A stretch of 64,000 nucleotides of DNA, from NCBI GenBank assembly GCA_017521965.1, contig JAFXAY010000097.1, forward strand, positions 13,370 through 77,369, written 5' to 3'. The position numbers and the translations under genes were made by a program. Origin of the DNA: Tidjanibacter sp. (GTDB lineage: Bacteria; Bacteroidota; Bacteroidia; Bacteroidales; Rikenellaceae). The notes beneath the pieces were generated by a model, which saw nothing but the letters and a program-made list of their open reading frames with translations, was not told where the DNA came from and did not search any database. Shown in pieces: positions 1 through 64,000 of the stretch. Every line of letters begins with the position of its first letter. The stretch's first letter is position 1.

Positions 1-494
1 GTCTAGAGTCTGGTCATATCCTCACCGATCTGCCTATGATGAGTGATCCTTTTGAGGCTACTGTTACTGGTGCAATTGCCGATTTGCATCATCTGGTAAG
101 TATCGTATTAGTTCCGGTTTTGGGAGCGGGTGAAACTATATATAGACCTCGTCTTAATGTAGCTAATAGCACCGGCGACAAGGTAATCCGCGGTCTTTTT
201 AATGTGGAATTCGATGGTGAAAATATCAAGTATAGGCGTTGGGCGCCCGGTGGTGATTTGGCATTTACTGAGGCAATGGGTTTTTCGAGTTGGTCTGCTT
301 CGAAGGAACTCCATCCCAGCAATCGTGCTTTCTTCCCATTTGTTGTTCTCCCCGGTGAGTATGACCATATAGAGTTCCAGGCGGTGCTCAATACTGCGAC
401 TGAGGAGGTGGTTAAGGGTGGCGAACTTTCCGATAAAGTGATTTACCCTGGTAAATATTATTATCTGTCATCTCCTCTTGTTTGGAATAATTAG
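1..494 (+). CDS. hypothetical protein, C-terminal part (open to the window edge)
   Basis: The frame of ORF 36..494 stays open back to base 3. No motif recognised. A terminator follows. Confidence 0.5.
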   Translation, partial: LESGHILTDLPMMSDPFEATVTGAIADLHHLVSIVLVPVLGAGETIYRPRLNVANSTGDKVIRGLFNVEFDGENIKYRRWAPGGDLAFTEAMGFSSWSASKELHPSNRAFFPFVVLPGEYDHIEFQAVLNTATEEVVKGGELSDKVIYPGKYYYLSSPLVWNN

Positions 495-514
495 AGGAGA
501 GCAATTAATGTATA

Positions 515-543
515 GAGCGACCACTGCGGTCGCTCTTTTTTTT
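515..543 (+). terminator. intrinsic terminator
   Basis: 8-bp stem GAGCGACC/GGTCGCTC, 5-nt loop, then a T-run at 536-543. Confidence 0.6.
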
Positions 544-563
544 ATCTCTCTCCCTTTTCGGAT

Positions 564-594
564 TTTGCAACTCTGCCAAAACTTTGTATCTTTG
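564..594 (+). promoter_or_regulatory. Bacteroidetes sigma-A type promoter
   Basis: TTTG (564-567), 19-nt spacer, TAtcTTTG (587-594), about 45 nt upstream of the ATG at 638. Confidence 0.5.
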
Positions 595-637
595 TTAGTT
601 GATTAGGAAAATTGTGCCCAATCATAAAACAGAAGCG

Positions 638-1375
638 ATGAACAATAGTGCAAAATACGATTTTACGATTATTGTCCCCGTTTACAACGAAGAGGACAAT
701 ATGGCTAATTTGGAGAGCAGGCTAAGTGCCTATCTCACTGAGGCTTCGGTGAGTGCGTGTATCCTCTTTGTCAACGATGGCTCGAAGGATAGTTCGCTCC
801 AACTGATACGCGAGGTGTGTGGTCGCAATCCCCACTTCTACTACCTCTCTTTTGCCGACAACCGTGGCCTGAGTGCTGCAATGAAGGCGGGTATCGACTA
901 TGCCGAGAGCCGCTTGGTGGGCTATATCGACGCCGACCTGCAAACTGCCCCCGAGGATTTTAACCTCCTGCTGGCCGATGCCGACGAGTATCCCCTCGTG
1001 CTCGGTATTCGCGTTGGGCGTAAAGATAGCTGGTTTAAGCGTTTCCAGAGTAAGTTTGCCAACGGTTTCCGTCGTATGATGACGGGCGACGGTGTGGCCG
1101 ACACGGGTTGCCCACTCAAAGTGATGCAGACTCAGTACGCCAAGCGCATACCCTTCTTCACCGGTATGCACCGTTTCCTCCCCGCGCTCATCCTGCTGCA
1201 AGATGGCGGCAAGGTGAAGCAGACCCCCGTGCGTCACTTCCCCAGAGTGGCGGGTGTGTCGAAGTTCTCGGTGTGGAACAGGCTCATAGGCCCCTTCAAA
1301 GATTGCTTCGCCTATCGTTGGATGCGCAAGCGCTACATCAACTACACCATTGCCGAACACAACTTAAACAACTAA
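638..1375 (+). CDS. family 2 glycosyltransferase, polyprenyl-phosphate sugar synthase type (ArnC/DPM1-like)
   Basis: ORF 599..1375, first ATG at 638. Motifs FTIIVPVYNEEDN, VNDGSKD and IDADLQ (DxD). Size is typical of this family. Confidence 0.85.
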   Translation: MNNSAKYDFTIIVPVYNEEDNMANLESRLSAYLTEASVSACILFVNDGSKDSSLQLIREVCGRNPHFYYLSFADNRGLSAAMKAGIDYAESRLVGYIDADLQTAPEDFNLLLADADEYPLVLGIRVGRKDSWFKRFQSKFANGFRRMMTGDGVADTGCPLKVMQTQYAKRIPFFTGMHRFLPALILLQDGGKVKQTPVRHFPRVAGVSKFSVWNRLIGPFKDCFAYRWMRKRYINYTIAEHNLNN

Positions 1376-1378
1376 CCT

Positions 1379-2047
1379 ATGCAACTGAGTGCTCTAATGA
1401 TTACTGCCATTGGTCTGTTGGCGCAGGGGTGTTTCTCGGCGCGAATACTTGTGCAGTGGATTATCTCCGAGAAGAGTGGCAAGGTGGAGTCGCCCGTACT
1501 CTATTGGGTGTTCAGCATCATCGGCTCGTGGCTCTTCTTGGTCTATGGTTGGTTTAGGAACGACTTCGCCATCATCTTCGGGCAGTTCATCTCCTACTAC
1601 ATCTACCTGTGGAACCTCCACAAAAAAGGGGTGTGGAAGGGTGTAAACCCACTGTTGAAGATTGTATTGCTGTTTACCCCCGTGCTGGCCGCTATCTTCT
1701 TGATACACAACGTTCACGACTTTGTGGAGCACTTCCTCCAAGCCGACAATATCCCCGTTTGGCTGTTGGTATATGGCTCGCTTGGTCAGTTGGTGTTCAC
1801 CCTCCGATTTGTCTATCAACTCTTCTACTCGGCACGTCGCGGTGAGTCACTCTTGCCCTCGGGCTTCTGGATTCTCTCGCTGGTGGGTTGCGGTATGATT
1901 ATTTCATACGGTATTATCCGTGCCGATGTGGTGCTGGTGCTCGGTCAGTCGGTGGGCTTCATCGCCTACTCGCGTAACCTTGTGATTGGTGCGCGTCACC
2001 GCAAGCAACATCTTGAACAACAAAATAGTGCAGCCGATGAAGCGTAA
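1379..2047 (+). CDS. membrane protein with two lipid-A-biosynthesis N-terminal (LAB_N) type repeats
   Basis: Two copies of the pattern xRxxVQWxxSEK...P..FW..S..G: ARILVQWIISEKSGKVESPVLYWVFSIIGS and a second, more divergent copy, TLRFVYQLFYSARRGESLLPSGFWILSLVG. Hydrophobic throughout. Confidence 0.8.
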   Translation: MQLSALMITAIGLLAQGCFSARILVQWIISEKSGKVESPVLYWVFSIIGSWLFLVYGWFRNDFAIIFGQFISYYIYLWNLHKKGVWKGVNPLLKIVLLFTPVLAAIFLIHNVHDFVEHFLQADNIPVWLLVYGSLGQLVFTLRFVYQLFYSARRGESLLPSGFWILSLVGCGMIISYGIIRADVVLVLGQSVGFIAYSRNLVIGARHRKQHLEQQNSAADEA

Positions 2048-3638
2048 TCATTGGATACTCCTGCTGCTGGTATGTGTGTCGGTAATCCCCGTGCTGATTT
2101 TCAGGGACTACACACCCTCCAACGAGCTGCGTTACCTGAGCCTTGCCGACGAGGCATTGCGCGACGGTAATGTGATGACTTTCTACAACCACGGTGAGAT
2201 TTATGCCGACAAGCCACCCTTGTATCTCTGGATTGTGATGCTCGGCCGACTGCTCTTTGGTGAGCACGTTATGTGGTTCTTGGGCCTCTTCTCGCTTGTG
2301 CCTGCTGCGGTGACTGTGGGTGTGATGAACGAGTGGTGCCGCGAGGAACTCTCGGAGCGTCGCAGTGCGGCGGCTCAGATGATGTTGCTCAGTGGCGGCC
2401 TCTTCCTCGGCTTGGCGCTCTGCCTGCGTATGGATATGCTGATGACTATGTTTATAGTATTGGCAATGAGGAGCTTCTGGCGGATATACTCGGTCGATGG
2501 TTACAGTCGCAATGCCGAGCGTGAGCGTTGGCTGCTCCCCATTTGGACCTTCTTGGCCCTCTTTACCAAAGGCCCCGTCGGGGTGCTTGTGCCTCTGGTG
2601 AGTATCCCCGTATTCCTCCTTTCGAGGCGCAAGTTGCGTACCATAGGTCGCTACTTGGGGTGGAGGTTTTGGGTCGTTATGCTCTCGTTGTGTGCCCTCT
2701 GGTGGGGTGGTGTCTATCTCGAAGGGGGGAGCGAGTATCTCAATAACCTCCTCTTCCACCAGACCATAGACCGCGCTGTCGATGCTTTCCACCACAAAGA
2801 GCCCTTCTGGTACTACCTGATTACCATTTGGTACTCGCTCTTCCCGTGGTCTATTTTTGTGATTTTCGCTCTTGTGGCAGCGTGGGCGCAAAGAAAGTGT
2901 TACGACGACAAGTCGGCACTCTTCTCGGTGGTGATTCTATCGACCTTTGTGATGATGTCGGCATTTAGCTCGAAACTTGCAGTCTATCTGCTGCCCATAT
3001 TCCCCTTTATGGTCTATCTCGCTGTGGCTAAGGCACCTGCACGAAGCCGATTGCTCCGCTGGACGGTGATTATCCCCGAGGCGGTGTTGGCGTTGGCTCT
3101 GCCCGCAATGATTGTCTGCGCCTGTTTGGAGCAGACAGCGTGGCTCGGTCAACCACTCTTCATTGCAGGTGGTGCTGTGATGACTGCATTTGCTGTTGTT
3201 GCGCTCGTCGTGCTGCTGCGTGGCAGGGATATGTGGGGCTCGGTGATGACAGCCTCGCTCGGTATGTTTGCCACAATCCTCGTGGCGGGTTGGCAGTTGC
3301 CGAGGGTGAACAATATGATTGGCTATGCGGTGATGTGTGAGCGCGCCGAGGAGATAGCCGAGCAGAACGACGCGACCGACTATGTGGTGTGTGGCGTGCG
3401 TCGCTCGGAGAATATGGACGTCTATCTGGGCGTTGTGCCCGAGGTGGCCACTGCCGAGGAGATTGTCGAGGGTAAGTGGTCGGGCTCGGTGCTGATGGTG
3501 CGCAACCGCAATCTGACGAAAGAGCCTCTGGCGGCCTATCTTGCCAATGTGGAGCGAGTGACCGAGGGCGACTACTCGATACTGTTGTTGCCCGAAGTGG
3601 TGACCCCGGAGGAAGTATTAACCATTGAAAATCAGTAA
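2037..3638 (+). CDS. ArnT/PMT-like GT-C glycosyltransferase (polyprenyl-phosphate-sugar dependent)
   Basis: ATG at 2037 overlaps the preceding stop. Many predicted TM helices. YADKPPLYLW motif in the first periplasmic loop. Confidence 0.8.
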   Translation: MKRNHWILLLLVCVSVIPVLIFRDYTPSNELRYLSLADEALRDGNVMTFYNHGEIYADKPPLYLWIVMLGRLLFGEHVMWFLGLFSLVPAAVTVGVMNEWCREELSERRSAAAQMMLLSGGLFLGLALCLRMDMLMTMFIVLAMRSFWRIYSVDGYSRNAERERWLLPIWTFLALFTKGPVGVLVPLVSIPVFLLSRRKLRTIGRYLGWRFWVVMLSLCALWWGGVYLEGGSEYLNNLLFHQTIDRAVDAFHHKEPFWYYLITIWYSLFPWSIFVIFALVAAWAQRKCYDDKSALFSVVILSTFVMMSAFSSKLAVYLLPIFPFMVYLAVAKAPARSRLLRWTVIIPEAVLALALPAMIVCACLEQTAWLGQPLFIAGGAVMTAFAVVALVVLLRGRDMWGSVMTASLGMFATILVAGWQLPRVNNMIGYAVMCERAEEIAEQNDATDYVVCGVRRSENMDVYLGVVPEVATAEEIVEGKWSGSVLMVRNRNLTKEPLAAYLANVERVTEGDYSILLLPEVVTPEEVLTIENQ

Positions 3639-3641
3639 CGT

Positions 3642-4157
3642 ATGAAACAACGCATACTCTTCGTGTGTTTGGGTAATATCTGTCGTTCGCCGGCCGCGCA
3701 ACACATCTTCGAGGCTATGGTTGAGGAGCATCGTGCGCAAGGCTCGTTGCTCAACAGCCGTGGCGAGGAGGTGGAGTTTGTGGTCGATTCGGCAGGGACT
3801 TACGGAGGCCACGCGGGTGATATGCCCGACAGTCGTATGAGAGCCGCCGGTGCAAGGCGTGGCTACACCTTCACACATCGTTCGCGCAAGGTGCGCAGCG
3901 ACGACTTCGAGAACTTCGACCTGATACTTGCGATGGACGACGAGAACTACGAGCGTCTGTCGCGCTTGGCTCCCACCATCGAGGGTGTTGAGCGTGTTGA
4001 GCGTATGATTGACTATATCCCGAACAGCCGCTACACATACGTTCCCGACCCCTATTATGAGGGGCACGAGGGGTTTGAACTTGTGCTCGATATGCTGGAA
4101 AAGGGGTGTCGCAACTTGTTGAATAAGTTGCTTGCGGAGCCCGAAGAGGCGGAGTAG
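3642..4157 (+). CDS. low-molecular-weight protein-tyrosine phosphatase
   Basis: CLGNICRSP (C-X5-R-S) P-loop near the N terminus and DPYY near the C terminus. 171 aa. Confidence 0.9.
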   Translation: MKQRILFVCLGNICRSPAAQHIFEAMVEEHRAQGSLLNSRGEEVEFVVDSAGTYGGHAGDMPDSRMRAAGARRGYTFTHRSRKVRSDDFENFDLILAMDDENYERLSRLAPTIEGVERVERMIDYIPNSRYTYVPDPYYEGHEGFELVLDMLEKGCRNLLNKLLAEPEEAE

Positions 4158-4176
4158 TCTGAGCCTTGTAGGTGGA

Positions 4177-5034
4177 TTAAGTCGCCGAGATAATCACTAT
4201 CGCCCCCAATGCTACACCAATTCCGAGTAGCTTGCGGGGCGATATTTTTTCGCCAAAGAGTGCCGCACCAAGTATTGTGGTGACCACCACTGCTGTACCG
4301 TAATAGATTGGATAGAAGGTGGTTGTGGGCAGATAACGCAAACCTTGCAGAGTGAAGAAGGTGGTCAGGAAGTTAAATGTGCCGAGCGCCACGCCGGCAA
4401 TGACAGTCCGTCGGTCCAACCTCAGTGCCTTGCTGCCCTCCTTGCGTAGGGTGTCGCCAGTGGCGAAGAGGAGTGCCGCGCCAAAGAGTAGCGGCTCAAC
4501 AAAGGGGTAGGCCTCGGTCGCCCCAAATGTGTGCTGCGATAGTTTGAGCGAAAAGGTCGAAAGACCTGACATCAGAAAGACCATAAATGGGAGCAACAGG
4601 TTACTCTGTCGGCTCCCTTTTTGTTGCGGCTCGTAGAAAATCATCACCATAGCCCCCACAACAAGCAGCACCAAGACTCCGCTCTTGGCACTCATCGGCT
4701 CCCCCAAGAGGAGCGCCGAGAGAGCAATAGGCACAACCATCGCTGCACGGGTGGCAATGGTCGTAAGTGCCAAACCCGCCTTGGCCGAGCAACGTGCGTC
4801 GAATTGCAGGGAGATGTAGAAGATAAGTCCGATAGCCACCGCCAAGCCAACCAAAGGGAGTGAAACCTCACTCACCGACGACCCCGTACCTGCCACCCTT
4901 AGCCAACCTATGGTGGTGGCAATCAGGTAGTTGATGATGATGGCTTTTGAGGCCGATATTCCCTTCACTGCGAGCAGTTTGAGGGTCATCATCAAGCCCA
5001 CAAGGGCGGTTACGGCGAGCAGAAGAAATCCCAT
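4177..5034 (-). CDS. EamA/DMT-family transporter
   Basis: 285 aa, about 10 hydrophobic helices in two similar halves. Confidence 0.7.
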   Translation of the reverse strand: MGFLLLAVTALVGLMMTLKLLAVKGISASKAIIINYLIATTIGWLRVAGTGSSVSEVSLPLVGLAVAIGLIFYISLQFDARCSAKAGLALTTIATRAAMVVPIALSALLLGEPMSAKSGVLVLLVVGAMVMIFYEPQQKGSRQSNLLLPFMVFLMSGLSTFSLKLSQHTFGATEAYPFVEPLLFGAALLFATGDTLRKEGSKALRLDRRTVIAGVALGTFNFLTTFFTLQGLRYLPTTTFYPIYYGTAVVVTTILGAALFGEKISPRKLLGIGVALGAIVIISAT

Positions 5035-5054
5035 AGCGGTCGGTGTGCGGGGCG

Positions 5055-6257
5055 TTATTTGTTGGTGCGACCCGGGTACTCGGCGAGTGCCTTACGCAAA
5101 ATCTCGACAGCCTCGCGGAGATCCTCCTGACAGAGTACGTAGGCCAAGCGTGCTTGGTTGCGACCCTCGCCCATAGTGTTGTAGAAGCCAGAGCCGGGGG
5201 CAATCATCACCGTCGTATTGTTCACACGGAACTCCTCCAAGAGCCAACGCGCAAAGCGGTCGCAGTCGTCAATGGGGAGGCTGACCATAGTGTAGAACGC
5301 ACCCGTCGGCATCGGCGAATAGACGCCCTCGATGCTGTTCAGGCCCTCGACAAGTGTGTTGCGACGTGCCACATACTCGTCGTGTACGCGGTGGAAATAC
5401 TCCTCGTCGATATCGTGTGCGGCCTCCACCGCAATCTGACCCAAGAGAGGTGGCGAGAGGCGCGCCTGCGCAAATTTGAGTGCCGCCTCGATGACCTCCT
5501 CGTTGCGGGTGACGATGGCGCCAATGCGAACGCCGCACATACTGTAACGCTTTGAGGCAGAGTCGATAAGTATCACGTTGCGCTCCAATCCTTTGAGCTT
5601 CATCACCGAGTAGTGCTCGCGACCGTCGTAGCAGAATTCGCGATATACCTCGTCGCAAATCAGGTAGAGGTCGTGGCGCTTGACAATCTCGGCCAGCTGC
5701 TCCAACTCCTCACGCGAGTAGAGTGTGCCCGTCGGGTTGCCGGGGTTGCAGAGTACAATGGCGCGTGTGGTGGGGGTGATGAGTCGCTCAAACTCCTCGA
5801 TGCGCGGCAGGGCAAAGTCGTTCTCGATGGAGGAGTGTATGGGGTCAACAATCACACCTGCTTGCGTGGCAAATGCGGTGTAGTTGGCGTAGAAGGGCTC
5901 GGGAATGATGACACGCTCGCCCGGGTCGATGCAGACCTGAAAGGCGAGGGTAAGTGCCTCGGAGCCACCGGTGGTTACGAGTATCTGGTCGGTGGTCAGC
6001 TCAATGCCGATGCGCTGATAGTACTCCACTATGCGCTTGCGCAGCGAGAGTATGCCCGCCGAGTGGCTGTAAGCATAGACAGGCTCGGAGTAGGCGCGGA
6101 CTGCCTCGATAGCGGGGGTGGGGGTGTGTATGTCGGGCTGGCCGATGTTTAGTCGTATGATTCTCACTCCGTCGGCTGCTGCCTTATCGGCATAGGGGAC
6201 AAGGCGGCGTATGGGCGACGAGGGCATTGAGTGTGCTTTTTTCGAAATCTCTGGCAT
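5055..6257 (-). CDS. class I/II PLP-dependent aminotransferase (aspartate aminotransferase-like)
   Basis: NPGNPTG and SASKRYSMCGVRIG (PLP lysine) motifs. 400 aa. Confidence 0.9.
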   Translation of the reverse strand: MPEISKKAHSMPSSPIRRLVPYADKAAADGVRIIRLNIGQPDIHTPTPAIEAVRAYSEPVYAYSHSAGILSLRKRIVEYYQRIGIELTTDQILVTTGGSEALTLAFQVCIDPGERVIIPEPFYANYTAFATQAGVIVDPIHSSIENDFALPRIEEFERLITPTTRAIVLCNPGNPTGTLYSREELEQLAEIVKRHDLYLICDEVYREFCYDGREHYSVMKLKGLERNVILIDSASKRYSMCGVRIGAIVTRNEEVIEAALKFAQARLSPPLLGQIAVEAAHDIDEEYFHRVHDEYVARRNTLVEGLNSIEGVYSPMPTGAFYTMVSLPIDDCDRFARWLLEEFRVNNTTVMIAPGSGFYNTMGEGRNQARLAYVLCQEDLREAVEILRKALAEYPGRTNK

Positions 6258-6412
6258 AGTCGTTCTCTTTTTAATTAATAGGTGAGATAGTAAACCTACC
6301 GAAAATTATGGACAAATATCAAAAAAAAAGCCGAGAGCACAAAAGAATATCGAAAAATGATTAATTTTGTCGAAGTGAAACTATTATTTAATCAACTAAA
6401 CCTATAATTACT

Positions 6413-6904
6413 ATGGCTTTTTGGAAAGAGTTTAAGACCTTCGCAATGAAGGGTAATGTGATGGATATGGCAGTCGGTGTTATCATCGGTGGTGCCTTTG
6501 GTAAAATTGTTACCTCGCTGGTTAACGATGTGCTGATGCCCCCTATCGGTGCGCTGATTGGCAATGTGAACTTCACCGACTTGAAGTTGGATATCTCGAA
6601 GGTGCGCGACGTGGCTGCTTCGGCTACCGACGCTGTTACCCGTGGCCTGACCGGTGCTGAGGCTGCTGTGGCCGAGGCTGCCGAGCCTATCTATTGGAAC
6701 TATGGCGCATTTATCCAGCAGTGCTTCGACTTCTTCATCCTTGCACTCTGCGTCTTTATGATGGTTAAGGTGATGAACAAGATGGCCGCTAAGCGCAAAG
6801 CCGAGGAGGCCGCTGTTCCCGCACCTCCCCCCGCACCCTCGAAAGAGGAGGTCCTCCTCACCGAGATTCGCGACCTGCTGAAAGAGCAGAACGAGAAGAA
6901 ATAA
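6413..6904 (+). CDS. mscL: large-conductance mechanosensitive channel
   Basis: N-terminal [30 protein letters not shown], a second TM helix and a charged C-terminal helix. Confidence 0.95.
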
Positions 6905-6931
6905 TCGTTGCGTAAGTTTATACTAAATAAA

Positions 6932-6961
6932 AGTCAACTCAAAAATGAGTTGGCTTTTATT
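6932..6961 (+). terminator. intrinsic terminator of mscL
   Basis: Stem AGTCAACTC/GAGTTGGCT (one G-U pair) followed by TTTT. Confidence 0.6.
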
Positions 6962-6990
6962 TGTTAATTAGTGTTTTATCGCTAACTTTG
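6960..6990 (+). promoter_or_regulatory. Bacteroidetes sigma-A type promoter
   Basis: TTTG (6960-6963), 19-nt spacer, TAacTTTG (6983-6990). No annotated gene for the next 320 nt. Confidence 0.5.
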
Positions 6991-7064
6991 CACTAGCGAT
7001 AATGTTGTGTTGTCGCTTTGAAATATTTTTGATGAAAGTGTATTAGCTTTTTCTTGGACTGAAA

Positions 7065-7201
7065 CCTAGGAAATTTCATTACCGAAAGAATAGCAACACA
7101 CTCGTCACTCCGTATTGATTAGTCAATGGGGAGCTTTTACCCCCATACTCATATCGATACGAGTGTGGGGTATTGTTTATTTTCGGTAACCGCTTCCTAG
7201 G
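7065..7201 (+). promoter_or_regulatory. 137-nt nested-helix leader element (candidate cis-regulatory RNA or palindromic DNA element)
   Basis: Four nested complementary pairs: 7065-7072/7194-7201, 7080-7087/7181-7188, 7097-7105/7159-7167, 7126-7131/7141-7146. Confidence 0.4.
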
Positions 7202-7314
7202 GCGTCAGTTCAAATAAACTAATCGGCTCCACACTTTCTTTTTGTTAACAATCCCCCATATTGGAGCGTATGGCTTTGAGTTGCAAAATTTATTAACTCA
7301 AACATATTGCTATT

Positions 7315-7449
7315 ATGAAAAAAGTTCAAGTGGGCTACCTCGCCCCCGAAGTAGAGGTGTACGAAGTGATTGTTGAACAGGGTATTGCTCAGACAGGTGC
7401 TGGTGCTGGTGAAGAGATTGGCGGTAGCAAGAGCGAAGGTATCTGGTAG
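7315..7449 (+). CDS. 44-aa small ORF (MKKVQVGYLAPEVEVYEVIVEQGIAQTGAGAGEEIGGSKSEGIW), not in the ORF track
   Basis: ATG at 7315 and TAG at 7447, 16 nt before the lipoprotein ATG. Translated by hand. Coding status unproven. Confidence 0.35.
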   Translation: MKKVQVGYLAPEVEVYEVIVEQGIAQTGAGAGEEIGGSKSEGIW

Positions 7450-7465
7450 AAAACAAGTAAAGATT

Positions 7466-9784
7466 ATGAAGAAGTTTACATTTATTGCACTGCTTGCCAC
7501 TCTGCTTTGTGGTTGTGCTCAGTTTGCCGACGATGAGGTGAACACTCAGAAGATTGTTGCTCCCGAGAGTATCGAGGCTTCGTTTGAAGAGCCTTCGAGT
7601 CGTACATACGTCGAGAACGATAGGTATTTGCGTTGGACTGCGGGCGATGAGATATCCTACTTCCCCGGTGTTACATTTAATATGGAGTATCGCTTTACCG
7701 GTGTTACGGGCGCAAATAATGGCTCGTTCAGCAAGGTAACCGTAGGCCCCGTGACGGGCAATGAACTCTCGCGCAATTATGCTATCTACCCCTACGATGA
7801 GGATATTGCTGTATCGGACGAGGGTGTTATCTCGCTTAATATCCCCGCTGTGCAGAAGTATGCAGAGAACTCCTTTGGTGTTGGTGCAAATACTATGGTT
7901 GCAGCCACCAATGGCATAAACGACGAGGTGTTGAAGTTCCGAAATGTGGGTGGCTACTTGAAGATTAAACTCTATGGCGACGATGTTACTGTTAAGAGTG
8001 TTAAGTTGCAGGGCAATAACAACGAGAAGATTGCAGGCCCCGCACTGATTACCGCCACCTATGGTAACGACCCGACAGTTGTGATGACCGCCGAGGCTAC
8101 CACCTCAGTGACTATCGATTGCGAGGAGGGTGTAACCATCAGCAACAACTCCGAAACCCCCACAGAATTTTGGTTTGTACTGCCCACCGTTACCTTTGAA
8201 GATGGCTTCACCATTACCGTCACCGACATTAACGATGGCACCTTTGTAAAATCGACCTCCAACACCTTCACCATCGACCGCAATATGATTCAGCCGATGA
8301 AGGAGCTTAATGCTATAATCGAGGGTGGCTCCTCGCCCGAGCCCGAGCCCGAGCCTGATCCCGTTGGGCCTGCTAATAATGAGATTTGGTACACCAATGG
8401 CAGCACGACCGTACCAACCGATTCTTTCAAAAAAACAGTTTTTGGAGCAAATTATGTTTCCAATATCTACGACGCTGAGAAGGGGTGCTGGGTGATTACC
8501 TTTGATGGTGATGTAACCACAATAGGGGATAGCGCTTTTGCTTTTTCATCTATCACCAGTATTTGTATACCTAATGGTGTAACAAGTATTCATCAACGTG
8601 CTTTTCAAGGATGCAGTTCTTTGGAATCTTTTAGCGGTAAATTTGCATCTGATGATCATCATTGTTTAGTTGAAGATGGTCTATTAAAGGGAATAGCGTT
8701 GGCGGGACTTACAGCATATACCCTTCCTAATAGTATTATATCTATCCCAGACCAAGGTATCGATTGTGTATGGTTTGCTAGTTTAGAGAAAATCACAATC
8801 CCAAATTCAGTTGTATCTATTGGAAATTACTTCTTGGCTGAGAGTACGCATTTAAAAGAAGTAGTTATAGGGGAAAGTGTTGTATCTATTGGTGATAACG
8901 CATTTGGTGCTATGTATGCCCTGGAGAAAATTTATTTCAAGGCTATGATACCTCCAACTTTTGGAAACCCTGTTTTATATGATGTAAATAGAGGGGATGT
9001 AGATATATATGTACCGAATGATAGTAGGCCAAAGTATATTGCGTCCGATGTGTTTGTTAATAATAGCATTATTGGCTATGATTATATTAATGGTAAGGTT
9101 GCAGAACCTCTTCAAGTGGCTGATATTGCGAATAATGAGATTTGGTATACAGCGACGGAGAAATATGAATCGCTTGGTGCAAGTGGCTTCGACGTTGATA
9201 TCGTTGCCCATGGTTGGAATGCAGCGTCTGGTGAAGGAGTTATAGTATTTGATGGAGATGTTTCTATTATAAAAATTTGTGCATTTGTAGCTTCTCCCTT
9301 TGTTACTGTAACACTCCCAAATAGTGTTACTTCTGTTGAAAATGGCGCTTTTGTTCTTAGTGAATCTTTACAAGAGTTTAGAGGAAAGTTTTCTAGTAAT
9401 TATGGTTACTCTCTTATTTGTAATAATGTCTTTGTGCAATTTGCAACAGCAGGATATGATGGAGAGATTTTTGTTATTCCTGAGGGGATTACCAAAATAG
9501 GGGACTATGCTTTCTTCAAATCTTCTATTTCATCTGTTACAATACCTGATAGTGTGGAAATGATTGGAACGGAAGCATTAAATTCTTGTCTCAATCTTAA
9601 AGAGGTATATTGCAAGCCAATCACTCCGCCAAACGGAATATCGTATTATACGTTCGACCGCAATGCTTCGGGACGAAAGATATACGTTCCTGCCTCCGAT
9701 GATGATAGCGTTGTCAATGCCTATAAGGCTGCCGAAGGTTGGAAAGAGTATGCTGATGCGATTGAAGAGTACGAATTTGAATAA
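7466..9784 (+). CDS. surface lipoprotein with two BspA-type leucine-rich-repeat modules
   Basis: ATG at 7466 gives MKKFTFIALLATLLCGC (lipobox). PEPEPEPDP linker. Repeated IPNSVxSIGxxAF LRR units. Each module starts with ANNEIWYT. Confidence 0.85.
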   Translation: MKKFTFIALLATLLCGCAQFADDEVNTQKIVAPESIEASFEEPSSRTYVENDRYLRWTAGDEISYFPGVTFNMEYRFTGVTGANNGSFSKVTVGPVTGNELSRNYAIYPYDEDIAVSDEGVISLNIPAVQKYAENSFGVGANTMVAATNGINDEVLKFRNVGGYLKIKLYGDDVTVKSVKLQGNNNEKIAGPALITATYGNDPTVVMTAEATTSVTIDCEEGVTISNNSETPTEFWFVLPTVTFEDGFTITVTDINDGTFVKSTSNTFTIDRNMIQPMKELNAIIEGGSSPEPEPEPDPVGPANNEIWYTNGSTTVPTDSFKKTVFGANYVSNIYDAEKGCWVITFDGDVTTIGDSAFAFSSITSICIPNGVTSIHQRAFQGCSSLESFSGKFASDDHHCLVEDGLLKGIALAGLTAYTLPNSIISIPDQGIDCVWFASLEKITIPNSVVSIGNYFLAESTHLKEVVIGESVVSIGDNAFGAMYALEKIYFKAMIPPTFGNPVLYDVNRGDVDIYVPNDSRPKYIASDVFVNNSIIGYDYINGKVAEPLQVADIANNEIWYTATEKYESLGASGFDVDIVAHGWNAASGEGVIVFDGDVSIIKICAFVASPFVTVTLPNSVTSVENGAFVLSESLQEFRGKFSSNYGYSLICNNVFVQFATAGYDGEIFVIPEGITKIGDYAFFKSSISSVTIPDSVEMIGTEALNSCLNLKEVYCKPITPPNGISYYTFDRNASGRKIYVPASDDDSVVNAYKAAEGWKEYADAIEEYEFE

Positions 9785-9812
9785 TTAACCCCAAAGTTTT
9801 TTATCACACAAT

Positions 9813-9845
9813 TAGAGGCGTATGTTATAATAACATACGCCTCTA
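9813..9845. terminator. bidirectional hairpin terminator
   Basis: 14-bp stem AGAGGCGTATGTTA/TAACATACGCCTCT between convergent genes. Confidence 0.6.
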
Positions 9846-9896
9846 ATGTTTTGATAATCAGGCGATAAAGGCCTTAAAGTACTCGGCGAAAAAAAA

Positions 9897-10502
9897 TTAC
9901 CCGCCTACCTCGATGAGGTTGTTCATAATCGCGTAGACGGTGAGGCCGGAGATGGTGCGGATGCCAAGTTTGCGGGAGATGTTTTTGCGGTGGGTGACTA
10001 CCGTGTGGACCGAGATGTTGAGCCTTTCGGCAATCTCCTTGTTGGTTGCGCCGCCGGCCACTGCCACCAATATATCTTTCTCTCTGGCGGAGAGTTCGTC
10101 GCCGCGCTCCTCGTCGCCCATAGGCTCGGAGTTGTGGACCGACTCTCGGATGCGCTGCACAAGCAGCGAGGGGTGGGTGCCGAGTCCGACCACAGCGTCG
10201 AAGCGGCGGAGGTACTCCTCGTCGAAGGTGTCGTAGGCCATAGCCACCAGAGGCAGGCCCGACAGGGCGGGGTGGGCGGTACGCAGTTGGGAGCGGTCGC
10301 CACGCTCGATGAGCGAGGGATTAATCACCACCACATCGGCATCGAGACGCTCCATAGCCTGCGGGGTGAGCAGCGAGAGGTCGCTGACCGACTCCACCAC
10401 GACAATATCTGCCGCAGCGTTGAGTGCTGCCACCACACCGTAGCCCACAATGGCGCTCGGCTCAACCACAACAACCCTTATCTCATCTCTCTGTTGGCTC
10501 AT
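9897..10502 (-). CDS. LuxR/NarL-family regulator with a degenerate (pseudo-)receiver domain
   Basis: C-terminal LSAREKDILVAVAGGATNKEIAERLNISVHTVVTHRKNI helix-turn-helix. The N-terminal receiver-like fold lacks the acidic pocket and the phospho-Asp (see finding). Confidence 0.85.
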   Translation of the reverse strand: MSQQRDEIRVVVVEPSAIVGYGVVAALNAAADIVVVESVSDLSLLTPQAMERLDADVVVINPSLIERGDRSQLRTAHPALSGLPLVAMAYDTFDEEYLRRFDAVVGLGTHPSLLVQRIRESVHNSEPMGDEERGDELSAREKDILVAVAGGATNKEIAERLNISVHTVVTHRKNISRKLGIRTISGLTVYAIMNNLIEVGG

Positions 10503-11197
10503 CTCTCGGCTCCTTTCTCAATGCGTGCGGCGAGTGGCACAAGCAGGCGGTTCTCTATCAGAGTGTGAGCCGCAAGTTCCTCCTCGATGCGGTAAATATC
10601 TCTCAGCACAGCGTGCGAAGCCATCGCCTCGTCGGCATCGGGCAGATACTTGATAATAATGTTGAGCAGGTCGGCGAGCTTCTCGTCGATATCGCTATGC
10701 GTCTCGGCAAAGTCGCCGATGGTAAATCCCTCGCCTCGGGTGCCACTAATCAGACTCTCGATATAGGGGAATACGGTCTGCTCCTCGTAGTGGAAATGTT
10801 TGAGCACCTCCGTTTCGTAAACATCATAGAACGAGTTGATTATCTCCCTCTGACGAGCGCTGAGTGCTGCTGCCATAGTGTGAATATGGTCGTGCAGGGT
10901 GGGGAAGTAGTGCTCAGTGTAGTTGTGGTGTGACAGACGCAGAAAATCGACTATCGGGCGCAGGTCGTCGCGTACCAGACGGTCGATGCTCGGCGCGCTA
11001 TTGCGCTCGTCAACTATATTACTCATAGCCACCAGCAGGTGTGCCGATACGCCCTGCTCGGCGCACACCTCCTCCACGCTGCGCTCGCCAAAGCCGAGTC
11101 GCAGCCCCATACGCTCAAAGAGTGTGAGCAGGCGAGGGTTGCTCAGTAGCAGGTCGGCCATCTTCTGGTCGGTGGTATATGGTCTGAGTGTTGTCAT
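10499..11197 (-). CDS. hemerythrin-like di-iron protein (ScdA/YtfE/RIC-like)
   Basis: N-terminal ScdA_N-like segment MADLLLSNPRLLTLFERMGL. His/Glu-rich helical hemerythrin-type repeats (HHNYTEHYFP.., ETHSDIDEK). 4-nt overlap with the regulator gene. Confidence 0.75.
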   Translation of the reverse strand: MTTLRPYTTDQKMADLLLSNPRLLTLFERMGLRLGFGERSVEEVCAEQGVSAHLLVAMSNIVDERNSAPSIDRLVRDDLRPIVDFLRLSHHNYTEHYFPTLHDHIHTMAAALSARQREIINSFYDVYETEVLKHFHYEEQTVFPYIESLISGTRGEGFTIGDFAETHSDIDEKLADLLNIIIKYLPDADEAMASHAVLRDIYRIEEELAAHTLIENRLLVPLAARIEKGAER

Positions 11198-11241
11198 ACT
11201 TTTGCAAAGTTATTGTTTTTTTTAGAATTATCGGTAAAAGG

Positions 11242-13617
11242 TTAGAAAAGTCCGCCGATTAGATAGACCAAATAGGCGACAATCCACGCCACAAGTGTGT
11301 TGTAAATCACTGCAAATGCAGCCCAACCCCGCGAGCCGGTTTCGCTGCGTATGGCGGCAATGGTGGCTATGCAGGGGAAGAAGAGGAGTATGAAGACCAT
11401 AAATGCGGCTGCCGAGCGGGGCGAGTAGTCGCCCGAGTGCACGAGTGCTCCCGCGAGGCTCTCCTCCTCGGTGTTGTAGAGTACTCCCAAAGTGCTAACT
11501 ACCAACTCCTTGGCAGGTATGCTTGCCAGAAGTGCCACACTGCCGCGCCAATCGATATCCATAGGTCGCATCACCGGCTCTATCGCCTTGCCTATGTGTG
11601 CTATATAGCTCTGCTCCTGTGCGTTGGTGGCTGCTATGCTCTCCTCTGCGGGGCGCGGGAAGTAACCCAAAAACCACACCACAACCGAGGCTACCAGCAC
11701 CACGCTGCCGATTTTGCGCAGATACTGAGCGCACTTGTCCCACATATGTTTCACCGTGGAGCGCAGAGTGGGCATACGGTAGGGCGGAAGTTCCATTACA
11801 AAAGGCGTTTCATCGACCTTGAACTTGGTGCGACGCAATAGTCGGGCTGTGAGTGCCGCAACGGCAATGCCGAGCAGGTAGAGCCCGATGAGCACCGTGG
11901 CGGAGTGCCCCGGGAAGAAGGCTCCCGCAAACAATACATAGACAGGCAGTCGTGCGCTACACGACATAAAGGGAGTTATCAGTATGGTTATCAGCCTGCT
12001 GCTGTGGCTCTCGATAGTGCGCGTTGCCATAATGGCGGGCACATTGCAACCAAAACCCATCAGCATAGGGATAAACGACTTACCGTGCAGGCCGAGACGG
12101 TGCATCAACTTATCCATAATAAATGCCGCGCGTGCCATATATCCTGAGTCCTCCATCAGCGATATAAATAGGTATAGCAGCAGGATGTTCGGCAGAAATA
12201 CCGCCACACTACCCACGCCGCCAATCACACCATCGACCAACAGCGCACGGAGCCAACCTTCGGGCAGAGCACCGCCCACAATATCGCCGAGCCAAGCAAA
12301 GAGGCTCTCAATCCACCCCTGCGGATAGGCTCCAACAGTGAATACCGTCCAGAACATCAGCCACATAAGCAGTATGAATATCGGGAAGCCCAGCCAACGG
12401 TTCGACACAAGGCGGTCTATTCGTCGGGTGCGACGAGTGGGGTCGCCCGTGCCCTCGGTGAGGGTCTCGGTGAGTGCACCATCAATAAAACCATACTTGG
12501 CGTCGCTGATGGCGGTTTCGGTGTCGCAGTCGAGGTGTCGCTCGATGCGGGCAGCACCCTTCTCGGCTGAGGTGAGCCACAAAGCGTAGTCCTTACAATC
12601 TGTAAGTGCCTTGCGTACCTCCTTGTCGCCTTCGAGTATCTTCAATGCCCAATAGCGCACGGGGAATTGGTGGGGCAGGTCGTCGGCAGCGTGCATCTGT
12701 TCCGAGAGGGCTGCCACAGCCTCCTCGACGTGAGGACCGTAGTTGATGTGGATATGGCGTACCGTCTTGTTGCGACCCTCGAAGAGTTCGATGACCGTGT
12801 CGAGCAGTTTGTCAAGACCGCTGCGTGTGCGTGCAATGGCGGGTATCATCGGCACACCCATCATCGCTCCGAGGCTTTCGTGGTCGAGTTTCGCGCCACT
12901 TGCCTGCAACTCGTCGAACATATTGAGTGCCACTACGGTACGTTGGTTGAGGTCGATTAACTCGGTGGTCAGAAATAGGTTGCGCTTCAAGTTCGATGCC
13001 ACTACCGAGTTGATTATCACGTCGGGCATCTCCTCCATCAGGTGGTGGCGCACAAATACCTCCTCGGGTGAGTAGGCCGAGAGTGAGTAGGTGCCGGGCA
13101 GGTCGGTGAGCTCTATGCGGTAGCCCTTGTAGTTGAACTTGCCTGTGGTGGCCGAAACGGTGACACCGCTATAATTACCTACGTGCTCGCTACCTCCCGA
13201 GAGGGCGTTGAAAAGCGAAGTTTTGCCACTATTGGGGTTGCCGACGAGTGCTACTCTGATGCGGTTTTTGCGCACTACTTTGAGCCCTGCAAGTGGGTTG
13301 GCTCTGCGCGATGAGCAGCCACAAGCACCGCAACTCTCGCACACCTCCGAACAGCCATACCACTCCGATGGCTCAAACTGCTCGGCTGCCTCCTCCTCGC
13401 TAAGTACCTCAATCATAGCGGCTTCGCGGCGACGCAGCGATACATCGTAGCCCATAACTGTATATTTCACAGGGTCGTGCATAGGTGAGTCGAGCACCGA
13501 TACCACTCGCTCGCCACGCACAAATCCCATCTCCATTATGCGCTTGCGGAAACCTCCGTGGCCGGCTACGCGTACTATGATTGCCGACTGACCTGTATTT
13601 AGTTCTGATAGTTTCAT
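11242..13617 (-). CDS. feoB: ferrous iron transporter, FeoA-FeoB fusion
   Basis: ATG at 13617. FeoA-like MKLSELNTGQSAIIVRV, then the G-domain VALVGNPNSGKTSLFNALSG, then a polytopic membrane domain. Confidence 0.95.
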   Translation of the reverse strand: MKLSELNTGQSAIIVRVAGHGGFRKRIMEMGFVRGERVVSVLDSPMHDPVKYTVMGYDVSLRRREAAMIEVLSEEEAAEQFEPSEWYGCSEVCESCGACGCSSRRANPLAGLKVVRKNRIRVALVGNPNSGKTSLFNALSGGSEHVGNYSGVTVSATTGKFNYKGYRIELTDLPGTYSLSAYSPEEVFVRHHLMEEMPDVIINSVVASNLKRNLFLTTELIDLNQRTVVALNMFDELQASGAKLDHESLGAMMGVPMIPAIARTRSGLDKLLDTVIELFEGRNKTVRHIHINYGPHVEEAVAALSEQMHAADDLPHQFPVRYWALKILEGDKEVRKALTDCKDYALWLTSAEKGAARIERHLDCDTETAISDAKYGFIDGALTETLTEGTGDPTRRTRRIDRLVSNRWLGFPIFILLMWLMFWTVFTVGAYPQGWIESLFAWLGDIVGGALPEGWLRALLVDGVIGGVGSVAVFLPNILLLYLFISLMEDSGYMARAAFIMDKLMHRLGLHGKSFIPMLMGFGCNVPAIMATRTIESHSSRLITILITPFMSCSARLPVYVLFAGAFFPGHSATVLIGLYLLGIAVAALTARLLRRTKFKVDETPFVMELPPYRMPTLRSTVKHMWDKCAQYLRKIGSVVLVASVVVWFLGYFPRPAEESIAATNAQEQSYIAHIGKAIEPVMRPMDIDWRGSVALLASIPAKELVVSTLGVLYNTEEESLAGALVHSGDYSPRSAAAFMVFILLFFPCIATIAAIRSETGSRGWAAFAVIYNTLVAWIVAYLVYLIGGLF

Positions 13618-14293
13618 TTGTCTGTTGCCTCTATTTTTGCTGTGCAAAAATAGCCTATAACAGCAGGCGTGTCAATCACTATATTTGGGTATTATTGTCA
13701 GAGACCGATACTTAAAATTAGGTATAAAAGAAAACCGAGAGCAACCTCACGCTGTTCTCGGTTTAGGCATCACTCCACAAAGTACAGATATGGCAGGAGT
13801 GATTCAGACAAACATTAATAACACTGCAAAGGTAGTGTTGCAAGTATCGGCAGTCAATACCTACAATATGGGTTTTTGCTATCAAGATATACCCAATTAT
13901 TGCGAGAACTTGGCCTCTCGGCTCGCTGCTATGGCGTTATAATAATGCTTTTAAAGTGTAATCAATATCGTTTTTAGCTCTATTTATAGACCTTTTATGG
14001 TTTCGTTTTTCTACGGTTGTTTCTCGGGTTGATTTATAAGTGTAACCACAATGACAAACATTGTCAGTGCCTGATGATTTCGAGGTTATATGAATAGAAC
14101 TAATATGTTGAATTATAAGAGTTAATATATTATAATTAACCGATATCGAATTGTAACCTATTGATATTTTCTAACGCATCGGTAGTATTATGTTTTTATC
14201 TCTGTTTTGTGTCAATTATGCCTTGCTCGATATATTTGCTGCGCAATAATGAGATTATTTCTGATTTGTAAGTGATTGTGTATCAGCAAAATA

Positions 14294-14302
14294 CCCCCCC
14301 CC
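14294..14302. repeat. poly-C tract (C9)
   Basis: Nine consecutive C, 32 nt upstream of the -33 element of the polysaccharide-locus promoter. Confidence 0.9.
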
Positions 14303-14333
14303 ATTGGGAAATTGGAAAATAGTATATAAAAAG

Positions 14334-14365
14334 TTTGGTCGTTTAGGTAAATTTGCCTATCTTTG
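14334..14365 (+). promoter_or_regulatory. promoter of the polysaccharide locus
   Basis: TTTG (14334-14337), 20-nt spacer, TAtcTTTG (14358-14365). About 205-nt leader before the first gene. Confidence 0.55.
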
Positions 14366-14573
14366 TAAAGTTTCAATATCAACTTTTTAGGGTCTAAGAA
14401 GTGGTATAGAGTTGAATGCCCGTTAGGGTGGTACGACCGAAATTTATCTGCTAACTCTTATCTTTTGAGGGTTGGGTCTAGAAGATATGCTCTTGTGTGA
14501 AGAGCATCGAGCCCGACAACAAGTAGAGAAATAGCGAACCTAACTAACTGATTGCTAACTTAATTTTAAGCGA

Positions 14574-15785
14574 ATGCCCTCTTCGTTACTTTTGATTGCT
14601 ATATTTCTGATTGCCTGTATAGCAACGCAGTGGATTTTCCCTAATGTGCTCAATGTAGCATTCCAAAAAAACATTGTCGATAACCCAGATGCGCGTAAAT
14701 TGCAGCGCCGACCTGTGCCCGTTCTTGGTGGTGCGTGCGTCTTCTTTGGAGTGGTGATGGGTATCTGTTTTTCCCAACTATTCTTCGACCTCTCCTCGCT
14801 TTTCCCTGTTATGTGTGCTATGACCGTGATGCTCTGCGTGGGCATTATGGACGATATTATCGATTTGAGTCCAAAGACAAGATTTATTGTCGAGATTCTG
14901 GTTGTGCTGGTAACGCTCTGCGCAAACGGATATATGATTGACAGCTTCCACGGGTTGTGGGGTTTGAGTGAGATTTCGGTTTATATTGCTGTACCTTTGG
15001 CAGTTGTGGCTGCGGTAGGTATTATTAATGCTATCAACCTTGTTGATGGTGTCGATGGGCTTTCGACAGGCTATTGTATGATGGCCAGTTCGCTCTTCGG
15101 CATTATGGCGGCCATTGTGGGCGATTGGCCAATACTCCTCCTGGCGGTTATCTCGGTGGGTGCGTTGCTCCCCTTCTTCCTGCACAACGTATTTGGCAAA
15201 ACGACAAAGATGTTTATCGGCGATGGTGGTACCCTGATGATGGGAGTGATGATATCGGCATTTGTGATGAATATGCTCAACTCTGATGCACTCTATGACG
15301 GGTTGGCGTCGCAGGGTTTGGGATTGATACCCTTTACATTGGCAGTGCTGGCAGTGCCCGTATTTGATACACTCCGAGTGATGTCGGCACGAATAGTTCG
15401 CGGTAACTCCCCCTTCAAACCCGACAAAACTCACCTGCACCACCTCTTTATCGAACTCGGCTTCTCGCACGTGGGCGCAACTGTCTCTATCCTGTCGCTC
15501 AATACGTTGGTAGTGGCGTGCTGGTTTGTGGCCTACAAGTTGGGGTGGAGTATCGATGTTCAACTCTATGTGGTGCTGGCTATGTCGTTGGCCATCACCT
15601 TCGGTTTCTATAAACTGATGCGAATGCAGATAGCCGCCGAGAGCAAATTGTGCAGAGTGATGCAACGCATTGGCAAACGCACTCACATTGAGCGAAATGG
15701 TGTATTCCTCTTCCTCCAAAAGGTGGTTGACAGCAGCCGCAAAGAGCAAGCCGACCAACCCACCGAAGAGAAAAAAGTAAGTTAA
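14574..15785 (+). CDS. undecaprenyl-phosphate HexNAc-1-phosphate transferase (WecA/MraY family, initiating transferase)
   Basis: VDNPDARKLQRRPVPVLGG, IMDDIIDL and NAINLVDGVDGL motifs. 11 TM-like segments. Confidence 0.9.
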   Translation: MPSSLLLIAIFLIACIATQWIFPNVLNVAFQKNIVDNPDARKLQRRPVPVLGGACVFFGVVMGICFSQLFFDLSSLFPVMCAMTVMLCVGIMDDIIDLSPKTRFIVEILVVLVTLCANGYMIDSFHGLWGLSEISVYIAVPLAVVAAVGIINAINLVDGVDGLSTGYCMMASSLFGIMAAIVGDWPILLLAVISVGALLPFFLHNVFGKTTKMFIGDGGTLMMGVMISAFVMNMLNSDALYDGLASQGLGLIPFTLAVLAVPVFDTLRVMSARIVRGNSPFKPDKTHLHHLFIELGFSHVGATVSILSLNTLVVACWFVAYKLGWSIDVQLYVVLAMSLAITFGFYKLMRMQIAAESKLCRVMQRIGKRTHIERNGVFLFLQKVVDSSRKEQADQPTEEKKVS

Positions 15786-15803
15786 GCAAATTACACAAAT
15801 CAG

Positions 15804-17117
15804 ATGAAAATAGCAGTCGCCGGTACAGGCTATGTGGGATTGTCGATAGCCACTCTTTTGGCGCAACACAATGAGGTTGTTGCAGTCGATATTATCCCCG
15901 AGAAGGTGGAGATGATTAATAACCGCATCTCCCCAATCCAAGATGATTACATAGAGAAATATCTTGCGGAAAAGGAATTGAATCTTCGCGCAACACTCGA
16001 TGCTGAAGATGCCTACAAGGGTGCAGATTTTGTGGTAATTGCAGCCCCAACAAATTACGACCCACACAAAAACTTCTTTGACACATCGGCAGTTGAGAGT
16101 GTCATCGACTTGGTGTTGAAGGTCAATCCTGAGGCGGTAATGGTTATCAAATCAACTATCCCTGTGGGATATTGCCGCTCGCTTTATGTTAAGTACGCAC
16201 AGCAGTTTAAGGAGCAGGGTTTTGACTCTACCCATAAACTTCGCCTACTTTTCTCGCCCGAATTCCTGCGCGAGAGTAAGGCGCTTTATGACAATCTCTA
16301 CCCAAGTCGCATTATCGTAGGATATCCTAAGATGATAGACCAATTCGGAGAAGAGAATGAGGCTATAAAAGCAATTGCTGGTAATCATCTTGAAGATGCA
16401 GCCCACACCTTTGCAGAGTTGTTGAAACAAGGTGCTCTGAAAGAGGATATTCCGATCTTGTTTATGGGTCTGAAAGAGGCTGAGGCGGTGAAACTTTTTG
16501 CGAATACATATCTGGCACTGCGAGTCAGCTATTTCAACGAGTTGGATACATACGCCGAGATGAAGGGACTTGATACTCAGGCAATAATTACCGGTATCGG
16601 TCTGGACCCACGCATCGGTACTCACTACAATAACCCCTCCTTTGGCTATGGTGGTTACTGTCTGCCCAAGGATACCAAGCAGCTGCTTGCCAACTATGAC
16701 CACGTTCCGCAGAATATGATGACTGCCATTGTGGAGAGTAATCGTACCCGCAAGGATTTTATCGCAGATCAGGTGCTCGCCAAGGCGGGATATTACACCG
16801 CATCGAGTCAGTGGAGCAGTGCTAAGGAGCAGGAGGTGGTGATTGGTGTCTATCGACTCACTATGAAATCGGGGTCGGACAACTTCCGCCAGAGCGCCAT
16901 ACAGGGTGTGATGAAGCGCATCAAGGCCAAGGGTGCCAAGGTGATTGTCTATGAACCCACTCTGGAAGATGGCTCGACCTTCTTTGGTAGTGAGGTGGTT
17001 AACAATTTTGAGGAGTTTAAGCGTCGTTCGCAGGCTATTATCGCCAACCGTTACGACACTTCGCTCGACGATGTGGCCGACAAAGTCTATACACGCGACG
17101 TATTCAAAAGGGATTAG
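15804..17117 (+). CDS. ugd: UDP-glucose 6-dehydrogenase
   Basis: [14 protein letters not shown] Rossmann start and GGYCLPKD catalytic Cys motif. Confidence 0.95.
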
Positions 17118-17119
17118 CG

Positions 17120-18184
17120 ATGGTTGAGTATAATGTTGTTTTGTCGGATAAGGTCATTTTGGTGACCGGCGCGGCGGGCTTTATTGGAGCTAATCTCGTT
17201 AAGCGTCTGCTTGACGATTTCCCGACAACCAAGGTAGTTGGAGTAGATAGCATAACAGACTACTACGATGTTCGCTTGAAGTATGAGCGACTCGAACAAC
17301 TTGGCGGATATGGTGAGCGCTTTATCTTTCTGAAAGAGAACATAGCCAACAAGGAGGCTATGATGGCTCTCTTCGAGAAATATAGGCCTCAGGTAGTGGT
17401 AAACTTGGCTGCGCAGGCAGGTGTACGTTACTCAATAACCAACCCAGATGCCTATATTGAGAGCAATCTGATAGGTTTCTATAATATCTTGGAGGCGTGC
17501 CGACACTATGATGTAGAGCATTTGGTATATGCCTCGTCGTCGAGTGTCTATGGTAGCAACAAGAAGGTGCCTTACAGCACAGACGATAAGGTAGATAACC
17601 CCGTCAGCCTCTATGCGGCAACCAAGAAGAGCAACGAGCTGATGGCTCACTCTTACAGCAAACTCTACAACATACCGAGCACAGGGTTGAGGTTTTTTAC
17701 CGTCTATGGCCCCTGCGGTCGCCCCGATATGGCATACTTCGGCTTTACCAATAAGTTGGTGGGTGGCCAGACAATTGAGATTTTCAACTACGGTAACTGC
17801 AAACGCGACTTTACCTACGTTGATGATATAGTGGAGGGTGTAGTTCGTGTGATGCAGCACGCACCCGAGAAGCAGACAGGCGAAGATGGGCTTCCAGTGC
17901 CGCCCTACAAGGTATACAATATCGGTAACAACAGCCCCGAGAATCTGCTGGACTTTGTCCAGATTCTGCAAGAGGAGCTGATAGCGGCAGGTGTTCTCCC
18001 CGTAGATTATGACTTTGAGGCGCACAAACGCCTTGTGCCTATGCAGCCGGGCGATGTGCCTGTCACCTATGCCGATACCTCGGCTTTGGAGGAGGACTTC
18101 GGCTTTAAGCCCCACACCTCACTCCGCAACGGGCTCCGAGCATTTGCTCAGTGGTATAAGGAGTTCTATGGCAACGAAAATTAA
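17120..18184 (+). CDS. NAD-dependent UDP-glucuronate 4-epimerase-like SDR
   Basis: [12 protein letters not shown] and YAATKKSNE (YxxxK). Sits directly after ugd. Confidence 0.85.
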
Positions 18185-18198
18185 TACACAACAAAGAT

Positions 18199-19077
18199 AT
18201 GAAAGGAATTGTTCTGGCAGGTGGTAGTGGCACTCGCCTCTACCCAATCACCAAGGGTGTCAGCAAGCAGTTGCTCCCGATTTATGACAAGCCGATGATT
18301 TATTATCCAATTTCATCGCTAATGTTGGCAGGAATTAGGGATATTCTAATTATATCAACTCCTTTTGATCTGCCCGGCTTCAAAAGATTGTTGGGTGATG
18401 GCTCTGACTATGGTGTTCATTTTGAATATGCCGAGCAACCCTCGCCCGATGGTCTTGCCCAAGCCTTTATTATTGGTAAAGAGTTTATTGGCGATGATAG
18501 TGTTTGTTTGGTTTTAGGCGATAATATCTTCTATGGACAAGGCTTCTCTACCATGTTGAAAAATGCAGTAAATAATGTAGAAAAAGAGGGTAAAGCAACT
18601 GTGTTTGGATATTATGTTCCGGATCCCGAACGCTTTGGAGTGGCTGAAATAGATAAGGATGGCAATGTTCTAAGTATTGAAGAAAAGCCAAAGGAGCCTA
18701 AAAGTAATTATGCCGTGGTTGGTCTCTATTTTTATCCCAATAAAGTAGTTAAGGTTGCAGAATCGATTAAACCGTCGGCTCGTGGGGAGTTAGAGATTAG
18801 TTCTGTAAATGATTGGTTTCTGAAAGATGGGGAATTAAAGATTCAAATTATGGGACGTGGCTTTGCTTGGCTTGACACGGGAACTCAGGAATCGCTTTTT
18901 GATGCTTCACGTTTTGTTGAGGTTGTTGAGACTCGTCAAGGTGTGCAGGTCTCTTGTTTGGAGGAGATTGCCTGGCGTAAAGGCTGGATTACAGATGAAG
19001 ACTTGGTTCGTCTGGCAAAACCAATGAAGAAAAATGCTTATGGCCAGTATATGCTTCGATTAGTAGGCAAACGATGA
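18199..19077 (+). CDS. rfbA: glucose-1-phosphate thymidylyltransferase
   Basis: [37 protein letters not shown]. Confidence 0.97.
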
Positions 19078-19649
19078 ACGTAATAAAGACTGATATAGAG
19101 GGTGTTGTGATTATCGAGCCTAAGGTGTTCGGTGACGAGCGTGGCTACTTCTTCGAGAGTTTTTCGCAACCTCTTTTCGATAAACTTGTACGTCCTGTGA
19201 AGTTTGTGCAGGACAATGAGAGCAAATCCCGTTATGGTGTGTTGCGCGGTCTGCACTTCCAGAAGGGCCAACACGCACAGAGTAAGCTTGTGCGCGTGGT
19301 GAAGGGTAGGGTGCTCGATGTGGCTGTCGATATCCGTAAGGGTAGCCCCACTTTCGGAAAATATGTGGCAGTGGAACTCACCGAGGATAACCACCGCCAA
19401 TTATTTATTCCGCGCGGCTTTGCCCATGGTTTTTCCGTACTTAGTGATGAAGCTATATCTCTATATATGTGTGACAACCTCTATGCTCCAGAGAGCGAGG
19501 GCTCGATTATCTGGGACGACCCAGATATTGGTATTGATTGGGGATTAGCTGCCGAGGATGTAGTGCTCTCAGCTAAGGATATGTGCCACCCTACGCTGAA
19601 AGATGCACCCGAGTTGTTCGACTATAATGTAGATTACTATGCAGAGTAA
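19074..19649 (+). CDS. rfbC: dTDP-4-dehydrorhamnose 3,5-epimerase
   Basis: Cupin fold, [12 protein letters not shown] and LRGLHFQ motifs. 4-nt overlap with rfbA. Confidence 0.95.
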
Positions 19650-20511
19650 GAGGATACTTATCACTGGTGCCAACGGACAACTTGGCTCGGAGATGCGCCG
19701 ATTGGGTGCAGTGTCGCCCAATGAGTATATCTTCACCGATGTAGCCGAACTCGATATCACCAACAGGGAGGCTGTGATGGCGTTTGTGGCTGATAATAAG
19801 GTGGATGTGATTGTCAACTGTGCTGCCTATACCAATGTGGATAGAGCTGAGGACGACGAGGCAACTGCCGAACTGATTAATGCTACCGCAGTGCGCAACC
19901 TGGCTGAGGCGATGAAGAGTGTGGAGGGTACTCTGTTCCACGTTTCGACCGACTATGTGTTTGGTACTGATGGAAATACACCTCGCACTGAGGAGATGCC
20001 GCTCAACCCGCTGGGAGCCTATGGCAGAACAAAACTGCATGGCGAAGAGGCGATTGCCGAGGTGGGGTGTAAGTCGATAATTATCCGTACAGCGTGGCTA
20101 TATTCGGAGTTTGGCAATAACTTCTTGAAGACTATGCTGCGCCTGACCACCGAGAAAGAGGAACTGAAAGTGGTCTTCGACCAGGTGGGCACCCCGACTT
20201 ATGCGGGTGACTTGGCACTGACTATCTTTTCGATTATCGAGGGCGATAAATATGCTGGCAATGAGGGTGTTTACCACTTTTCGAACGAGGGAGTGTGCTC
20301 GTGGTACGACTTCGCTACGGAGATTGCTGTGGCTGCCGGGCATACGAACTGTAACGTAATGCCCTGCCATAGCAACGAATTCCCCTCAAAGGTCACCAGA
20401 CCCCCCTACTCGGTATTGGATAAAACCAAAATCAAAACAACCTTCGCCATCGACATCCCCCATTGGCGCGACTCGATGCTATACTGCTTGAAGAGGTTGA
20501 AGGTAGAATAA
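19639..20511 (+). CDS. rfbD: dTDP-4-dehydrorhamnose reductase
   Basis: ILITGANGQLG, STDYVF and YGRTK motifs. Confidence 0.95.
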   Translation: MQSKRILITGANGQLGSEMRRLGAVSPNEYIFTDVAELDITNREAVMAFVADNKVDVIVNCAAYTNVDRAEDDEATAELINATAVRNLAEAMKSVEGTLFHVSTDYVFGTDGNTPRTEEMPLNPLGAYGRTKLHGEEAIAEVGCKSIIIRTAWLYSEFGNNFLKTMLRLTTEKEELKVVFDQVGTPTYAGDLALTIFSIIEGDKYAGNEGVYHFSNEGVCSWYDFATEIAVAAGHTNCNVMPCHSNEFPSKVTRPPYSVLDKTKIKTTFAIDIPHWRDSMLYCLKRLKVE

Positions 20512-20550
20512 CTCATTAATAACTTTACAAGGTTATAATTAAGAAAGAAT

Positions 20551-22008
20551 ATGGCTGAAGAGTCATTGCGCAATAAGACAGTTAAAGGAGCAAGTTGGAG
20601 TTTTGTCGATAACTTGGCTAATCAAGGAATTACTTTTTTGGTTGGTCTGGTGTTGGCTCGTTTGCTTTCAGCCGAAGAGTATGGTTTGATAGGCATTATT
20701 ACTATCTTTATTGCTGTTTTCAATAGTATTGTAGATAGTGGTTTCTCAAATGCTCTTATTCGCAAAAACGATGCGAAGGATATAGATTACAATACAGTGT
20801 TCATTACCAATATGGTTATGAGTATAGTATTGTTTTTTGCCTTATTCTTCTCCTCTTCACTTATTGCAGATTTCTTTGATCAGCCACAACTCAAACCATT
20901 GTCACAGGTGATGGCAAGTATCGTTATAATTAATGCTTTTGCCATTATTCAACGAACGTTACTTGTAAAGCAAATTGATTTTAAAACTCAGACCAAAATT
21001 TCGCTTATATCATCAATAGTGAGTGGTGTTGTTGGTATTGCGATGGCCTTTTGTAACTATGGAGTATGGAGCTTAGTGGGTCAGCAGATATCAAGACAAC
21101 TTCTCAACACTATTTTTCTGTGGGTGTTTGCAAAATGGTATCCAAAGATGCAGTTCTCATGGAGGAGTTTTAAGGAGCTATTCGGTTTTGGTTGGAAATT
21201 GTTGGTTTCAGGTCTGATTGATACAGTATGGCGCGAAATATATCAAGTGGTGATAGGTAAGTGTTATAGCCCGGCTGCATTGGGGCAATATACGAGAGCA
21301 CAGCAGTTTAGTTCGGTTTTCTCGAGTAATCTGAATAGTGTTGTTCAGAGGGTGAGTTATCCTGTGTTGAGCTCCATTCAAGACGATAAAGAACGCTTAA
21401 AACAAGCATACCGTCGAGTTATCAAGGTAACAATGTTGGTTACTTTTGTCTTGATGTTGGGCTTAGCAGCTGTTGCAAAGCCAATGATATTGGTTTTGAT
21501 TGGAGATAAATGGCTTATGGCTGCTGATCTCTTACCAATTATTTGTTTTACTATGATGCTATATCCGCTGCACTCTCTTAATCTAAATATGTTGCAGGTA
21601 CAAGGTCGTTCAGACTTATTCCTAAGGTTAGAGATTATTAAGAAGATTGTAGGTGTTATTCCAATTTTATTGGGTATATTTATCGATATATACTGGATGT
21701 TATGGGGAAGTGTGGCAACTGGCCTTTTTGCCTATTATCTTAATAGTTATTATTCGGGTAAATTACTGAATTATAATATAGTAGAACAAGTAAAGGATAT
21801 TCTGCCTTCATTTTTAATAGCTTCTTCAATGGCTGCTATAACTTATGCAGTTTCTTTGTTGCCCCTGTCACCTTTTGTCCTTCTTATCCTGCAATTATTT
21901 GTAGGTGCAGCAATTACTATTATCCTCTGCGAGAGTATTCAATTGGAAGAGTATAAAGAGATAAAAGGTATTGCATTAGCTCTCTTACAAAAGATTTTTC
22001 GAAAATAA
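20551..22008 (+). CDS. wzx: Wzx-type oligosaccharide flippase (MOP/PST family)
   Basis: 485 aa, about 12-14 TM helices, PST-type N terminus. Low GC. Confidence 0.85.
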   Translation: MAEESLRNKTVKGASWSFVDNLANQGITFLVGLVLARLLSAEEYGLIGIITIFIAVFNSIVDSGFSNALIRKNDAKDIDYNTVFITNMVMSIVLFFALFFSSSLIADFFDQPQLKPLSQVMASIVIINAFAIIQRTLLVKQIDFKTQTKISLISSIVSGVVGIAMAFCNYGVWSLVGQQISRQLLNTIFLWVFAKWYPKMQFSWRSFKELFGFGWKLLVSGLIDTVWREIYQVVIGKCYSPAALGQYTRAQQFSSVFSSNLNSVVQRVSYPVLSSIQDDKERLKQAYRRVIKVTMLVTFVLMLGLAAVAKPMILVLIGDKWLMAADLLPIICFTMMLYPLHSLNLNMLQVQGRSDLFLRLEIIKKIVGVIPILLGIFIDIYWMLWGSVATGLFAYYLNSYYSGKLLNYNIVEQVKDILPSFLIASSMAAITYAVSLLPLSPFVLLILQLFVGAAITIILCESIQLEEYKEIKGIALALLQKIFRK

Positions 22009-22023
22009 TATATTTTCTTGTTT

Positions 22024-22089
22024 ATGGAAAAGAAACAAATAACAGTTACAGCCCTTCTTCTGCCCGACTTAGAGGAGTTTGATGCTTAG
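22024..22089 (+). pseudogene. 21-codon remnant duplicating the 5' end of the DegT aminotransferase gene
   Basis: MEKKQITVTALLLPDLEEFDA* compared with MVDNKQITVTAPLLPDLEEFNAY at 23311. Nucleotide identity is high over about 60 nt. Confidence 0.65.
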
Positions 22090-22197
22090 CCCAAAGTTGC
22101 TTAGGATAACAGTAGTTGGATGCTAATAGTCAATTCCATAGATTGTTGTAATATAACTAGCTTTATATTTATTAAAGATTTATAAACAAACATTAGT

Positions 22198-23296
22198 ATG
22201 AATCAAACCCTTACCCCCCCCACTACAAAAAACACGCCAATCTAATTTTGAGTTGTTACGAATCATTTCGATGATTATAATAGTCGTACATCATTATGTT
22301 GTGAATTCGGGTTTTATTGCTTTGTATGATTATAATAATATAACTGGCAATATGCTGTTTTTGCAGTGTATGGGTTTTGGAGGGAAGATGGCTATTAACT
22401 CGTTTGTGTTGCTAAGTGGTTACTTTGTTTGCAAACAAAAAGTTACGTGGCTTAAATTACTGAAGCTATTTACAATGATATACTTTTATAATATACTTTT
22501 TTATATAGTATTTCTTTTTACAGGGCATGAAGAAATTACGCTAAAAAGTATATACAAGGTCGTTTTTAATCCTTTTTATGGAATTGAAAGAGGTTTTACA
22601 GGCTCATTTTTAGCTTTTTATTGTTTAGTACCTTTTTTGAATAGATTTTTACAATCTCTCAATCAGAAGTTGCATTTACGTTTAATACTTTTACTGTTGT
22701 TTATCTATACTTTTGTGGCTACATTCTTATTAAATACTGTTGCGTTTAGTCATATATGGTGGTATGTTACTCTTTATTTCATAGCTGCCTATATCAGATT
22801 ATATCCAAATAAATATACTGATAATAAGAAGTTGGCCTTATGGGTATTCATATGTTCTGTTTTGTTAATTTTTGCAAGTATAGTTGTTGTGGATTTTATA
22901 GGTAGCAGAATAGGTTTTACGAATTATTATCATATGTGTAATGATTCTCAGAAATTCTTAGCACTTACTGGTGGTCTTTCATTGTTTTTGTACTTTAAGA
23001 ACGTACAAATTAAGCATAGTAAATTTATAAACACTATCGCTTCCACTACTTTCGGTGTATTGCTTATTCATGCTAATAGTAATGCTATGCGTACATTCTT
23101 GTGGCAAGATACTTTACAGAATACAGCATTTTATGACTCGGCTTGGTTGCCATTGCATATGTTAATTTCAGTTGTTGGAGTATATGTGATATGTGTTGCT
23201 ATTGACTATTTAAGAATAAAATTTTTAGAGAAACCTATTTTTAGTAAGTTATCTACAAAATACTCGATATTGTATAAGGAGTGTTTCGTAGAGTAA
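22198..23296 (+). CDS. acyltransferase family 3 (O-acetyltransferase), 5' end out of frame at a poly-C tract
   Basis: ORF 22253..23296 (LRIISMIIIVVHHYV, about 10 TM). The ATG at 22198 is in another frame and rejoins the ORF if C8 becomes C7 or C10. Confidence 0.7.
22214..22221. repeat. poly-C tract (C8) inside the 5' end of the acyltransferase gene
   Basis: Eight consecutive C counted directly. Confidence 0.9.
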
Positions 23297-23310
23297 TAAA
23301 TATAAGTGCT

Positions 23311-24423
23311 ATGGTAGATAATAAACAGATAACAGTTACAGCCCCTCTTCTTCCCGACCTAGAGGAGTTTAATGCCTACCTCAAAGAGATTTGGGAAAGT
23401 AAGTGGGTGACTAATAATGGTCAGTTCCACAAACAGTTGGAACATGACCTAGCAGACTATTTGGGGGTGCCATACGTTAGCCTTTTTACAAATGGTACTT
23501 TGCCATTGCTCACGGCGTTACAAGCATTGCGTGTTACCGGTGAGGTGATTACTACTCCATATAGTTTTGTTGCCACTACCCATTGTATATGGTGGAGTGG
23601 TTGTAAACCAGTTTTTGTTGATATAGACCCAGCTACCGGTAATCTTGATCCGGAGAAAATCGAGGCTGCTATCACCCCTAAGACAACAGCGATTATGCCG
23701 GTGCACGTATATGGTAAGCCTTGCGATACTAAACGTATACAGGAGATTGCCGATAAGTATGGCTTGAAGGTTATCTATGATGCAGCACACGCTTTTGGGG
23801 TTAAGGTAGATGGTGAATCTATTCTGAATGCTGGTGATATGTCAACTCTATCGTTTCACGCAACAAAGGTCTATAACACTTTGGAGGGTGGTGCAATGGT
23901 GATGCACGACGAGGCGACTAAAAAACGTATCGATTACCTTAAAAACTTCGGCTTTGCTGGCGAAACAGAGGTTATTGCACCAGGTATCAACTCCAAGGTT
24001 GACGAGGTTCGTGCAGCCTATGGTATATTGAACCTCCGACAAGTTGATGCGGCGATTGAGGCCCGTCATCAGGTAGCAATCAAGTATCGAGAGGCGTTAC
24101 GCAGCATTGATGGCATCTCGTTTATGGAGGATATGCCAGGAGTGAAACATAATTACTCCTATTTCCCAGTGTTTATTGATGCAGAGAAATATGGCATGAC
24201 TCGCGATGAACTCTATTTTAAGATGAAAGATGCCAATGTACTGGGACGCAGATACTTCTATCCTCTCATCAGCGAGTTCTCGACCTATCGTGGCCTTCCC
24301 TCGGCAGCCCCCGAGAACTTGCCAAACGCCCACAAAATGGCAAATAGTGTAATTTGCCTGCCGATGCACCATGAACTCTCGGCAGAGGATGTCGATAGAA
24401 CCTTAGAGTTAATTATTCAGTAA
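23311..24423 (+). CDS. DegT/DnrJ/EryC1/StrS-family sugar aminotransferase
   Basis: ATG at 23311. PLP-lysine motif LSFHATKVYNTLEGG. 371 aa. Confidence 0.9.
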   Translation: MVDNKQITVTAPLLPDLEEFNAYLKEIWESKWVTNNGQFHKQLEHDLADYLGVPYVSLFTNGTLPLLTALQALRVTGEVITTPYSFVATTHCIWWSGCKPVFVDIDPATGNLDPEKIEAAITPKTTAIMPVHVYGKPCDTKRIQEIADKYGLKVIYDAAHAFGVKVDGESILNAGDMSTLSFHATKVYNTLEGGAMVMHDEATKKRIDYLKNFGFAGETEVIAPGINSKVDEVRAAYGILNLRQVDAAIEARHQVAIKYREALRSIDGISFMEDMPGVKHNYSYFPVFIDAEKYGMTRDELYFKMKDANVLGRRYFYPLISEFSTYRGLPSAAPENLPNAHKMANSVICLPMHHELSAEDVDRTLELIIQ

Positions 24424-24427
24424 AGAT

Positions 24428-25633
24428 ATGAAGCAGAAACGGTTAATGCTTCTTGGAGGTATTCGTTATCTCCTTCCCGTTATAGAAGCTGCTCATAAGC
24501 AAGGGTACTATGTTATAACAGCTGATTATTTGCCTGATAATATAGCTCATCAATACTCTGATGAATATGTGAATGTGAGTATTATTGATAAAGAGGCAGT
24601 TTTAAAGGTGGCTCGCGAGAAAGAGATAGACGGTATTATGTCTTTTGGAGTAGATCCAGGTGTAGTTTCAGCATCTTATGTTCAAGAGCAGATGGGCTTA
24701 CCATCTTTTGGCCCTCACGAAAGTGTCGTTATTTTGCAAAATAAAGATAAGTTTCGTGCCTTTCTAAAAGATAATGGTTTCAATGTACCTTGGGCTTTCG
24801 GTTTTGCTTCAATGGAAGAAGCGTTAGGCTCCAAAGATAAATTTTCATATCCTCTGATTGTGAAGCCGACAGACTCAGCTGGTAGTAAAGGCTGTACAAG
24901 AGTGGATCAGGAAGAGGAGTTGCAGAGTGCAATCGAATATGCATTTCAGTTCTCAATTAGTGGCCATATTATTGTTGAAGAATTTATTGAGAAACAAGGT
25001 TGTTCTTCTGATACTGATAGTTATGCAAAAGATGGTAAACTAAGGTTTGTTAGCTTTTCTGCTCAGCGCTTTGATAATAATGCGGTTAATCCATACACTC
25101 CCGCTGCCTATTCTTGGCCTTCGACCTTTACAGACGAAGAAGAGAAATATCTCGCAAGTGAAATACAACGCTTAATCACTTTACTAAACCTCAAAACAGC
25201 GGTCTTTAATATCGAGGTAAGAGTTGGAACTAATGGGAAACCATATATTATGGAATTGACTCCGCGAGGAGGTGGCAATCGATTGTGCGAGATGTTGCGC
25301 TATGCAACGGGCGTTGATATGATTACTGCCATTACTCGTGCTATTGTAGGTGACGAACCTGAAGAGATAGAGCAGAAGCCGTATGATGGCCATTGGGCAG
25401 AAGTGATTTTACATGCAGATAACGATGGTGAATTCGTTAGTTTAGAAATATATCCTAACTTACCTGCGGAGGTTGTGGAAAAAGACCTGTGGGTAAAACC
25501 TGGTGATTTTGTTAGGGGATTTGAGGCTGCCAATGATGCAATAGGTACTTTGGTACTTAAATTTAAGACTGCTGAGGATTTAGAGAAAGCATTGGCAAAT
25601 CAGCATGAATGGCTTAAAGTGATTGTTAAATAA
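24428..25633 (+). CDS. ATP-grasp domain carboxylate-amine ligase
   Basis: Pre-ATP-grasp Rossmann-like N terminus (RLMLLGG..), central KPTDSAGSKG, C-terminal ELTPRGGGN. 401 aa. Confidence 0.8.
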   Translation: MKQKRLMLLGGIRYLLPVIEAAHKQGYYVITADYLPDNIAHQYSDEYVNVSIIDKEAVLKVAREKEIDGIMSFGVDPGVVSASYVQEQMGLPSFGPHESVVILQNKDKFRAFLKDNGFNVPWAFGFASMEEALGSKDKFSYPLIVKPTDSAGSKGCTRVDQEEELQSAIEYAFQFSISGHIIVEEFIEKQGCSSDTDSYAKDGKLRFVSFSAQRFDNNAVNPYTPAAYSWPSTFTDEEEKYLASEIQRLITLLNLKTAVFNIEVRVGTNGKPYIMELTPRGGGNRLCEMLRYATGVDMITAITRAIVGDEPEEIEQKPYDGHWAEVILHADNDGEFVSLEIYPNLPAEVVEKDLWVKPGDFVRGFEAANDAIGTLVLKFKTAEDLEKALANQHEWLKVIVK

Positions 25634-26601
25634 TGGATAAAGCTATTGGTGGTTATAATCAGTTAGAGTTGCGTAGTGGAGGGCATTACCATAAAGACGC
25701 CTTACGTCTAAATACTGCTCGTAACTGTTTAGAGTATATTCTTCGGGTACGTAATTACAAAAAGGTATATGTACCTTACTATACTTGTGAGGTAATTTTG
25801 GAGCCATTCAATAAGTTAGATGTTGCGTATGAGTTTTACCATATTAACGAAGAATTAAATATCAAAGATGATATTAATCTTACAGAGGGAGAGGCTATAT
25901 TGTACACGAATTATTATGGTCTTAAGCAATCAAGCGTTGAGCAATTAGCTAAAAAGTACGGACCTCGTTTAATAGTGGATAATGCGCAAGCGTTTTTTGC
26001 GCCAAGAATTAACGGAATTGACACCTTTTATTCTGCAAGAAAGTTTTTTGGAGTTCCTGATGGCGCTTATTTATATATAGACGAGGAACTTACCGAGGAA
26101 TTGGAACAAGATGTATCATACGACCGAATGCAGCATTTGTTGAAACGTATTGATCTCTCTGCAGAAGCAGGGTATGATGATTTTCAACAAGTAGAGCATG
26201 AACTCTGTAATCAGCCAATTAAAAGAATGTCTAAACTTACAGAGGCTATTCTCTGTTCTATAAACTATAAGAAATGTGCTCAAATAAGGCGAAACAATTA
26301 TTTAGAGTTCGATAAATCTTTGTCTGATTGTAATGGTATTCATCTGGATGTGGATTCTAATGCGGTTCCATTGGCGTATCCTTATCTCGCTGATGATGTA
26401 GATTTACGTAATTGTCTAATATCTAGGAGGATCTATGTGCCAACATATTGGCCTAATGTTGAAGATTGGGCAGGCAATGATGCCCCTGAAACCTTAATGG
26501 CAAATAATATTCTACCTCTGCCTATTGATCAGAGGTGTGGTGTGGAGGACATGAATAGAATAATAAATATTATTTCGAATGGAACAAACAGTTTTGTTTA
26601 G
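25633..26601 (+). CDS. divergent DegT-like (PLP-fold) protein, function unknown
   Basis: Weak collinearity with DegT enzymes (NTARNCLEYIL, VDNAQAFF, SARKFFGVPDG). Assignment is tentative. Confidence 0.4.
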   Translation: MDKAIGGYNQLELRSGGHYHKDALRLNTARNCLEYILRVRNYKKVYVPYYTCEVILEPFNKLDVAYEFYHINEELNIKDDINLTEGEAILYTNYYGLKQSSVEQLAKKYGPRLIVDNAQAFFAPRINGIDTFYSARKFFGVPDGAYLYIDEELTEELEQDVSYDRMQHLLKRIDLSAEAGYDDFQQVEHELCNQPIKRMSKLTEAILCSINYKKCAQIRRNNYLEFDKSLSDCNGIHLDVDSNAVPLAYPYLADDVDLRNCLISRRIYVPTYWPNVEDWAGNDAPETLMANNILPLPIDQRCGVEDMNRIINIISNGTNSFV

Positions 26602-27184
26602 AGTTTTTGAGGAACGTGATATAGATTTTGTATATCGATGCAAGAATGACGAGAAACTCAATTCTCAAATAGTTGGACAATGGCGACCTTTTACATATGC
26701 AGACGCTTGTAAGTGGGTGCAAGGTTGTATGGTAGATCACCAAGAATATAAGTTTTGGGCTGTATGTACAAATGATGACGAGAAGCGTATTGTTGGCTGG
26801 GTTAGTTTGTCTAACATTAATTACAAAGATCAGAGTGCTCATTTTCATGGAATCGTCATTGCAGATCCAATGTATCGCGATGGGTTTGCATGGATAGAAT
26901 CATACCTTTTTATTTTAGACTATGTATTTAATAAATTGGCATTTGAATCACTAACTGGCTCGTGTTTAATTGAACATAAACACAGCACATTAATATCTCA
27001 AGCTCTCTATTTTACAGTATATGAAATAGAAAAAGAATCCATATGTAGGCATGGTAAAATGTATGATCTTGAAAAACATGTGTTAAAAAAAAATGATTAT
27101 ATAACTCATTACAATAATTCAGAATATGATATAATGTCTATTGTAATGAGAATGAGTAAATTAAGAAGACTGTCTAATTGTTAA
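26579..27184 (+). CDS. GNAT-family N-acyltransferase
   Basis: RimJ/RimL-like N terminus (LFRVFEERDIDFVYRCKND). 201 aa. 23-nt overlap with the upstream gene. Confidence 0.65.
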   Translation: MEQTVLFRVFEERDIDFVYRCKNDEKLNSQIVGQWRPFTYADACKWVQGCMVDHQEYKFWAVCTNDDEKRIVGWVSLSNINYKDQSAHFHGIVIADPMYRDGFAWIESYLFILDYVFNKLAFESLTGSCLIEHKHSTLISQALYFTVYEIEKESICRHGKMYDLEKHVLKKNDYITHYNNSEYDIMSIVMRMSKLRRLSNC

Positions 27185-27188
27185 TAAT

Positions 27189-27422
27189 ATGAATATGGAG
27201 CTAAATGAATTTGTAGCGAATTTCGCTGAGCAGTTTGATGACACAGATCCCGCTGAAATTAAGGCTGAAACCACATTTCGTGAACTTGAAGAGTGGTCAT
27301 CGCTTGTTGGTATGAGTGTTATTGCTCTCGCTAAAACAACTTATGGAAAAGCTATTACTGGAGCTGAACTTAAAACATGTCAAACTGTTGAAGATGTGTT
27401 TAATTTGATTAGCAATAAGTAG
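27189..27422 (+). CDS. acyl carrier protein
   Basis: 77 aa, acidic, four-helix pattern. Candidate phosphopantetheine serine in EEWSSLVGMSVI. Confidence 0.8.
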   Translation: MNMELNEFVANFAEQFDDTDPAEIKAETTFRELEEWSSLVGMSVIALAKTTYGKAITGAELKTCQTVEDVFNLISNK

Positions 27423-27432
27423 TAGTAAGGCT

Positions 27433-28191
27433 ATGGAGCAATTTAATCCGTTTTCCCTAAACGGTAAAACAGTAATGGTGACCGGTGCTTCTTCTGGCAT
27501 CGGTCGTGCCATTGCTGTTGCCTGCTCAAAAATGGGAGCACATGTAGTGTTAACTGCAAGGAATGAACAACGTTTGCAGGAGACAATGGCCCAACTCGAT
27601 GGAGATGGTCATAGCTATATTGTTGCAGATTTAACAAATAGTACTCATGTTTCGAACCTGATTGATCAATGCCCAAAGTTAGATGGTGTTGTGCATAACG
27701 CAGGCGTTGGAAGTAGAGTTCTATGTAAATTTATATCAAATGATGATGTAAATAATGTAATGGCTCCCAATTTTGAGGCACCTGTAATGTTACAATCGGC
27801 ATTGTTGCAAGGAGGTAAAATCAATAAGGCCTCGTCAATCGTTTTTATTGCTTCTCGTGCAGCAAATGCTCCTAGTATAGGTAATGCCATATATAGTGCG
27901 TCCAAAGGTGCAATCATTTCTTATTCTAAGTGTTTGGCCTTGGAGTTGGCTCCTCGTAAAATTAGGGTCAATTGTGTATGTCCTGCCATGGTGTGGACTG
28001 ATTTGATTATTCAGGATGGCGTTACAAAAGAAGCGTTAGAAGAGGCACAACAAAGATACCCTCTGAAAAGATATGGTCAACCTGAGGATATTGCATATCT
28101 TGTTATTTATCTTTTGTCTGATGCATCCGCTTGGATGACTGGTAGTAGTCTGGATATAACGGGGGGTGGCGAAGGAACTTTAGTGTTATAA
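27433..28191 (+). CDS. SDR oxidoreductase, 3-oxoacyl-ACP reductase (FabG)-like
   Basis: VTGASSGIGRAIA and YSASKGAI motifs. Confidence 0.9.
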   Translation: MEQFNPFSLNGKTVMVTGASSGIGRAIAVACSKMGAHVVLTARNEQRLQETMAQLDGDGHSYIVADLTNSTHVSNLIDQCPKLDGVVHNAGVGSRVLCKFISNDDVNNVMAPNFEAPVMLQSALLQGGKINKASSIVFIASRAANAPSIGNAIYSASKGAIISYSKCLALELAPRKIRVNCVCPAMVWTDLIIQDGVTKEALEEAQQRYPLKRYGQPEDIAYLVIYLLSDASAWMTGSSLDITGGGEGTLVL

Positions 28192-28193
28192 TT

Positions 28194-29195
28194 ATGAAAG
28201 CATTTATTAAAGCAATATCATACTATTTGCCTGAGCGAATAGTGACAAATGAGGAACTTGTTGCAGAGTTTCCCGAATGGAGTGTAGATAAAGTTGCAGC
28301 AAAGGTTGGGGTATATTCTCGTCATCTATCTGCACCGGATGAAACAGCCGGTGATATGGCAGAAAAGGCTGCCCGTCAGCTTTTCGAGGAGTACAATGTT
28401 GATCCAAAATCAATAGATTTTCTTATGCTCTGTACTCAGAGTCCGGATTATTTCTTGCCATCCACTGCATGTATTCTTCAAAACCGATTAGGTATTTCAA
28501 CTTCGGCTGGTGCGTTTGACTATAACCTTGGGTGTAGTGGATGTGTATATGGCTTAGTAGTTGCGAAAGGATTAATAGAGAGTGGGATTGCAAAGAATGT
28601 ATTAATGCTGACTGCAGAGACATATCAAAAGTATCTTCATCCTTCTGATAAGAGTAATCGCTCAATATTTGGCGATGGTGCAGCAGCATGCTTGATTTCT
28701 ACTGAAGGCATAGCAGAGATAGGCAATTTCTCGTTAGGCACAGATGGTAGTGGAGCTGAGCATTTGATTGTCAAAACAGGTGCTACTCGCTGCAAACACT
28801 CAACTGGAAATGTCGCAGAAGATGCAGATGGTCATAAACGTTTTGATGATTACCTTTATATGAATGGTTCGGCAATCTTTAATTTTACTCTAGATGCTGT
28901 ACCTGCAATGATGAAAGATATTTTGTTGAAGAACGAAATGGAACGTGACGATGTAGATTATTTTGTCTTTCATCAAGCGAATAAATTTATGCTCAATACC
29001 ATCCGAAAAGTTTGTGTGATACCTAAGGATAAGTTCTATGTAAATTTAGAAGAGACAGGAAATACGGTTTCCTCTACAGTAATGATTGCCCTTAAGGATT
29101 GTATAGATAGAGGAACTATCTGTCCTGGAATGAGCGTAATGATAACTGGCTTCGGAGTAGGTCTTAGTTGGGGTGGTACAATTTTGAAGTTTTAG
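28194..29195 (+). CDS. 3-oxoacyl-ACP synthase III (FabH-like)
   Basis: Catalytic Cys in LGCSGCVYGL, His in FHQANKFM, Asn in ETGNTVSST. Confidence 0.9.
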   Translation: MKAFIKAISYYLPERIVTNEELVAEFPEWSVDKVAAKVGVYSRHLSAPDETAGDMAEKAARQLFEEYNVDPKSIDFLMLCTQSPDYFLPSTACILQNRLGISTSAGAFDYNLGCSGCVYGLVVAKGLIESGIAKNVLMLTAETYQKYLHPSDKSNRSIFGDGAAACLISTEGIAEIGNFSLGTDGSGAEHLIVKTGATRCKHSTGNVAEDADGHKRFDDYLYMNGSAIFNFTLDAVPAMMKDILLKNEMERDDVDYFVFHQANKFMLNTIRKVCVIPKDKFYVNLEETGNTVSSTVMIALKDCIDRGTICPGMSVMITGFGVGLSWGGTILKF

Positions 29196-29274
29196 TAGTT
29201 ATATAATAAACGTATTGCTCAAGTTATTTTTATATTTAATTTGATAGGTTTTAATCATATTTAGATAGTTCATC

Positions 29275-29520
29275 ATGAGTGACACTCCAGTAGTTAGTAT
29301 CTGTAGTTTAGTATATAATCATGAGCCTTATTTAAGACAGTGTCTTGATGGGTTTGTGATGCAGCAGACCAATTTTAGGTTTGAAGTTATCATTCACGAT
29401 GATGCATCTACCGATGGGTCGGCAGATATAATCCGAGAATATGCAGCAAAATATCCAGACATATTTCGTCCTATATTTCAGACCGAGAATCAATGTCGCG
29501 ATGGACGTGTAATGCTTTAG
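29275..29520 (+). pseudogene. 5' remnant (81 codons) of a family 2 glycosyltransferase
   Basis: VVSICSLVYNHEPYLRQCLDGF..IIHDDASTDGS is a normal GT2 N terminus, but the frame stops at codon 82. Only 130 nt remain before the next gene. Confidence 0.75.
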
Positions 29521-29652
29521 ACCGATTGTTTGTTTCTTTGATGGTTCAGATATTGTCAGCAAACAAGTTGCTATTACGCTAGTGAGAACTTATCATTAAA
29601 CACTTGATAATATCAATAATTGATGTATTACATATTATAGAAATAAAATACC

Positions 29653-30561
29653 ATGTCCATGCCATATGCTCCCATAGTAATAATTACGCTTTATAGATAT
29701 AAACATCTAAAATTGTGTTTGTCATCATTAATTCAATGCACGGGGTTTGAACGGAGTGATGTGTATATTGTAGTTGACTATCCAATTAAGGAAGAACATC
29801 GAGAGGGATATAACCAGATCTGTGATTATATCGCTCAACTTTGTGAAGAATATAAGAATATTACCATAATTAAACGACAGAACAATTATGGCCCAATAAT
29901 GAACTTATCGGATGCCTATAACTGCTATATTAAGCCTCATTATCAAGCCTGGATCTTTAGTGAAGATGATAATGTATTCTCGCAAAATTTTTTGGAATTT
30001 ATTAATTATCATCTGGCTAAATATGAGACTGATGATACAATCCATGCTGTTTGTGGTTATAATTATCCTATTTATGACAATCAAGAAGATGTAATATATA
30101 AATCATATATGTATTCTCCGTGGGGAGTTGGCTTTTGGGTACGCAAAGGATACGATGTTACCATAGATGAGCTGTATACGTATATGAAAAGTATAAAAAA
30201 AGCATTCTCAATATTTAAACAGTCCAAATATCTGTTTCATATGAATACTGCGATGCTTTATTCGCATGTGTTCTATGGAGACTCGGTACTTAGAACTCGT
30301 CTTTTGTTAAATCAGCAGTCTTGTATATTCCCCTTAATAAGTAAGGTACGCAATATTGGTTTTGATAATACTGGTATTAATTGTCAGAGTGATGGAGGCG
30401 TACATCAGTCGCAAGTTATTGATACCAATATTACGTATAAAGAACCTGCTGAGGATAAAAACATTATTAGGTCAGCTCAGTATAAGAGTTATTTCAGAAT
30501 ACCAATTAGTACAATTATGAAAAGTGTTATTAAATACATCTTATGGAGAGTACGAGTATAG
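29653..30561 (+). CDS. putative GT-A fold glycosyltransferase
   Basis: N-terminal PIVIITLYRYKHLKLCLSSL and acidic SEDDN (DxD-like). Low GC. No closer assignment. Confidence 0.5.
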   Translation: MSMPYAPIVIITLYRYKHLKLCLSSLIQCTGFERSDVYIVVDYPIKEEHREGYNQICDYIAQLCEEYKNITIIKRQNNYGPIMNLSDAYNCYIKPHYQAWIFSEDDNVFSQNFLEFINYHLAKYETDDTIHAVCGYNYPIYDNQEDVIYKSYMYSPWGVGFWVRKGYDVTIDELYTYMKSIKKAFSIFKQSKYLFHMNTAMLYSHVFYGDSVLRTRLLLNQQSCIFPLISKVRNIGFDNTGINCQSDGGVHQSQVIDTNITYKEPAEDKNIIRSAQYKSYFRIPISTIMKSVIKYILWRVRV

Positions 30562-30585
30562 TCAATAATCTTTTTTTAGATATAT

Positions 30586-31740
30586 ATGGTATTTAGAAAA
30601 ATAGATATTAATAGTGGACTCTTAGCAATGTTTCTGTCGACAACATGCTTAGCCTCCATTATGGATGCTATAATAAGTATACCATATGCATCTGTCTTTA
30701 TGGCGTTGATAATTGCAGTTGTTTTGATCGCTGTTAATTATCGCAGTTTTTTGTTTACACGTAGTAGTATAATAGCGTATCTGTGTGTATTAAGTGTATT
30801 ACTCATTTCACTAGTATTAAATAATTGGAATACTTTTGGAGTGAGATATACTCTCTTTTTCATAGTATTTGGAACTACGGCTTTACTATTGACTGGTGTT
30901 AAGGTTAATTATAAGACTGCTTTTTTGATATGGGTTTGCATTAGTATATTATATCTTATCCAAGAGTTGTTCTTACCAGGGATTGATGCTTTGAAGCAAA
31001 GTGATATGGGCGTAGAGCAAATGGGTTTGGCTTATAGTTTTGTTCCTTCAGCTCTGTTAGGTGGATCATTTCTCGTATCATCAAAGTTGCGCAGGAGTTG
31101 TAAGGTGAGTTATATAATTATAGGTGTTGTTTTGTTAATAGGTGCTAGTTATATAATATTGTTTAGAACTGTTACGAGGGGTGCTATTTTATCAGTGTTA
31201 TTAGGATTCTTCTTGCTTTCTTGGGTTGTTAGTGGCAAGCAAAGAAGGAATTGGATAATTAGTATCTTACTTTGTGTAGGGTTATTAGTATATTTAAATA
31301 TTGATAGCATATTGGATGGATTTATTGCTATGTTCCAAAATAGTGAGATTGGTGCCTTAAAAAAAATGGTTTCATTTATGGGTAGTGATAATGTCTCAAA
31401 TGGACGAGATTTATTATATGCTAATGCCATAACGTATATTAAAGAGCGGCCTATTCTAGGCCATGGAGTTGGCTATTTTGAATCTCATAACGGAATATAT
31501 GTTCATCAATTATTATTGCAACTTATGTGTGAGGTGGGAGTTGTTGGCATGATTCTTTTTTTAGTACCGTTTACCAGATTATTTCATCGTATATTGAACA
31601 CTAAGTATGCTCTTTTTCAAAGTTATACTTACGTAATAGCATTATCATCAACTTTTGTCATGTTGTTGTTCTCTAATGCCCACTGGTTGTTGCCGACATT
31701 CTGGTATTTGTATTTTGTATCCTTAAATAGTTATGATTAA
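30586..31740 (+). CDS. wzy: Wzy-type O-antigen/capsule polymerase (O-antigen ligase-like fold)
   Basis: 384 aa, about 10 TM. Loop with GHGVGYFESHNGIYVHQLLLQLMCEVG typical of the Wzy_C family. Confidence 0.75.
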   Translation: MVFRKIDINSGLLAMFLSTTCLASIMDAIISIPYASVFMALIIAVVLIAVNYRSFLFTRSSIIAYLCVLSVLLISLVLNNWNTFGVRYTLFFIVFGTTALLLTGVKVNYKTAFLIWVCISILYLIQELFLPGIDALKQSDMGVEQMGLAYSFVPSALLGGSFLVSSKLRRSCKVSYIIIGVVLLIGASYIILFRTVTRGAILSVLLGFFLLSWVVSGKQRRNWIISILLCVGLLVYLNIDSILDGFIAMFQNSEIGALKKMVSFMGSDNVSNGRDLLYANAITYIKERPILGHGVGYFESHNGIYVHQLLLQLMCEVGVVGMILFLVPFTRLFHRILNTKYALFQSYTYVIALSSTFVMLLFSNAHWLLPTFWYLYFVSLNSYD

Positions 31741-32635
31741 TTATAGTATAATAATCCCACATTATAATTCTATTGTTTCATTACGAAGGCTTTTGAAAAG
31801 CATTCCTATAAGGAACGATATAGAGGTAATAATTATTGACAATTCACCAATTCCAATTGGAATCGATGATATAGGCGTAGAAGGGAGATATATATTGTTA
31901 TATTCAGATCATAATAGATATGCAGGGGGAGCCAGAAATGTGGGGCTAGATAAGGCAAAAGGAGAATGGTTGATATTTGCGGATGCAGATGATTTTTTTC
32001 AAAACAATGCATTCTCGGTGTTTGATGAGTATTGCACCTCTAATGCGGATTTGATATACTTTAAGGTGGCTTCGGTGTATGATGACACACTCGAACCTGC
32101 TGAACGTCATAAAGAATGGAATTTAATTATCGATAAGTATAACAAGAAGGAGGCTAGCGAGATAGCTACAAAATTACAATATGTAGTTCCCTGGGGAAAA
32201 ATGATAAGGAGAGCATTGGTGGTTGAGAATGCAATTAAATTTGACGAAGTTGTGGCGGCCAATGATGTTATGTTCTCTACTATTTGTGCTTGTCGTTCAA
32301 AGAGATTTGTTGTTGATAATAGGCAGGTTTATGTAGTTACAATAACCTACGGGAGTCTTGCAAATAGGCGTGATACTGAAGTTATCGAATCGCGTTTTAG
32401 AGTGGCCTTACGACGTAATTCTTTCTTGAGAAAGGAGGGGCTCACTCGTTATCAAGGCTCTGTAATGTATTTCCTTTACCAAGCACTTCGAAAGGATGTA
32501 TGTCTATTTGTACGCTTTATATTTCTGACAATTAAGTATAAGCAAAATATTTTTATTGGTGCATCAAATTGGTTGAGAACATTTCTCAAAACAAGAAGAG
32601 CCGAGAAACGAACAAAACAATATCTCACAGAATAA
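31733..32635 (+). CDS. family 2 glycosyltransferase
   Basis: YSIIIPHYNS and FADADDFF motifs. Confidence 0.85.
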   Translation: MINYSIIIPHYNSIVSLRRLLKSIPIRNDIEVIIIDNSPIPIGIDDIGVEGRYILLYSDHNRYAGGARNVGLDKAKGEWLIFADADDFFQNNAFSVFDEYCTSNADLIYFKVASVYDDTLEPAERHKEWNLIIDKYNKKEASEIATKLQYVVPWGKMIRRALVVENAIKFDEVVAANDVMFSTICACRSKRFVVDNRQVYVVTITYGSLANRRDTEVIESRFRVALRRNSFLRKEGLTRYQGSVMYFLYQALRKDVCLFVRFIFLTIKYKQNIFIGASNWLRTFLKTRRAEKRTKQYLTE

Positions 32636-32646
32636 AATAAACGTTA

Positions 32647-33645
32647 ATGATGACCGTAAGTGTTATTGTCCCAGTTTATAATGCAGAACGATATATTGAA
32701 GAGTGTGTGAATAGTATATTACGCCAGTCAATTACTACTCTTGATGTTATTTTGATAGATGACGGTTCAACTGATGATTCCTTAAAGATTTGCAAATCTT
32801 TTTGTGTCGATCCGAGAGTACGAGTTGTATCACAAGATAATCAGGGTGTGTCCGCTGCACGTAATATTGGTATAGAGAACTCATGTGGAGAGTTAATGAT
32901 GTTTGTCGATGCGGATGATGTTTTGCCAGATAATGCAGTTGAAACTCTCTTGGGTGCTATGACACAAAATGCTACCGATTTGGTGGTGGGACAGCATATA
33001 AGGCTGTATGGAGCTAAACGACAGAAATCTTTGCCTAGGCTAATGCCAGGCATACATAGGTGCGATGAACTATTGTGTAGAATTGTTGATGATGGTACTT
33101 TAACAGGCATCCTACTTGGTAGTGCATGTGGCGTTATTTATAAAGCTAACATTATTAAACAATGCGATATTCGATTCAAGCCTATTAAGTATAATGAGGA
33201 CGGCTTATTCAATATAGAATACATGTTGAAATCTAGCTCTTTGTATGTTATTCATGATTATGTGTATTGTTATAGACAGACTAATACCGGTTCTGCCTCT
33301 CGTAGAAGTATGAGTGATCCATTTAATGAAGTCATTAAGACAGAATTATTGAATCTTGATTGGGATACAACTAGATATGATTTAGATAAACAATTATTAT
33401 TGCGAGAAGTAACGTACACCCTTCAAGCCATATTAGTATTTTTACCTCGTATGAATTTTAGGGAAGGTGCTAGTTATCTTTGTGAAGTTCTTAATGCTGA
33501 CACCTTTAGAGAAGGACTAAGATGTGTCAACTATAATAGATTGGCAACACATAAAAAGATTATGTATTTGTTGATGCGCTATAAATTGTATCCCATCATA
33601 TTTATATGTGTTAAGTATATAATGCCTTGTATTCGTAGAGTATAG
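32647..33645 (+). CDS. family 2 glycosyltransferase
   Basis: VSVIVPVYNAERYIEECVNSILRQS, IDDGSTDDS and VDADDVL motifs. Confidence 0.9.
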   Translation: MMTVSVIVPVYNAERYIEECVNSILRQSITTLDVILIDDGSTDDSLKICKSFCVDPRVRVVSQDNQGVSAARNIGIENSCGELMMFVDADDVLPDNAVETLLGAMTQNATDLVVGQHIRLYGAKRQKSLPRLMPGIHRCDELLCRIVDDGTLTGILLGSACGVIYKANIIKQCDIRFKPIKYNEDGLFNIEYMLKSSSLYVIHDYVYCYRQTNTGSASRRSMSDPFNEVIKTELLNLDWDTTRYDLDKQLLLREVTYTLQAILVFLPRMNFREGASYLCEVLNADTFREGLRCVNYNRLATHKKIMYLLMRYKLYPIIFICVKYIMPCIRRV

Positions 33646-33694
33646 ATCAACTCTGTGCGTGGCGATGAATTTGTTTGTATTATAAGTTGATGTT

Positions 33695-34753
33695 ATGCGT
33701 ATTTTTCATGTAATTACTTTGTCTTCATTAGGAGGAGCCCAATCTGTTGTGGTGAATTTAGCCAATGAGCAGGTTAAGAGTAATGAGGTTTTTGTTGTGT
33801 CGTCAGCGAGTGGAGAGGCTTGGCAGGCATTAGACTCACGAGTAAATGTTATAAAGATTAAGTCTCTGTATAGGGAGATATCATTAAAAGATATTTGTGT
33901 TCTTTTTAGACTTATATGGTTAAGAATTAAATATAGACCAGACGTAGTCCATTTGCACTCGTCAAAGATGGGGGCACTTGGACGAATAGCGTTTAGACCT
34001 AAAAAAACTCTGTATACAGTGCATGGTTTTGATACAATACGAGTTGCTAATCGTAAATTCTTGAAAATAGAGCAAGTGTTACAGAAAAGATGTGCCAAGG
34101 TCGTAGGAGTGTCTCAATATGATATACGAATGATGAATTCGGAGGGAATTAATAGAAATTTATCATATGTTTATAATGGCATAAAGGACCTGCGAGTGCC
34201 CCAAGCTAATGCTGTCAATGCGCAGTCCCGGCAGATTCTGCGTGAGATTAGAAAAACGCATAATAGAATTGTTGCATGTATTGCCCGTGATGATAAACCT
34301 AAACGAGTAGACCTATTTCTGTCAGTTGCTGCTAAGAATCCCGAAATCGCCTTTGTTTGGATTGGTAATAAGGCCACATACGAAACCACTAATAATGTAT
34401 TTATGTTAGGTACCGTTTCTTTGGCATCACAGTTATTGTCAGATGTTGACCTTTTTGTTCTGATGTCTGATTACGAGGGGCTCCCTATGTCAATAATTGA
34501 AGCCCTATCTGCAGGTAAGCCAGTTGTCGCATCGAATGTAGGAGGCATATCGGAGCTGCTTGATGGTACAAATGGTTATGCTGTTGAGAATGATCCGGAA
34601 ATTATGTCTGAGAAAATACAATATATTCTAGCTGACGAAGCCCGTTATCAGGCTATGGCAGTTAGTGCAAGAAAGACATATGAAGATAAATTTACCGTAG
34701 AACATATGGTAAATGCATATCAAACAATCTACGATTCAATTACTAATAGATAA
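33695..34753 (+). CDS. family 4 (GT-B) glycosyltransferase
   Basis: EGLPMSIIEALSAGKPVVASNVGG motif. Confidence 0.9.
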   Translation: MRIFHVITLSSLGGAQSVVVNLANEQVKSNEVFVVSSASGEAWQALDSRVNVIKIKSLYREISLKDICVLFRLIWLRIKYRPDVVHLHSSKMGALGRIAFRPKKTLYTVHGFDTIRVANRKFLKIEQVLQKRCAKVVGVSQYDIRMMNSEGINRNLSYVYNGIKDLRVPQANAVNAQSRQILREIRKTHNRIVACIARDDKPKRVDLFLSVAAKNPEIAFVWIGNKATYETTNNVFMLGTVSLASQLLSDVDLFVLMSDYEGLPMSIIEALSAGKPVVASNVGGISELLDGTNGYAVENDPEIMSEKIQYILADEARYQAMAVSARKTYEDKFTVEHMVNAYQTIYDSITNR

Positions 34754-34759
34754 CCCATT

Positions 34760-35755
34760 ATGAATATAACATTAATTGGAGCCTCGGGGTTTGTGGGGAC
34801 ACGACTGCTGGGGTTATTAAGCGAGAATCAAGAACAATATACTCTGCGCAATATTGACAAACAGCAGAGTCATTTCTTCCCTCAGGTGACTGAGATAGGT
34901 GATGTGCGCGATGTTGATACCATCAAAGAAAAGTTGCACGACACAGATGTTGTTGTATTGTTGGCAGCAGAGCATCGTGATGATGTTACTCCTACTACTC
35001 TCTACTACGATGTCAATGTAGGTGGTATGCGTAATGTATTGCAGGCTATGGAGGCCAATGGTATTAAGCGACTTGTATTTACATCCTCAGTTGCAGTGTA
35101 TGGTCTTAATAAGGAGAATCCCAATGAGGATCACCCTAAGGATCCGTTCAACCACTACGGTAAGAGTAAATGGGAGGCAGAACAAGTATTGCAGGAGTGG
35201 TACAAGGATCATCCCGATTGGAATATCAACATCTTACGTCCAACTGTAATTTTCGGCGAGCGAAACCGAGGTAATGTGTATAACTTATTGAAGCAGATAT
35301 CCAGCGGTAAGTTCCTTATGGTTGGCAAGGGCGAGAATAAGAAATCGATGGCATATGTTGGTAATATAGTGGCTTTCATTAAGTTCCTTATAGACACAAA
35401 ATGTGAGGGTTACAATGTATTCAACTACATAGATAAGCCTGACTTTAATATGAACGAACTTATTGCCCATGTCAGCAAGGTACTCAATAAGCATATTCCT
35501 TCCACTCACTTTCCCTATTGGTTGGGCATGCTTGGTGGTAAGTGTTTCGATTTGTTGGCTTGGGTCACCGGTAAGAAATTGGCTATTAGCTCAGTGCGCG
35601 TGAAGAAATTCTGTGCTACCACTGAATTTGATGCTACAAAGGCTCATAGTTGTGGATTTGTGCCGCCTTATACATTAGGTGATGGCTTGGCGCGCACATT
35701 GACTTTTGAGTTTATTAATCCTCCTAAGGATGGTATTACTTTTAAGAGTGAGTAA
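34760..35755 (+). CDS. NAD-dependent epimerase/dehydratase family protein
   Basis: LIGASGFVGTRL and YGKSK motifs. Confidence 0.85.
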   Translation: MNITLIGASGFVGTRLLGLLSENQEQYTLRNIDKQQSHFFPQVTEIGDVRDVDTIKEKLHDTDVVVLLAAEHRDDVTPTTLYYDVNVGGMRNVLQAMEANGIKRLVFTSSVAVYGLNKENPNEDHPKDPFNHYGKSKWEAEQVLQEWYKDHPDWNINILRPTVIFGERNRGNVYNLLKQISSGKFLMVGKGENKKSMAYVGNIVAFIKFLIDTKCEGYNVFNYIDKPDFNMNELIAHVSKVLNKHIPSTHFPYWLGMLGGKCFDLLAWVTGKKLAISSVRVKKFCATTEFDATKAHSCGFVPPYTLGDGLARTLTFEFINPPKDGITFKSE

Positions 35756-35763
35756 TAACTAAG

Positions 35764-36870
35764 ATGCCTGCCCTTGCTGAACATATCTTCTCTCTCCTCC
35801 GTGGCGAGGGTGTAAGCGTGAGTGCAAACGCAAGTGCGCAAGAGGCGTTGTCGGCTATGACTCCTGCTCAGTGGGAGGAGTTGATGCAGATGGCGGTGGC
35901 GCACAATGTGGTGGCGATTGTTTATGAGGCTATTGAGCAGTTGCCGGCCGAGCAGCAGCCACCACGTCAGGTGATTCTCAAATTTGCGGTGATGGCTGAT
36001 AGTAGTGTGCAGCGATTTCGTCAGCGTTCGGAGGTGATTGGTGAGTTGCTCGATATGTATGCCTCAGCCGGTATTCCCACGATGATTGTCAAGGGCATAT
36101 CTATTGCTCGTTTTTACCCCAATCCCGAGTTGCGCACGTTCAGCGATGTAGATACCTACCACTTTGGCCAAATCAAGGAGGCCGATGCCCTTGCTGCTGA
36201 GCGACTTGGCATCACTCCCGATGACGATGTGCATCACCACACCAAGTGGGTCTATAAAGGTGTCTTGGTCGAGAATCACTACGATTTTGTCAATACCAAG
36301 TCCCACCTCTCCAATCGCGATTTTGAGCAACTGCTCAAAGCTGAGGCTGAGAATGCTATTGAGTCCGAGTGGCAGGGCCACAAGGTGATGTTTGCCTCGC
36401 CGCGCTTCAATGCGCTCTTCTTGATGCGTCACATGGCGGGCCACTATGCTGCCGAGCGTGTTAGTCTGCGCCATCTGCTCGACTGGAAGGTGTTCGTCGA
36501 AAAGTGTGGCTCGGAGGTCGATTGGGCCGAGGTTTATGCTATCTTCGACAGGTTTAAGATGCGCCCGTTTGTCGATGCAGTGCGTGGCATACTTGTTGAT
36601 TACTATGGTCTTGCGCCCGAATTGTTGCCTGCCCCTCAGCGGGAGGATAAGGCCCTCGAAGAGCGTATTGTGAACGATATTCTCTACTCCGAATTCTCTG
36701 TCAAGTGCCCCAAGAAGGGTGCTGTTTCTATTGTCTGGTGGAAGATACGCCGCTTTTGGGCTAATCGCTGGAAACACCGCTTGGTCTATCGCGAGAGCTG
36801 GTTGCACTCCTTCTTGCAGATGACCTATTCGCATTTGTTAAAACCGAAAACAATTACTAATGTCCGCTAA
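35764..36870 (+). CDS. uncharacterised nucleotidyltransferase-family protein
   Basis: Pattern VKG...YP....R.FSDVD typical of this family. GC rises to about 58 % from this gene on. Confidence 0.55.
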   Translation: MPALAEHIFSLLRGEGVSVSANASAQEALSAMTPAQWEELMQMAVAHNVVAIVYEAIEQLPAEQQPPRQVILKFAVMADSSVQRFRQRSEVIGELLDMYASAGIPTMIVKGISIARFYPNPELRTFSDVDTYHFGQIKEADALAAERLGITPDDDVHHHTKWVYKGVLVENHYDFVNTKSHLSNRDFEQLLKAEAENAIESEWQGHKVMFASPRFNALFLMRHMAGHYAAERVSLRHLLDWKVFVEKCGSEVDWAEVYAIFDRFKMRPFVDAVRGILVDYYGLAPELLPAPQREDKALEERIVNDILYSEFSVKCPKKGAVSIVWWKIRRFWANRWKHRLVYRESWLHSFLQMTYSHLLKPKTITNVR

Positions 36871-37891
36871 ACCACTTATTCTTGTTGCGGGTGGGGCGGG
36901 GTATATTGGCTCGCACGTCACTGTGGAGCTCGTTGAGGCGGGCTATGAGGTGCTGGTTGCCGACAACTTCTCCAACTGCGACCGCACCTGCTACAATGGT
37001 GTGCAGCAGATAGTTGGCCGCGAGGTGCCCCTCGTGGAGATCGATTTCTGCGACCGCGAGGCCACTGACCATCTCTTCTCCACCTATCCCATTGCTGCTG
37101 TGATCCATTTTGCGGCCTTCAAGGCTGTTGGCGAGTCTGTCACCGAGCCGCTCAAATACTATCGCAACAACCTCCTCTCGCTGCTCAATGTTGTCGAGTC
37201 GGCCGAGCGCCACGGTTGCCGCAATGTCCTCTTCTCTTCGTCGGCCACTGTCTATGGAGAGGCTGAGGTTCAGCCCGTTACGGAGCAGTCGCCACGCCTG
37301 CCTGCCACCTCGGCATACGGACAGACCAAGCAGATGTCGGAGGATATCCTGCGCGATGTGGTGGCCTCGAAGGGCCTCGTGCGCGGCATTGCCCTGCGCT
37401 ATTTCAACCCCATCGGTGCTCACCCCTCGGCACTCATTGGCGAACTGCCACGCGGTGTGCCCAATAACCTTGTCCCATATATTACCCAGACTGCCATTGG
37501 TAAACGCCAACAGCTCAGCATCTTCGGTGGCGACTATCCCACTCCCGACGGTACCTGCCTGAGGGACTTTATCGATGTTGTTGACCTGGCACGTGCCCAC
37601 GTCGCTGCGGTGACTCGTATGGTGGAGGATAAGATGGAGGCACCATACGAGATTTTCAATGTCGGCACGGGTACGCCGGTGTCGGTTATGCAACTTGTTG
37701 AAGCATTTGAGAGGGTTAATGGGCTGAAACTCAACTATAAGGTCGTTGACCGCCGTCCTGGCGATATTGTTGCTATCTGGGCCGATACCTCGCTTGCCGA
37801 ACAGAAATTGGGCTGGAAGGCCACCCGCACCCTCGACGAAACCCTTGCCTCGGCTTGGGCTTGGGAGCGCCACCTGGCCGAGAAGAAATAG
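36860..37891 (+). CDS. galE: UDP-glucose 4-epimerase
   Basis: VAGGAGYIGSH, SSSATVYG and YGQTK motifs. Confidence 0.95.
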   Translation: MSAKPLILVAGGAGYIGSHVTVELVEAGYEVLVADNFSNCDRTCYNGVQQIVGREVPLVEIDFCDREATDHLFSTYPIAAVIHFAAFKAVGESVTEPLKYYRNNLLSLLNVVESAERHGCRNVLFSSSATVYGEAEVQPVTEQSPRLPATSAYGQTKQMSEDILRDVVASKGLVRGIALRYFNPIGAHPSALIGELPRGVPNNLVPYITQTAIGKRQQLSIFGGDYPTPDGTCLRDFIDVVDLARAHVAAVTRMVEDKMEAPYEIFNVGTGTPVSVMQLVEAFERVNGLKLNYKVVDRRPGDIVAIWADTSLAEQKLGWKATRTLDETLASAWAWERHLAEKK

Positions 37892-37912
37892 CCACTACAC
37901 CATCTACCAAAT

Positions 37913-37956
37913 AGAGTGGGGCAGACCTCTTGTGGGTTTGCCCCACTCTCTTTTTG
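37913..37956 (+). terminator. intrinsic terminator ending the polysaccharide locus
   Basis: 10-bp stem AGAGTGGGGC/GCCCCACTCT followed by CTTTTT. Confidence 0.6.
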
Positions 37957-38024
37957 GTAGGACATAGTTTGCATTATTGAAGTTTTTTGTTATTTTTGTA
38001 AATAACCATTAAAAATATATTGTT

Positions 38025-38468
38025 ATGAAGAAGAATCTATTTTATCTGTTAGGCGCTGCTATTGCGATGATGTTGATTGCCACTTCTTGCAACAAGAAGC
38101 AGGCACTCGAAGACCAAGTTGTCGGTAAATGGGAGAGTACCAGCATTACCCTGAAAGAGTATGTCGATGGAGAGTTAATGTTGGAAACCACAATACCAGG
38201 TAATACCATTGCCTACAAATTTACATTCAATGCCAATGGAACAGGGCAAATTGGTGTAGCAATGGACGGTGAAGAGGATTCCGAATCGATTACTTGGTAT
38301 GTTGATGAAGAAGAGTTGATACTCAGTACCGGTGCCTATGATGAGCCTATTGTGCTCGATGTTCTATCTATCGGTCGTTCGGATATGGAGTTACGCCAGG
38401 TCAATGATTATAGCGATCAAGGTATTGACCAATCCGAAGAGATGCTGATTAAATTGAAGAGGTTGTAG
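38025..38468 (+). CDS. small lipoprotein (lipocalin-like)
   Basis: Lipobox MMLIATSC. 147 aa with a beta-rich pattern. Confidence 0.65.
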   Translation: MKKNLFYLLGAAIAMMLIATSCNKKQALEDQVVGKWESTSITLKEYVDGELMLETTIPGNTIAYKFTFNANGTGQIGVAMDGEEDSESITWYVDEEELILSTGAYDEPIVLDVLSIGRSDMELRQVNDYSDQGIDQSEEMLIKLKRL

Positions 38469-38538
38469 TCTTAGGCCGATTTTACCTAATGTAAAATGGG
38501 TCGCGAGTTCGATTTCACCACAACATAAAAACAAAAAA

Positions 38539-38568
38539 GGAAACCGTTAAGGTTTCCTTTTTGTTTTT
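38539..38568. terminator. bidirectional terminator
   Basis: Stem GGAAACC/GGTTTCC flanked by an A-run and a T-run. Confidence 0.6.
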
Positions 38569-38569
38569 G

Positions 38570-38643
38570 CGGTATGGACGAGACTCGAACTCGCGACCCC
38601 CTGCGTGACAGGCAGGTATTCTAACCAGCTGAACTACCACACC
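38570..38643 (-). tRNA. tRNA-Asp (GTC)
   Basis: Hand-folded cloverleaf: acceptor GGTGTGG/CCATACC, anticodon arm CCTGC-CTGTCAC-GCAGG, T-loop TTCGAGT. CCA is not encoded. Confidence 0.9.
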
Positions 38644-38733
38644 GTGCTTATTTTTTCAGCGTCACAAAGGTAAGAATAATTCTTAATTCTGCAAAACTTT
38701 TGCCAAAAAAAACGCATTTTTTTTAATAAAAAA

Positions 38734-39315
38734 TTACTCTTCGGCCTCCTCCTCGGCTGTCGGCTCCTCCGAGCGTTGAGGCTCGGCAGTGAAGATAGAG
38801 AAGTTGACGCTACCATAACTTCTTGTTTGCCAAAAGTTTGGGTGCTCCTCGAAGCGTTTACGGTCCGAATGCTCAAAAATGAGCAGTCCATCCTCTCTGA
38901 GCAGCCCTTTTTCGAAGACCAAGTCAATCACCTGCTCTGCGCCCTGCAAGTCGTAAGGTGCATCGGAGAAAATCACGTCAAACTGTTTGGCGCAACTCTT
39001 CAAATAGAGAAACACGTTAGCCTTCAAGGCGTGCAGCTGCCCGAAGCCCAACTGCTCGGCAGTCTTGCGGATAAAGGCGTGGTGCACCGCATTAATCTCC
39101 ACCGAGGTGACATTTCGCGCACCGCGTGAGCAGAACTCATAGCTGATAGAGCCCGTACCCGAGAAGAGGTCGAGCACATCTATCTCCTCCCAATCGACCA
39201 GATTGCCCAAGACGTTAAACAGATTCTCCTTTGCAAAATCTGTGGTGGGCCTTGCTCGCAGGTTCTTCGGGGGGACTATTGTACGTCCTCTATATTTGCC
39301 GCTGACTATTCGCAT
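38734..39315 (-). CDS. rsmD: 16S rRNA (guanine966-N2)-methyltransferase
   Basis: MRIVSGKYRGR start, DLFSGTGS and SDAPY motifs. The longer ORF to 39759 is an upstream read-through of the frame. Confidence 0.9.
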   Translation of the reverse strand: MRIVSGKYRGRTIVPPKNLRARPTTDFAKENLFNVLGNLVDWEEIDVLDLFSGTGSISYEFCSRGARNVTSVEINAVHHAFIRKTAEQLGFGQLHALKANVFLYLKSCAKQFDVIFSDAPYDLQGAEQVIDLVFEKGLLREDGLLIFEHSDRKRFEEHPNFWQTRSYGSVNFSIFTAEPQRSEEPTAEEEAEE

Positions 39316-39341
39316 ATCTCTTATATATAATATAGGTATAA

Positions 39342-39962
39342 CTATTCCAACACCGTCTTGCCGAAGTAACGTTTCACCTCCTTGCGCAACTCGGCGGCTT
39401 GTCGGCCGCTCAGCCAGACTCTGCCACCCTCCAAGGGATACTCCTCTTTCACCGTAGCCAGCGAGTAGAGCAGGTCGGCAGGGGTGGGGCAGTGGAGTGC
39501 CGCAGCGTAGAGCATAGCACCCTCGCGTGATGCCACAACGTAGAGGTGACGCTTGGTGAGGATAAGTGTGTAGCCCGTGCGCTTCTGGCCTGTGGTGCGC
39601 TCGGCGGCAGCCACAAGTGGCGAAGTGTAACGCAGAGCCAGGCCACCGTGGCGCTTGGTGATGCGCTCGATGGCGACAGTGGGTAGCAACGCAGCAAGTC
39701 GCCACGCTCCGGCTGCCGACTCCACAATCTGCATCTCGTCGCCCTTGGCTACGCCACACATAGCAAATGCCTCCTCGGCACTTGGACCCTCGGTAGCGGG
39801 CAATAGCATCTGCTGCGGAGTGTCGATACTGACCTCCACGATAGACTCACCGCCCTCGGTGAGTGTTGCCTCTGTCAGAGAAAAAGATTGTCCATCCGAC
39901 CCTTGTCGAATGGACAATCCGTATCTGATATTGGCAACTTGATTACTCCCAGTTACCTGCAT
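39342..39962 (-). CDS. DUF3822-like protein
   Basis: N-terminal YGLSIRQGSDGQSFSL resembles the DUF3822 start. Its position next to rsmD is typical for Bacteroidetes. Confidence 0.65.
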   Translation of the reverse strand: MQVTGSNQVANIRYGLSIRQGSDGQSFSLTEATLTEGGESIVEVSIDTPQQMLLPATEGPSAEEAFAMCGVAKGDEMQIVESAAGAWRLAALLPTVAIERITKRHGGLALRYTSPLVAAAERTTGQKRTGYTLILTKRHLYVVASREGAMLYAAALHCPTPADLLYSLATVKEEYPLEGGRVWLSGRQAAELRKEVKRYFGKTVLE

Positions 39963-40569
39963 CGTTAGTAGCCTGATACATATCACCAACCTTTACGCCG
40001 GGGTAACGGTTGAGGTTCTTCTCAGAGTCAATCAGGTTAACCAACTCCTGGTGCGAGAGGTCAGCCATAAAGGTCTTGTAAGGAGCCTTGCACTCGAATA
40101 CGGGAACGACAACCTTCGACTCGGTGGTCAACTCGCCAGCATCCATAATAAACTCTGCGCCATTACCGTAGGGGATAAGCTTGAACTGCTTAACATCCTC
40201 GGGAGTTACCTTCTTGGTACCGAAGATAGTGTCGATTACGTTCATAGTGATAATCTCCACGTTCTTCAAACCCTTCTTCTTCAACTCTGCCATTGCAGCC
40301 GAGTCATCCTCCGATACAAGGCGCTTCTCATAGTCGATAGTACCGTTGAGTACGAAATCGATCAGAGTGTCCATACTGGGAGTGTAGCGCTGGTGTACCT
40401 GCTTGTAGGCACGCTGAGCGGTACGGATGTCTTTGATACGGTCAACAACAGCCTCCTTGCGGACGGTGAGCTCCTTGTTGAAGGTAGTGGTAGAGGTAAC
40501 CTGATTGTAAATCACATAGGCCAGACCGATGATTACGAGGCCCAAAACAATTTGTAAAACCTTTTTCAT
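39943..40569 (-). CDS. membrane-anchored hypothetical protein
   Basis: ATG at 40569 gives MKKVLQIVLGLVIIGLAYVIY (an N-terminal TM helix). No motif recognised. Confidence 0.65.
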   Translation of the reverse strand: MKKVLQIVLGLVIIGLAYVIYNQVTSTTTFNKELTVRKEAVVDRIKDIRTAQRAYKQVHQRYTPSMDTLIDFVLNGTIDYEKRLVSEDDSAAMAELKKKGLKNVEIITMNVIDTIFGTKKVTPEDVKQFKLIPYGNGAEFIMDAGELTTESKVVVPVFECKAPYKTFMADLSHQELVNLIDSEKNLNRYPGVKVGDMYQATNDAGNWE

Positions 40570-40637
40570 TTCTATTAATAATTTTATTAAGTTTGTATTC
40601 AATTCAACGCGCTAACCACACTAAACCAAGTCGGCAA

Positions 40638-42068
40638 ATGATTAACGACCATATCAAGTCCCAAATTTACAGCAAATTTTCTTTTACTCCAACAAATGGA
40701 CAAAATAAAATTATAGAAAATTTAGCAAATTGGATTTCCGAGCCCGATTTTGACACCATTTTCATACTAAATGGCTATGCAGGTACCGGAAAAACCACCT
40801 TGATATCGGCATTTGCCCACACACTCGCCGAGTTGCGCATCAAACCGATACTGCTTGCACCGACCGGTCGTGCCGCCAAGGTTATAGCCCAAATGACGGG
40901 TATGCCGGCCCACACAATCCACAAAAGAATCTACCGTCAGAAGTCACTCGCCGATGCCGAGGCGCGCTTCTCGCTCAACTTTAACAAGGAGAAAGATGCG
41001 GTCTTCATCATCGACGAGGCCTCGATGATTGCCGACTACTCGATAGATGGCTCAATCTTCGGTAGTGGCTCTCTGCTCGACGACCTCTTTGAGTATGTGC
41101 GCAGTGGTGAGCGATGCCGAATAATGTTTGTGGGCGATGCTGCTCAGCTCCCACCCGTGGGTCACGAGCTGAGCCCTGCGCTCAACCCCGAGCGTATGAA
41201 GGCTTTCGGGCAGGTGATTTACGAAACCCTCGACGAGGTGGTGCGCCAGCAGATGGACTCGGGTATTCTCTTCAACGCTACTATGGTGCGCTGTATGCTC
41301 GATGCGGGTATCTACGAGATACCGCTCTTCGACACCTCTTTCCCCGATTTCAAGGCCATCAGTGGTGCCGAGGTGTTGGAGAAGGTGGAGGAGTGCTACT
41401 CCCGCTATGGGCGTGACGATGTGATAGTTATCACTCGCTCCAATAAGCGTGCTAACCGTTTCAATGAGGGTATCCGACGTATCAACCTATGTGCCGAGGA
41501 GGAGATTGAGTCGGGCGATATGCTGATGGTCGTGAAGAACAACTACCACTTCACCGAGCGCGAGGAGGATTGCAAAATCGACTTTGTGGCCAATGGCGAC
41601 ACTGCACGCCTGATGCGTATCCGTCGCTACTACGACCTCTATGGCTTCCGCTTTGCCGATGCTGTGTTGCGCTTTGCCGACTACGACGACTATGAACTCG
41701 ACTGCAAAATCCTGCTCGACACCCTCTCTTCGGAGGCACCTGCGCTGACCGTTGAACAGAACAAGACGCTCTTCTCGGCCATCGAGGAGGACTACGCCGA
41801 GGTGACAAACAGGCGTGAACGCTATAAGAAGATTCGCGAAGATGCCTTCTACAACGCTATGCAGGTTAAGTTTGGCTATGCTGTCACCTGCCACAAGGCA
41901 CAGGGTGGACAGTGGAGTGCGGTCTTTGTGGATAAGATGCTCTTTGGCGACGAGGAGATTTCGCGCGACCTTTTGCGTTGGCTCTACACCGCCATCACCC
42001 GCGCCACCGAGCGACTCTATCTGGTCAACTTCGACGACCGCTTCTTGGCCGAGCCTGCGGAGGAGTAG
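40638..42068 (+). CDS. RecD-like superfamily 1 DNA helicase
   Basis: Walker A LNGYAGTGKTT, DEASM, and C-terminal CHKAQGGQW. Confidence 0.85.
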   Translation: MINDHIKSQIYSKFSFTPTNGQNKIIENLANWISEPDFDTIFILNGYAGTGKTTLISAFAHTLAELRIKPILLAPTGRAAKVIAQMTGMPAHTIHKRIYRQKSLADAEARFSLNFNKEKDAVFIIDEASMIADYSIDGSIFGSGSLLDDLFEYVRSGERCRIMFVGDAAQLPPVGHELSPALNPERMKAFGQVIYETLDEVVRQQMDSGILFNATMVRCMLDAGIYEIPLFDTSFPDFKAISGAEVLEKVEECYSRYGRDDVIVITRSNKRANRFNEGIRRINLCAEEEIESGDMLMVVKNNYHFTEREEDCKIDFVANGDTARLMRIRRYYDLYGFRFADAVLRFADYDDYELDCKILLDTLSSEAPALTVEQNKTLFSAIEEDYAEVTNRRERYKKIREDAFYNAMQVKFGYAVTCHKAQGGQWSAVFVDKMLFGDEEISRDLLRWLYTAITRATERLYLVNFDDRFLAEPAEE

Positions 42069-42091
42069 ATATTGCTACTACAATATAACAA

Positions 42092-42128
42092 GAAAGGCTG
42101 TCCCTCAATGTGGAACAGCCTTTTCTTA
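42092..42128. terminator. bidirectional terminator
   Basis: 9-bp stem AAAGGCTGT/ACAGCCTTT between convergent genes. Confidence 0.6.
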
Positions 42129-42145
42129 TTGGCGTAATATAGTAA

Positions 42146-43141
42146 TTACTCAGCCTTACCTGCGCTACCCAGAACGTTCTCGCACTTGTGCATATAGAGC
42201 TTCTTCAACTCGTCACGAGCGGGACCCAGATATTTGCGGGGATCGAACTCGGCAGGATTCTCAACGAAAATCTTGCGAACAGCAGCGGTCATAGCCAGAC
42301 GACCGTCGGAGTCGATGTTGATCTTGCAAACTGCGCTTGCAGCAGCCTTGCGCAACTGCTCCTCGGGAATACCTACTGCATCCTTCAAAGCGCCACCGTG
42401 GGTGTTGATGATCTTAACATACTCCTGAGGTACGCTCGACGAACCGTGGAGTACGATGGGGAAACCGGGGAGCTGCTTCTCGATCTCCTCGAGGATGTCG
42501 AAACGCAACTCGGGGGGAACGAGGATACCATCAGCATTGCGGGTGCACTGCTCGGGTTTGAACTTGTTAGCACCGTGCGAAGTACCAATCGAGATAGCCA
42601 ACGAGTCAACGCCGGTCTTGGTAACGAAGTCAACAACCTCCTCGGGACGGGTGTAGTGAGCAACCTCCGACGAAACCTCGTCCTCAACGCCTGCCAATAC
42701 ACCGAGCTCGCCCTCAACAGTTACGTCGAACTGGTGAGCGTACTCAACAACCTGCTTGGTCAGAGCCACGTTCTCCTCGTAGGGGAGGTGGCTACCGTCG
42801 ATCATAACCGACGAGAAGCCCATATCGATACAGCTCTTGCAAAGCTCGAACGAGTTACCGTGGTCGAGGTGCAGAACGATAGGAATGTTCTTGCCCAACT
42901 CCTTTGCATACTCAACAGCACCCTGAGCCATATAGCGGAGGAGGGTCTGGTTAGCATACTTACGAGCACCGCTCGATACCTGCAAGATAACGGGCGACGA
43001 GCACTCAACGCAAGCCGAGATGATAGCCTGCATCTGCTCCATATTGTTGAAGTTAAATGCGGGGATAGCGTAGCCACCCTCAATTGCTTTTGCGAACATC
43101 TCACGGGTGTTCACAAGACCTAAATCTTTGTAAGATACCAT
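42146..43141 (-). CDS. fba: class II fructose-1,6-bisphosphate aldolase
   Basis: AIPAFNFNNMEQ, LHLDHG and LHGSSSVP motifs. Confidence 0.95.
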   Translation of the reverse strand: MVSYKDLGLVNTREMFAKAIEGGYAIPAFNFNNMEQMQAIISACVECSSPVILQVSSGARKYANQTLLRYMAQGAVEYAKELGKNIPIVLHLDHGNSFELCKSCIDMGFSSVMIDGSHLPYEENVALTKQVVEYAHQFDVTVEGELGVLAGVEDEVSSEVAHYTRPEEVVDFVTKTGVDSLAISIGTSHGANKFKPEQCTRNADGILVPPELRFDILEEIEKQLPGFPIVLHGSSSVPQEYVKIINTHGGALKDAVGIPEEQLRKAAASAVCKINIDSDGRLAMTAAVRKIFVENPAEFDPRKYLGPARDELKKLYMHKCENVLGSAGKAE

Positions 43142-43414
43142 AACTTTTGGTTGTGTTTATTGTGTTAAACTTTAAGTGTTTCAGTCGTTTATCCTGTTTT
43201 GCGCAAATACTATGCAACAAAAATCTCACAAAAATACACATTTCTTTGGACATTATCTACTTTTAGTGGCGGAAAAAAGCACTTCGAGGTGCTTTTTTTA
43301 TGCTTTGTTGGTGTGGCACTTTGGTAGAAAATATGTACCTTTGTTGTTTGGATAGAATATCCGAAGCACAAGAGAGAGAACAAACAATATAATAACACAA
43401 AAAAACGAAAGAAA

Positions 43415-45025
43415 ATGGCTGAATTTATCTATCAGGAGCCCTTCCCACTGGGCGAAGATACTACCGAGTATCGCCTGCTTACCAAAGAGTATGTGAAAGA
43501 GATTGAGTGCGACGGTCGCAAAATCCTCAAAGTAGAGCGCGAGGGTCTGGAACTCCTTGCCCGTGAGGCATTTACCGACGTATCGTTCTACTTGCGTGCA
43601 TCGCACTTGCAGAAACTTGCCGATATCCTTGCCGACCCCGAGGCAAGCGACAACGATAAGTTTGTGGCATACACTATGTTGCGCAACCAGGTGACAGCAG
43701 CCGAGGGTCAGCTCCCCACCTGTCAGGACACCGGTACCGCTATCGCAATCGGTAAGAAAGGCGAAGACGTATATACCGGCATCGACGACGCTGAGGCCAT
43801 CACCCGTGGTGTTTACGAGACCTATCGCGACCGTAACCTCCGCTACTCGCAGGTTGTACCCTTCACTATGACCGACGAGAAGAATAGTGGCACCAACCTC
43901 CCCGCACAGATTGACCTCTACGCTACTCAGGGTAACGAGTACAAGTTCCTCTTCATCACCAAGGGTGGCGGTTCGGCAAATAAGACCTTCCTCTATCAGC
44001 AGACCAAGGCTCTGCTCAACGAGGAGTCGCTCACCAAGTTCATCAAGGAGAAGATTAAGGATCTCGGTACTTCGGCTTGTCCTCCCTACCACTTGGCACT
44101 CGTAGTTGGTGGTACTTCGGCTGAGGCTAACCTCGCAGCAGTGAAGAAGGCTTCGGCTGGTTACTTCGACTCGCTGCCCACCAGCGGTAACGAGGGTGGT
44201 CGTGCCTTCCGCGACTTGGAGTGGGAGGAGAAGGTGCTGAAAATCTGCCGCGAGAGTGGTGTAGGTGCTCAGTTTGGTGGTAAGTACCTCGTTCACGACG
44301 TGAGAGTTATCCGTATGCCTCGCCACGCTGCATCGTGCCCCGTAGGTATCGGTGTAAGCTGCTCGGCCGACCGTAACATCAAGGCGAAGATTACCCGCGA
44401 CGGTATCTTCTTGGAGCAGTTGGAGAAGAATCCCGCTCGTTTCCTCCCCGCCGATGCTCCCTGTATGAAACCCGCAGTGGAGATCGACCTCGACGAGGGT
44501 ATGGACAAGGTGCTCGAAACCCTCTCGAAGTACCCCATCAAGACCCGTCTGAACGTGAAGGGTACTCTGATTGTGGCACGCGACATCGCTCACGCAAAGA
44601 TTAAAGAGATTCTCGATAGCGGCAAGCCTATGCCCGACTACTTCAAGAATCACCCCGTATATTATGCAGGTCCCGCCAAGACTCCCGCAGGTATGGCATC
44701 GGGTAGCTTCGGCCCCACCACCGCAGGTCGTATGGACCCCTACGTTGACCTCTTCCAGAGCAAGGGTGGCTCGATGGTGATGGTGGCTAAGGGTAACCGC
44801 TCGCAGGAGGTGACCGATGCTTGCCAGAAGCACGGTGGTTTCTACCTCGGCTCGATTGGTGGACCCGCTGCTATCTTGGCTAAGGAGAGTATCAAGACCG
44901 TTGAGGTTGTTGACTTCCCCGAGCTTGGTATGGAGGCAGTGCGCAAAATCTATGTGGAGAACTTCCCCGCCTTTATCATTGTTGACGATAAGGGTAATGA
45001 CTTCTTCGCAGACTTCAAACACTAA
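43415..45025 (+). CDS. class I (Fe-S) fumarate hydratase
   Basis: 536 aa. TCQDTGTAI motif. Fused alpha and beta domains. Confidence 0.95.
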
Positions 45026-45287
45026 GAAGCGTCTATAAAAGCGAATTTCTGCGTTACTCTCGACTCGGCGATGCTCATTTACACAGAGTAAACTCCGCTC
45101 GCCTCCTCTTCGAAAGCCTTGAAATTCATCTTTTATAGCCACTCCTAAAAGGAATAATAAAGGTTGTCGCCGCGGTTTCCTGCAAGGGAATCCGCGGTTA
45201 GACAATTTTAGAACGTTTGTTTCGTTACTATTTAGAGATTGTATTCTGCCCGTGCAGAGGCTCTCTCGTCGGACTAAACAATTTGTT

Positions 45288-47138
45288 ATGAAGCGACTGA
45301 TTACACTACTTTTTACACTATTTCTCACGTTGACCCTCTCGGGTCAGGCTGTTGAGTTTACCGTCGATGGACCAAGCGTGGTGACCGTTGGTGAGGTATT
45401 CCGAGTGGAGTTCTCGCTCAACGAGAAGGCCGACTCCTTCACCCCTCCCACCTTCGAGGGCTTCACCGTATTGGCAGGTCCTTCGACCTCGACCTACTCG
45501 CAGCGCAGTATTATTAACGGTCAGATAACCTCCTCGACCACATACGGTTACACCTATGTATTGCAGTGCTCCGAGGCGGGTATCCACACCATTGGCCCAG
45601 CCGAAGCCGAGGCAGGTAAGCAGACGGTGCGTACTCGCCCGTTCAGCATAGAGGCTGTCGCCGACCAGCAGAGCCCCGCAACCCCGCAGGGAGGTGGCTC
45701 TCCGCAGCAAGGCTCTCCGCAGCAAGGCTCTCCGCAAGGCAGTCAGGGTGTGGTAGCCGATGGCGATGTGGTTTTGCGCTTGGTGGTCGATAGGACCGAG
45801 GTGTGGAAGGGTGAGCCCGTGCGTGCCGCCATTAAACTTTACACCCGCCAATCGTTGAGTGCTGTTGAGGGTGCTAAGTATCCGTCGTTCAACGGTTTCT
45901 GGACTCAGGAACTCAATGCCGATAACTACCAATGGCAGCGCGAGAACTACAACAATCGCGTCTATGATGCCCGTATCCTCCGCGAGTGGCTCATCTTCCC
46001 GCAGCAGTCGGGAGCGCTCGAAGTGGAGCGTACCGAGATGACCGCCATTGTCCAGATTGTGACCCGCTCGCGTAGCCAGTCGCTCTTCGACGACTTCTTC
46101 GGTGGTGGCCCATCGGTGCAGGAGATTCCCATCTCGCTTGTGGCTCCCGCGGTGAAGATTAATGTTAAGGAGTTGCCCGCAGGTGCTCCTGCCGACTTTG
46201 CTGGTGCGGTGGGTAGCTTCGATATGGCTGTCACACTGCCTACCGAGGAGATGGTGGCAAATAGTGCTGTGGACTATGTGGTGCGCATCTCGGGCGAGGG
46301 TAACCTGCCGCTTGTGCAAGCACCCAAGTTGTCGCTTCCCACGTCGTTTGAGCAGTACAACATCAAGACTACCGAGAGCCTCAATGCCACTCAGGGTGGT
46401 ATCAGTGGTTATCGTCAATTTGAGTACCCGGTGATTGCCCGTGCCGAGGGCGAGTTCGACCTGCCGGCTATCACTTTCAGCTACTTCGACCCGAAGGAGG
46501 CTGCCTATAAGACCCTCTCGTCGGAGGCCCGCACCTATACCGTACTGCCCGATAATTCCTACGCTGGTGGCACTTCGCGTGGTCTGGTGAGTGGTGTCAA
46601 CAAGGAGGATATCAAATTCCTCGGTCAGGATATACGCTTTATCAAAATCGGTAATGGCCACCTCCGCAAAGTTACCAATATCAATATGAGTGTCTTTACC
46701 TATCTGGCTGTGGTACTGCTGATTGTGGTCGCTGCGGTGCTCACCTACGTCTATCTGCGTCGCTATCTCCGCGAGATGCGCAACAATGCGCTGATGAAGG
46801 GCAAACGTGCCAATAAGGTGGCTTTGCAGCGCTTCCGTGCTGCCGAGCGATATATGACCGAGGGCGACCAGCGTGGCTTCTATGAGGAGATGTTGCGCGG
46901 TATGTGGGGCTATGTGAGCGACCGATTCAATATCCCCGTAGCAAACCTCACCAAGGAGAATATCCGCGAGGAACTCGACAAGCAGGGCGTGGAGCAGGCT
47001 GATATTGAGCAGTATATGACCGTCATCAGCGAGTGTGAGTATGCTCAGTATGCCCCTGCTGCGAGTGGCAAGATGCGCGAGATTTATGCTGCCGGTGTGG
47101 AGATAGTATCTAAATTCGAATCCGTAATCCATCGATAG
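45288..47138 (+). CDS. batD: BatD-family (aerotolerance-operon type) protein
   Basis: ATG at 45288 gives a signal peptide (MKRLITLLFTLFLTLTLSGQA). BatD-like N-terminal beta domain and a C-terminal TM helix. Confidence 0.75.
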   Translation: MKRLITLLFTLFLTLTLSGQAVEFTVDGPSVVTVGEVFRVEFSLNEKADSFTPPTFEGFTVLAGPSTSTYSQRSIINGQITSSTTYGYTYVLQCSEAGIHTIGPAEAEAGKQTVRTRPFSIEAVADQQSPATPQGGGSPQQGSPQQGSPQGSQGVVADGDVVLRLVVDRTEVWKGEPVRAAIKLYTRQSLSAVEGAKYPSFNGFWTQELNADNYQWQRENYNNRVYDARILREWLIFPQQSGALEVERTEMTAIVQIVTRSRSQSLFDDFFGGGPSVQEIPISLVAPAVKINVKELPAGAPADFAGAVGSFDMAVTLPTEEMVANSAVDYVVRISGEGNLPLVQAPKLSLPTSFEQYNIKTTESLNATQGGISGYRQFEYPVIARAEGEFDLPAITFSYFDPKEAAYKTLSSEARTYTVLPDNSYAGGTSRGLVSGVNKEDIKFLGQDIRFIKIGNGHLRKVTNINMSVFTYLAVVLLIVVAAVLTYVYLRRYLREMRNNALMKGKRANKVALQRFRAAERYMTEGDQRGFYEEMLRGMWGYVSDRFNIPVANLTKENIREELDKQGVEQADIEQYMTVISECEYAQYAPAASGKMREIYAAGVEIVSKFESVIHR

Positions 47139-47142
47139 ACCT

Positions 47143-47928
47143 ATGAATACCATCAATAGATTTCTGTTTGCTGTTGTTCTCTTTGTGTGCTCGCCTGTGT
47201 TGAGTGCGTCGCTCTCTGCCGCACCTGCTGCCGACTCGCTCTGGAATGCTGCCAATACCCTCTACGTCAATGGCGACTACAAGGGTGCGGTCGCTCTCTA
47301 CGAGGATATCGTGGAGCAAGGATTGGTGAGCCCCGAGCTATTCTACAATATGGGTAACGCCTACTTCAAGGACGACCGCTTGGGCGAGTCGATTGTGGCA
47401 TACCGCAAAGCACAACTGCTCAACCCCTCCGATGCCGACGTGGCCTACAACCTCGGCGTGGCAAACTCCTACGTCAAGGACCGCCTCAATGTATTGCCCG
47501 AGTTCTTCCTCACCCGCTGGGTGCGCGCTGTGGCAGGGGTATTCAGTGGCCGAGTGTGGGCTGTTTTGTCGCTCCTCTTCCTGCTGCTGACCGCTGCGGG
47601 TGTGCTCCTCTTCCTGCTGGCGCGTGCTGTTAGTCGTCGCAAGTTGGGTATGAGCGTCGCCATCGTTTCGGCTGTGCTCTTCGTAGCCTCGCTCTGCTTT
47701 ATGGGTAGCGCGGTGTCGAAGATTAATAGCGGCTCCGAGGCGGTGATTATCTCCGAGTCGGCCTCGGTGAAGAGTTCTCCCGATAGGGCCAGCATCGACC
47801 TCTTTATCCTCCACGAGGGTACTGTGGTCGAGGTGGCAACCGACTTTGGCGAGTGGAACGAGATTGTCCTCTCCGACGGTAGCAAGGGTTGGATTCGTAG
47901 CGAACAGATTAAACGTGTAGCCTTCTAA
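47143..47928 (+). CDS. BatE-like TPR + SH3 protein
   Basis: Signal peptide, TPR (YNMGNAYFKDDRLGESIVAYRKA), TM helices, and a C-terminal SH3-like region (GWIRSEQIKRV). Confidence 0.7.
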   Translation: MNTINRFLFAVVLFVCSPVLSASLSAAPAADSLWNAANTLYVNGDYKGAVALYEDIVEQGLVSPELFYNMGNAYFKDDRLGESIVAYRKAQLLNPSDADVAYNLGVANSYVKDRLNVLPEFFLTRWVRAVAGVFSGRVWAVLSLLFLLLTAAGVLLFLLARAVSRRKLGMSVAIVSAVLFVASLCFMGSAVSKINSGSEAVIISESASVKSSPDRASIDLFILHEGTVVEVATDFGEWNEIVLSDGSKGWIRSEQIKRVAF

Positions 47929-47931
47929 GCG

Positions 47932-48534
47932 ATGACCAGCAAACTACTCGAACAGGCTGTGGGCGAACTCTCTAAGTTGCCCGGCGTGGGTCGTCGCACT
48001 GCGTTGCGATTGGCACTCCACCTGCTCTCTCGCGAGAAGGAGGAGGTGGCTCAGTTTACCGATGCGCTGAGCCGATTTCGCAATGATATTCGCCACTGCT
48101 CCTATTGTAACAACCTCTCCGATAAGGATATATGCCCCATTTGTGCCGACCCCTCGCGCGACCGCTCTGTGGTATGCGTGGTCGAGCAGGTGGGCGATGT
48201 GATGTCTATCGAGAATACCCGCCAGTACAACGGACTCTACCACGTCTTGGGTGGCGTTATCTCGCCTATGCAGGGCATCTCGCCCTCCGACTTGAAGATT
48301 GACCTGCTCCTCGAAAATATACAACGACAGGGCATCAAAGAGGTGATTTTGGCGATTGGCACCACCGTTGAGGGCGAAACCACACTCTTCTATATCTCGC
48401 GCCGCTTGGAGCAGTTCCCCGACGTGAAGGTCACCACCATCGCGCGTGGCATTGGCTTCGGCGACGAGATTGAGTATGCAGATGAGTTGACCATAGCCCA
48501 CGCTATATCCAATCGCACACTGATATCTAGGTAG
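47932..48534 (+). CDS. recR: recombination protein RecR
   Basis: Helix-hairpin-helix N terminus, C4 zinc finger CSYCNNLSDKDICPIC, Toprim domain. Confidence 0.95.
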   Translation: MTSKLLEQAVGELSKLPGVGRRTALRLALHLLSREKEEVAQFTDALSRFRNDIRHCSYCNNLSDKDICPICADPSRDRSVVCVVEQVGDVMSIENTRQYNGLYHVLGGVISPMQGISPSDLKIDLLLENIQRQGIKEVILAIGTTVEGETTLFYISRRLEQFPDVKVTTIARGIGFGDEIEYADELTIAHAISNRTLISR

Positions 48535-48597
48535 AAGCACCAATGAAAAGGTAGATACCCTACTCTTTCTAATGACCACCTCGACACCTGCGTTCCC

Positions 48598-49283
48598 CAT
48601 TGTCGTTCAGCGTTCAGCGTTCACTCTCTAAGTGGTGAACGCTACTGAACGGTCTTAAAACACTGATATTCCAATAGTTAAGCGTTCAGTGAGCGTTCAA
48701 TCGGTGAACGCTACTGAACGATATTGAACGATATTGAACGCTCAGTGAACGGTAATACCGACCAATCATAGAAATTGGGTAAGTAACCATACAAAACTAT
48801 CTGAGAAGATTATCAACAGAGTATCATATTGATAGTTGAAACTCAACAGAATAATATGTTAATAGTTGATTATCAAATTATTGTTTAATGATGTTGATAA
48901 TCATACTCTTATAATATCTGTTACAACACAGATATATCAGTATTATACTGTTACTATGTGTTACTATTGGCTGCCTGTTATAGTCCATATTCAGCCAATA
49001 TATACTATAAATATATTACCCTAAAACACTTATATTAAGGTATTTAGGGTAATATATATTATCTATATATGCTATTGCAAGTAATGCATATATTGGACTA
49101 TCGGACTTATTTTCACAATTCTGCCCCCGACTGAACGCCTATCGTTCACCGAGCGTTCAGTAGCGTTCACCGATTGAACGCTCACTGAACGCTTAACTAC
49201 TCGATTATCAACACATTAAGACCGTTCACTAGCGTTCACCACTTAGAGAGTGAACGCTGAACGGTGAACAACAATGCAAAATT
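48598..49283. repeat. composite palindrome: 120-bp inverted arms rich in TGAACG/CGTTCA flanking an AT-rich core
   Basis: 48601-48720 is the reverse complement of 49164-49283, apart from one 19-bp patch and 3 mismatches. 22 perfect hexamer copies counted. Confidence 0.9.
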
Positions 49284-49300
49284 CAACACTACAAAAACAA

Positions 49301-49335
49301 TAGCGAGAAGAGAAATCTTCTCGCTATTATTATAT
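49301..49335 (-). terminator. intrinsic terminator of yajC
   Basis: Stem AGCGAGAAG/CTTCTCGCT followed by TTGTTTTTGT on the minus strand. Confidence 0.65.
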
Positions 49336-49349
49336 AAGGTGTAAAACTC

Positions 49350-49664
49350 CTACTGCTGCTGCAAGTCGGCGGGAGCCTGCATCACCATACTCTTGTCGAT
49401 GCGGATGCTCACGTTGTTGTCAACCTCCATCAGGATATAGCCCTCTTTCACCTCTTTAACGGTACCGTAGATGCCACCTGCCGAGATAATCTTGTCGCCA
49501 CGTTTCAGACCGTCGCGGAACTTCTGCAACTCCTTCTGGCGCTTCTGCTGGGGACGAATCATAAAGAGCCACATTACACCAAAGATGAGCACCATCATAA
49601 TCAGGAAACTCATATTGCTACCTGCTGCTGCGGGCTGTGTTGCCTGCAAATAATTGAAAATCAT
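49350..49664 (-). CDS. yajC: preprotein translocase subunit YajC
   Basis: FLIMMVLIFGVMWLFMIRPQQKRQKE and GGIYGTV motifs. Confidence 0.95.
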   Translation of the reverse strand: MIFNYLQATQPAAAGSNMSFLIMMVLIFGVMWLFMIRPQQKRQKELQKFRDGLKRGDKIISAGGIYGTVKEVKEGYILMEVDNNVSIRIDKSMVMQAPADLQQQ

Positions 49665-49800
49665 AGTCGTTAATCTATTTAGTTATTATTTTGTGTTCTC
49701 TCTTTTCCGCAAAATTAAACAATCGGAAGTGTAAAACCAAATTCTCCGCCCAATAGAACAATTAATTGCCCCTATCGGACATCGGCAGTCACCACCAATC

Positions 49801-50304
49801 CTATCGGACATCGGCTGTCACCACCAATCGGAGCGGCTCGTCGGAGAGCGAGGTGGTGATGTAGATGCTTTGCGAGAAGCGGCCGCCATAGCCTGCCGAG
49901 TCGAAACGTACATCGAAGGTGGCGCTGCGCTTAGCGCGTATAGGCTCCGACGAGAACTCTGCCGCCACGCAGCCACAAGTGGTGCGGGTGCCGAGTATCG
50001 CCAGCGCTGTGGTGTCGGCATTGCGGATAGCCAACTTGCGGGTGACCACCTCGCCAGCACCCACGCGACCCATATAGACGGTGTCTATCGCCTTGCCCGA
50101 AGTGAGGCGCTCAGCCGAGAGGGTGATGCCCTGAATAGTGGTGGAGGTGTGCTCGTGGTTGTGGTGTGCCTCGGAGGTGTGATTGTGGTGTGCCTCGGTG
50201 GTGTGCGCCAAATCGCGCTCTATGGCTTTGTTGGTGCGACTGCCGCAACTGCCTAATAGCAATACGACCGTTATCCCCACAACCAAAATGTGTAAAAATC
50301 TCAT
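49801..50304 (-). CDS. DUF1573-like lipoprotein with a His-rich linker
   Basis: Lipobox LLLGSC, HHNH repeats, CGC motif (TTCGCVAAEF). Confidence 0.75.
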   Translation of the reverse strand: MRFLHILVVGITVVLLLGSCGSRTNKAIERDLAHTTEAHHNHTSEAHHNHEHTSTTIQGITLSAERLTSGKAIDTVYMGRVGAGEVVTRKLAIRNADTTALAILGTRTTCGCVAAEFSSEPIRAKRSATFDVRFDSAGYGGRFSQSIYITTSLSDEPLRLVVTADVR

Positions 50305-50314
50305 AGGTAGATGT

Positions 50315-51253
50315 TTAGAGTAGGCCGCGACCAGTCTTTACAATACGACCCTCGGCGGTGAGGTCGGCCACTGCCTTGTCGAGGATACCGTTGATGAATT
50401 GGGGCGAGCCGAGAGTGCTGTAATAGCGCGAAATCTCAATGTACTCGTCGAGGCTCACCTTGACGGGGATTGAGGGGAAACGGGTAATCTCGGTCATCGC
50501 CAGCGAGAGGAGCAGCAGGTCCATCGATGCGATGCGCTCCATATCCCAATTACGGGTATATTTTTCGAGGTAGTCGATGTTGTCGGTGTAGTCCACCACT
50601 GCGCGGGTGAAGAGGTCGGCAGCGAACTTCTCGTCGTCGCTGTTCTTGAATTGGGGGAGCAATGCCACCTTCTCGTCGCCCTCGCGGAGCGAACGCAGGG
50701 TGCGCAGCACCATAGTCAGTATGTAGTCGAGGTCATCGACCCAGAGGAGCGACATCTCTTCGAGAGTCTGCTCTACCAACTCGTTGTCCTGCACGCAGTT
50801 GATGAAGAAATCTTCGAGCATCCTCACCTCCGAGCGGAGCGATGCCTTGGGCTCGTTCATATAGTTGATGAAGAAATCCTGCTCGGTGAGCAAGTCGTAG
50901 AGGTGACGCACCACCTCGGGGTAGGCAGTCCAGCCGAGTCCTTCGCGCTCGGTCTTGTCGCATAGCTCGTCGCAACGCTCAAAGAGTGCAACAACGGTGC
51001 TGTCAACAAAACGACGGTTGGGATTGAGGTCCTCGTATGTGGGGAGTCTCTTGTTCAGGCCAATCTCGATGCGCTCTCTGCCATACTCAGCAAGTGCAGG
51101 TATGAGCGACAACATCTGGAAGTAGAGTTGGTAGGCTTTGTCGATGGAGTGTGTAAGGTTTTTGGTTGCCGCAGCAATCGGGGTGTCCTCTGTTCGGAGG
51201 TGTGAATAGAGTGATTTAACAACCTTAATTCTCAAAAATCTTCGACTCAACAT
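50315..51253 (-). CDS. nusB: transcription antitermination factor NusB (long Bacteroidetes form)
   Basis: N-terminal RRFLRIKVVKSLYS and the C-terminal NusB core (YIEISRYYS..FINGILD). Confidence 0.85.
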   Translation of the reverse strand: MLSRRFLRIKVVKSLYSHLRTEDTPIAAATKNLTHSIDKAYQLYFQMLSLIPALAEYGRERIEIGLNKRLPTYEDLNPNRRFVDSTVVALFERCDELCDKTEREGLGWTAYPEVVRHLYDLLTEQDFFINYMNEPKASLRSEVRMLEDFFINCVQDNELVEQTLEEMSLLWVDDLDYILTMVLRTLRSLREGDEKVALLPQFKNSDDEKFAADLFTRAVVDYTDNIDYLEKYTRNWDMERIASMDLLLLSLAMTEITRFPSIPVKVSLDEYIEISRYYSTLGSPQFINGILDKAVADLTAEGRIVKTGRGLL

Positions 51254-51392
51254 AATCTGAACGCTTTGTGATATTATCTATTTTCGGCGGCAAAGATAGT
51301 GTTTTTTTTCGACGCACCGCCAAAAACCCCAAACAAATTGCGTATCTTTGCCGAGAAAATTAATGGAGGGCAGTCTTTTGCTGCCGCAGTTT

Positions 51393-52664
51393 ATGGTAGA
51401 GATTCAAGATTACGATTTAATCGTCATAGGTGGTGGTGCAGCCGGATTGATGGCAGCAGGCGTAGCCGCCAGAGAGGGAAAGCGTGTGGCGCTCCTCGAA
51501 AAGATGGAGAAGACAGGGCGCAAGGTGCGCATCAGTGGCAAGGGACGTGGCAACATAACCAACGCTCGACCTGCCGAGGAGTTCGCCTCCAAGATTCGTT
51601 CGGGCGCAGAGTTCTTCCAGCCCGCATTTGCCGAACTGAACAACCACCGCACAATCCGTTTCTTCGAGCGTATCGGTGTCCGTATGGTCATCGAGCAGGG
51701 CAACCGCGTATTCCCCAAGAGCGGTAAGGCGTGGGACGTGGCGCAGGCTCTGGTCGATTGGTGTCGCGACAAGGGCGTAGAGGTCATCTGCGACTGTCGT
51801 GTGGAGCATATCACCGTCTTGGGCGGTAAGGTGCGTGGCGTGCAGTTTCGCAATGCCCGAGGCTTTATCCGCAAGATTGAGGCACCCGCTGTGGTGCTTG
51901 CCACGGGTGGTGCATCGTACCCCGCAACAGGCTCAACGGGTGATGGCTACGAACTCGCTCACCGCTTGGGTCACACCATAGTCCCCGTGCGTCCCGCACT
52001 TGTCCCGCTGGTCACCTCGCACCCCGAGGCACGTTTTATGAGTGGTCTGCTGCTCCGCAACATCGGCGCTCAGTTGTTGGTCGATGGCGAGGTGGTGCAG
52101 GAGGAGTTTGGCGAGTTCTCGTTCTCACCTCACCGCATAGATGGTGCTGTGGTGCTACGTATGAGCCGACGTGCGGTCGATGCACTGATTGACGAAAAGG
52201 AGGTACGCATCCGGCTCGACCTCAAACCAGCACTCGACGAGGCGACAATCACCGCTCGCTTGGAGCGCGAGATGGCCGAGGCGGAGGAGGAACTCACAAT
52301 AGGTGAACTGCTGCGTAAGGTGTTGCCCAGAGAGTTGGTTGTCCCCGTTGCCAAGTCGGCAGGGCTGATTGCCAAGCACTCCTCGCGTGAGTTGCAGGGC
52401 GAGAAGATGGAGCGAGTGGTGGCAGCCTTGAAGTGCTTCGAACTCCCCATCACCGACTACCGTCCCTTTGAGGAGGCGATTGTTACCGCAGGTGGCGTGT
52501 CACTCGACGAGATTTGGCCCGACACTATGGAGTCGAAACTCGTCAGCGGACTCTACTTTGCAGGCGAGGTGATGGATATCGATGCCGATACGGGTGGCTA
52601 CAACCTCCAAATGGCTTTCTCCACGGGTTATCTCGCAGGTCAACTGCGCCGACATACCAATTAA
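51393..52664 (+). CDS. HI0933/BaiN-like FAD-dependent oxidoreductase
   Basis: ATG at 51393. YDLIVIGGGAAGLMAAG dinucleotide-binding motif. C-terminal GEVMDIDADTGGYNLQ. Confidence 0.85.
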   Translation: MVEIQDYDLIVIGGGAAGLMAAGVAAREGKRVALLEKMEKTGRKVRISGKGRGNITNARPAEEFASKIRSGAEFFQPAFAELNNHRTIRFFERIGVRMVIEQGNRVFPKSGKAWDVAQALVDWCRDKGVEVICDCRVEHITVLGGKVRGVQFRNARGFIRKIEAPAVVLATGGASYPATGSTGDGYELAHRLGHTIVPVRPALVPLVTSHPEARFMSGLLLRNIGAQLLVDGEVVQEEFGEFSFSPHRIDGAVVLRMSRRAVDALIDEKEVRIRLDLKPALDEATITARLEREMAEAEEELTIGELLRKVLPRELVVPVAKSAGLIAKHSSRELQGEKMERVVAALKCFELPITDYRPFEEAIVTAGGVSLDEIWPDTMESKLVSGLYFAGEVMDIDADTGGYNLQMAFSTGYLAGQLRRHTN

Positions 52665-52685
52665 TAATCCCCACGCCCCAATCCG

Positions 52686-53207
52686 ATGAAGAGAGTAGCC
52701 CAACGCATTGCACGTGTAGTACGCTATGGCCGCACACTCGGCCACCTGCGCCACTATCGAGGCTATGGTGTTCACTCTCCGTTTGTCTATCGTGTTGTGC
52801 GCGAGGCGGTTATGCAGAAGCGTGAGGTGGCGGGCGACGATTTGTCGCTCTATGAGCGTCTGCGCTCGTTGGGTGTCAACCGTCGTCGTGCGGTGCAGTT
52901 GCAGAATTTTTACACCATCAGTGGCTGCTCCCGATTTGTGGTCGATGATGAGTGGTCGGCCTCGGTGGGTGACGATGTGATGTGGATTGTGACCACAGCC
53001 ACTGCTCCCGAGGTGATAGAGGCTATCGAGAGTGTGGTGGGAGAGCGTAAGGTGGTGGTGACAATAGTCTATCCGCGCAACAACTCTGCTCGCTACAAGG
53101 CTACTCGCCGAGCCATCGGTGAGCACCACGGACTCAGTTTTGACAACATTGGGTTTGTGGCTCTGCTCTGCAACGATAAACGACAGAAACAACATATATA
53201 TATCTAA
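52686..53207 (+). CDS. hypothetical protein
   Basis: ORF only. No motif recognised. Confidence 0.5.
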   Translation: MKRVAQRIARVVRYGRTLGHLRHYRGYGVHSPFVYRVVREAVMQKREVAGDDLSLYERLRSLGVNRRRAVQLQNFYTISGCSRFVVDDEWSASVGDDVMWIVTTATAPEVIEAIESVVGERKVVVTIVYPRNNSARYKATRRAIGEHHGLSFDNIGFVALLCNDKRQKQHIYI

Positions 53208-53220
53208 TATATTGTAAGTT

Positions 53221-53775
53221 ATGAAGGTATATACCAAAGGTGGCGACAAGGGAACTACCGCGCTTATTGGCGGTACCCGAGTCTGCAAGCACGATTGCCG
53301 AGTCGAGGCATACGGTACTCTCGATGAACTCGGTGCACACGTGGCACTGCTGCGCGAGATGTTGCGAGGTGCGGGAAATACCACCCACGACGAGGCGCTG
53401 CTGAGGGTGATGCGCGAGCTGATGAGCGTGGAGTCGGCGCTGGCTACCGATATGACTGTGGAGCGTGTGGCTCAGATGGGTCGCTCGGTGAGTGCCGAGT
53501 GGGTCGCCAGACTCGAAGCGGAGATTGATGCGATGAGTGCGCAGTTGCCTGCTACGTTCCATTTCACCGTGCCGGGTGGGTCGATGACCATTGCCGAGGC
53601 TCACGTCTGCCGCACCGTGTGTCGTCGCGCCGAGCGCTGTGCTACCCGTGTGGCCGCGGAGTGTGAGGTTGACGAGGTGGCGATGGCCTACATCAATCGC
53701 CTCTCCGATTGGCTCTACACTTTGTCCCGTCTGCTGCACATTGAGGAGGGCGTCGAAGAGATTGATTGGAAGTAG
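53221..53775 (+). CDS. PduO-type ATP:cob(I)alamin adenosyltransferase
   Basis: YTKGGDKGTT and EAYGTLDEL motifs. Confidence 0.9.
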   Translation: MKVYTKGGDKGTTALIGGTRVCKHDCRVEAYGTLDELGAHVALLREMLRGAGNTTHDEALLRVMRELMSVESALATDMTVERVAQMGRSVSAEWVARLEAEIDAMSAQLPATFHFTVPGGSMTIAEAHVCRTVCRRAERCATRVAAECEVDEVAMAYINRLSDWLYTLSRLLHIEEGVEEIDWK

Positions 53776-53908
53776 TTTAGAGGCCCTGTTTGACAGAAAA
53801 AATATATAAACTGTCGGAAAAGTTTTGTAGTAGATATTTTTTTTATATTTTTGCACTCCGCAATTACCCCTAAGGAATTGACAACTAACTAAATATCACG
53901 CAATTACT

Positions 53909-54130
53909 ATGTATTGGACTTTGGAATTGGCTTCTAAACTTGAAGATGCACCTTGGCCCGCAACCAAGGAGGAGCTTATCGATTATGCTGTTCGCTCGGG
54001 TGCACCTCTCGAATTGATTGAGAACCTGAACGAGATTGAGGACGAGGGCGATATCTACGAGGGTATCGAGGATGTATGGCCCGACTATCCCACCAAAGAC
54101 GACTTCTTCTTCAACGAGGAGGAGTATTAG
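53909..54130 (+). CDS. DUF2795-like small protein
   Basis: PATKEELIDYAVRSGAP..IENL pattern. 73 aa. Confidence 0.7.
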   Translation: MYWTLELASKLEDAPWPATKEELIDYAVRSGAPLELIENLNEIEDEGDIYEGIEDVWPDYPTKDDFFFNEEEY

Positions 54131-54156
54131 TAGAGGGTAGTAGCCCCGAAAGTTTT

Positions 54157-54201
54157 GAGAGAGATAAGAGCGCAGGCTCTTGTTTCTCTCTCTCTTTTTT
54201 T
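54157..54201 (+). terminator. intrinsic terminator
   Basis: Nested stems (AAGAGC/GCTCTT inside GAGAGAGA/TCTCTCTC) followed by a T-run. Confidence 0.55.
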
Positions 54202-54271
54202 GTGGCTGGCGGTGTTGATTTGTTGGGCTAATTTTATAACTTTGTTCGTAGTAAAGCTAATCTAAATCACT

Positions 54272-55186
54272 ATGGATTATCAGCAACTATTAGAGAGTAT
54301 CTACCAAGAGATTCTCCCCTATGCGAAAGAGGGGCATCAGGCCGATTATATCCCCGAGTTGGCAAAGGTCAACCCCGACCAATTCGGTATGTTTATCCAC
54401 ACCATTTATGGCGAAACTGCCTCGGTGGAGCAGGCCGACACGAGGTTTTCGATACAGAGTATCTCGAAGGTCTTTGCGCTTGCTATGTGCTTGTCTATCA
54501 AGGGCGACGAACTTTGGAAGAGGGTGGGTCGCGAGCCATCGGGTACCGCCTTCAACTCGCTCGTGCAACTTGAAATAGAGAAGGGTGTGCCCCGCAATCC
54601 CTTTGTCAATGCGGGTGCAATTGTAATGGCCGATATACTCCTCTCACACCTCGCCGACCCCGAAGCCGACTTCCTGAGGTTTGTGCGTGCTGTGTCGGGC
54701 GAGGAGAGCATCGACTACAACCTCAATGTGGCCATTTCGGAGCGCGAATATGGCTACCTGAATGCCGCTATTGCCAACCTGTTGAAGTATCACGGTACGA
54801 TTGAGAACGATATCGAGAGTGTCCTCCACTTCTATTTTCTGATGTGCTCGGTGGAGATGAGTTGCCGAGAGTTGTCGCTTGCCTTTCTGGCCTTTGCCAA
54901 CCACCGTCGCAAGTTCGACTATGCGGGTATCACCCTCACAGCGTCGCAGGTGAAGCGCATCAACGCCATTATGCAGACCTGCGGCTTCTACGACGAGGCG
55001 GGCGAGTTTGCCTACTTTGTAGGTCTGCCCGGCAAGAGTGGTGTGGGTGGCGGTATTGTGGCAATCCACCCTTTGCACTACTCGGTAGCGGTGTGGAGCC
55101 CACGCCTCAATAGTAAGGGCAACTCGGTGATGGGTATGAAGGCGCTCGAATTGCTCACTACCGAAACCAAGGAGTCGATATTCTAA
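54272..55186 (+). CDS. glsA: glutaminase
   Basis: SISKVF (Ser-x-x-Lys) and GKSGVGGGI motifs. Confidence 0.95.
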   Translation: MDYQQLLESIYQEILPYAKEGHQADYIPELAKVNPDQFGMFIHTIYGETASVEQADTRFSIQSISKVFALAMCLSIKGDELWKRVGREPSGTAFNSLVQLEIEKGVPRNPFVNAGAIVMADILLSHLADPEADFLRFVRAVSGEESIDYNLNVAISEREYGYLNAAIANLLKYHGTIENDIESVLHFYFLMCSVEMSCRELSLAFLAFANHRRKFDYAGITLTASQVKRINAIMQTCGFYDEAGEFAYFVGLPGKSGVGGGIVAIHPLHYSVAVWSPRLNSKGNSVMGMKALELLTTETKESIF

Positions 55187-55290
55187 CTTGTTAATGTCAA
55201 GGAGTCCAGAGAGTAAAAAACTTGATTTTTAACAAAAAAGAGTATATATTTGTAGATGAACCTATTTGCTTACCTAATTGCCTGACTAAT

Positions 55291-56634
55291 ATGAAAAAGT
55301 TTTTCCAGATTTTGACCGTAGTTGCTGTTGTTGCTTGCTGCTATGGTTGTGAGACACCCTCCCCAGACCCTATTAAGGTTGACTCGGTAACCCTTAATGA
55401 GTCTTCTATTACTCTTACTGTGGGAGATAGTTACTCGCTTGTCGCTACGGTCTTGCCTGCTGATGCGGAGAATAAGAGCGTTAAATGGGAGTCGTCGGTT
55501 GCTTCGGTTGCTTCGGTTGACAATAATGGTAAGGTAACAGCCATAACTGCTGGTAGCACAACAATTACTGCCAAGACCGAAGATGGCAATAAAACCGCCT
55601 CTTGTACAGTTGTTGTTAATGAGCAGATTGTTGTTATTGAGAGTACAAGTGTCACACTTAACAAGACCACATTAACTCTTACAGAGGGTGAGAGCGAAAC
55701 ATTGATTGCCACCGTTAATCCCTCAAACGCAACCAATAAGGATGTTACGTGGAGTTCGGATAATAGTGCTGTTGCGACCGTTTCTGAGGGGACAGTCACA
55801 GCAGTGGCCCCCGGAACAGCAACTATCACGGTCAAGACTGCCGATGGCAAAAAGAGTGATTCTTGTGTGGTAACTGTTGAAGCTGCTTTGCTCAAAGATG
55901 TTGACAATGTGAGTGATTTGAAGGCTACCACCAACATCCCTGAGGACCAATTCTTCGTGACTTGGAAGGGTGTTGAGAATGCTGTTGGATATAAGTGTTG
56001 GTATGTTATGGAGGGGGACGATTATGAGATGCCTGCCGATGCGAAGGACAATGGCGATGGTACTTGGTCTGCAAAATCATCGACTGCAATGGGTGCATCT
56101 ACATACACCTTTTATGTAGAGCCTCTTCCCGCTGAGGGTCACGGACTTATCAATGATGAGCCCTCCTCGATAGAGATTATTCTGCATAAGTACGATAAAA
56201 CAGGTTTCTCCTATCGCTATATGTTAGAGGAGGTTGAAGAGGGCGTGGAGTACGAAACTGCGTGCTACGACTTGGAGGTTAAGTATAAGAATATCAAATT
56301 CCTCAAATCAGATAAGACACAACCTATTGCCGATGATTGGTATATATATACTACCACCCCTGTTGAGGATATCCACCACTTGCAGATGTGGTATAGTCTC
56401 TATTATGATGAGGAGGATGAGCCTATTGAGGTCTATTCAAGTACGACTCCCGGAGTGATGCAGACAAAGCTTACTCCCGATGGGGAGATACTGAGTGGCA
56501 AGTGGAAGGTCTATTACAGAGTCCCCGAGGGTGATAAATATATCTATGTTCGCGGCAAGAGCAAGAGTGTCTATATGCTTTGGACTTCGTTCTATATCTG
56601 TCACGCTCCGGCAGATAATGGCAGCAATGAGTAA
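55291..56634 (+). CDS. lipoprotein with two bacterial Ig-like (Big_2) domains and an unknown C-terminal domain
   Basis: ATG at 55291 gives MKKFFQILTVVAVVACCYGC. Two V.SVTLN...L.VG....L.ATV.P..A.NK.V.W.S modules. Confidence 0.8.
   Translation: MKKFFQILTVVAVVACCYGCETPSPDPIKVDSVTLNESSITLTVGDSYSLVATVLPADAENKSVKWESSVASVASVDNNGKVTAITAGSTTITAKTEDGNKTASCTVVVNEQIVVIESTSVTLNKTTLTLTEGESETLIATVNPSNATNKDVTWSSDNSAVATVSEGTVTAVAPGTATITVKTADGKKSDSCVVTVEAALLKDVDNVSDLKATTNIPEDQFFVTWKGVENAVGYKCWYVMEGDDYEMPADAKDNGDGTWSAKSSTAMGASTYTFYVEPLPAEGHGLINDEPSSIEIILHKYDKTGFSYRYMLEEVEEGVEYETACYDLEVKYKNIKFLKSDKTQPIADDWYIYTTTPVEDIHHLQMWYSLYYDEEDEPIEVYSSTTPGVMQTKLTPDGEILSGKWKVYYRVPEGDKYIYVRGKSKSVYMLWTSFYICHAPADNGSNE

Positions 56635-64000: not shown

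Follow-up and report, generated by a model that had tools for sequence, protein, structure and literature searches.

A predicted pathway to an N-(3-hydroxybutanoyl)-aminoacyl 4-amino-4,6-dideoxyglucose in a polysaccharide locus of a Bacteroidales bacterium

Which sugar is made by a compact set of genes that places a private acyl carrier protein, a ligase and a divergent DegT-fold protein directly behind a sugar aminotransferase? This question is raised by a Bacteroidales bacterium, whose Wzx/Wzy polysaccharide locus we analyzed in a window of 64,000 nucleotides (the whole stretch of DNA considered here). On balance, we favor the reading that six genes and the aminotransferase gene upstream of them encode one pathway, all steps of which are inferred, to dTDP-4-[N-(3-hydroxybutanoyl)-aminoacyl]amino-4,6-dideoxyglucose. 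The predicted product would be the Bacteroidales counterpart of the sugar found in E. coli O123 and Salmonella O58. The module is most likely a modified form of the O123 pathway, for which the chemistry of the product is known in E. coli.

All six open reading frames were confirmed on the plus strand at positions 24428-29195. From the aminotransferase gene through the KAS III gene the junctions measure, in order, +4, -1, -23, +4, +10, and +2 nt, which bears out the tight packing described in an earlier, sequence-only reading of this DNA, as well as its placement of the six genes directly 3' of a sugar 4-aminotransferase gene. The GC content of the region is 0.33-0.42, compared to ~0.50-0.55 in the flanks, and the "low-GC core" of that reading was thus confirmed. 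Its fold assignments for the six products also held, based on Pfam and NCBIfam matches, sequence motifs, and a structural model of the 322-aa protein, which is referred to as P322 in the following. The genes of the module are:

23281-24423, plus strand: VioA/DesI-type PLP aminotransferase, 5' of the six genes and first enzyme of the module
24428-25633, plus strand: ATP-grasp carboxylate-amine ligase of the L-amino-acid-ligase type, 401 aa
25633-26601, plus strand: P322, DegT-fold protein, probably PLP-dependent, 322 aa
26579-27184, plus strand: GNAT N-acyltransferase of the Acetyltransf_3 type, 201 aa
27189-27422, plus strand: dedicated acyl carrier protein (ACP), 77 aa
27433-28191, plus strand: FabG-like short-chain dehydrogenase (SDR; 3-oxoacyl reductase), 252 aa
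28194-29195, plus strand: KAS III (FabH-like) condensing enzyme, 333 aa

The pathway steps as numbered below correspond to gene order. In step 1, RmlA and RmlB would supply dTDP-4-keto-6-deoxyglucose, which the VioA/DesI-like enzyme would convert to dTDP-4-amino-4,6-dideoxy-D-glucose (dTDP-Qui4N, viosamine). The gene for RmlA belongs to the locus, and an rmlB match of 463 bits lies outside it in the same genome. The aminotransferase matched PF01041 with 334 bits, its closest solved relative is DesI (PDB 2po3, E 3e-67), and its gene shares 66-69.5% nucleotide identity with annotated E. coli vioA genes. According to these similarities, dTDP-Qui4N should be its product. At the protein level, the enzyme is 53% identical to the DegT enzyme of the E. 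coli O123/O186 cluster, in which the genes are ordered rfbB-rfbA-wzx-DegT-WbqC-hypothetical (324 aa)-GNAT-MaoC.

The ATP-grasp ligase would activate the carboxylate of an amino acid and join it in amide linkage to the 4-amine of dTDP-Qui4N (step 2). It matched PF13535 with 50.7 bits and LAL_C2 with 25.6 bits, the latter under the cut-off of 29.4, and its structural relatives include PDB 4dim (E 2.7e-24) and the L-amino acid ligase 3vot (E 6e-19). We predict an aminoacyl-Qui4N product because of this L-amino-acid-ligase-like fold, the fixed place of the gene after VioA, and its mutual exclusivity with WbqC. Among the 83 loci that hold a P322 homologue, 63 contain the ATP-grasp ligase directly 3' of the VioA-like gene, WbqC fills the same slot in 19, and none contains both; the single locus with neither ligase type is a 4-kb fragment. 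Shared position and mutual exclusivity suggest that the ATP-grasp ligase and WbqC may be equivalent.

A different use of the same genes follows from the sequence-only reading: a 3-hydroxybutanoyl group would pass from the ACP directly onto the 4-amine of Qui4N, while the ATP-grasp enzyme, perhaps with P322 supplying the amine, would amidate the uronic acid formed by the UDP-sugar dehydrogenase and epimerase that the same locus encodes at 15.8-18.2 kb. Such a scheme would resemble the glucuronamide system of the C. jejuni capsule, from which pairs of ATP-grasp amidoligases and DegT-like PLP enzymes are known. The acylation of viosamine by an ACP route also has a genetic precedent (PMC3927599). 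However, the ligase and P322 travel with the VioA-like gene, copies of which (59-84% identical) lie 5' of the P322 homologue in 75/83 loci, rather than with the dehydrogenase (9/83) or the epimerase (14/83). The gene order VioA-ligase-P322-acyltransferase is fixed, and the homologous O123 cluster produces an aminoacyl-Qui4N. The proposed amidation of a uronic acid is therefore not supported by the distribution of these genes, and we regard direct acylation combined with uronic acid amidation as improbable.

The most divergent member of the module is P322. It matched no Pfam or NCBIfam model, and a comparison with PF01041 gave no match at E ≤ 0.01. In an alignment with the neighboring aminotransferase (hhalign), D116 and K137 of P322 coincide with the PLP-binding Asp and Lys, and both residues are invariant across 149 diverse family members. 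The predicted structure (pLDDT 96.4) superimposes on ArnB, DesV, WecE, PglE, and DesI with Z-scores of 22-24 and an rmsd of ~2.9 Å over ~270 residues. These data agree with its earlier description as a divergent PLP-fold protein. P322 shares this fold and the PLP Asp/Lys positions with the DegT/DnrJ/EryC1/StrS aminotransferases, but it is only 12-19% identical to the five enzymes named above and ~45-60 residues shorter. Moreover, its gene always lies 3' of a genuine aminotransferase and a ligase, unlike genes of DegT enzymes that accompany a keto-sugar-forming enzyme. The family is very large, with more than 7300 clusters at 50% identity (E ≤ 1e-3); we found no curated Pfam or NCBIfam model and no characterized member for it, and the proposed pathway brings this family in. 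Over its full length, P322 is 34% identical (E 2e-57) to the protein named "hypothetical" in RefSeq that is encoded between WbqC and the GNAT in the O123/O186 cluster.

P322 may modify the aminoacyl group once it is attached to the nucleotide sugar (step 3), because a ligase is present in 82/83 P322 loci, while half of the close ligase orthologues and the O121 cluster of E. coli lack P322. We examined 66 loci with ATP-grasp orthologues at 72-82% identity, and a P322 gene was located directly downstream in 33 of them and absent from this position in the other 33, with the same distribution of ligase identities in both sets. Loci without P322 are ordered DegT-ligase-acyltransferase-ACP-FabG-FabH, and their GNAT slot is held by another GNAT or a hexapeptide acyltransferase. 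The tailoring would most likely be an L-to-D epimerization, a role suggested by the contrast between the O123 and O121 clusters of E. coli and by the optional presence of P322. We hold this step more tentatively than any other; D-alanine is supplied by the peptidoglycan pool, so that an epimerase would not strictly be needed.

The same final product could also arise if P322 were an aminotransferase acting on a ligase-attached 2-oxo acid, or a decarboxylase converting Asp or Glu residues to alanyl, beta-alanyl, or GABA-type groups. Either activity would create or expose a free amine for the next enzyme. All structural neighbors of the P322 model are aminotransferases, the PLP Asp and Lys are retained, and BtrK of butirosin biosynthesis is a PLP decarboxylase that acts on a tethered amino acid. 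In addition, wherever the gene after P322 could be typed, it encodes an amine-modifying enzyme (GNAT, hexapeptide acyltransferase, second ATP-grasp ligase, or methyltransferase). However, in O121 and Shigella dysenteriae type 7 N-acetylglycine is attached to Qui4N, and the O121 cluster (DegT-WbqC-GNAT, without a homologue of the 322-aa protein) yields glycyl-Qui4N with WbqC alone, so that at least WbqC-type ligases deliver an amine-bearing amino acid. The ATP-grasp orthologues at 72-82% identity, in turn, are followed by an N-acyltransferase with or without P322, indicating that the amine is there without it. A transaminase or decarboxylase function of P322 thus appears unlikely, and tailoring by epimerization is the reading that we retain.

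In step 4, the housekeeping FabD (fabD was found elsewhere in the genome) would charge the private ACP, and KAS III would condense the resulting malonyl-ACP with acetyl-CoA. The FabG-like reductase would then form 3-hydroxybutanoyl-ACP, as judged from the chemistry of these families. Since a dehydratase and an enoyl reductase are absent, the chain would stop at 3-hydroxybutanoyl; the primer of KAS III, and with it the chain length, is not readable from sequence. The ACP matched PF00550 with 23 bits (cut-off 20.8), and its Ser38 within the motif EW-x-S-L (EW-S-S-L in this ACP) is invariant among 21 homologues from related loci. The SDR, which carries the motifs TGASSGIG and YSASK, scored 166.9 bits with adh_short_C2 and ~157 bits with the best FabG models, below every FabG equivalog cut-off. 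KAS III matched NF006829 (276.3 bits, cut-off 249), PF08541, and PF08545, and its previously noted catalytic triad was confirmed as Cys116 (in GCSG, which starts at 113), His260 (HQAN), and Asn290 (in GNT, which starts at 289). A 78% identical KAS III copy is encoded beside an ACP and an SDR in one related locus (L136), and an independent contig with an 84% identical P322 homologue has the same P322-GNAT-ACP-SDR-KAS III order. No phosphopantetheinyl transferase is encoded in the window, as already observed from the sequence, and the sole match in the genome (PF01648) lies on another contig (C69). The proposal that a short 3-hydroxyacyl-ACP is made on site gains support from these data and matches the viosamine island of P. 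syringae. As proposed for that system, the reductase could also act after the acyl transfer.

The GNAT (PF13302, 38.6 bits), homologues of which occur in 19/83 P322 loci and mostly directly 3' of the P322 homologue, is predicted to cap a free amine by moving the 3-hydroxyacyl group onto the alpha-amine (step 5). It is 25% identical (E 1e-14) to the GNAT in the equivalent position of the O123/O186 cluster. Acyl transfer had been expected to target the amino sugar itself. Transfer by the GNAT is supported, but the sugar amine is probably not the acceptor. A likelier one is the alpha-amine of the amino acid that the ATP-grasp ligase would first attach to Qui4N, because the VioA-like enzyme, P322, and the GNAT are homologous to and colinear with their O123/O186 counterparts. 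Among GNAT enzymes, CoA thioesters are commoner acyl donors than ACP thioesters, which counts against an ACP donor in this step.

An ACP, an ATP-grasp enzyme, a PLP enzyme, and an acyltransferase in one operon also recall butirosin biosynthesis, where BtrI, BtrJ, BtrK, and BtrH are an established precedent for ACP-dependent N-acylation of an amino sugar. By this logic, the ATP-grasp enzyme would load an amino acid on the thiol of the ACP, P322 would modify it there, KAS III and the reductase would extend or modify the chain, and the GNAT would transfer the completed chain to Qui4N in a single step. Yet an ACP is present in only 20/83 P322 loci, the ligase and P322 occur without it in ~3/4, and ACP, SDR, and KAS III are found together in ~1/4. 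The E. coli O123 cluster contains no ACP, and KAS III enzymes use acyl primers and malonyl-ACP rather than aminoacyl-ACP. We consider this scheme very improbable, in contrast to the assembly of the acylated amino acid on Qui4N.

The module resembles E. coli O123/O186 most comprehensively. The two share the VioA-type enzyme (53% identity), the ~320-aa DegT-fold protein (34%), the GNAT (25%), and a gene order in which VioA and the DegT-fold protein flank a ligase-type gene. The predicted product architecture (Qui4N, amino acid, and 3-hydroxyacyl group) is also shared: in O123 and Salmonella O58, according to the title of Perepelov (2010) as cited in PMC7685785, Qui4N is N-acylated by N-[(S)-3-hydroxybutanoyl]-D-alanine. 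The systems differ in the ligase (ATP-grasp in the window, WbqC in O123/O186), in the host (Bacteroidales bacterium versus E. coli), and in the source of the 3-hydroxyacyl group, which would be the private ACP, KAS III, and ketoreductase in the window and a MaoC hydratase with a CoA thioester as its substrate in O123/O186. In the literature we found no published assays of the module enzymes, WbqC, or the 324-aa protein of O123.

Three further O-antigen and flagellin systems share parts of this logic with the module, and a fourth has an ATP-grasp gene. The E. coli O121 O antigen bears N-acetylglycine (PMC7685785), and this cluster, like that of Shigella dysenteriae type 7, has the order VioA-ligase-GNAT and combines an aminoacyl group on Qui4N with a GNAT-dependent N-cap; it differs by WbqC instead of ATP-grasp, an acetyl cap, and the lack of a P322 homologue and of acyl-synthesis genes. 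E. coli O49 contains a 3-hydroxybutanoylated Qui4N without an amino acid, and its cluster (vioA-VioB-MaoC) has no ligase and no P322 homologue. The P. syringae island comprises vioA, vioS (KAS III), vioR (reductase), acp, vioB, vioM, and vioT, and mutants support that VioA, KAS III, the reductase, and the ACP lead to N-(3-hydroxybutanoyl) viosamine (PMC3927599). Although the VioA, KAS III, 3-oxoacyl reductase, and small dedicated ACP are common to this island and the module, the island lacks an amino-acid linker, a ligase, and a DegT-fold accessory enzyme, and its target is flagellin instead of a Wzy-dependent polysaccharide. The acyltransferase of the island, VioB, carries an acetyltransferase annotation, in contrast to the GNAT of the window; the VioB of E. 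coli is a hexapeptide protein of the NeuD/PglB/VioB family and not a GNAT. Finally, in C. difficile type B flagellin modification (CDR20291_0244-0247), an ATP-grasp gene (PF13535) adjoins a dTDP-sugar aminotransferase gene and is genetically required for a peptidylamido amino sugar with an amide-linked, peptide-like group (PMC5207246). There the sugar is Fuc3N, formed via an FdtB-type 3-aminotransferase, and the partners are FemAB-like and ornithine-cyclodeaminase-like proteins; a DegT-fold accessory protein, an ACP, and KAS III are absent.

The module is enclosed by a Wzx/Wzy polysaccharide locus that also encodes an initiating GT4, a UDP-sugar dehydrogenase, an epimerase, rmlA/C/D, wzx, an acyltransferase-3, wzy and several GT2. 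Its GC content is 0.33–0.42, compared with ~0.50–0.55 in the flanks. The six open reading frames between 24428 and 29195 lie exactly where the sequence-only reading had placed them, all on the + strand, with junction spacings of +4, −1, −23, +4, +10 and +2 nt from the upstream aminotransferase gene onward. Profile searches backed five of the six identities named in that reading. The ATP-grasp protein matched PF13535 with 50.7 bits (cut-off 27), while the LAL_C2 C-terminal domain scored 25.6 bits, under its cut-off of 29.4; in the PDB it matched the L-amino acid ligase 3vot (E 6e-19). The acyltransferase is a GNAT that matches PF13302. The dedicated ACP matched PF00550 with 23 bits (cut-off 20.8), and Ser38, the second serine of its EW-x-S-L motif, is invariant in an alignment of 21 homologues from related loci and is the predicted phosphopantetheine-accepting residue. 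The SDR carries the TGxxxGIG and YxxxK motifs and scored ~157 bits on FabG models, none of whose equivalog cut-offs (222–301 bits) was reached. The KAS III protein matched NF006829 with 276 bits (cut-off 249), and its Cys116, His260 and Asn290, which lie within GCSG, HQAN and GNT motifs, are what we take to be the Cys-His-Asn triad as in E. coli FabH. The KAS III gene is followed by a GT2 stub of 81 aa (29275–29520); since the GT2 open reading frame at the same position in the nearest relative (L096, 4303–4758) is longer, with 151 aa, the copy in the window is further truncated.

The gene directly upstream of the six (23281–24423) encodes a DesI/VioA-type 4-aminotransferase, whose best solved relative is DesI (2po3, E 3e-67). 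At the DNA level it shares 66–69.5% identity with annotated E. coli vioA over ~570 bases. A small-molecule aminotransferase resembling C. jejuni Cj1437 was considered for this protein and set aside, because DesI is by far its best solved relative. None of 5,426 complete E. coli genomes was matched when the six genes were searched with megablast, and a distant blastn search with the module matched the vioA part only. The locus lacks a dTDP-glucose 4,6-dehydratase gene, and rmlB is located on another contig of the same genome (assembly of 1.77 Mb in 98 contigs). The locus relies on the following genes outside itself:

Genes found on other contigs of the source genome (G000)
C95, 9323–10387, − strand: rmlB (dTDP-glucose 4,6-dehydratase), profile match of 463 bits
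C69, 924–1112, − strand: PPTase, the only match in the genome
C86, 18176–19033, + strand: fabD

As rmlB, PPTase and fabD are present elsewhere in the genome, the absence of these helpers from the locus is no argument against its function.

The remaining protein, of 322 aa (25633–26601), had no match at E ≤ 0.01 in Pfam, PF01041 included, or in NCBIfam, and precomputed Pfam domains were absent among its listed homologues. It nevertheless belongs to a huge family that has no curated model: a word-indexed search scored 8,000 candidates, of which more than 7,500 were significant, and a full HMMER scan retrieved 7,310 clusters (50% identity) at E ≤ 1e-3 and 1,442 at E ≤ 1e-30. Sequence searches of the family against the PDB returned nothing significant, the lowest values being a cysteine desulfurase at E 0.5 and a spurious match at E 0.11. 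In a profile-profile alignment with the neighboring aminotransferase, IVDNAQAF of the 322-aa protein falls on IYDAAHAF and YSARK on SFHATK, which places D116 and K137 on the PLP-binding Asp and Lys of the aminotransferase. Neither residue varies across 149 diverse family members, and the two are the predicted PLP-binding Asp and Schiff-base Lys, respectively. An initial structure model from 24 close homologues had a low pLDDT of 61 and gave way to one from the 149-sequence alignment (pLDDT 96.4). The latter superimposes on ArnB, DesV, WecE, PglE, DesI and similar enzymes with Z-scores of 22–24 and an rmsd of ~2.9 Å over ~270 residues (ArnB: Z 23.8, 2.8 Å, 270 residues), and its top 50 structural matches are all nucleotide-sugar aminotransferases or close kin. 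The earlier description as a divergent PLP-fold, DegT-like protein thus holds, given the superposition of the modeled fold and the aligned, invariant D116 and K137. In four other loci (L110, L112, L125 and L141), the corresponding slot, ~150 nt past the ATP-grasp gene, is occupied by a distant relative whose identity is 23–25%; genes for a second ATP-grasp ligase, a GNAT, a FabD-like protein, an ACP and a FabG come next. This arrangement suggests a second subfamily of DegT-fold accessory enzymes.

The genomic context of the family was assessed in 83 loci that encode a 322-aa homologue, the majority in gut and rumen Bacteroidales genomes; these loci were searched with the proteins of the window. 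An independent contig has the same module order, with a 322-aa homologue that is 84% identical. A VioA-like gene (59–84% identity) was present in 75 of the 83 loci. In 63 loci an ATP-grasp ligase gene immediately preceded the 322-aa gene, and in 19 a WbqC-family gene (PF08889) occupied the ligase slot; the two ligase types never occurred together, and the single locus with neither is a 4-kb fragment. The genes for the GNAT, ACP, FabG-like protein and KAS III were found in only 19–24 loci. Where it was typed, the gene after the 322-aa gene varied but always encoded an enzyme that modifies amines; GNATs, hexapeptide acyltransferases, methyltransferases and second, distant ATP-grasp ligases were seen. 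Two loci (L025 and L058) contain, from about +1.6 to +5.5 kb past the 322-aa homologue, the series GNAT-ACP-KAS III-FabG-KAS III-FabG, which allows two rounds of condensation and reduction and could yield a 3,5-dihydroxyhexanoyl-type cap; such an acyl group is listed in PMC3210612 as known on an amino sugar of Flavobacterium psychrophilum. In two further loci (L001, 8962–16921; L002, 3371–11330), the 322-aa homologue is followed by a second ATP-grasp ligase and a C-C bond lyase, and the same stretches encode a two-subunit fumarase-type hydratase, a 2-hydroxyacid dehydrogenase and a PrpD-like dehydratase, which looks like on-site making of an unusual dicarboxylic or hydroxy acid as cap.

These co-occurrence data also bear on two other explanations of the module. 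According to the sequence-only reading, the ATP-grasp enzyme may amidate a uronic acid, in which case Qui4N would be acylated directly, a situation similar to that in the C. jejuni capsule. However, neither the UDP-sugar dehydrogenase (9/83 loci) nor the epimerase (14/83) co-travels with the 322-aa gene, and the homology to the E. coli O123 cluster also argues against this scheme, which we regard as quite unlikely. That the ACP is loaded with the amino acid, in the manner of butirosin, is highly improbable, as an ACP gene is present in only 20 of the 83 loci and absent from the O123 cluster.

The reverse sample comprised 66 metagenomic loci with orthologues of the window's ATP-grasp ligase (72–82% identical) and enough downstream sequence. 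The 322-aa gene was directly downstream of the ligase gene in 33 of these loci and absent there in the other 33, and ligase identity was indistinguishable between the two groups (medians 75.9% and 76.1%). Loci without the 322-aa gene had the order VioA-ligase-acyltransferase-ACP-FabG-KAS III, where the acyltransferase was, for example, a hexapeptide enzyme (L134) or a GNAT (L136). Since nearly all loci with a 322-aa gene contain a ligase gene and half of the ligase loci do without the 322-aa gene, the 322-aa protein needs the ligase, but not vice versa. Judged by gene order, the 322-aa gene is an optional insert between the putative ligation and capping steps. An obligate ligase subunit was set aside as an identity of the 322-aa protein, because half of the close ligase orthologues lack its gene. 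In L136, the full-length ligase gene is followed by a 152-aa open reading frame (7280–7738) that holds no more than the LAL_C2 end of such a ligase, apparently a fragment left by duplication, and a 591-aa SIR2_2-domain protein (10602–12377) is encoded after the KAS III gene.

We propose a pathway of five steps. The VioA-like enzyme, as predicted from its sequence, would convert dTDP-4-keto-6-deoxyglucose to dTDP-Qui4N. The ATP-grasp ligase would then activate an amino acid with ATP to an acyl phosphate and form an amide with the 4-amine, as suggested by its likeness to L-amino acid ligases, its gene position and its mutual exclusivity with WbqC. In the third step, the 322-aa enzyme may invert C-alpha of the sugar-bound aminoacyl group through an external aldimine with its free alpha-amine. 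Such an epimerisation is possible, although we place it somewhat short of an even chance; transamination of a 2-oxoacyl group or decarboxylation are the alternatives, and an aminotransferase or decarboxylase in this place, which would leave the overall pathway unchanged, appears unlikely. KAS III, malonyl-ACP and the reductase would supply 3-hydroxybutanoyl-ACP, with a single elongation round because no dehydratase or enoyl reductase is encoded. Finally, the GNAT would cap the alpha-amine, an acceptor that fits its kinship within PF13302, to which the N-alpha-acetyltransferases RimJ and RimL belong.

The E. coli O123/O186 cluster, with the order rfbB-rfbA-wzx-DegT-WbqC-hypothetical (324 aa)-GNAT-MaoC, resembles the module in several respects. 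It encodes a VioA-type aminotransferase, to which the window enzyme is 53% identical, and its 324-aa "hypothetical protein" is homologous to the 322-aa protein over its whole length (34% identity, E 2e-57) and holds the same position between ligase and GNAT, the GNAT again following the DegT-fold protein (25% identity, E 1e-14). In contrast to O123/O186, an ATP-grasp ligase rather than WbqC (PF08889) directly follows the window's aminotransferase, and tblastn with two WbqC proteins found none in the window. Likewise, O123/O186 has a MaoC-type hydratase for 3-hydroxybutanoyl-CoA supply, whereas the window has ACP, KAS III and reductase, and no MaoC homologue was found there. The O121 antigen carries its N-acetylglycine on Qui4N, and its cluster contains DegT-WbqC-GNAT without a 322-aa homologue. 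In O49, 3-hydroxybutanoyl is attached directly to Qui4N, and the cluster (vioA-VioB-MaoC) has neither a ligase nor a 322-aa homologue. The N-acetylglycine of O121 is amide-linked (PMC7685785), and the title of a 2010 paper cited in the same article gives O123 and Salmonella O58 a Qui4N that is N-acylated by N-[(S)-3-hydroxybutanoyl]-D-alanine. The process of elimination leaves the ligase-type gene tracking the amino acid, the GNAT the cap, MaoC (in the window ACP, KAS III and reductase) the 3-hydroxyacyl donor, and the 322-aa protein a feature of alanine that is missing in glycine, for which the D configuration would be the obvious candidate. In blastn searches, the O123 WbqC and 324-aa genes matched solely O123/O186-type genomes, leaving no other E. 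coli serogroups for a correlation with D-amino acids. On a 46-kb E. coli plasmid (NZ_OZ547465.1), an IS-flanked cassette (38919–42365) has the order rfbB-rfbA-wzx-like-DegT-GNAT-ACC deaminase/D-cysteine desulfhydrase-like (fold-type II PLP)-ATP-grasp-GT, which is another combination of ligase and PLP enzyme beside a VioA-like gene.

The 322-aa family always accompanies a ligase that can itself do without it, and it occurs with D-alanine but not with glycine; on this pattern it can be assigned a specific, testable role. A further-reaching reading, tentative and on the doubtful side as a whole, is that this unmodeled DegT-fold branch (over 7,300 clusters at the 50% identity level) has lost keto-sugar amination and applies PLP to the side chain of aminoacyl nucleotide sugars, probably for L-to-D inversion, and that with swappable ligases (ATP-grasp or WbqC) and caps it forms a mix-and-match toolkit of Bacteroidales. 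If so, gut and rumen Bacteroidales would use it to furnish surface glycans with side chains of D-aminoacyl or peptide-like type. The window illustrates how surface glycans become diverse, namely by exchange of functionally equivalent parts: the ligase type, the acyl-donor route and an optional tailoring step. Amino sugars bearing amino acids and hydroxyacyl groups are major antigenic determinants of O antigens, capsules and flagellins, and the window connects an E. coli structure that has been solved chemically with a gene family of gut and rumen Bacteroidales that has thousands of members. Our literature search, O123 and O121 included, found no biochemical study of the 322-aa family, WbqC, this ATP-grasp subfamily, an ATP-grasp enzyme with Qui4N or viosamine with an ACP.

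Other known systems share single parts of the module. In P. syringae, the same ACP/KAS III/reductase gene set makes N-(3-hydroxybutanoyl)viosamine, as supported by mutants (PMC3927599), and the window resembles this ACP route in its KAS III with Cys-His-Asn and its dedicated ACP with a predicted phosphopantetheine serine; unlike the direct acylation by a VioB-type (hexapeptide) enzyme in P. syringae, the acyltransferase of the window is a GNAT. The peptidylamido-Fuc3N of C. difficile type B flagellin depends on an ATP-grasp gene, on genetic evidence (PMC5207246). Unlike butirosin BtrI/BtrJ/BtrK, the ATP-grasp and PLP enzymes of the module are not tied to the co-encoded ACP. The kind of product is already known from E. 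coli O123 and Salmonella O58, and the ACP route from P. syringae; new here is the combination of both routes in one module, together with an ATP-grasp ligase that replaces WbqC.

Follow-up and report, generated by a model that had tools for sequence, protein, structure and literature searches.

A palindrome of phased TGAACG arrays at the yajC locus of a Tidjanibacter-like clade

The window analysed here is a stretch of 64 kb of chromosomal DNA from Tidjanibacter sp. (Rikenellaceae). In it, recR and yajC are convergent and separated by a gap of 815 bp. The longest ORF inside this gap is 52 aa, in line with an earlier note on this DNA, which had reported none of 60 aa or more. The gap harbours a composite palindrome, called hereafter E, and the intrinsic terminator of yajC (Table 1). 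The terminator was kept in all yajC contigs, whether E was present or absent. The two arms of E (48598–48720 and 49154–49276) are inverted copies of 123 nt each, 91% complementary, and the tips of the element read ...TGT...ACA..., as terminal inverted repeats. Folded as single-strand DNA, E reached −190 kcal/mol, versus −58 for shuffled sequences (z = −26). The long inverted arms described in the earlier note are real, but the right one had been placed at 49164–49283, and most of the right-hand and core coordinates given there were too high by 7 to 11. An 18-mer reported to occur four times does so, with its inverted copies at 49154–49171 and 49223–49240.

Table 1. Positions of genes and sequence features in and around E, in window coordinates.
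Feature	Position	Strand	Description
recR	47932–48534	+	
R2 repeat, truncated 5' part	48545–48592	+	dispersed GC-rich hairpin repeat; ends ...CGACACCTGC, abutting E
Element E	48593–49283		composite palindrome, ~690 bp; ends set by loss of homology to L042, L050, L086
Outer inverted repeat, recR side	48598–48658	+	three CGTTCAG/C heptads at 48604–48624, box CTCTCTAAGT at 48624–48633, two hexamers
Hairpin P2, A side	48644–48690	+	stems ACTGAACGgtCTTAA / TTAAGCGTTCAGT; 19-nt loop 48659–48677 = patch version A
Segment reversed in a near-identical strain	about 48659–49216		window versus L031
Inner A-side arm	48692–48751	+	palindrome AGCGTTCA-ATCGG-TGAACGCT, then five same-sense units 10–11 bp apart
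Core	48752–49131		AT-rich, ORF-free, GC 0.20–0.35
yajC-side arm	49132–49283	−	10 hexamers; outer inverted repeat 49217–49276
Hairpin P2, B side	49185–49231	−	loop = patch B, 49198–49216
Intrinsic terminator of yajC	49296–49331	−	16-bp stem and T run; outside E, between E and yajC
yajC	49350–49664	−	

Between the arms lies a core that is AT-rich, as had been claimed. It contains a 30-bp direct repeat (48813–48872) and three hairpins, at 48914–48935, 48966–48999 and 49016–49052. The last of these is the TTACCCTAAA/TTTAGGGTAA palindrome, correctly recognised before but located at 49026–49062; the first has a 7-bp stem, and its loop is flipped in contig L042. An 11-mer, GATTATCAACA, occurs three times, at 48808 (+) and 48892 (−) in the core and at 49203 (+) in patch B. 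The 9-mer TTATCAACA, one mismatch from the DnaA box, is present in three copies as reported, at the shifted positions 48810 (+), 48892 (−) and 49205 (+). Within the arms, a 19-bp patch had been called entirely different on the two sides. The patch is the loop of hairpin P2, with 8 of its 19 positions different between the two versions, and the right-hand one lies at 49198–49216 rather than 49209–49227.

The arms are filled with copies of a hexamer. Counting recovered the 22 perfect TGAACG/CGTTCA sites that had been announced, all within 48604–49263, against 23 in the remaining 63 kb, and the total of 45 exceeds the 29 +/− 5 found in shuffles. Scanning the window by segments of 300 bp revealed nowhere else a comparable density of any 6-mer. 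Start-to-start spacings are 7, 7, 18, 10, 37, 11, 11, 10, 10, 10 and 11 bp on the left, 11, 11, 10, 11, 11, 37, 10, 18 and 7 bp on the right, and 386 bp between the two groups. The five phased copies ending from 48710 to 48751, and the three heptads starting at 48604, 48611 and 48618, lie exactly where the earlier note had them. Alignment of the 22 sites gave a consensus longer than the hexamer, R-S-TGAACG-C-T, so that the units are packed without gaps, every 10–11 bp, and every 7 bp at the tips. Units of both orientations are found within each arm. The core is perfect in each of the 22 in-phase units while the flanks vary, and degenerate copies at unit positions are only two, at the outermost tips.

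The distribution of E was determined among conspecific contigs, recognised by an identical RecR or YajC, which came from rumen and gut metagenomes and from three MAGs and are 97–99.8% identical to the window. The closest named relatives are Tidjanibacter sp. MAGs, with 90% identity for YajC and 93% for RecR. Of the 20 contigs first retrieved, 15 terminate inside E or the neighbouring repeats, or at their border. The yajC side was covered by 12 sequences (11 contigs and the window). E was found in seven of them (window, L042, L043, L044, L046, L047 and L050), and one more (L048) carries a variant of E built from CGAACG. The remaining four (L041, L045, L049 and L097) are without E, and the yajC terminator leads directly into a palindromic minisatellite of motif TTAGGGAG/CCCTAA. 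Three sister species, represented by L078/L081/L085, L088/L095 and L096, are also without E. In L078, L081, L085, L088 and L095, the gene facing yajC is GT2, 53–57 bp away, and its place is taken in L096 by an alkaline phosphatase gene; recR in the sister species faces a BACON-domain gene.

Among strains that have E, units of 7, 10–11 and 33 bp were gained or lost. Substitutions in the arms of the window's species were not evenly spread, with 5 variable columns out of 132 in the hexamers, versus 29 out of 187 in the rest of the arms (Fisher p = 7e-4), in a comparison slightly biased by the fact that hexamers were defined on the window sequence. The hexamer cores are thus much better conserved than the spacers.

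The sequence found beyond E also varies within the species. It is the GT2 gene, reached via the minisatellite, in L086, a nagB-like gene in L042 and L050, and recR in the window; the flanks differ among these four sequences and the terminal bases of E are strain-variable. At the genus level, yajC has four downstream neighbours (GT2, the nagB-like gene, recR and alkaline phosphatase), and in all four arrangements the 3' ends of both neighbours point toward E. On the recR edge, E abuts a truncated copy of the R2 repeat, homologues of which lie in L098 (5660–5940), L087 (7000–7265), L089, L093 and elsewhere in the window (61717–61812). Contig L035 runs on as ...CACCTGCCTGCT, as R2 copies do. The adjacency of E to recR is derived. 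Given the changing neighbours and the truncated R2, E stayed with yajC while its far flank was rearranged and deleted. The same intergenic hot spot hosts other inverted arrays with units of 7–10 bp, of motifs TTAGGGAG, TCATTTC, TTTTGAA and TTGGGCCTA. Whatever its function, E marks a rearrangement hot spot, and with the neighbouring repeats it breaks up short-read assemblies.

A diverged homologue of E was found in a related species, on contig L087, in which the GT2 protein is 88% identical and yajC 87% identical in nucleotides. It is located at about 7420–8215, inside a 1.5-kb spacer between GT2 and yajC, and aligns to E over its full length without change of orientation, its B-type loop being proximal to yajC and its A-type loop distal. 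The two elements have in common the scaffold CTCTCTAAGT...AACGCT.....AACGG...TAA...TAGTTAAG, and one 111-bp arm unit is tandemly duplicated in the homologue. Identity drops to 60–64% in the arms and 51% in the core, compared to the 87% of yajC. Judged by its synteny and divergence, the homologue looks like a product of vertical inheritance.

Comparison of the two elements revealed what had been kept. The spacing of 10/11 bp is maintained, as is that of 7 bp at the yajC-side tip, but the letters have changed: the TGAACG of E is replaced in L087 by GAAACG in the outer and GTRTACG in the inner part, TGAACG being left at only a few sites. The letters of the L048 variant are CGAACG. Hairpin P2 also kept its pairing: 90.6% of cells are paired, and 3 pairs have changed on both sides. 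Hairpin P1, by contrast, is lost in the homologue, whereas its CTCTCTAAGT box is invariant, so that sequence is conserved there and not pairing. The core hairpins are not conserved, no ORF is shared between the core of E and the homologue, and no TTATCAACA-type near-DnaA box was seen in the latter on reading by eye.

One near-identical strain has the interior of E in the opposite orientation. Contig L031 (62 kb, from a k=141 assembly of sample ERZ27256862) matches the window at 99.75% identity along 4.8 kb. From recR, it reads the outer repeat in its recR-side variant (three diagnostic bases), then patch B, then 105 bp of the yajC-side core. Since the recR junction and the outer repeat match the window and are followed by a B-type interior, the interior is reversed. 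The crossover occurred within TGAACGGTCTTAA, at 48646–48658. A crossover at the centre of the P2 hairpin was considered with a hybrid-loop test and rejected, the L031 loop being B-type throughout except for one SNP. The inversion is seen in this single metagenomic contig. An assembly chimera is unlikely, because the longest exact stretch common to both paths is only 33 bp and the B-type interior of L031 carries two SNPs present in no yajC-adjacent B arm.

Copies of E at other loci were searched for in several ways. An arm-profile search of about 750 kb, of which roughly 250 kb are from Rikenellaceae, detected only those at yajC, whereas R2 was detected at five loci; the window itself contains one E. 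Scanning genome_contigs with the 18-mer returned four chance matches in unrelated phyla, the representative assembly of the host being evidently without the region. No match was obtained with two exact patterns in metagenome_contigs, with three E-specific patterns in viral contigs, or by blastn of E and of the L087 homologue against plasmids and phages. In viral contigs, generic patterns of phased hexamers or heptads matched nothing but coding or tandem repeats and unrelated operator-like arrays of high-GC phages. As an analogy only, phased TGAACG-type arrays lie beside small HTH-like genes in unrelated phage contigs. When filled and empty sites were aligned, nothing longer than a T run or 'AT' qualified as a target-site duplication, and a 5-bp duplication was not found. 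A search of the literature on the motif found nothing relevant.

Partner genes and transcribed features were looked for in the window. Among the 36 ORFs scanned, a set that excludes about 21 ORFs of a low-GC block at 17.1–37.9 kb, there was no gene for a recombinase, a transposase, a partition, tns or tus/rtp-like protein, DnaA or Rep; we agree with the earlier note that no cognate protein gene is adjacent to E. Nothing resembling the repeats of E was found upstream of the polysaccharide locus, where it would have been a sign of a shared invertase. Rfam gave only a chance match to SNORA19 (E-value 0.98), and above the gathering threshold only two tRNAs in the window; no tRNA that could point to tRNA-linked integration lies near E. 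No conserved small ORF was found in the core. One Bacteroidetes-type −7 box, TAGTTTTG, is present there and is not conserved in the L087 homologue, and sigma-70-type matches are not above chance. GC skew has no switch at 48.6 kb and no maximum at E, in a window that, at 64 kb, is too short for genome-scale skew. Readings of the hairpins as dif-like or integron attC-like sites were dropped by eye, because the layout does not fit.

E is non-coding, fast-evolving and seen at one chromosomal spot, past the yajC terminator, in a small Tidjanibacter-like clade. The explanation that we favour, tentatively, is that E is a locus-resident palindrome whose arms are putative binding arrays for a protein encoded elsewhere, and that the arms recombine. 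The arm units, with their invariant TGAACG core, would be the recognition sites of a sequence-specific DNA-binding protein, and the one-turn spacing would set them on one face of the helix. Such a protein could thus coat both arms and join them across the bendable AT-rich core. Recombination between the paired arms would explain the two orientations of the interior, the likeness of the arms, and the gain and loss of units. The reading of the arms as binding arrays is suggested by the invariance of the cores, the spacing kept despite the change of letters, the box conserved without its pairing, and the conserved asymmetry of the loops. We infer that a protein binds the arms and that the inversion is driven by this binding, not by ordinary homologous recombination or by template switching; a benefit for the cell would likewise be presumed. 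If the arms are protein-binding arrays, E would be a compact natural case in which letters changed and spacing grammar was kept, and could help to find a new DNA-binding protein or recombinase in this little-studied family of gut and rumen bacteria. Of the three models proposed in the earlier note, the dense binding array or invertible segment is the one best supported, by the L031 inversion, the conservation of the cores and the spacing grammar that was kept.

Several observations weigh against binding arrays. None of the 36 ORFs scanned encodes a candidate protein, the inversion is seen in one metagenomic contig, and E is dispensable, many strains being without it. Gene conversion, through concerted evolution, can also hold repeat cores uniform, and the arrays with other motifs in the same hot spot could be built by a generic DNA-level process without any protein. 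A bolder version, in which E is the cis platform of an undescribed Rikenellaceae system whose protein loads on the mirror arrays, pairs them and flips the 560-bp core, with a specificity that co-evolved with the letters of the array, seems to us improbable. If it were true, E would be a non-coding, phase-variable chromosomal locus without a flanking promoter under its control, and might act on local chromosome structure, on replication fork passage or on recombination at the hot spot.

The main rival, which we consider rather unlikely, does without a protein. E would be a hairpin minisatellite, larger than the other palindromic arrays of short repeats nested at convergent 3' ends. Replication slippage, template switches at its hairpins and conversion of one arm by the other would have built and homogenised it, and it would be inert, or at most a bidirectional terminator or 3' RNA structure. 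Neighbouring inverted arrays with other 7–10-bp motifs, in this species and its relatives, speak for it; so do the strain-variable number of units, the small hairpin loops that flip between strains, the extreme fold energy, and the dispensability and fast divergence of E (51% identity in the core versus 87% for yajC). However, simple slippage arrays are uniform along the whole unit, while here 22 of 22 6-bp cores are perfect between variable flanks. This rival also fits poorly with a one-turn spacing that survives the change of letters between species, with a CTCTCTAAGT box conserved when the hairpin around it is not, and with asymmetric A/B loops and an orientation relative to yajC that two species have in common. 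It is unlikely that E is a non-autonomous transposon, either MITE-like or a mini element whose ends carry multiple sites, that inserted downstream of yajC, is mobilised in trans and has other genomic copies. E does resemble one in its size of 690 bp, its non-coding, AT-rich interior, its TGT...ACA terminal inverted repeats, its presence or absence among strains with 'empty' sites, and the break of synteny at its edge, and the same end always faces the 3' end of the conserved gene, as in Tn7 homing. Yet the arm profile detected, across about 750 kb, only copies at yajC, when the dispersed R2 was easily detected at five loci, and pattern scans and blastn gave nothing related; a T run or 'AT' is the most that could count as a target-site duplication, and strains differ in the terminal bases. 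The units have both orientations in each arm, unlike the ends of Tn7 or Mu, and the diverged syntenic homologue looks like vertical descent. The transposon model of the earlier note thus keeps its non-coding, polymorphic element with inverted ends (~690 bp, inside the 50–1000 bp of MITEs, longest ORF 52 aa, arms 91%), but no second locus was found in about 750 kb, a convincing duplication is lacking, and the syntenic homologue is against it. A classical MITE is not supported, as regards dispersal and target duplication, and a low-copy or homing element is possible.

The other readings have much lower probabilities. An invertible promoter or small-RNA gene in the core, as in a classical Bacteroidales inverton, would account for inverted repeats around a segment seen in both orientations, and the core does contain the −7 box. 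It is very unlikely: both neighbours turn their 3' ends to E in every arrangement, which leaves E nothing to switch, and neither the box nor the core hairpins are conserved, while Rfam detected nothing and sigma-70-type matches are at chance. We give a similarly slim chance to a chromosome-level cis site of a lineage-specific protein, such as a compact replication fork trap, in which two site arrays oppose each other at the terminus, or a centromere-like array. An apparently single-copy element with two opposed arrays around an AT-rich centre, placed between convergent genes in a rearrangement hot spot, would suit it, and known Ter and centromere systems are likewise dispensable and lineage-specific. 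Against it are the lack of a tus/rtp-like or par gene among the 36 ORFs scanned, the two unit orientations within each arm, the lack of a skew maximum at E within the 64 kb, and the absence of E from many strains and sister species. As for a replication origin or iteron-type initiator site, hinted at by three TTATCAACA boxes, an AT-rich core and phased repeats, it is hardly credible and was rejected. E is dispensable: 4 of the 12 yajC-side sequences of the species and three sister species are without it. It lies between convergent genes, and the skew does not switch there within the 64 kb. Neither a dnaA nor a rep gene is among the 36 ORFs scanned, the units of 10–11 bp contrast with iterons of 17–22 bp, and the boxes, three and only near matches to that of DnaA, were not seen on reading the L087 homologue. 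The origin proposed in the earlier note was accordingly not borne out, and a tempting false call is removed.

E can be compared with several known systems. Tn7, Mu and maize Ac/Ds carry many short subterminal transposase sites, which are hexamers in Ac/Ds; the ends of Tn7 and Mu have several sites of ~20 bp, of the same sense within an end, and a 5-bp duplication. E is similar in that short sites fill about 150 bp per end, its tips are TGT...ACA, and it keeps one orientation behind a conserved gene, as Tn7 does in homing. It differs from Tn7 and Mu by its units, of 10–11 bp and mixed sense, by the lack of a 5-bp duplication, of transposase genes among the 36 ORFs and of a second copy in our searches, and by a homologue that looks vertically inherited. 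The REP and BIME elements of Proteobacteria are like E in forming hairpins, in clustering where convergent genes end, in varying between strains and in recombining readily. REPs, however, have 20–40 bp and hundreds of copies, a description that fits the neighbouring R2 repeat and not E.

The array architecture itself is that of plasmid centromeres. In the parC site of R1, a core lies between two groups of five 11-bp repeats, and in pSM19035 omega binds heptad arrays; arrays of this type are found at the promoter of the par operon to which they belong, and their repeats co-evolve with the binding protein. E likewise has contiguous units of 7–11 bp, direct and inverted, on one helical face and flanking a central segment. 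In contrast to them it is chromosomal, with no adjacent gene of this kind and no par gene or promoter context among the 36 ORFs scanned, its two arms are long inverted repeats of each other, and its interior undergoes inversion.

Within Bacteroidales, the closest comparisons are BrickBuilt and the invertons. BrickBuilt is a MITE-like element of Porphyromonas gingivalis with about 19 dispersed copies per genome, made of 23-nt same-sense tandem repeats, and its terminal repeats match IS5-family ISPg elements (PMC4596501). E resembles it as an intergenic, non-coding, species-restricted element with short terminal inverted repeats, a variable internal short-repeat array and no database homologues (PMC4596501), but differs in being seen at one locus only, in its 10–11-bp units in both orientations, its two mirror arms around a unique core, and in having no matching IS known. 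Invertons of Bacteroidales have repeats of 10–30 bp around a promoter or gene segment that switches expression, often with a recombinase nearby (PMC7641763, PMC10939037). As in these (PMC7641763, PMC10939037), a segment of a few hundred bp between inverted repeats occurs in both orientations in natural populations, here in the window and in one contig, L031. Unlike in these, the repeats of E are about 60 bp (123 bp in total) and lie between two 3' ends, with no conserved promoter in E and no recombinase among the window ORFs scanned. E is a real, unusual, lineage-restricted non-coding repeat, which shares traits with BrickBuilt, the invertons and the plasmid centromeres and has the full set of defining features of none of them.

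Four different genes occupy the position downstream of yajC within one genus-level group. Among the yajC-side contigs of the window's species, a GT2 gene was found in L041 and L086 and a nagB-like gene in L042 and L050, alkaline phosphatase followed in the sister-species contig L096, and recR is the neighbour in the window. The yajC 3' flank is therefore a hot spot of synteny breakpoints. Fifteen of the first 20 contigs retrieved via recR or yajC ended within the repeats or at their edge.

Around the element, the non-coding composite palindrome between recR and yajC, palindromic minisatellites are arranged in mirror-image layers where convergent genes meet at their 3' ends. Their units are 7–10 bp long (TTAGGGAG/CTCCCTAA, TCATTTC/GAAATGA, AATTTTG/CAAAATT, TTGGGCCTA and AATAGGAAT), and their copy numbers vary from strain to strain; none with these motifs lies inside the window. 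A second, dispersed repeat, R2, is GC-rich and contains several short hairpins (...CGACACCTGCCTGCTTCGCAGGCA...CCCCGCCTCGGCGGGG...). Across several related species, R2 lies downstream of various genes (tRNA-Gln/alkaline phosphatase, recR, GT2, yajC), and its behaviour resembles that of a REP/MITE family.

The terminator-like hairpin present past recR in sister species (L098, L099) is absent past the recR stop codon of the window's species (window 48534–48600), so that recR transcripts may read through into R2 and the element arm. An ORF of 218 aa, antisense to recR, reaches the element edge but is almost certainly an artefact that shadows the frame of recR. The 10-mer CTCTCTAAGT of the scaffold, a box conserved between the element and its L087 homologue, was also found within recR (as GCGAACTCTCTAAGTTG), probably by chance.

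Coordinates of repeats, arrays and other features
Feature	Contig	Positions	Remarks
Palindromic minisatellite	L041	4380-4600	
Palindromic minisatellite	L042	5100-5270	
Palindromic minisatellite	L086	6990-7205	
Palindromic minisatellites	L087	7269-7423 and 8220-8483	related species
Palindromic minisatellite	L098	5940-6075	
R2	window	61717-61812 and 48545-48592	
R2	L098	5660-5940	
R2	L087	7000-7265	
R2	L089	3436-3548	
R2	L093	1839-1954	
Scaffold 10-mer in recR	window	47968-47977	
Antisense ORF	window	47944-48600	(-) strand
Repeats at and in DUF1573 gene	window	49771-49829 and 50155-50206	
Low-GC run	window	14574-37891	
TGAACG array	L022	4800-4980	inverted triplets flanking intergenic region, beside small HTH-like genes
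TGAACG array	L004	5560-5720	GTGAACGGG repeats
TGAACG array	L025	6690-6850	GTGAACGGG repeats
TGAACG array	L017	27-137	GTTCATGAACG palindromes at contig end
TGAACG array	L021	4972-5300	tandem, 330 bp

Elsewhere in the window, a 29-bp tandem duplication lies directly upstream of the DUF1573 gene start and overlaps it, and 24/13-bp repeats occur in the gene interior; the protein measures 159–167 aa depending on the strain of the window's species. A run of about 23 co-directional genes falls to 35–39% GC, versus ~50% elsewhere. Its first genes encode a GT4 glycosyltransferase and a UDP-glucose dehydrogenase, which makes a surface-polysaccharide locus probable; the run may have arrived by horizontal transfer.

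Phased arrays containing TGAACG, the core of the units in the element arms, were also present in unrelated high-GC viral contigs. These are analogies to the arms, not homologues.
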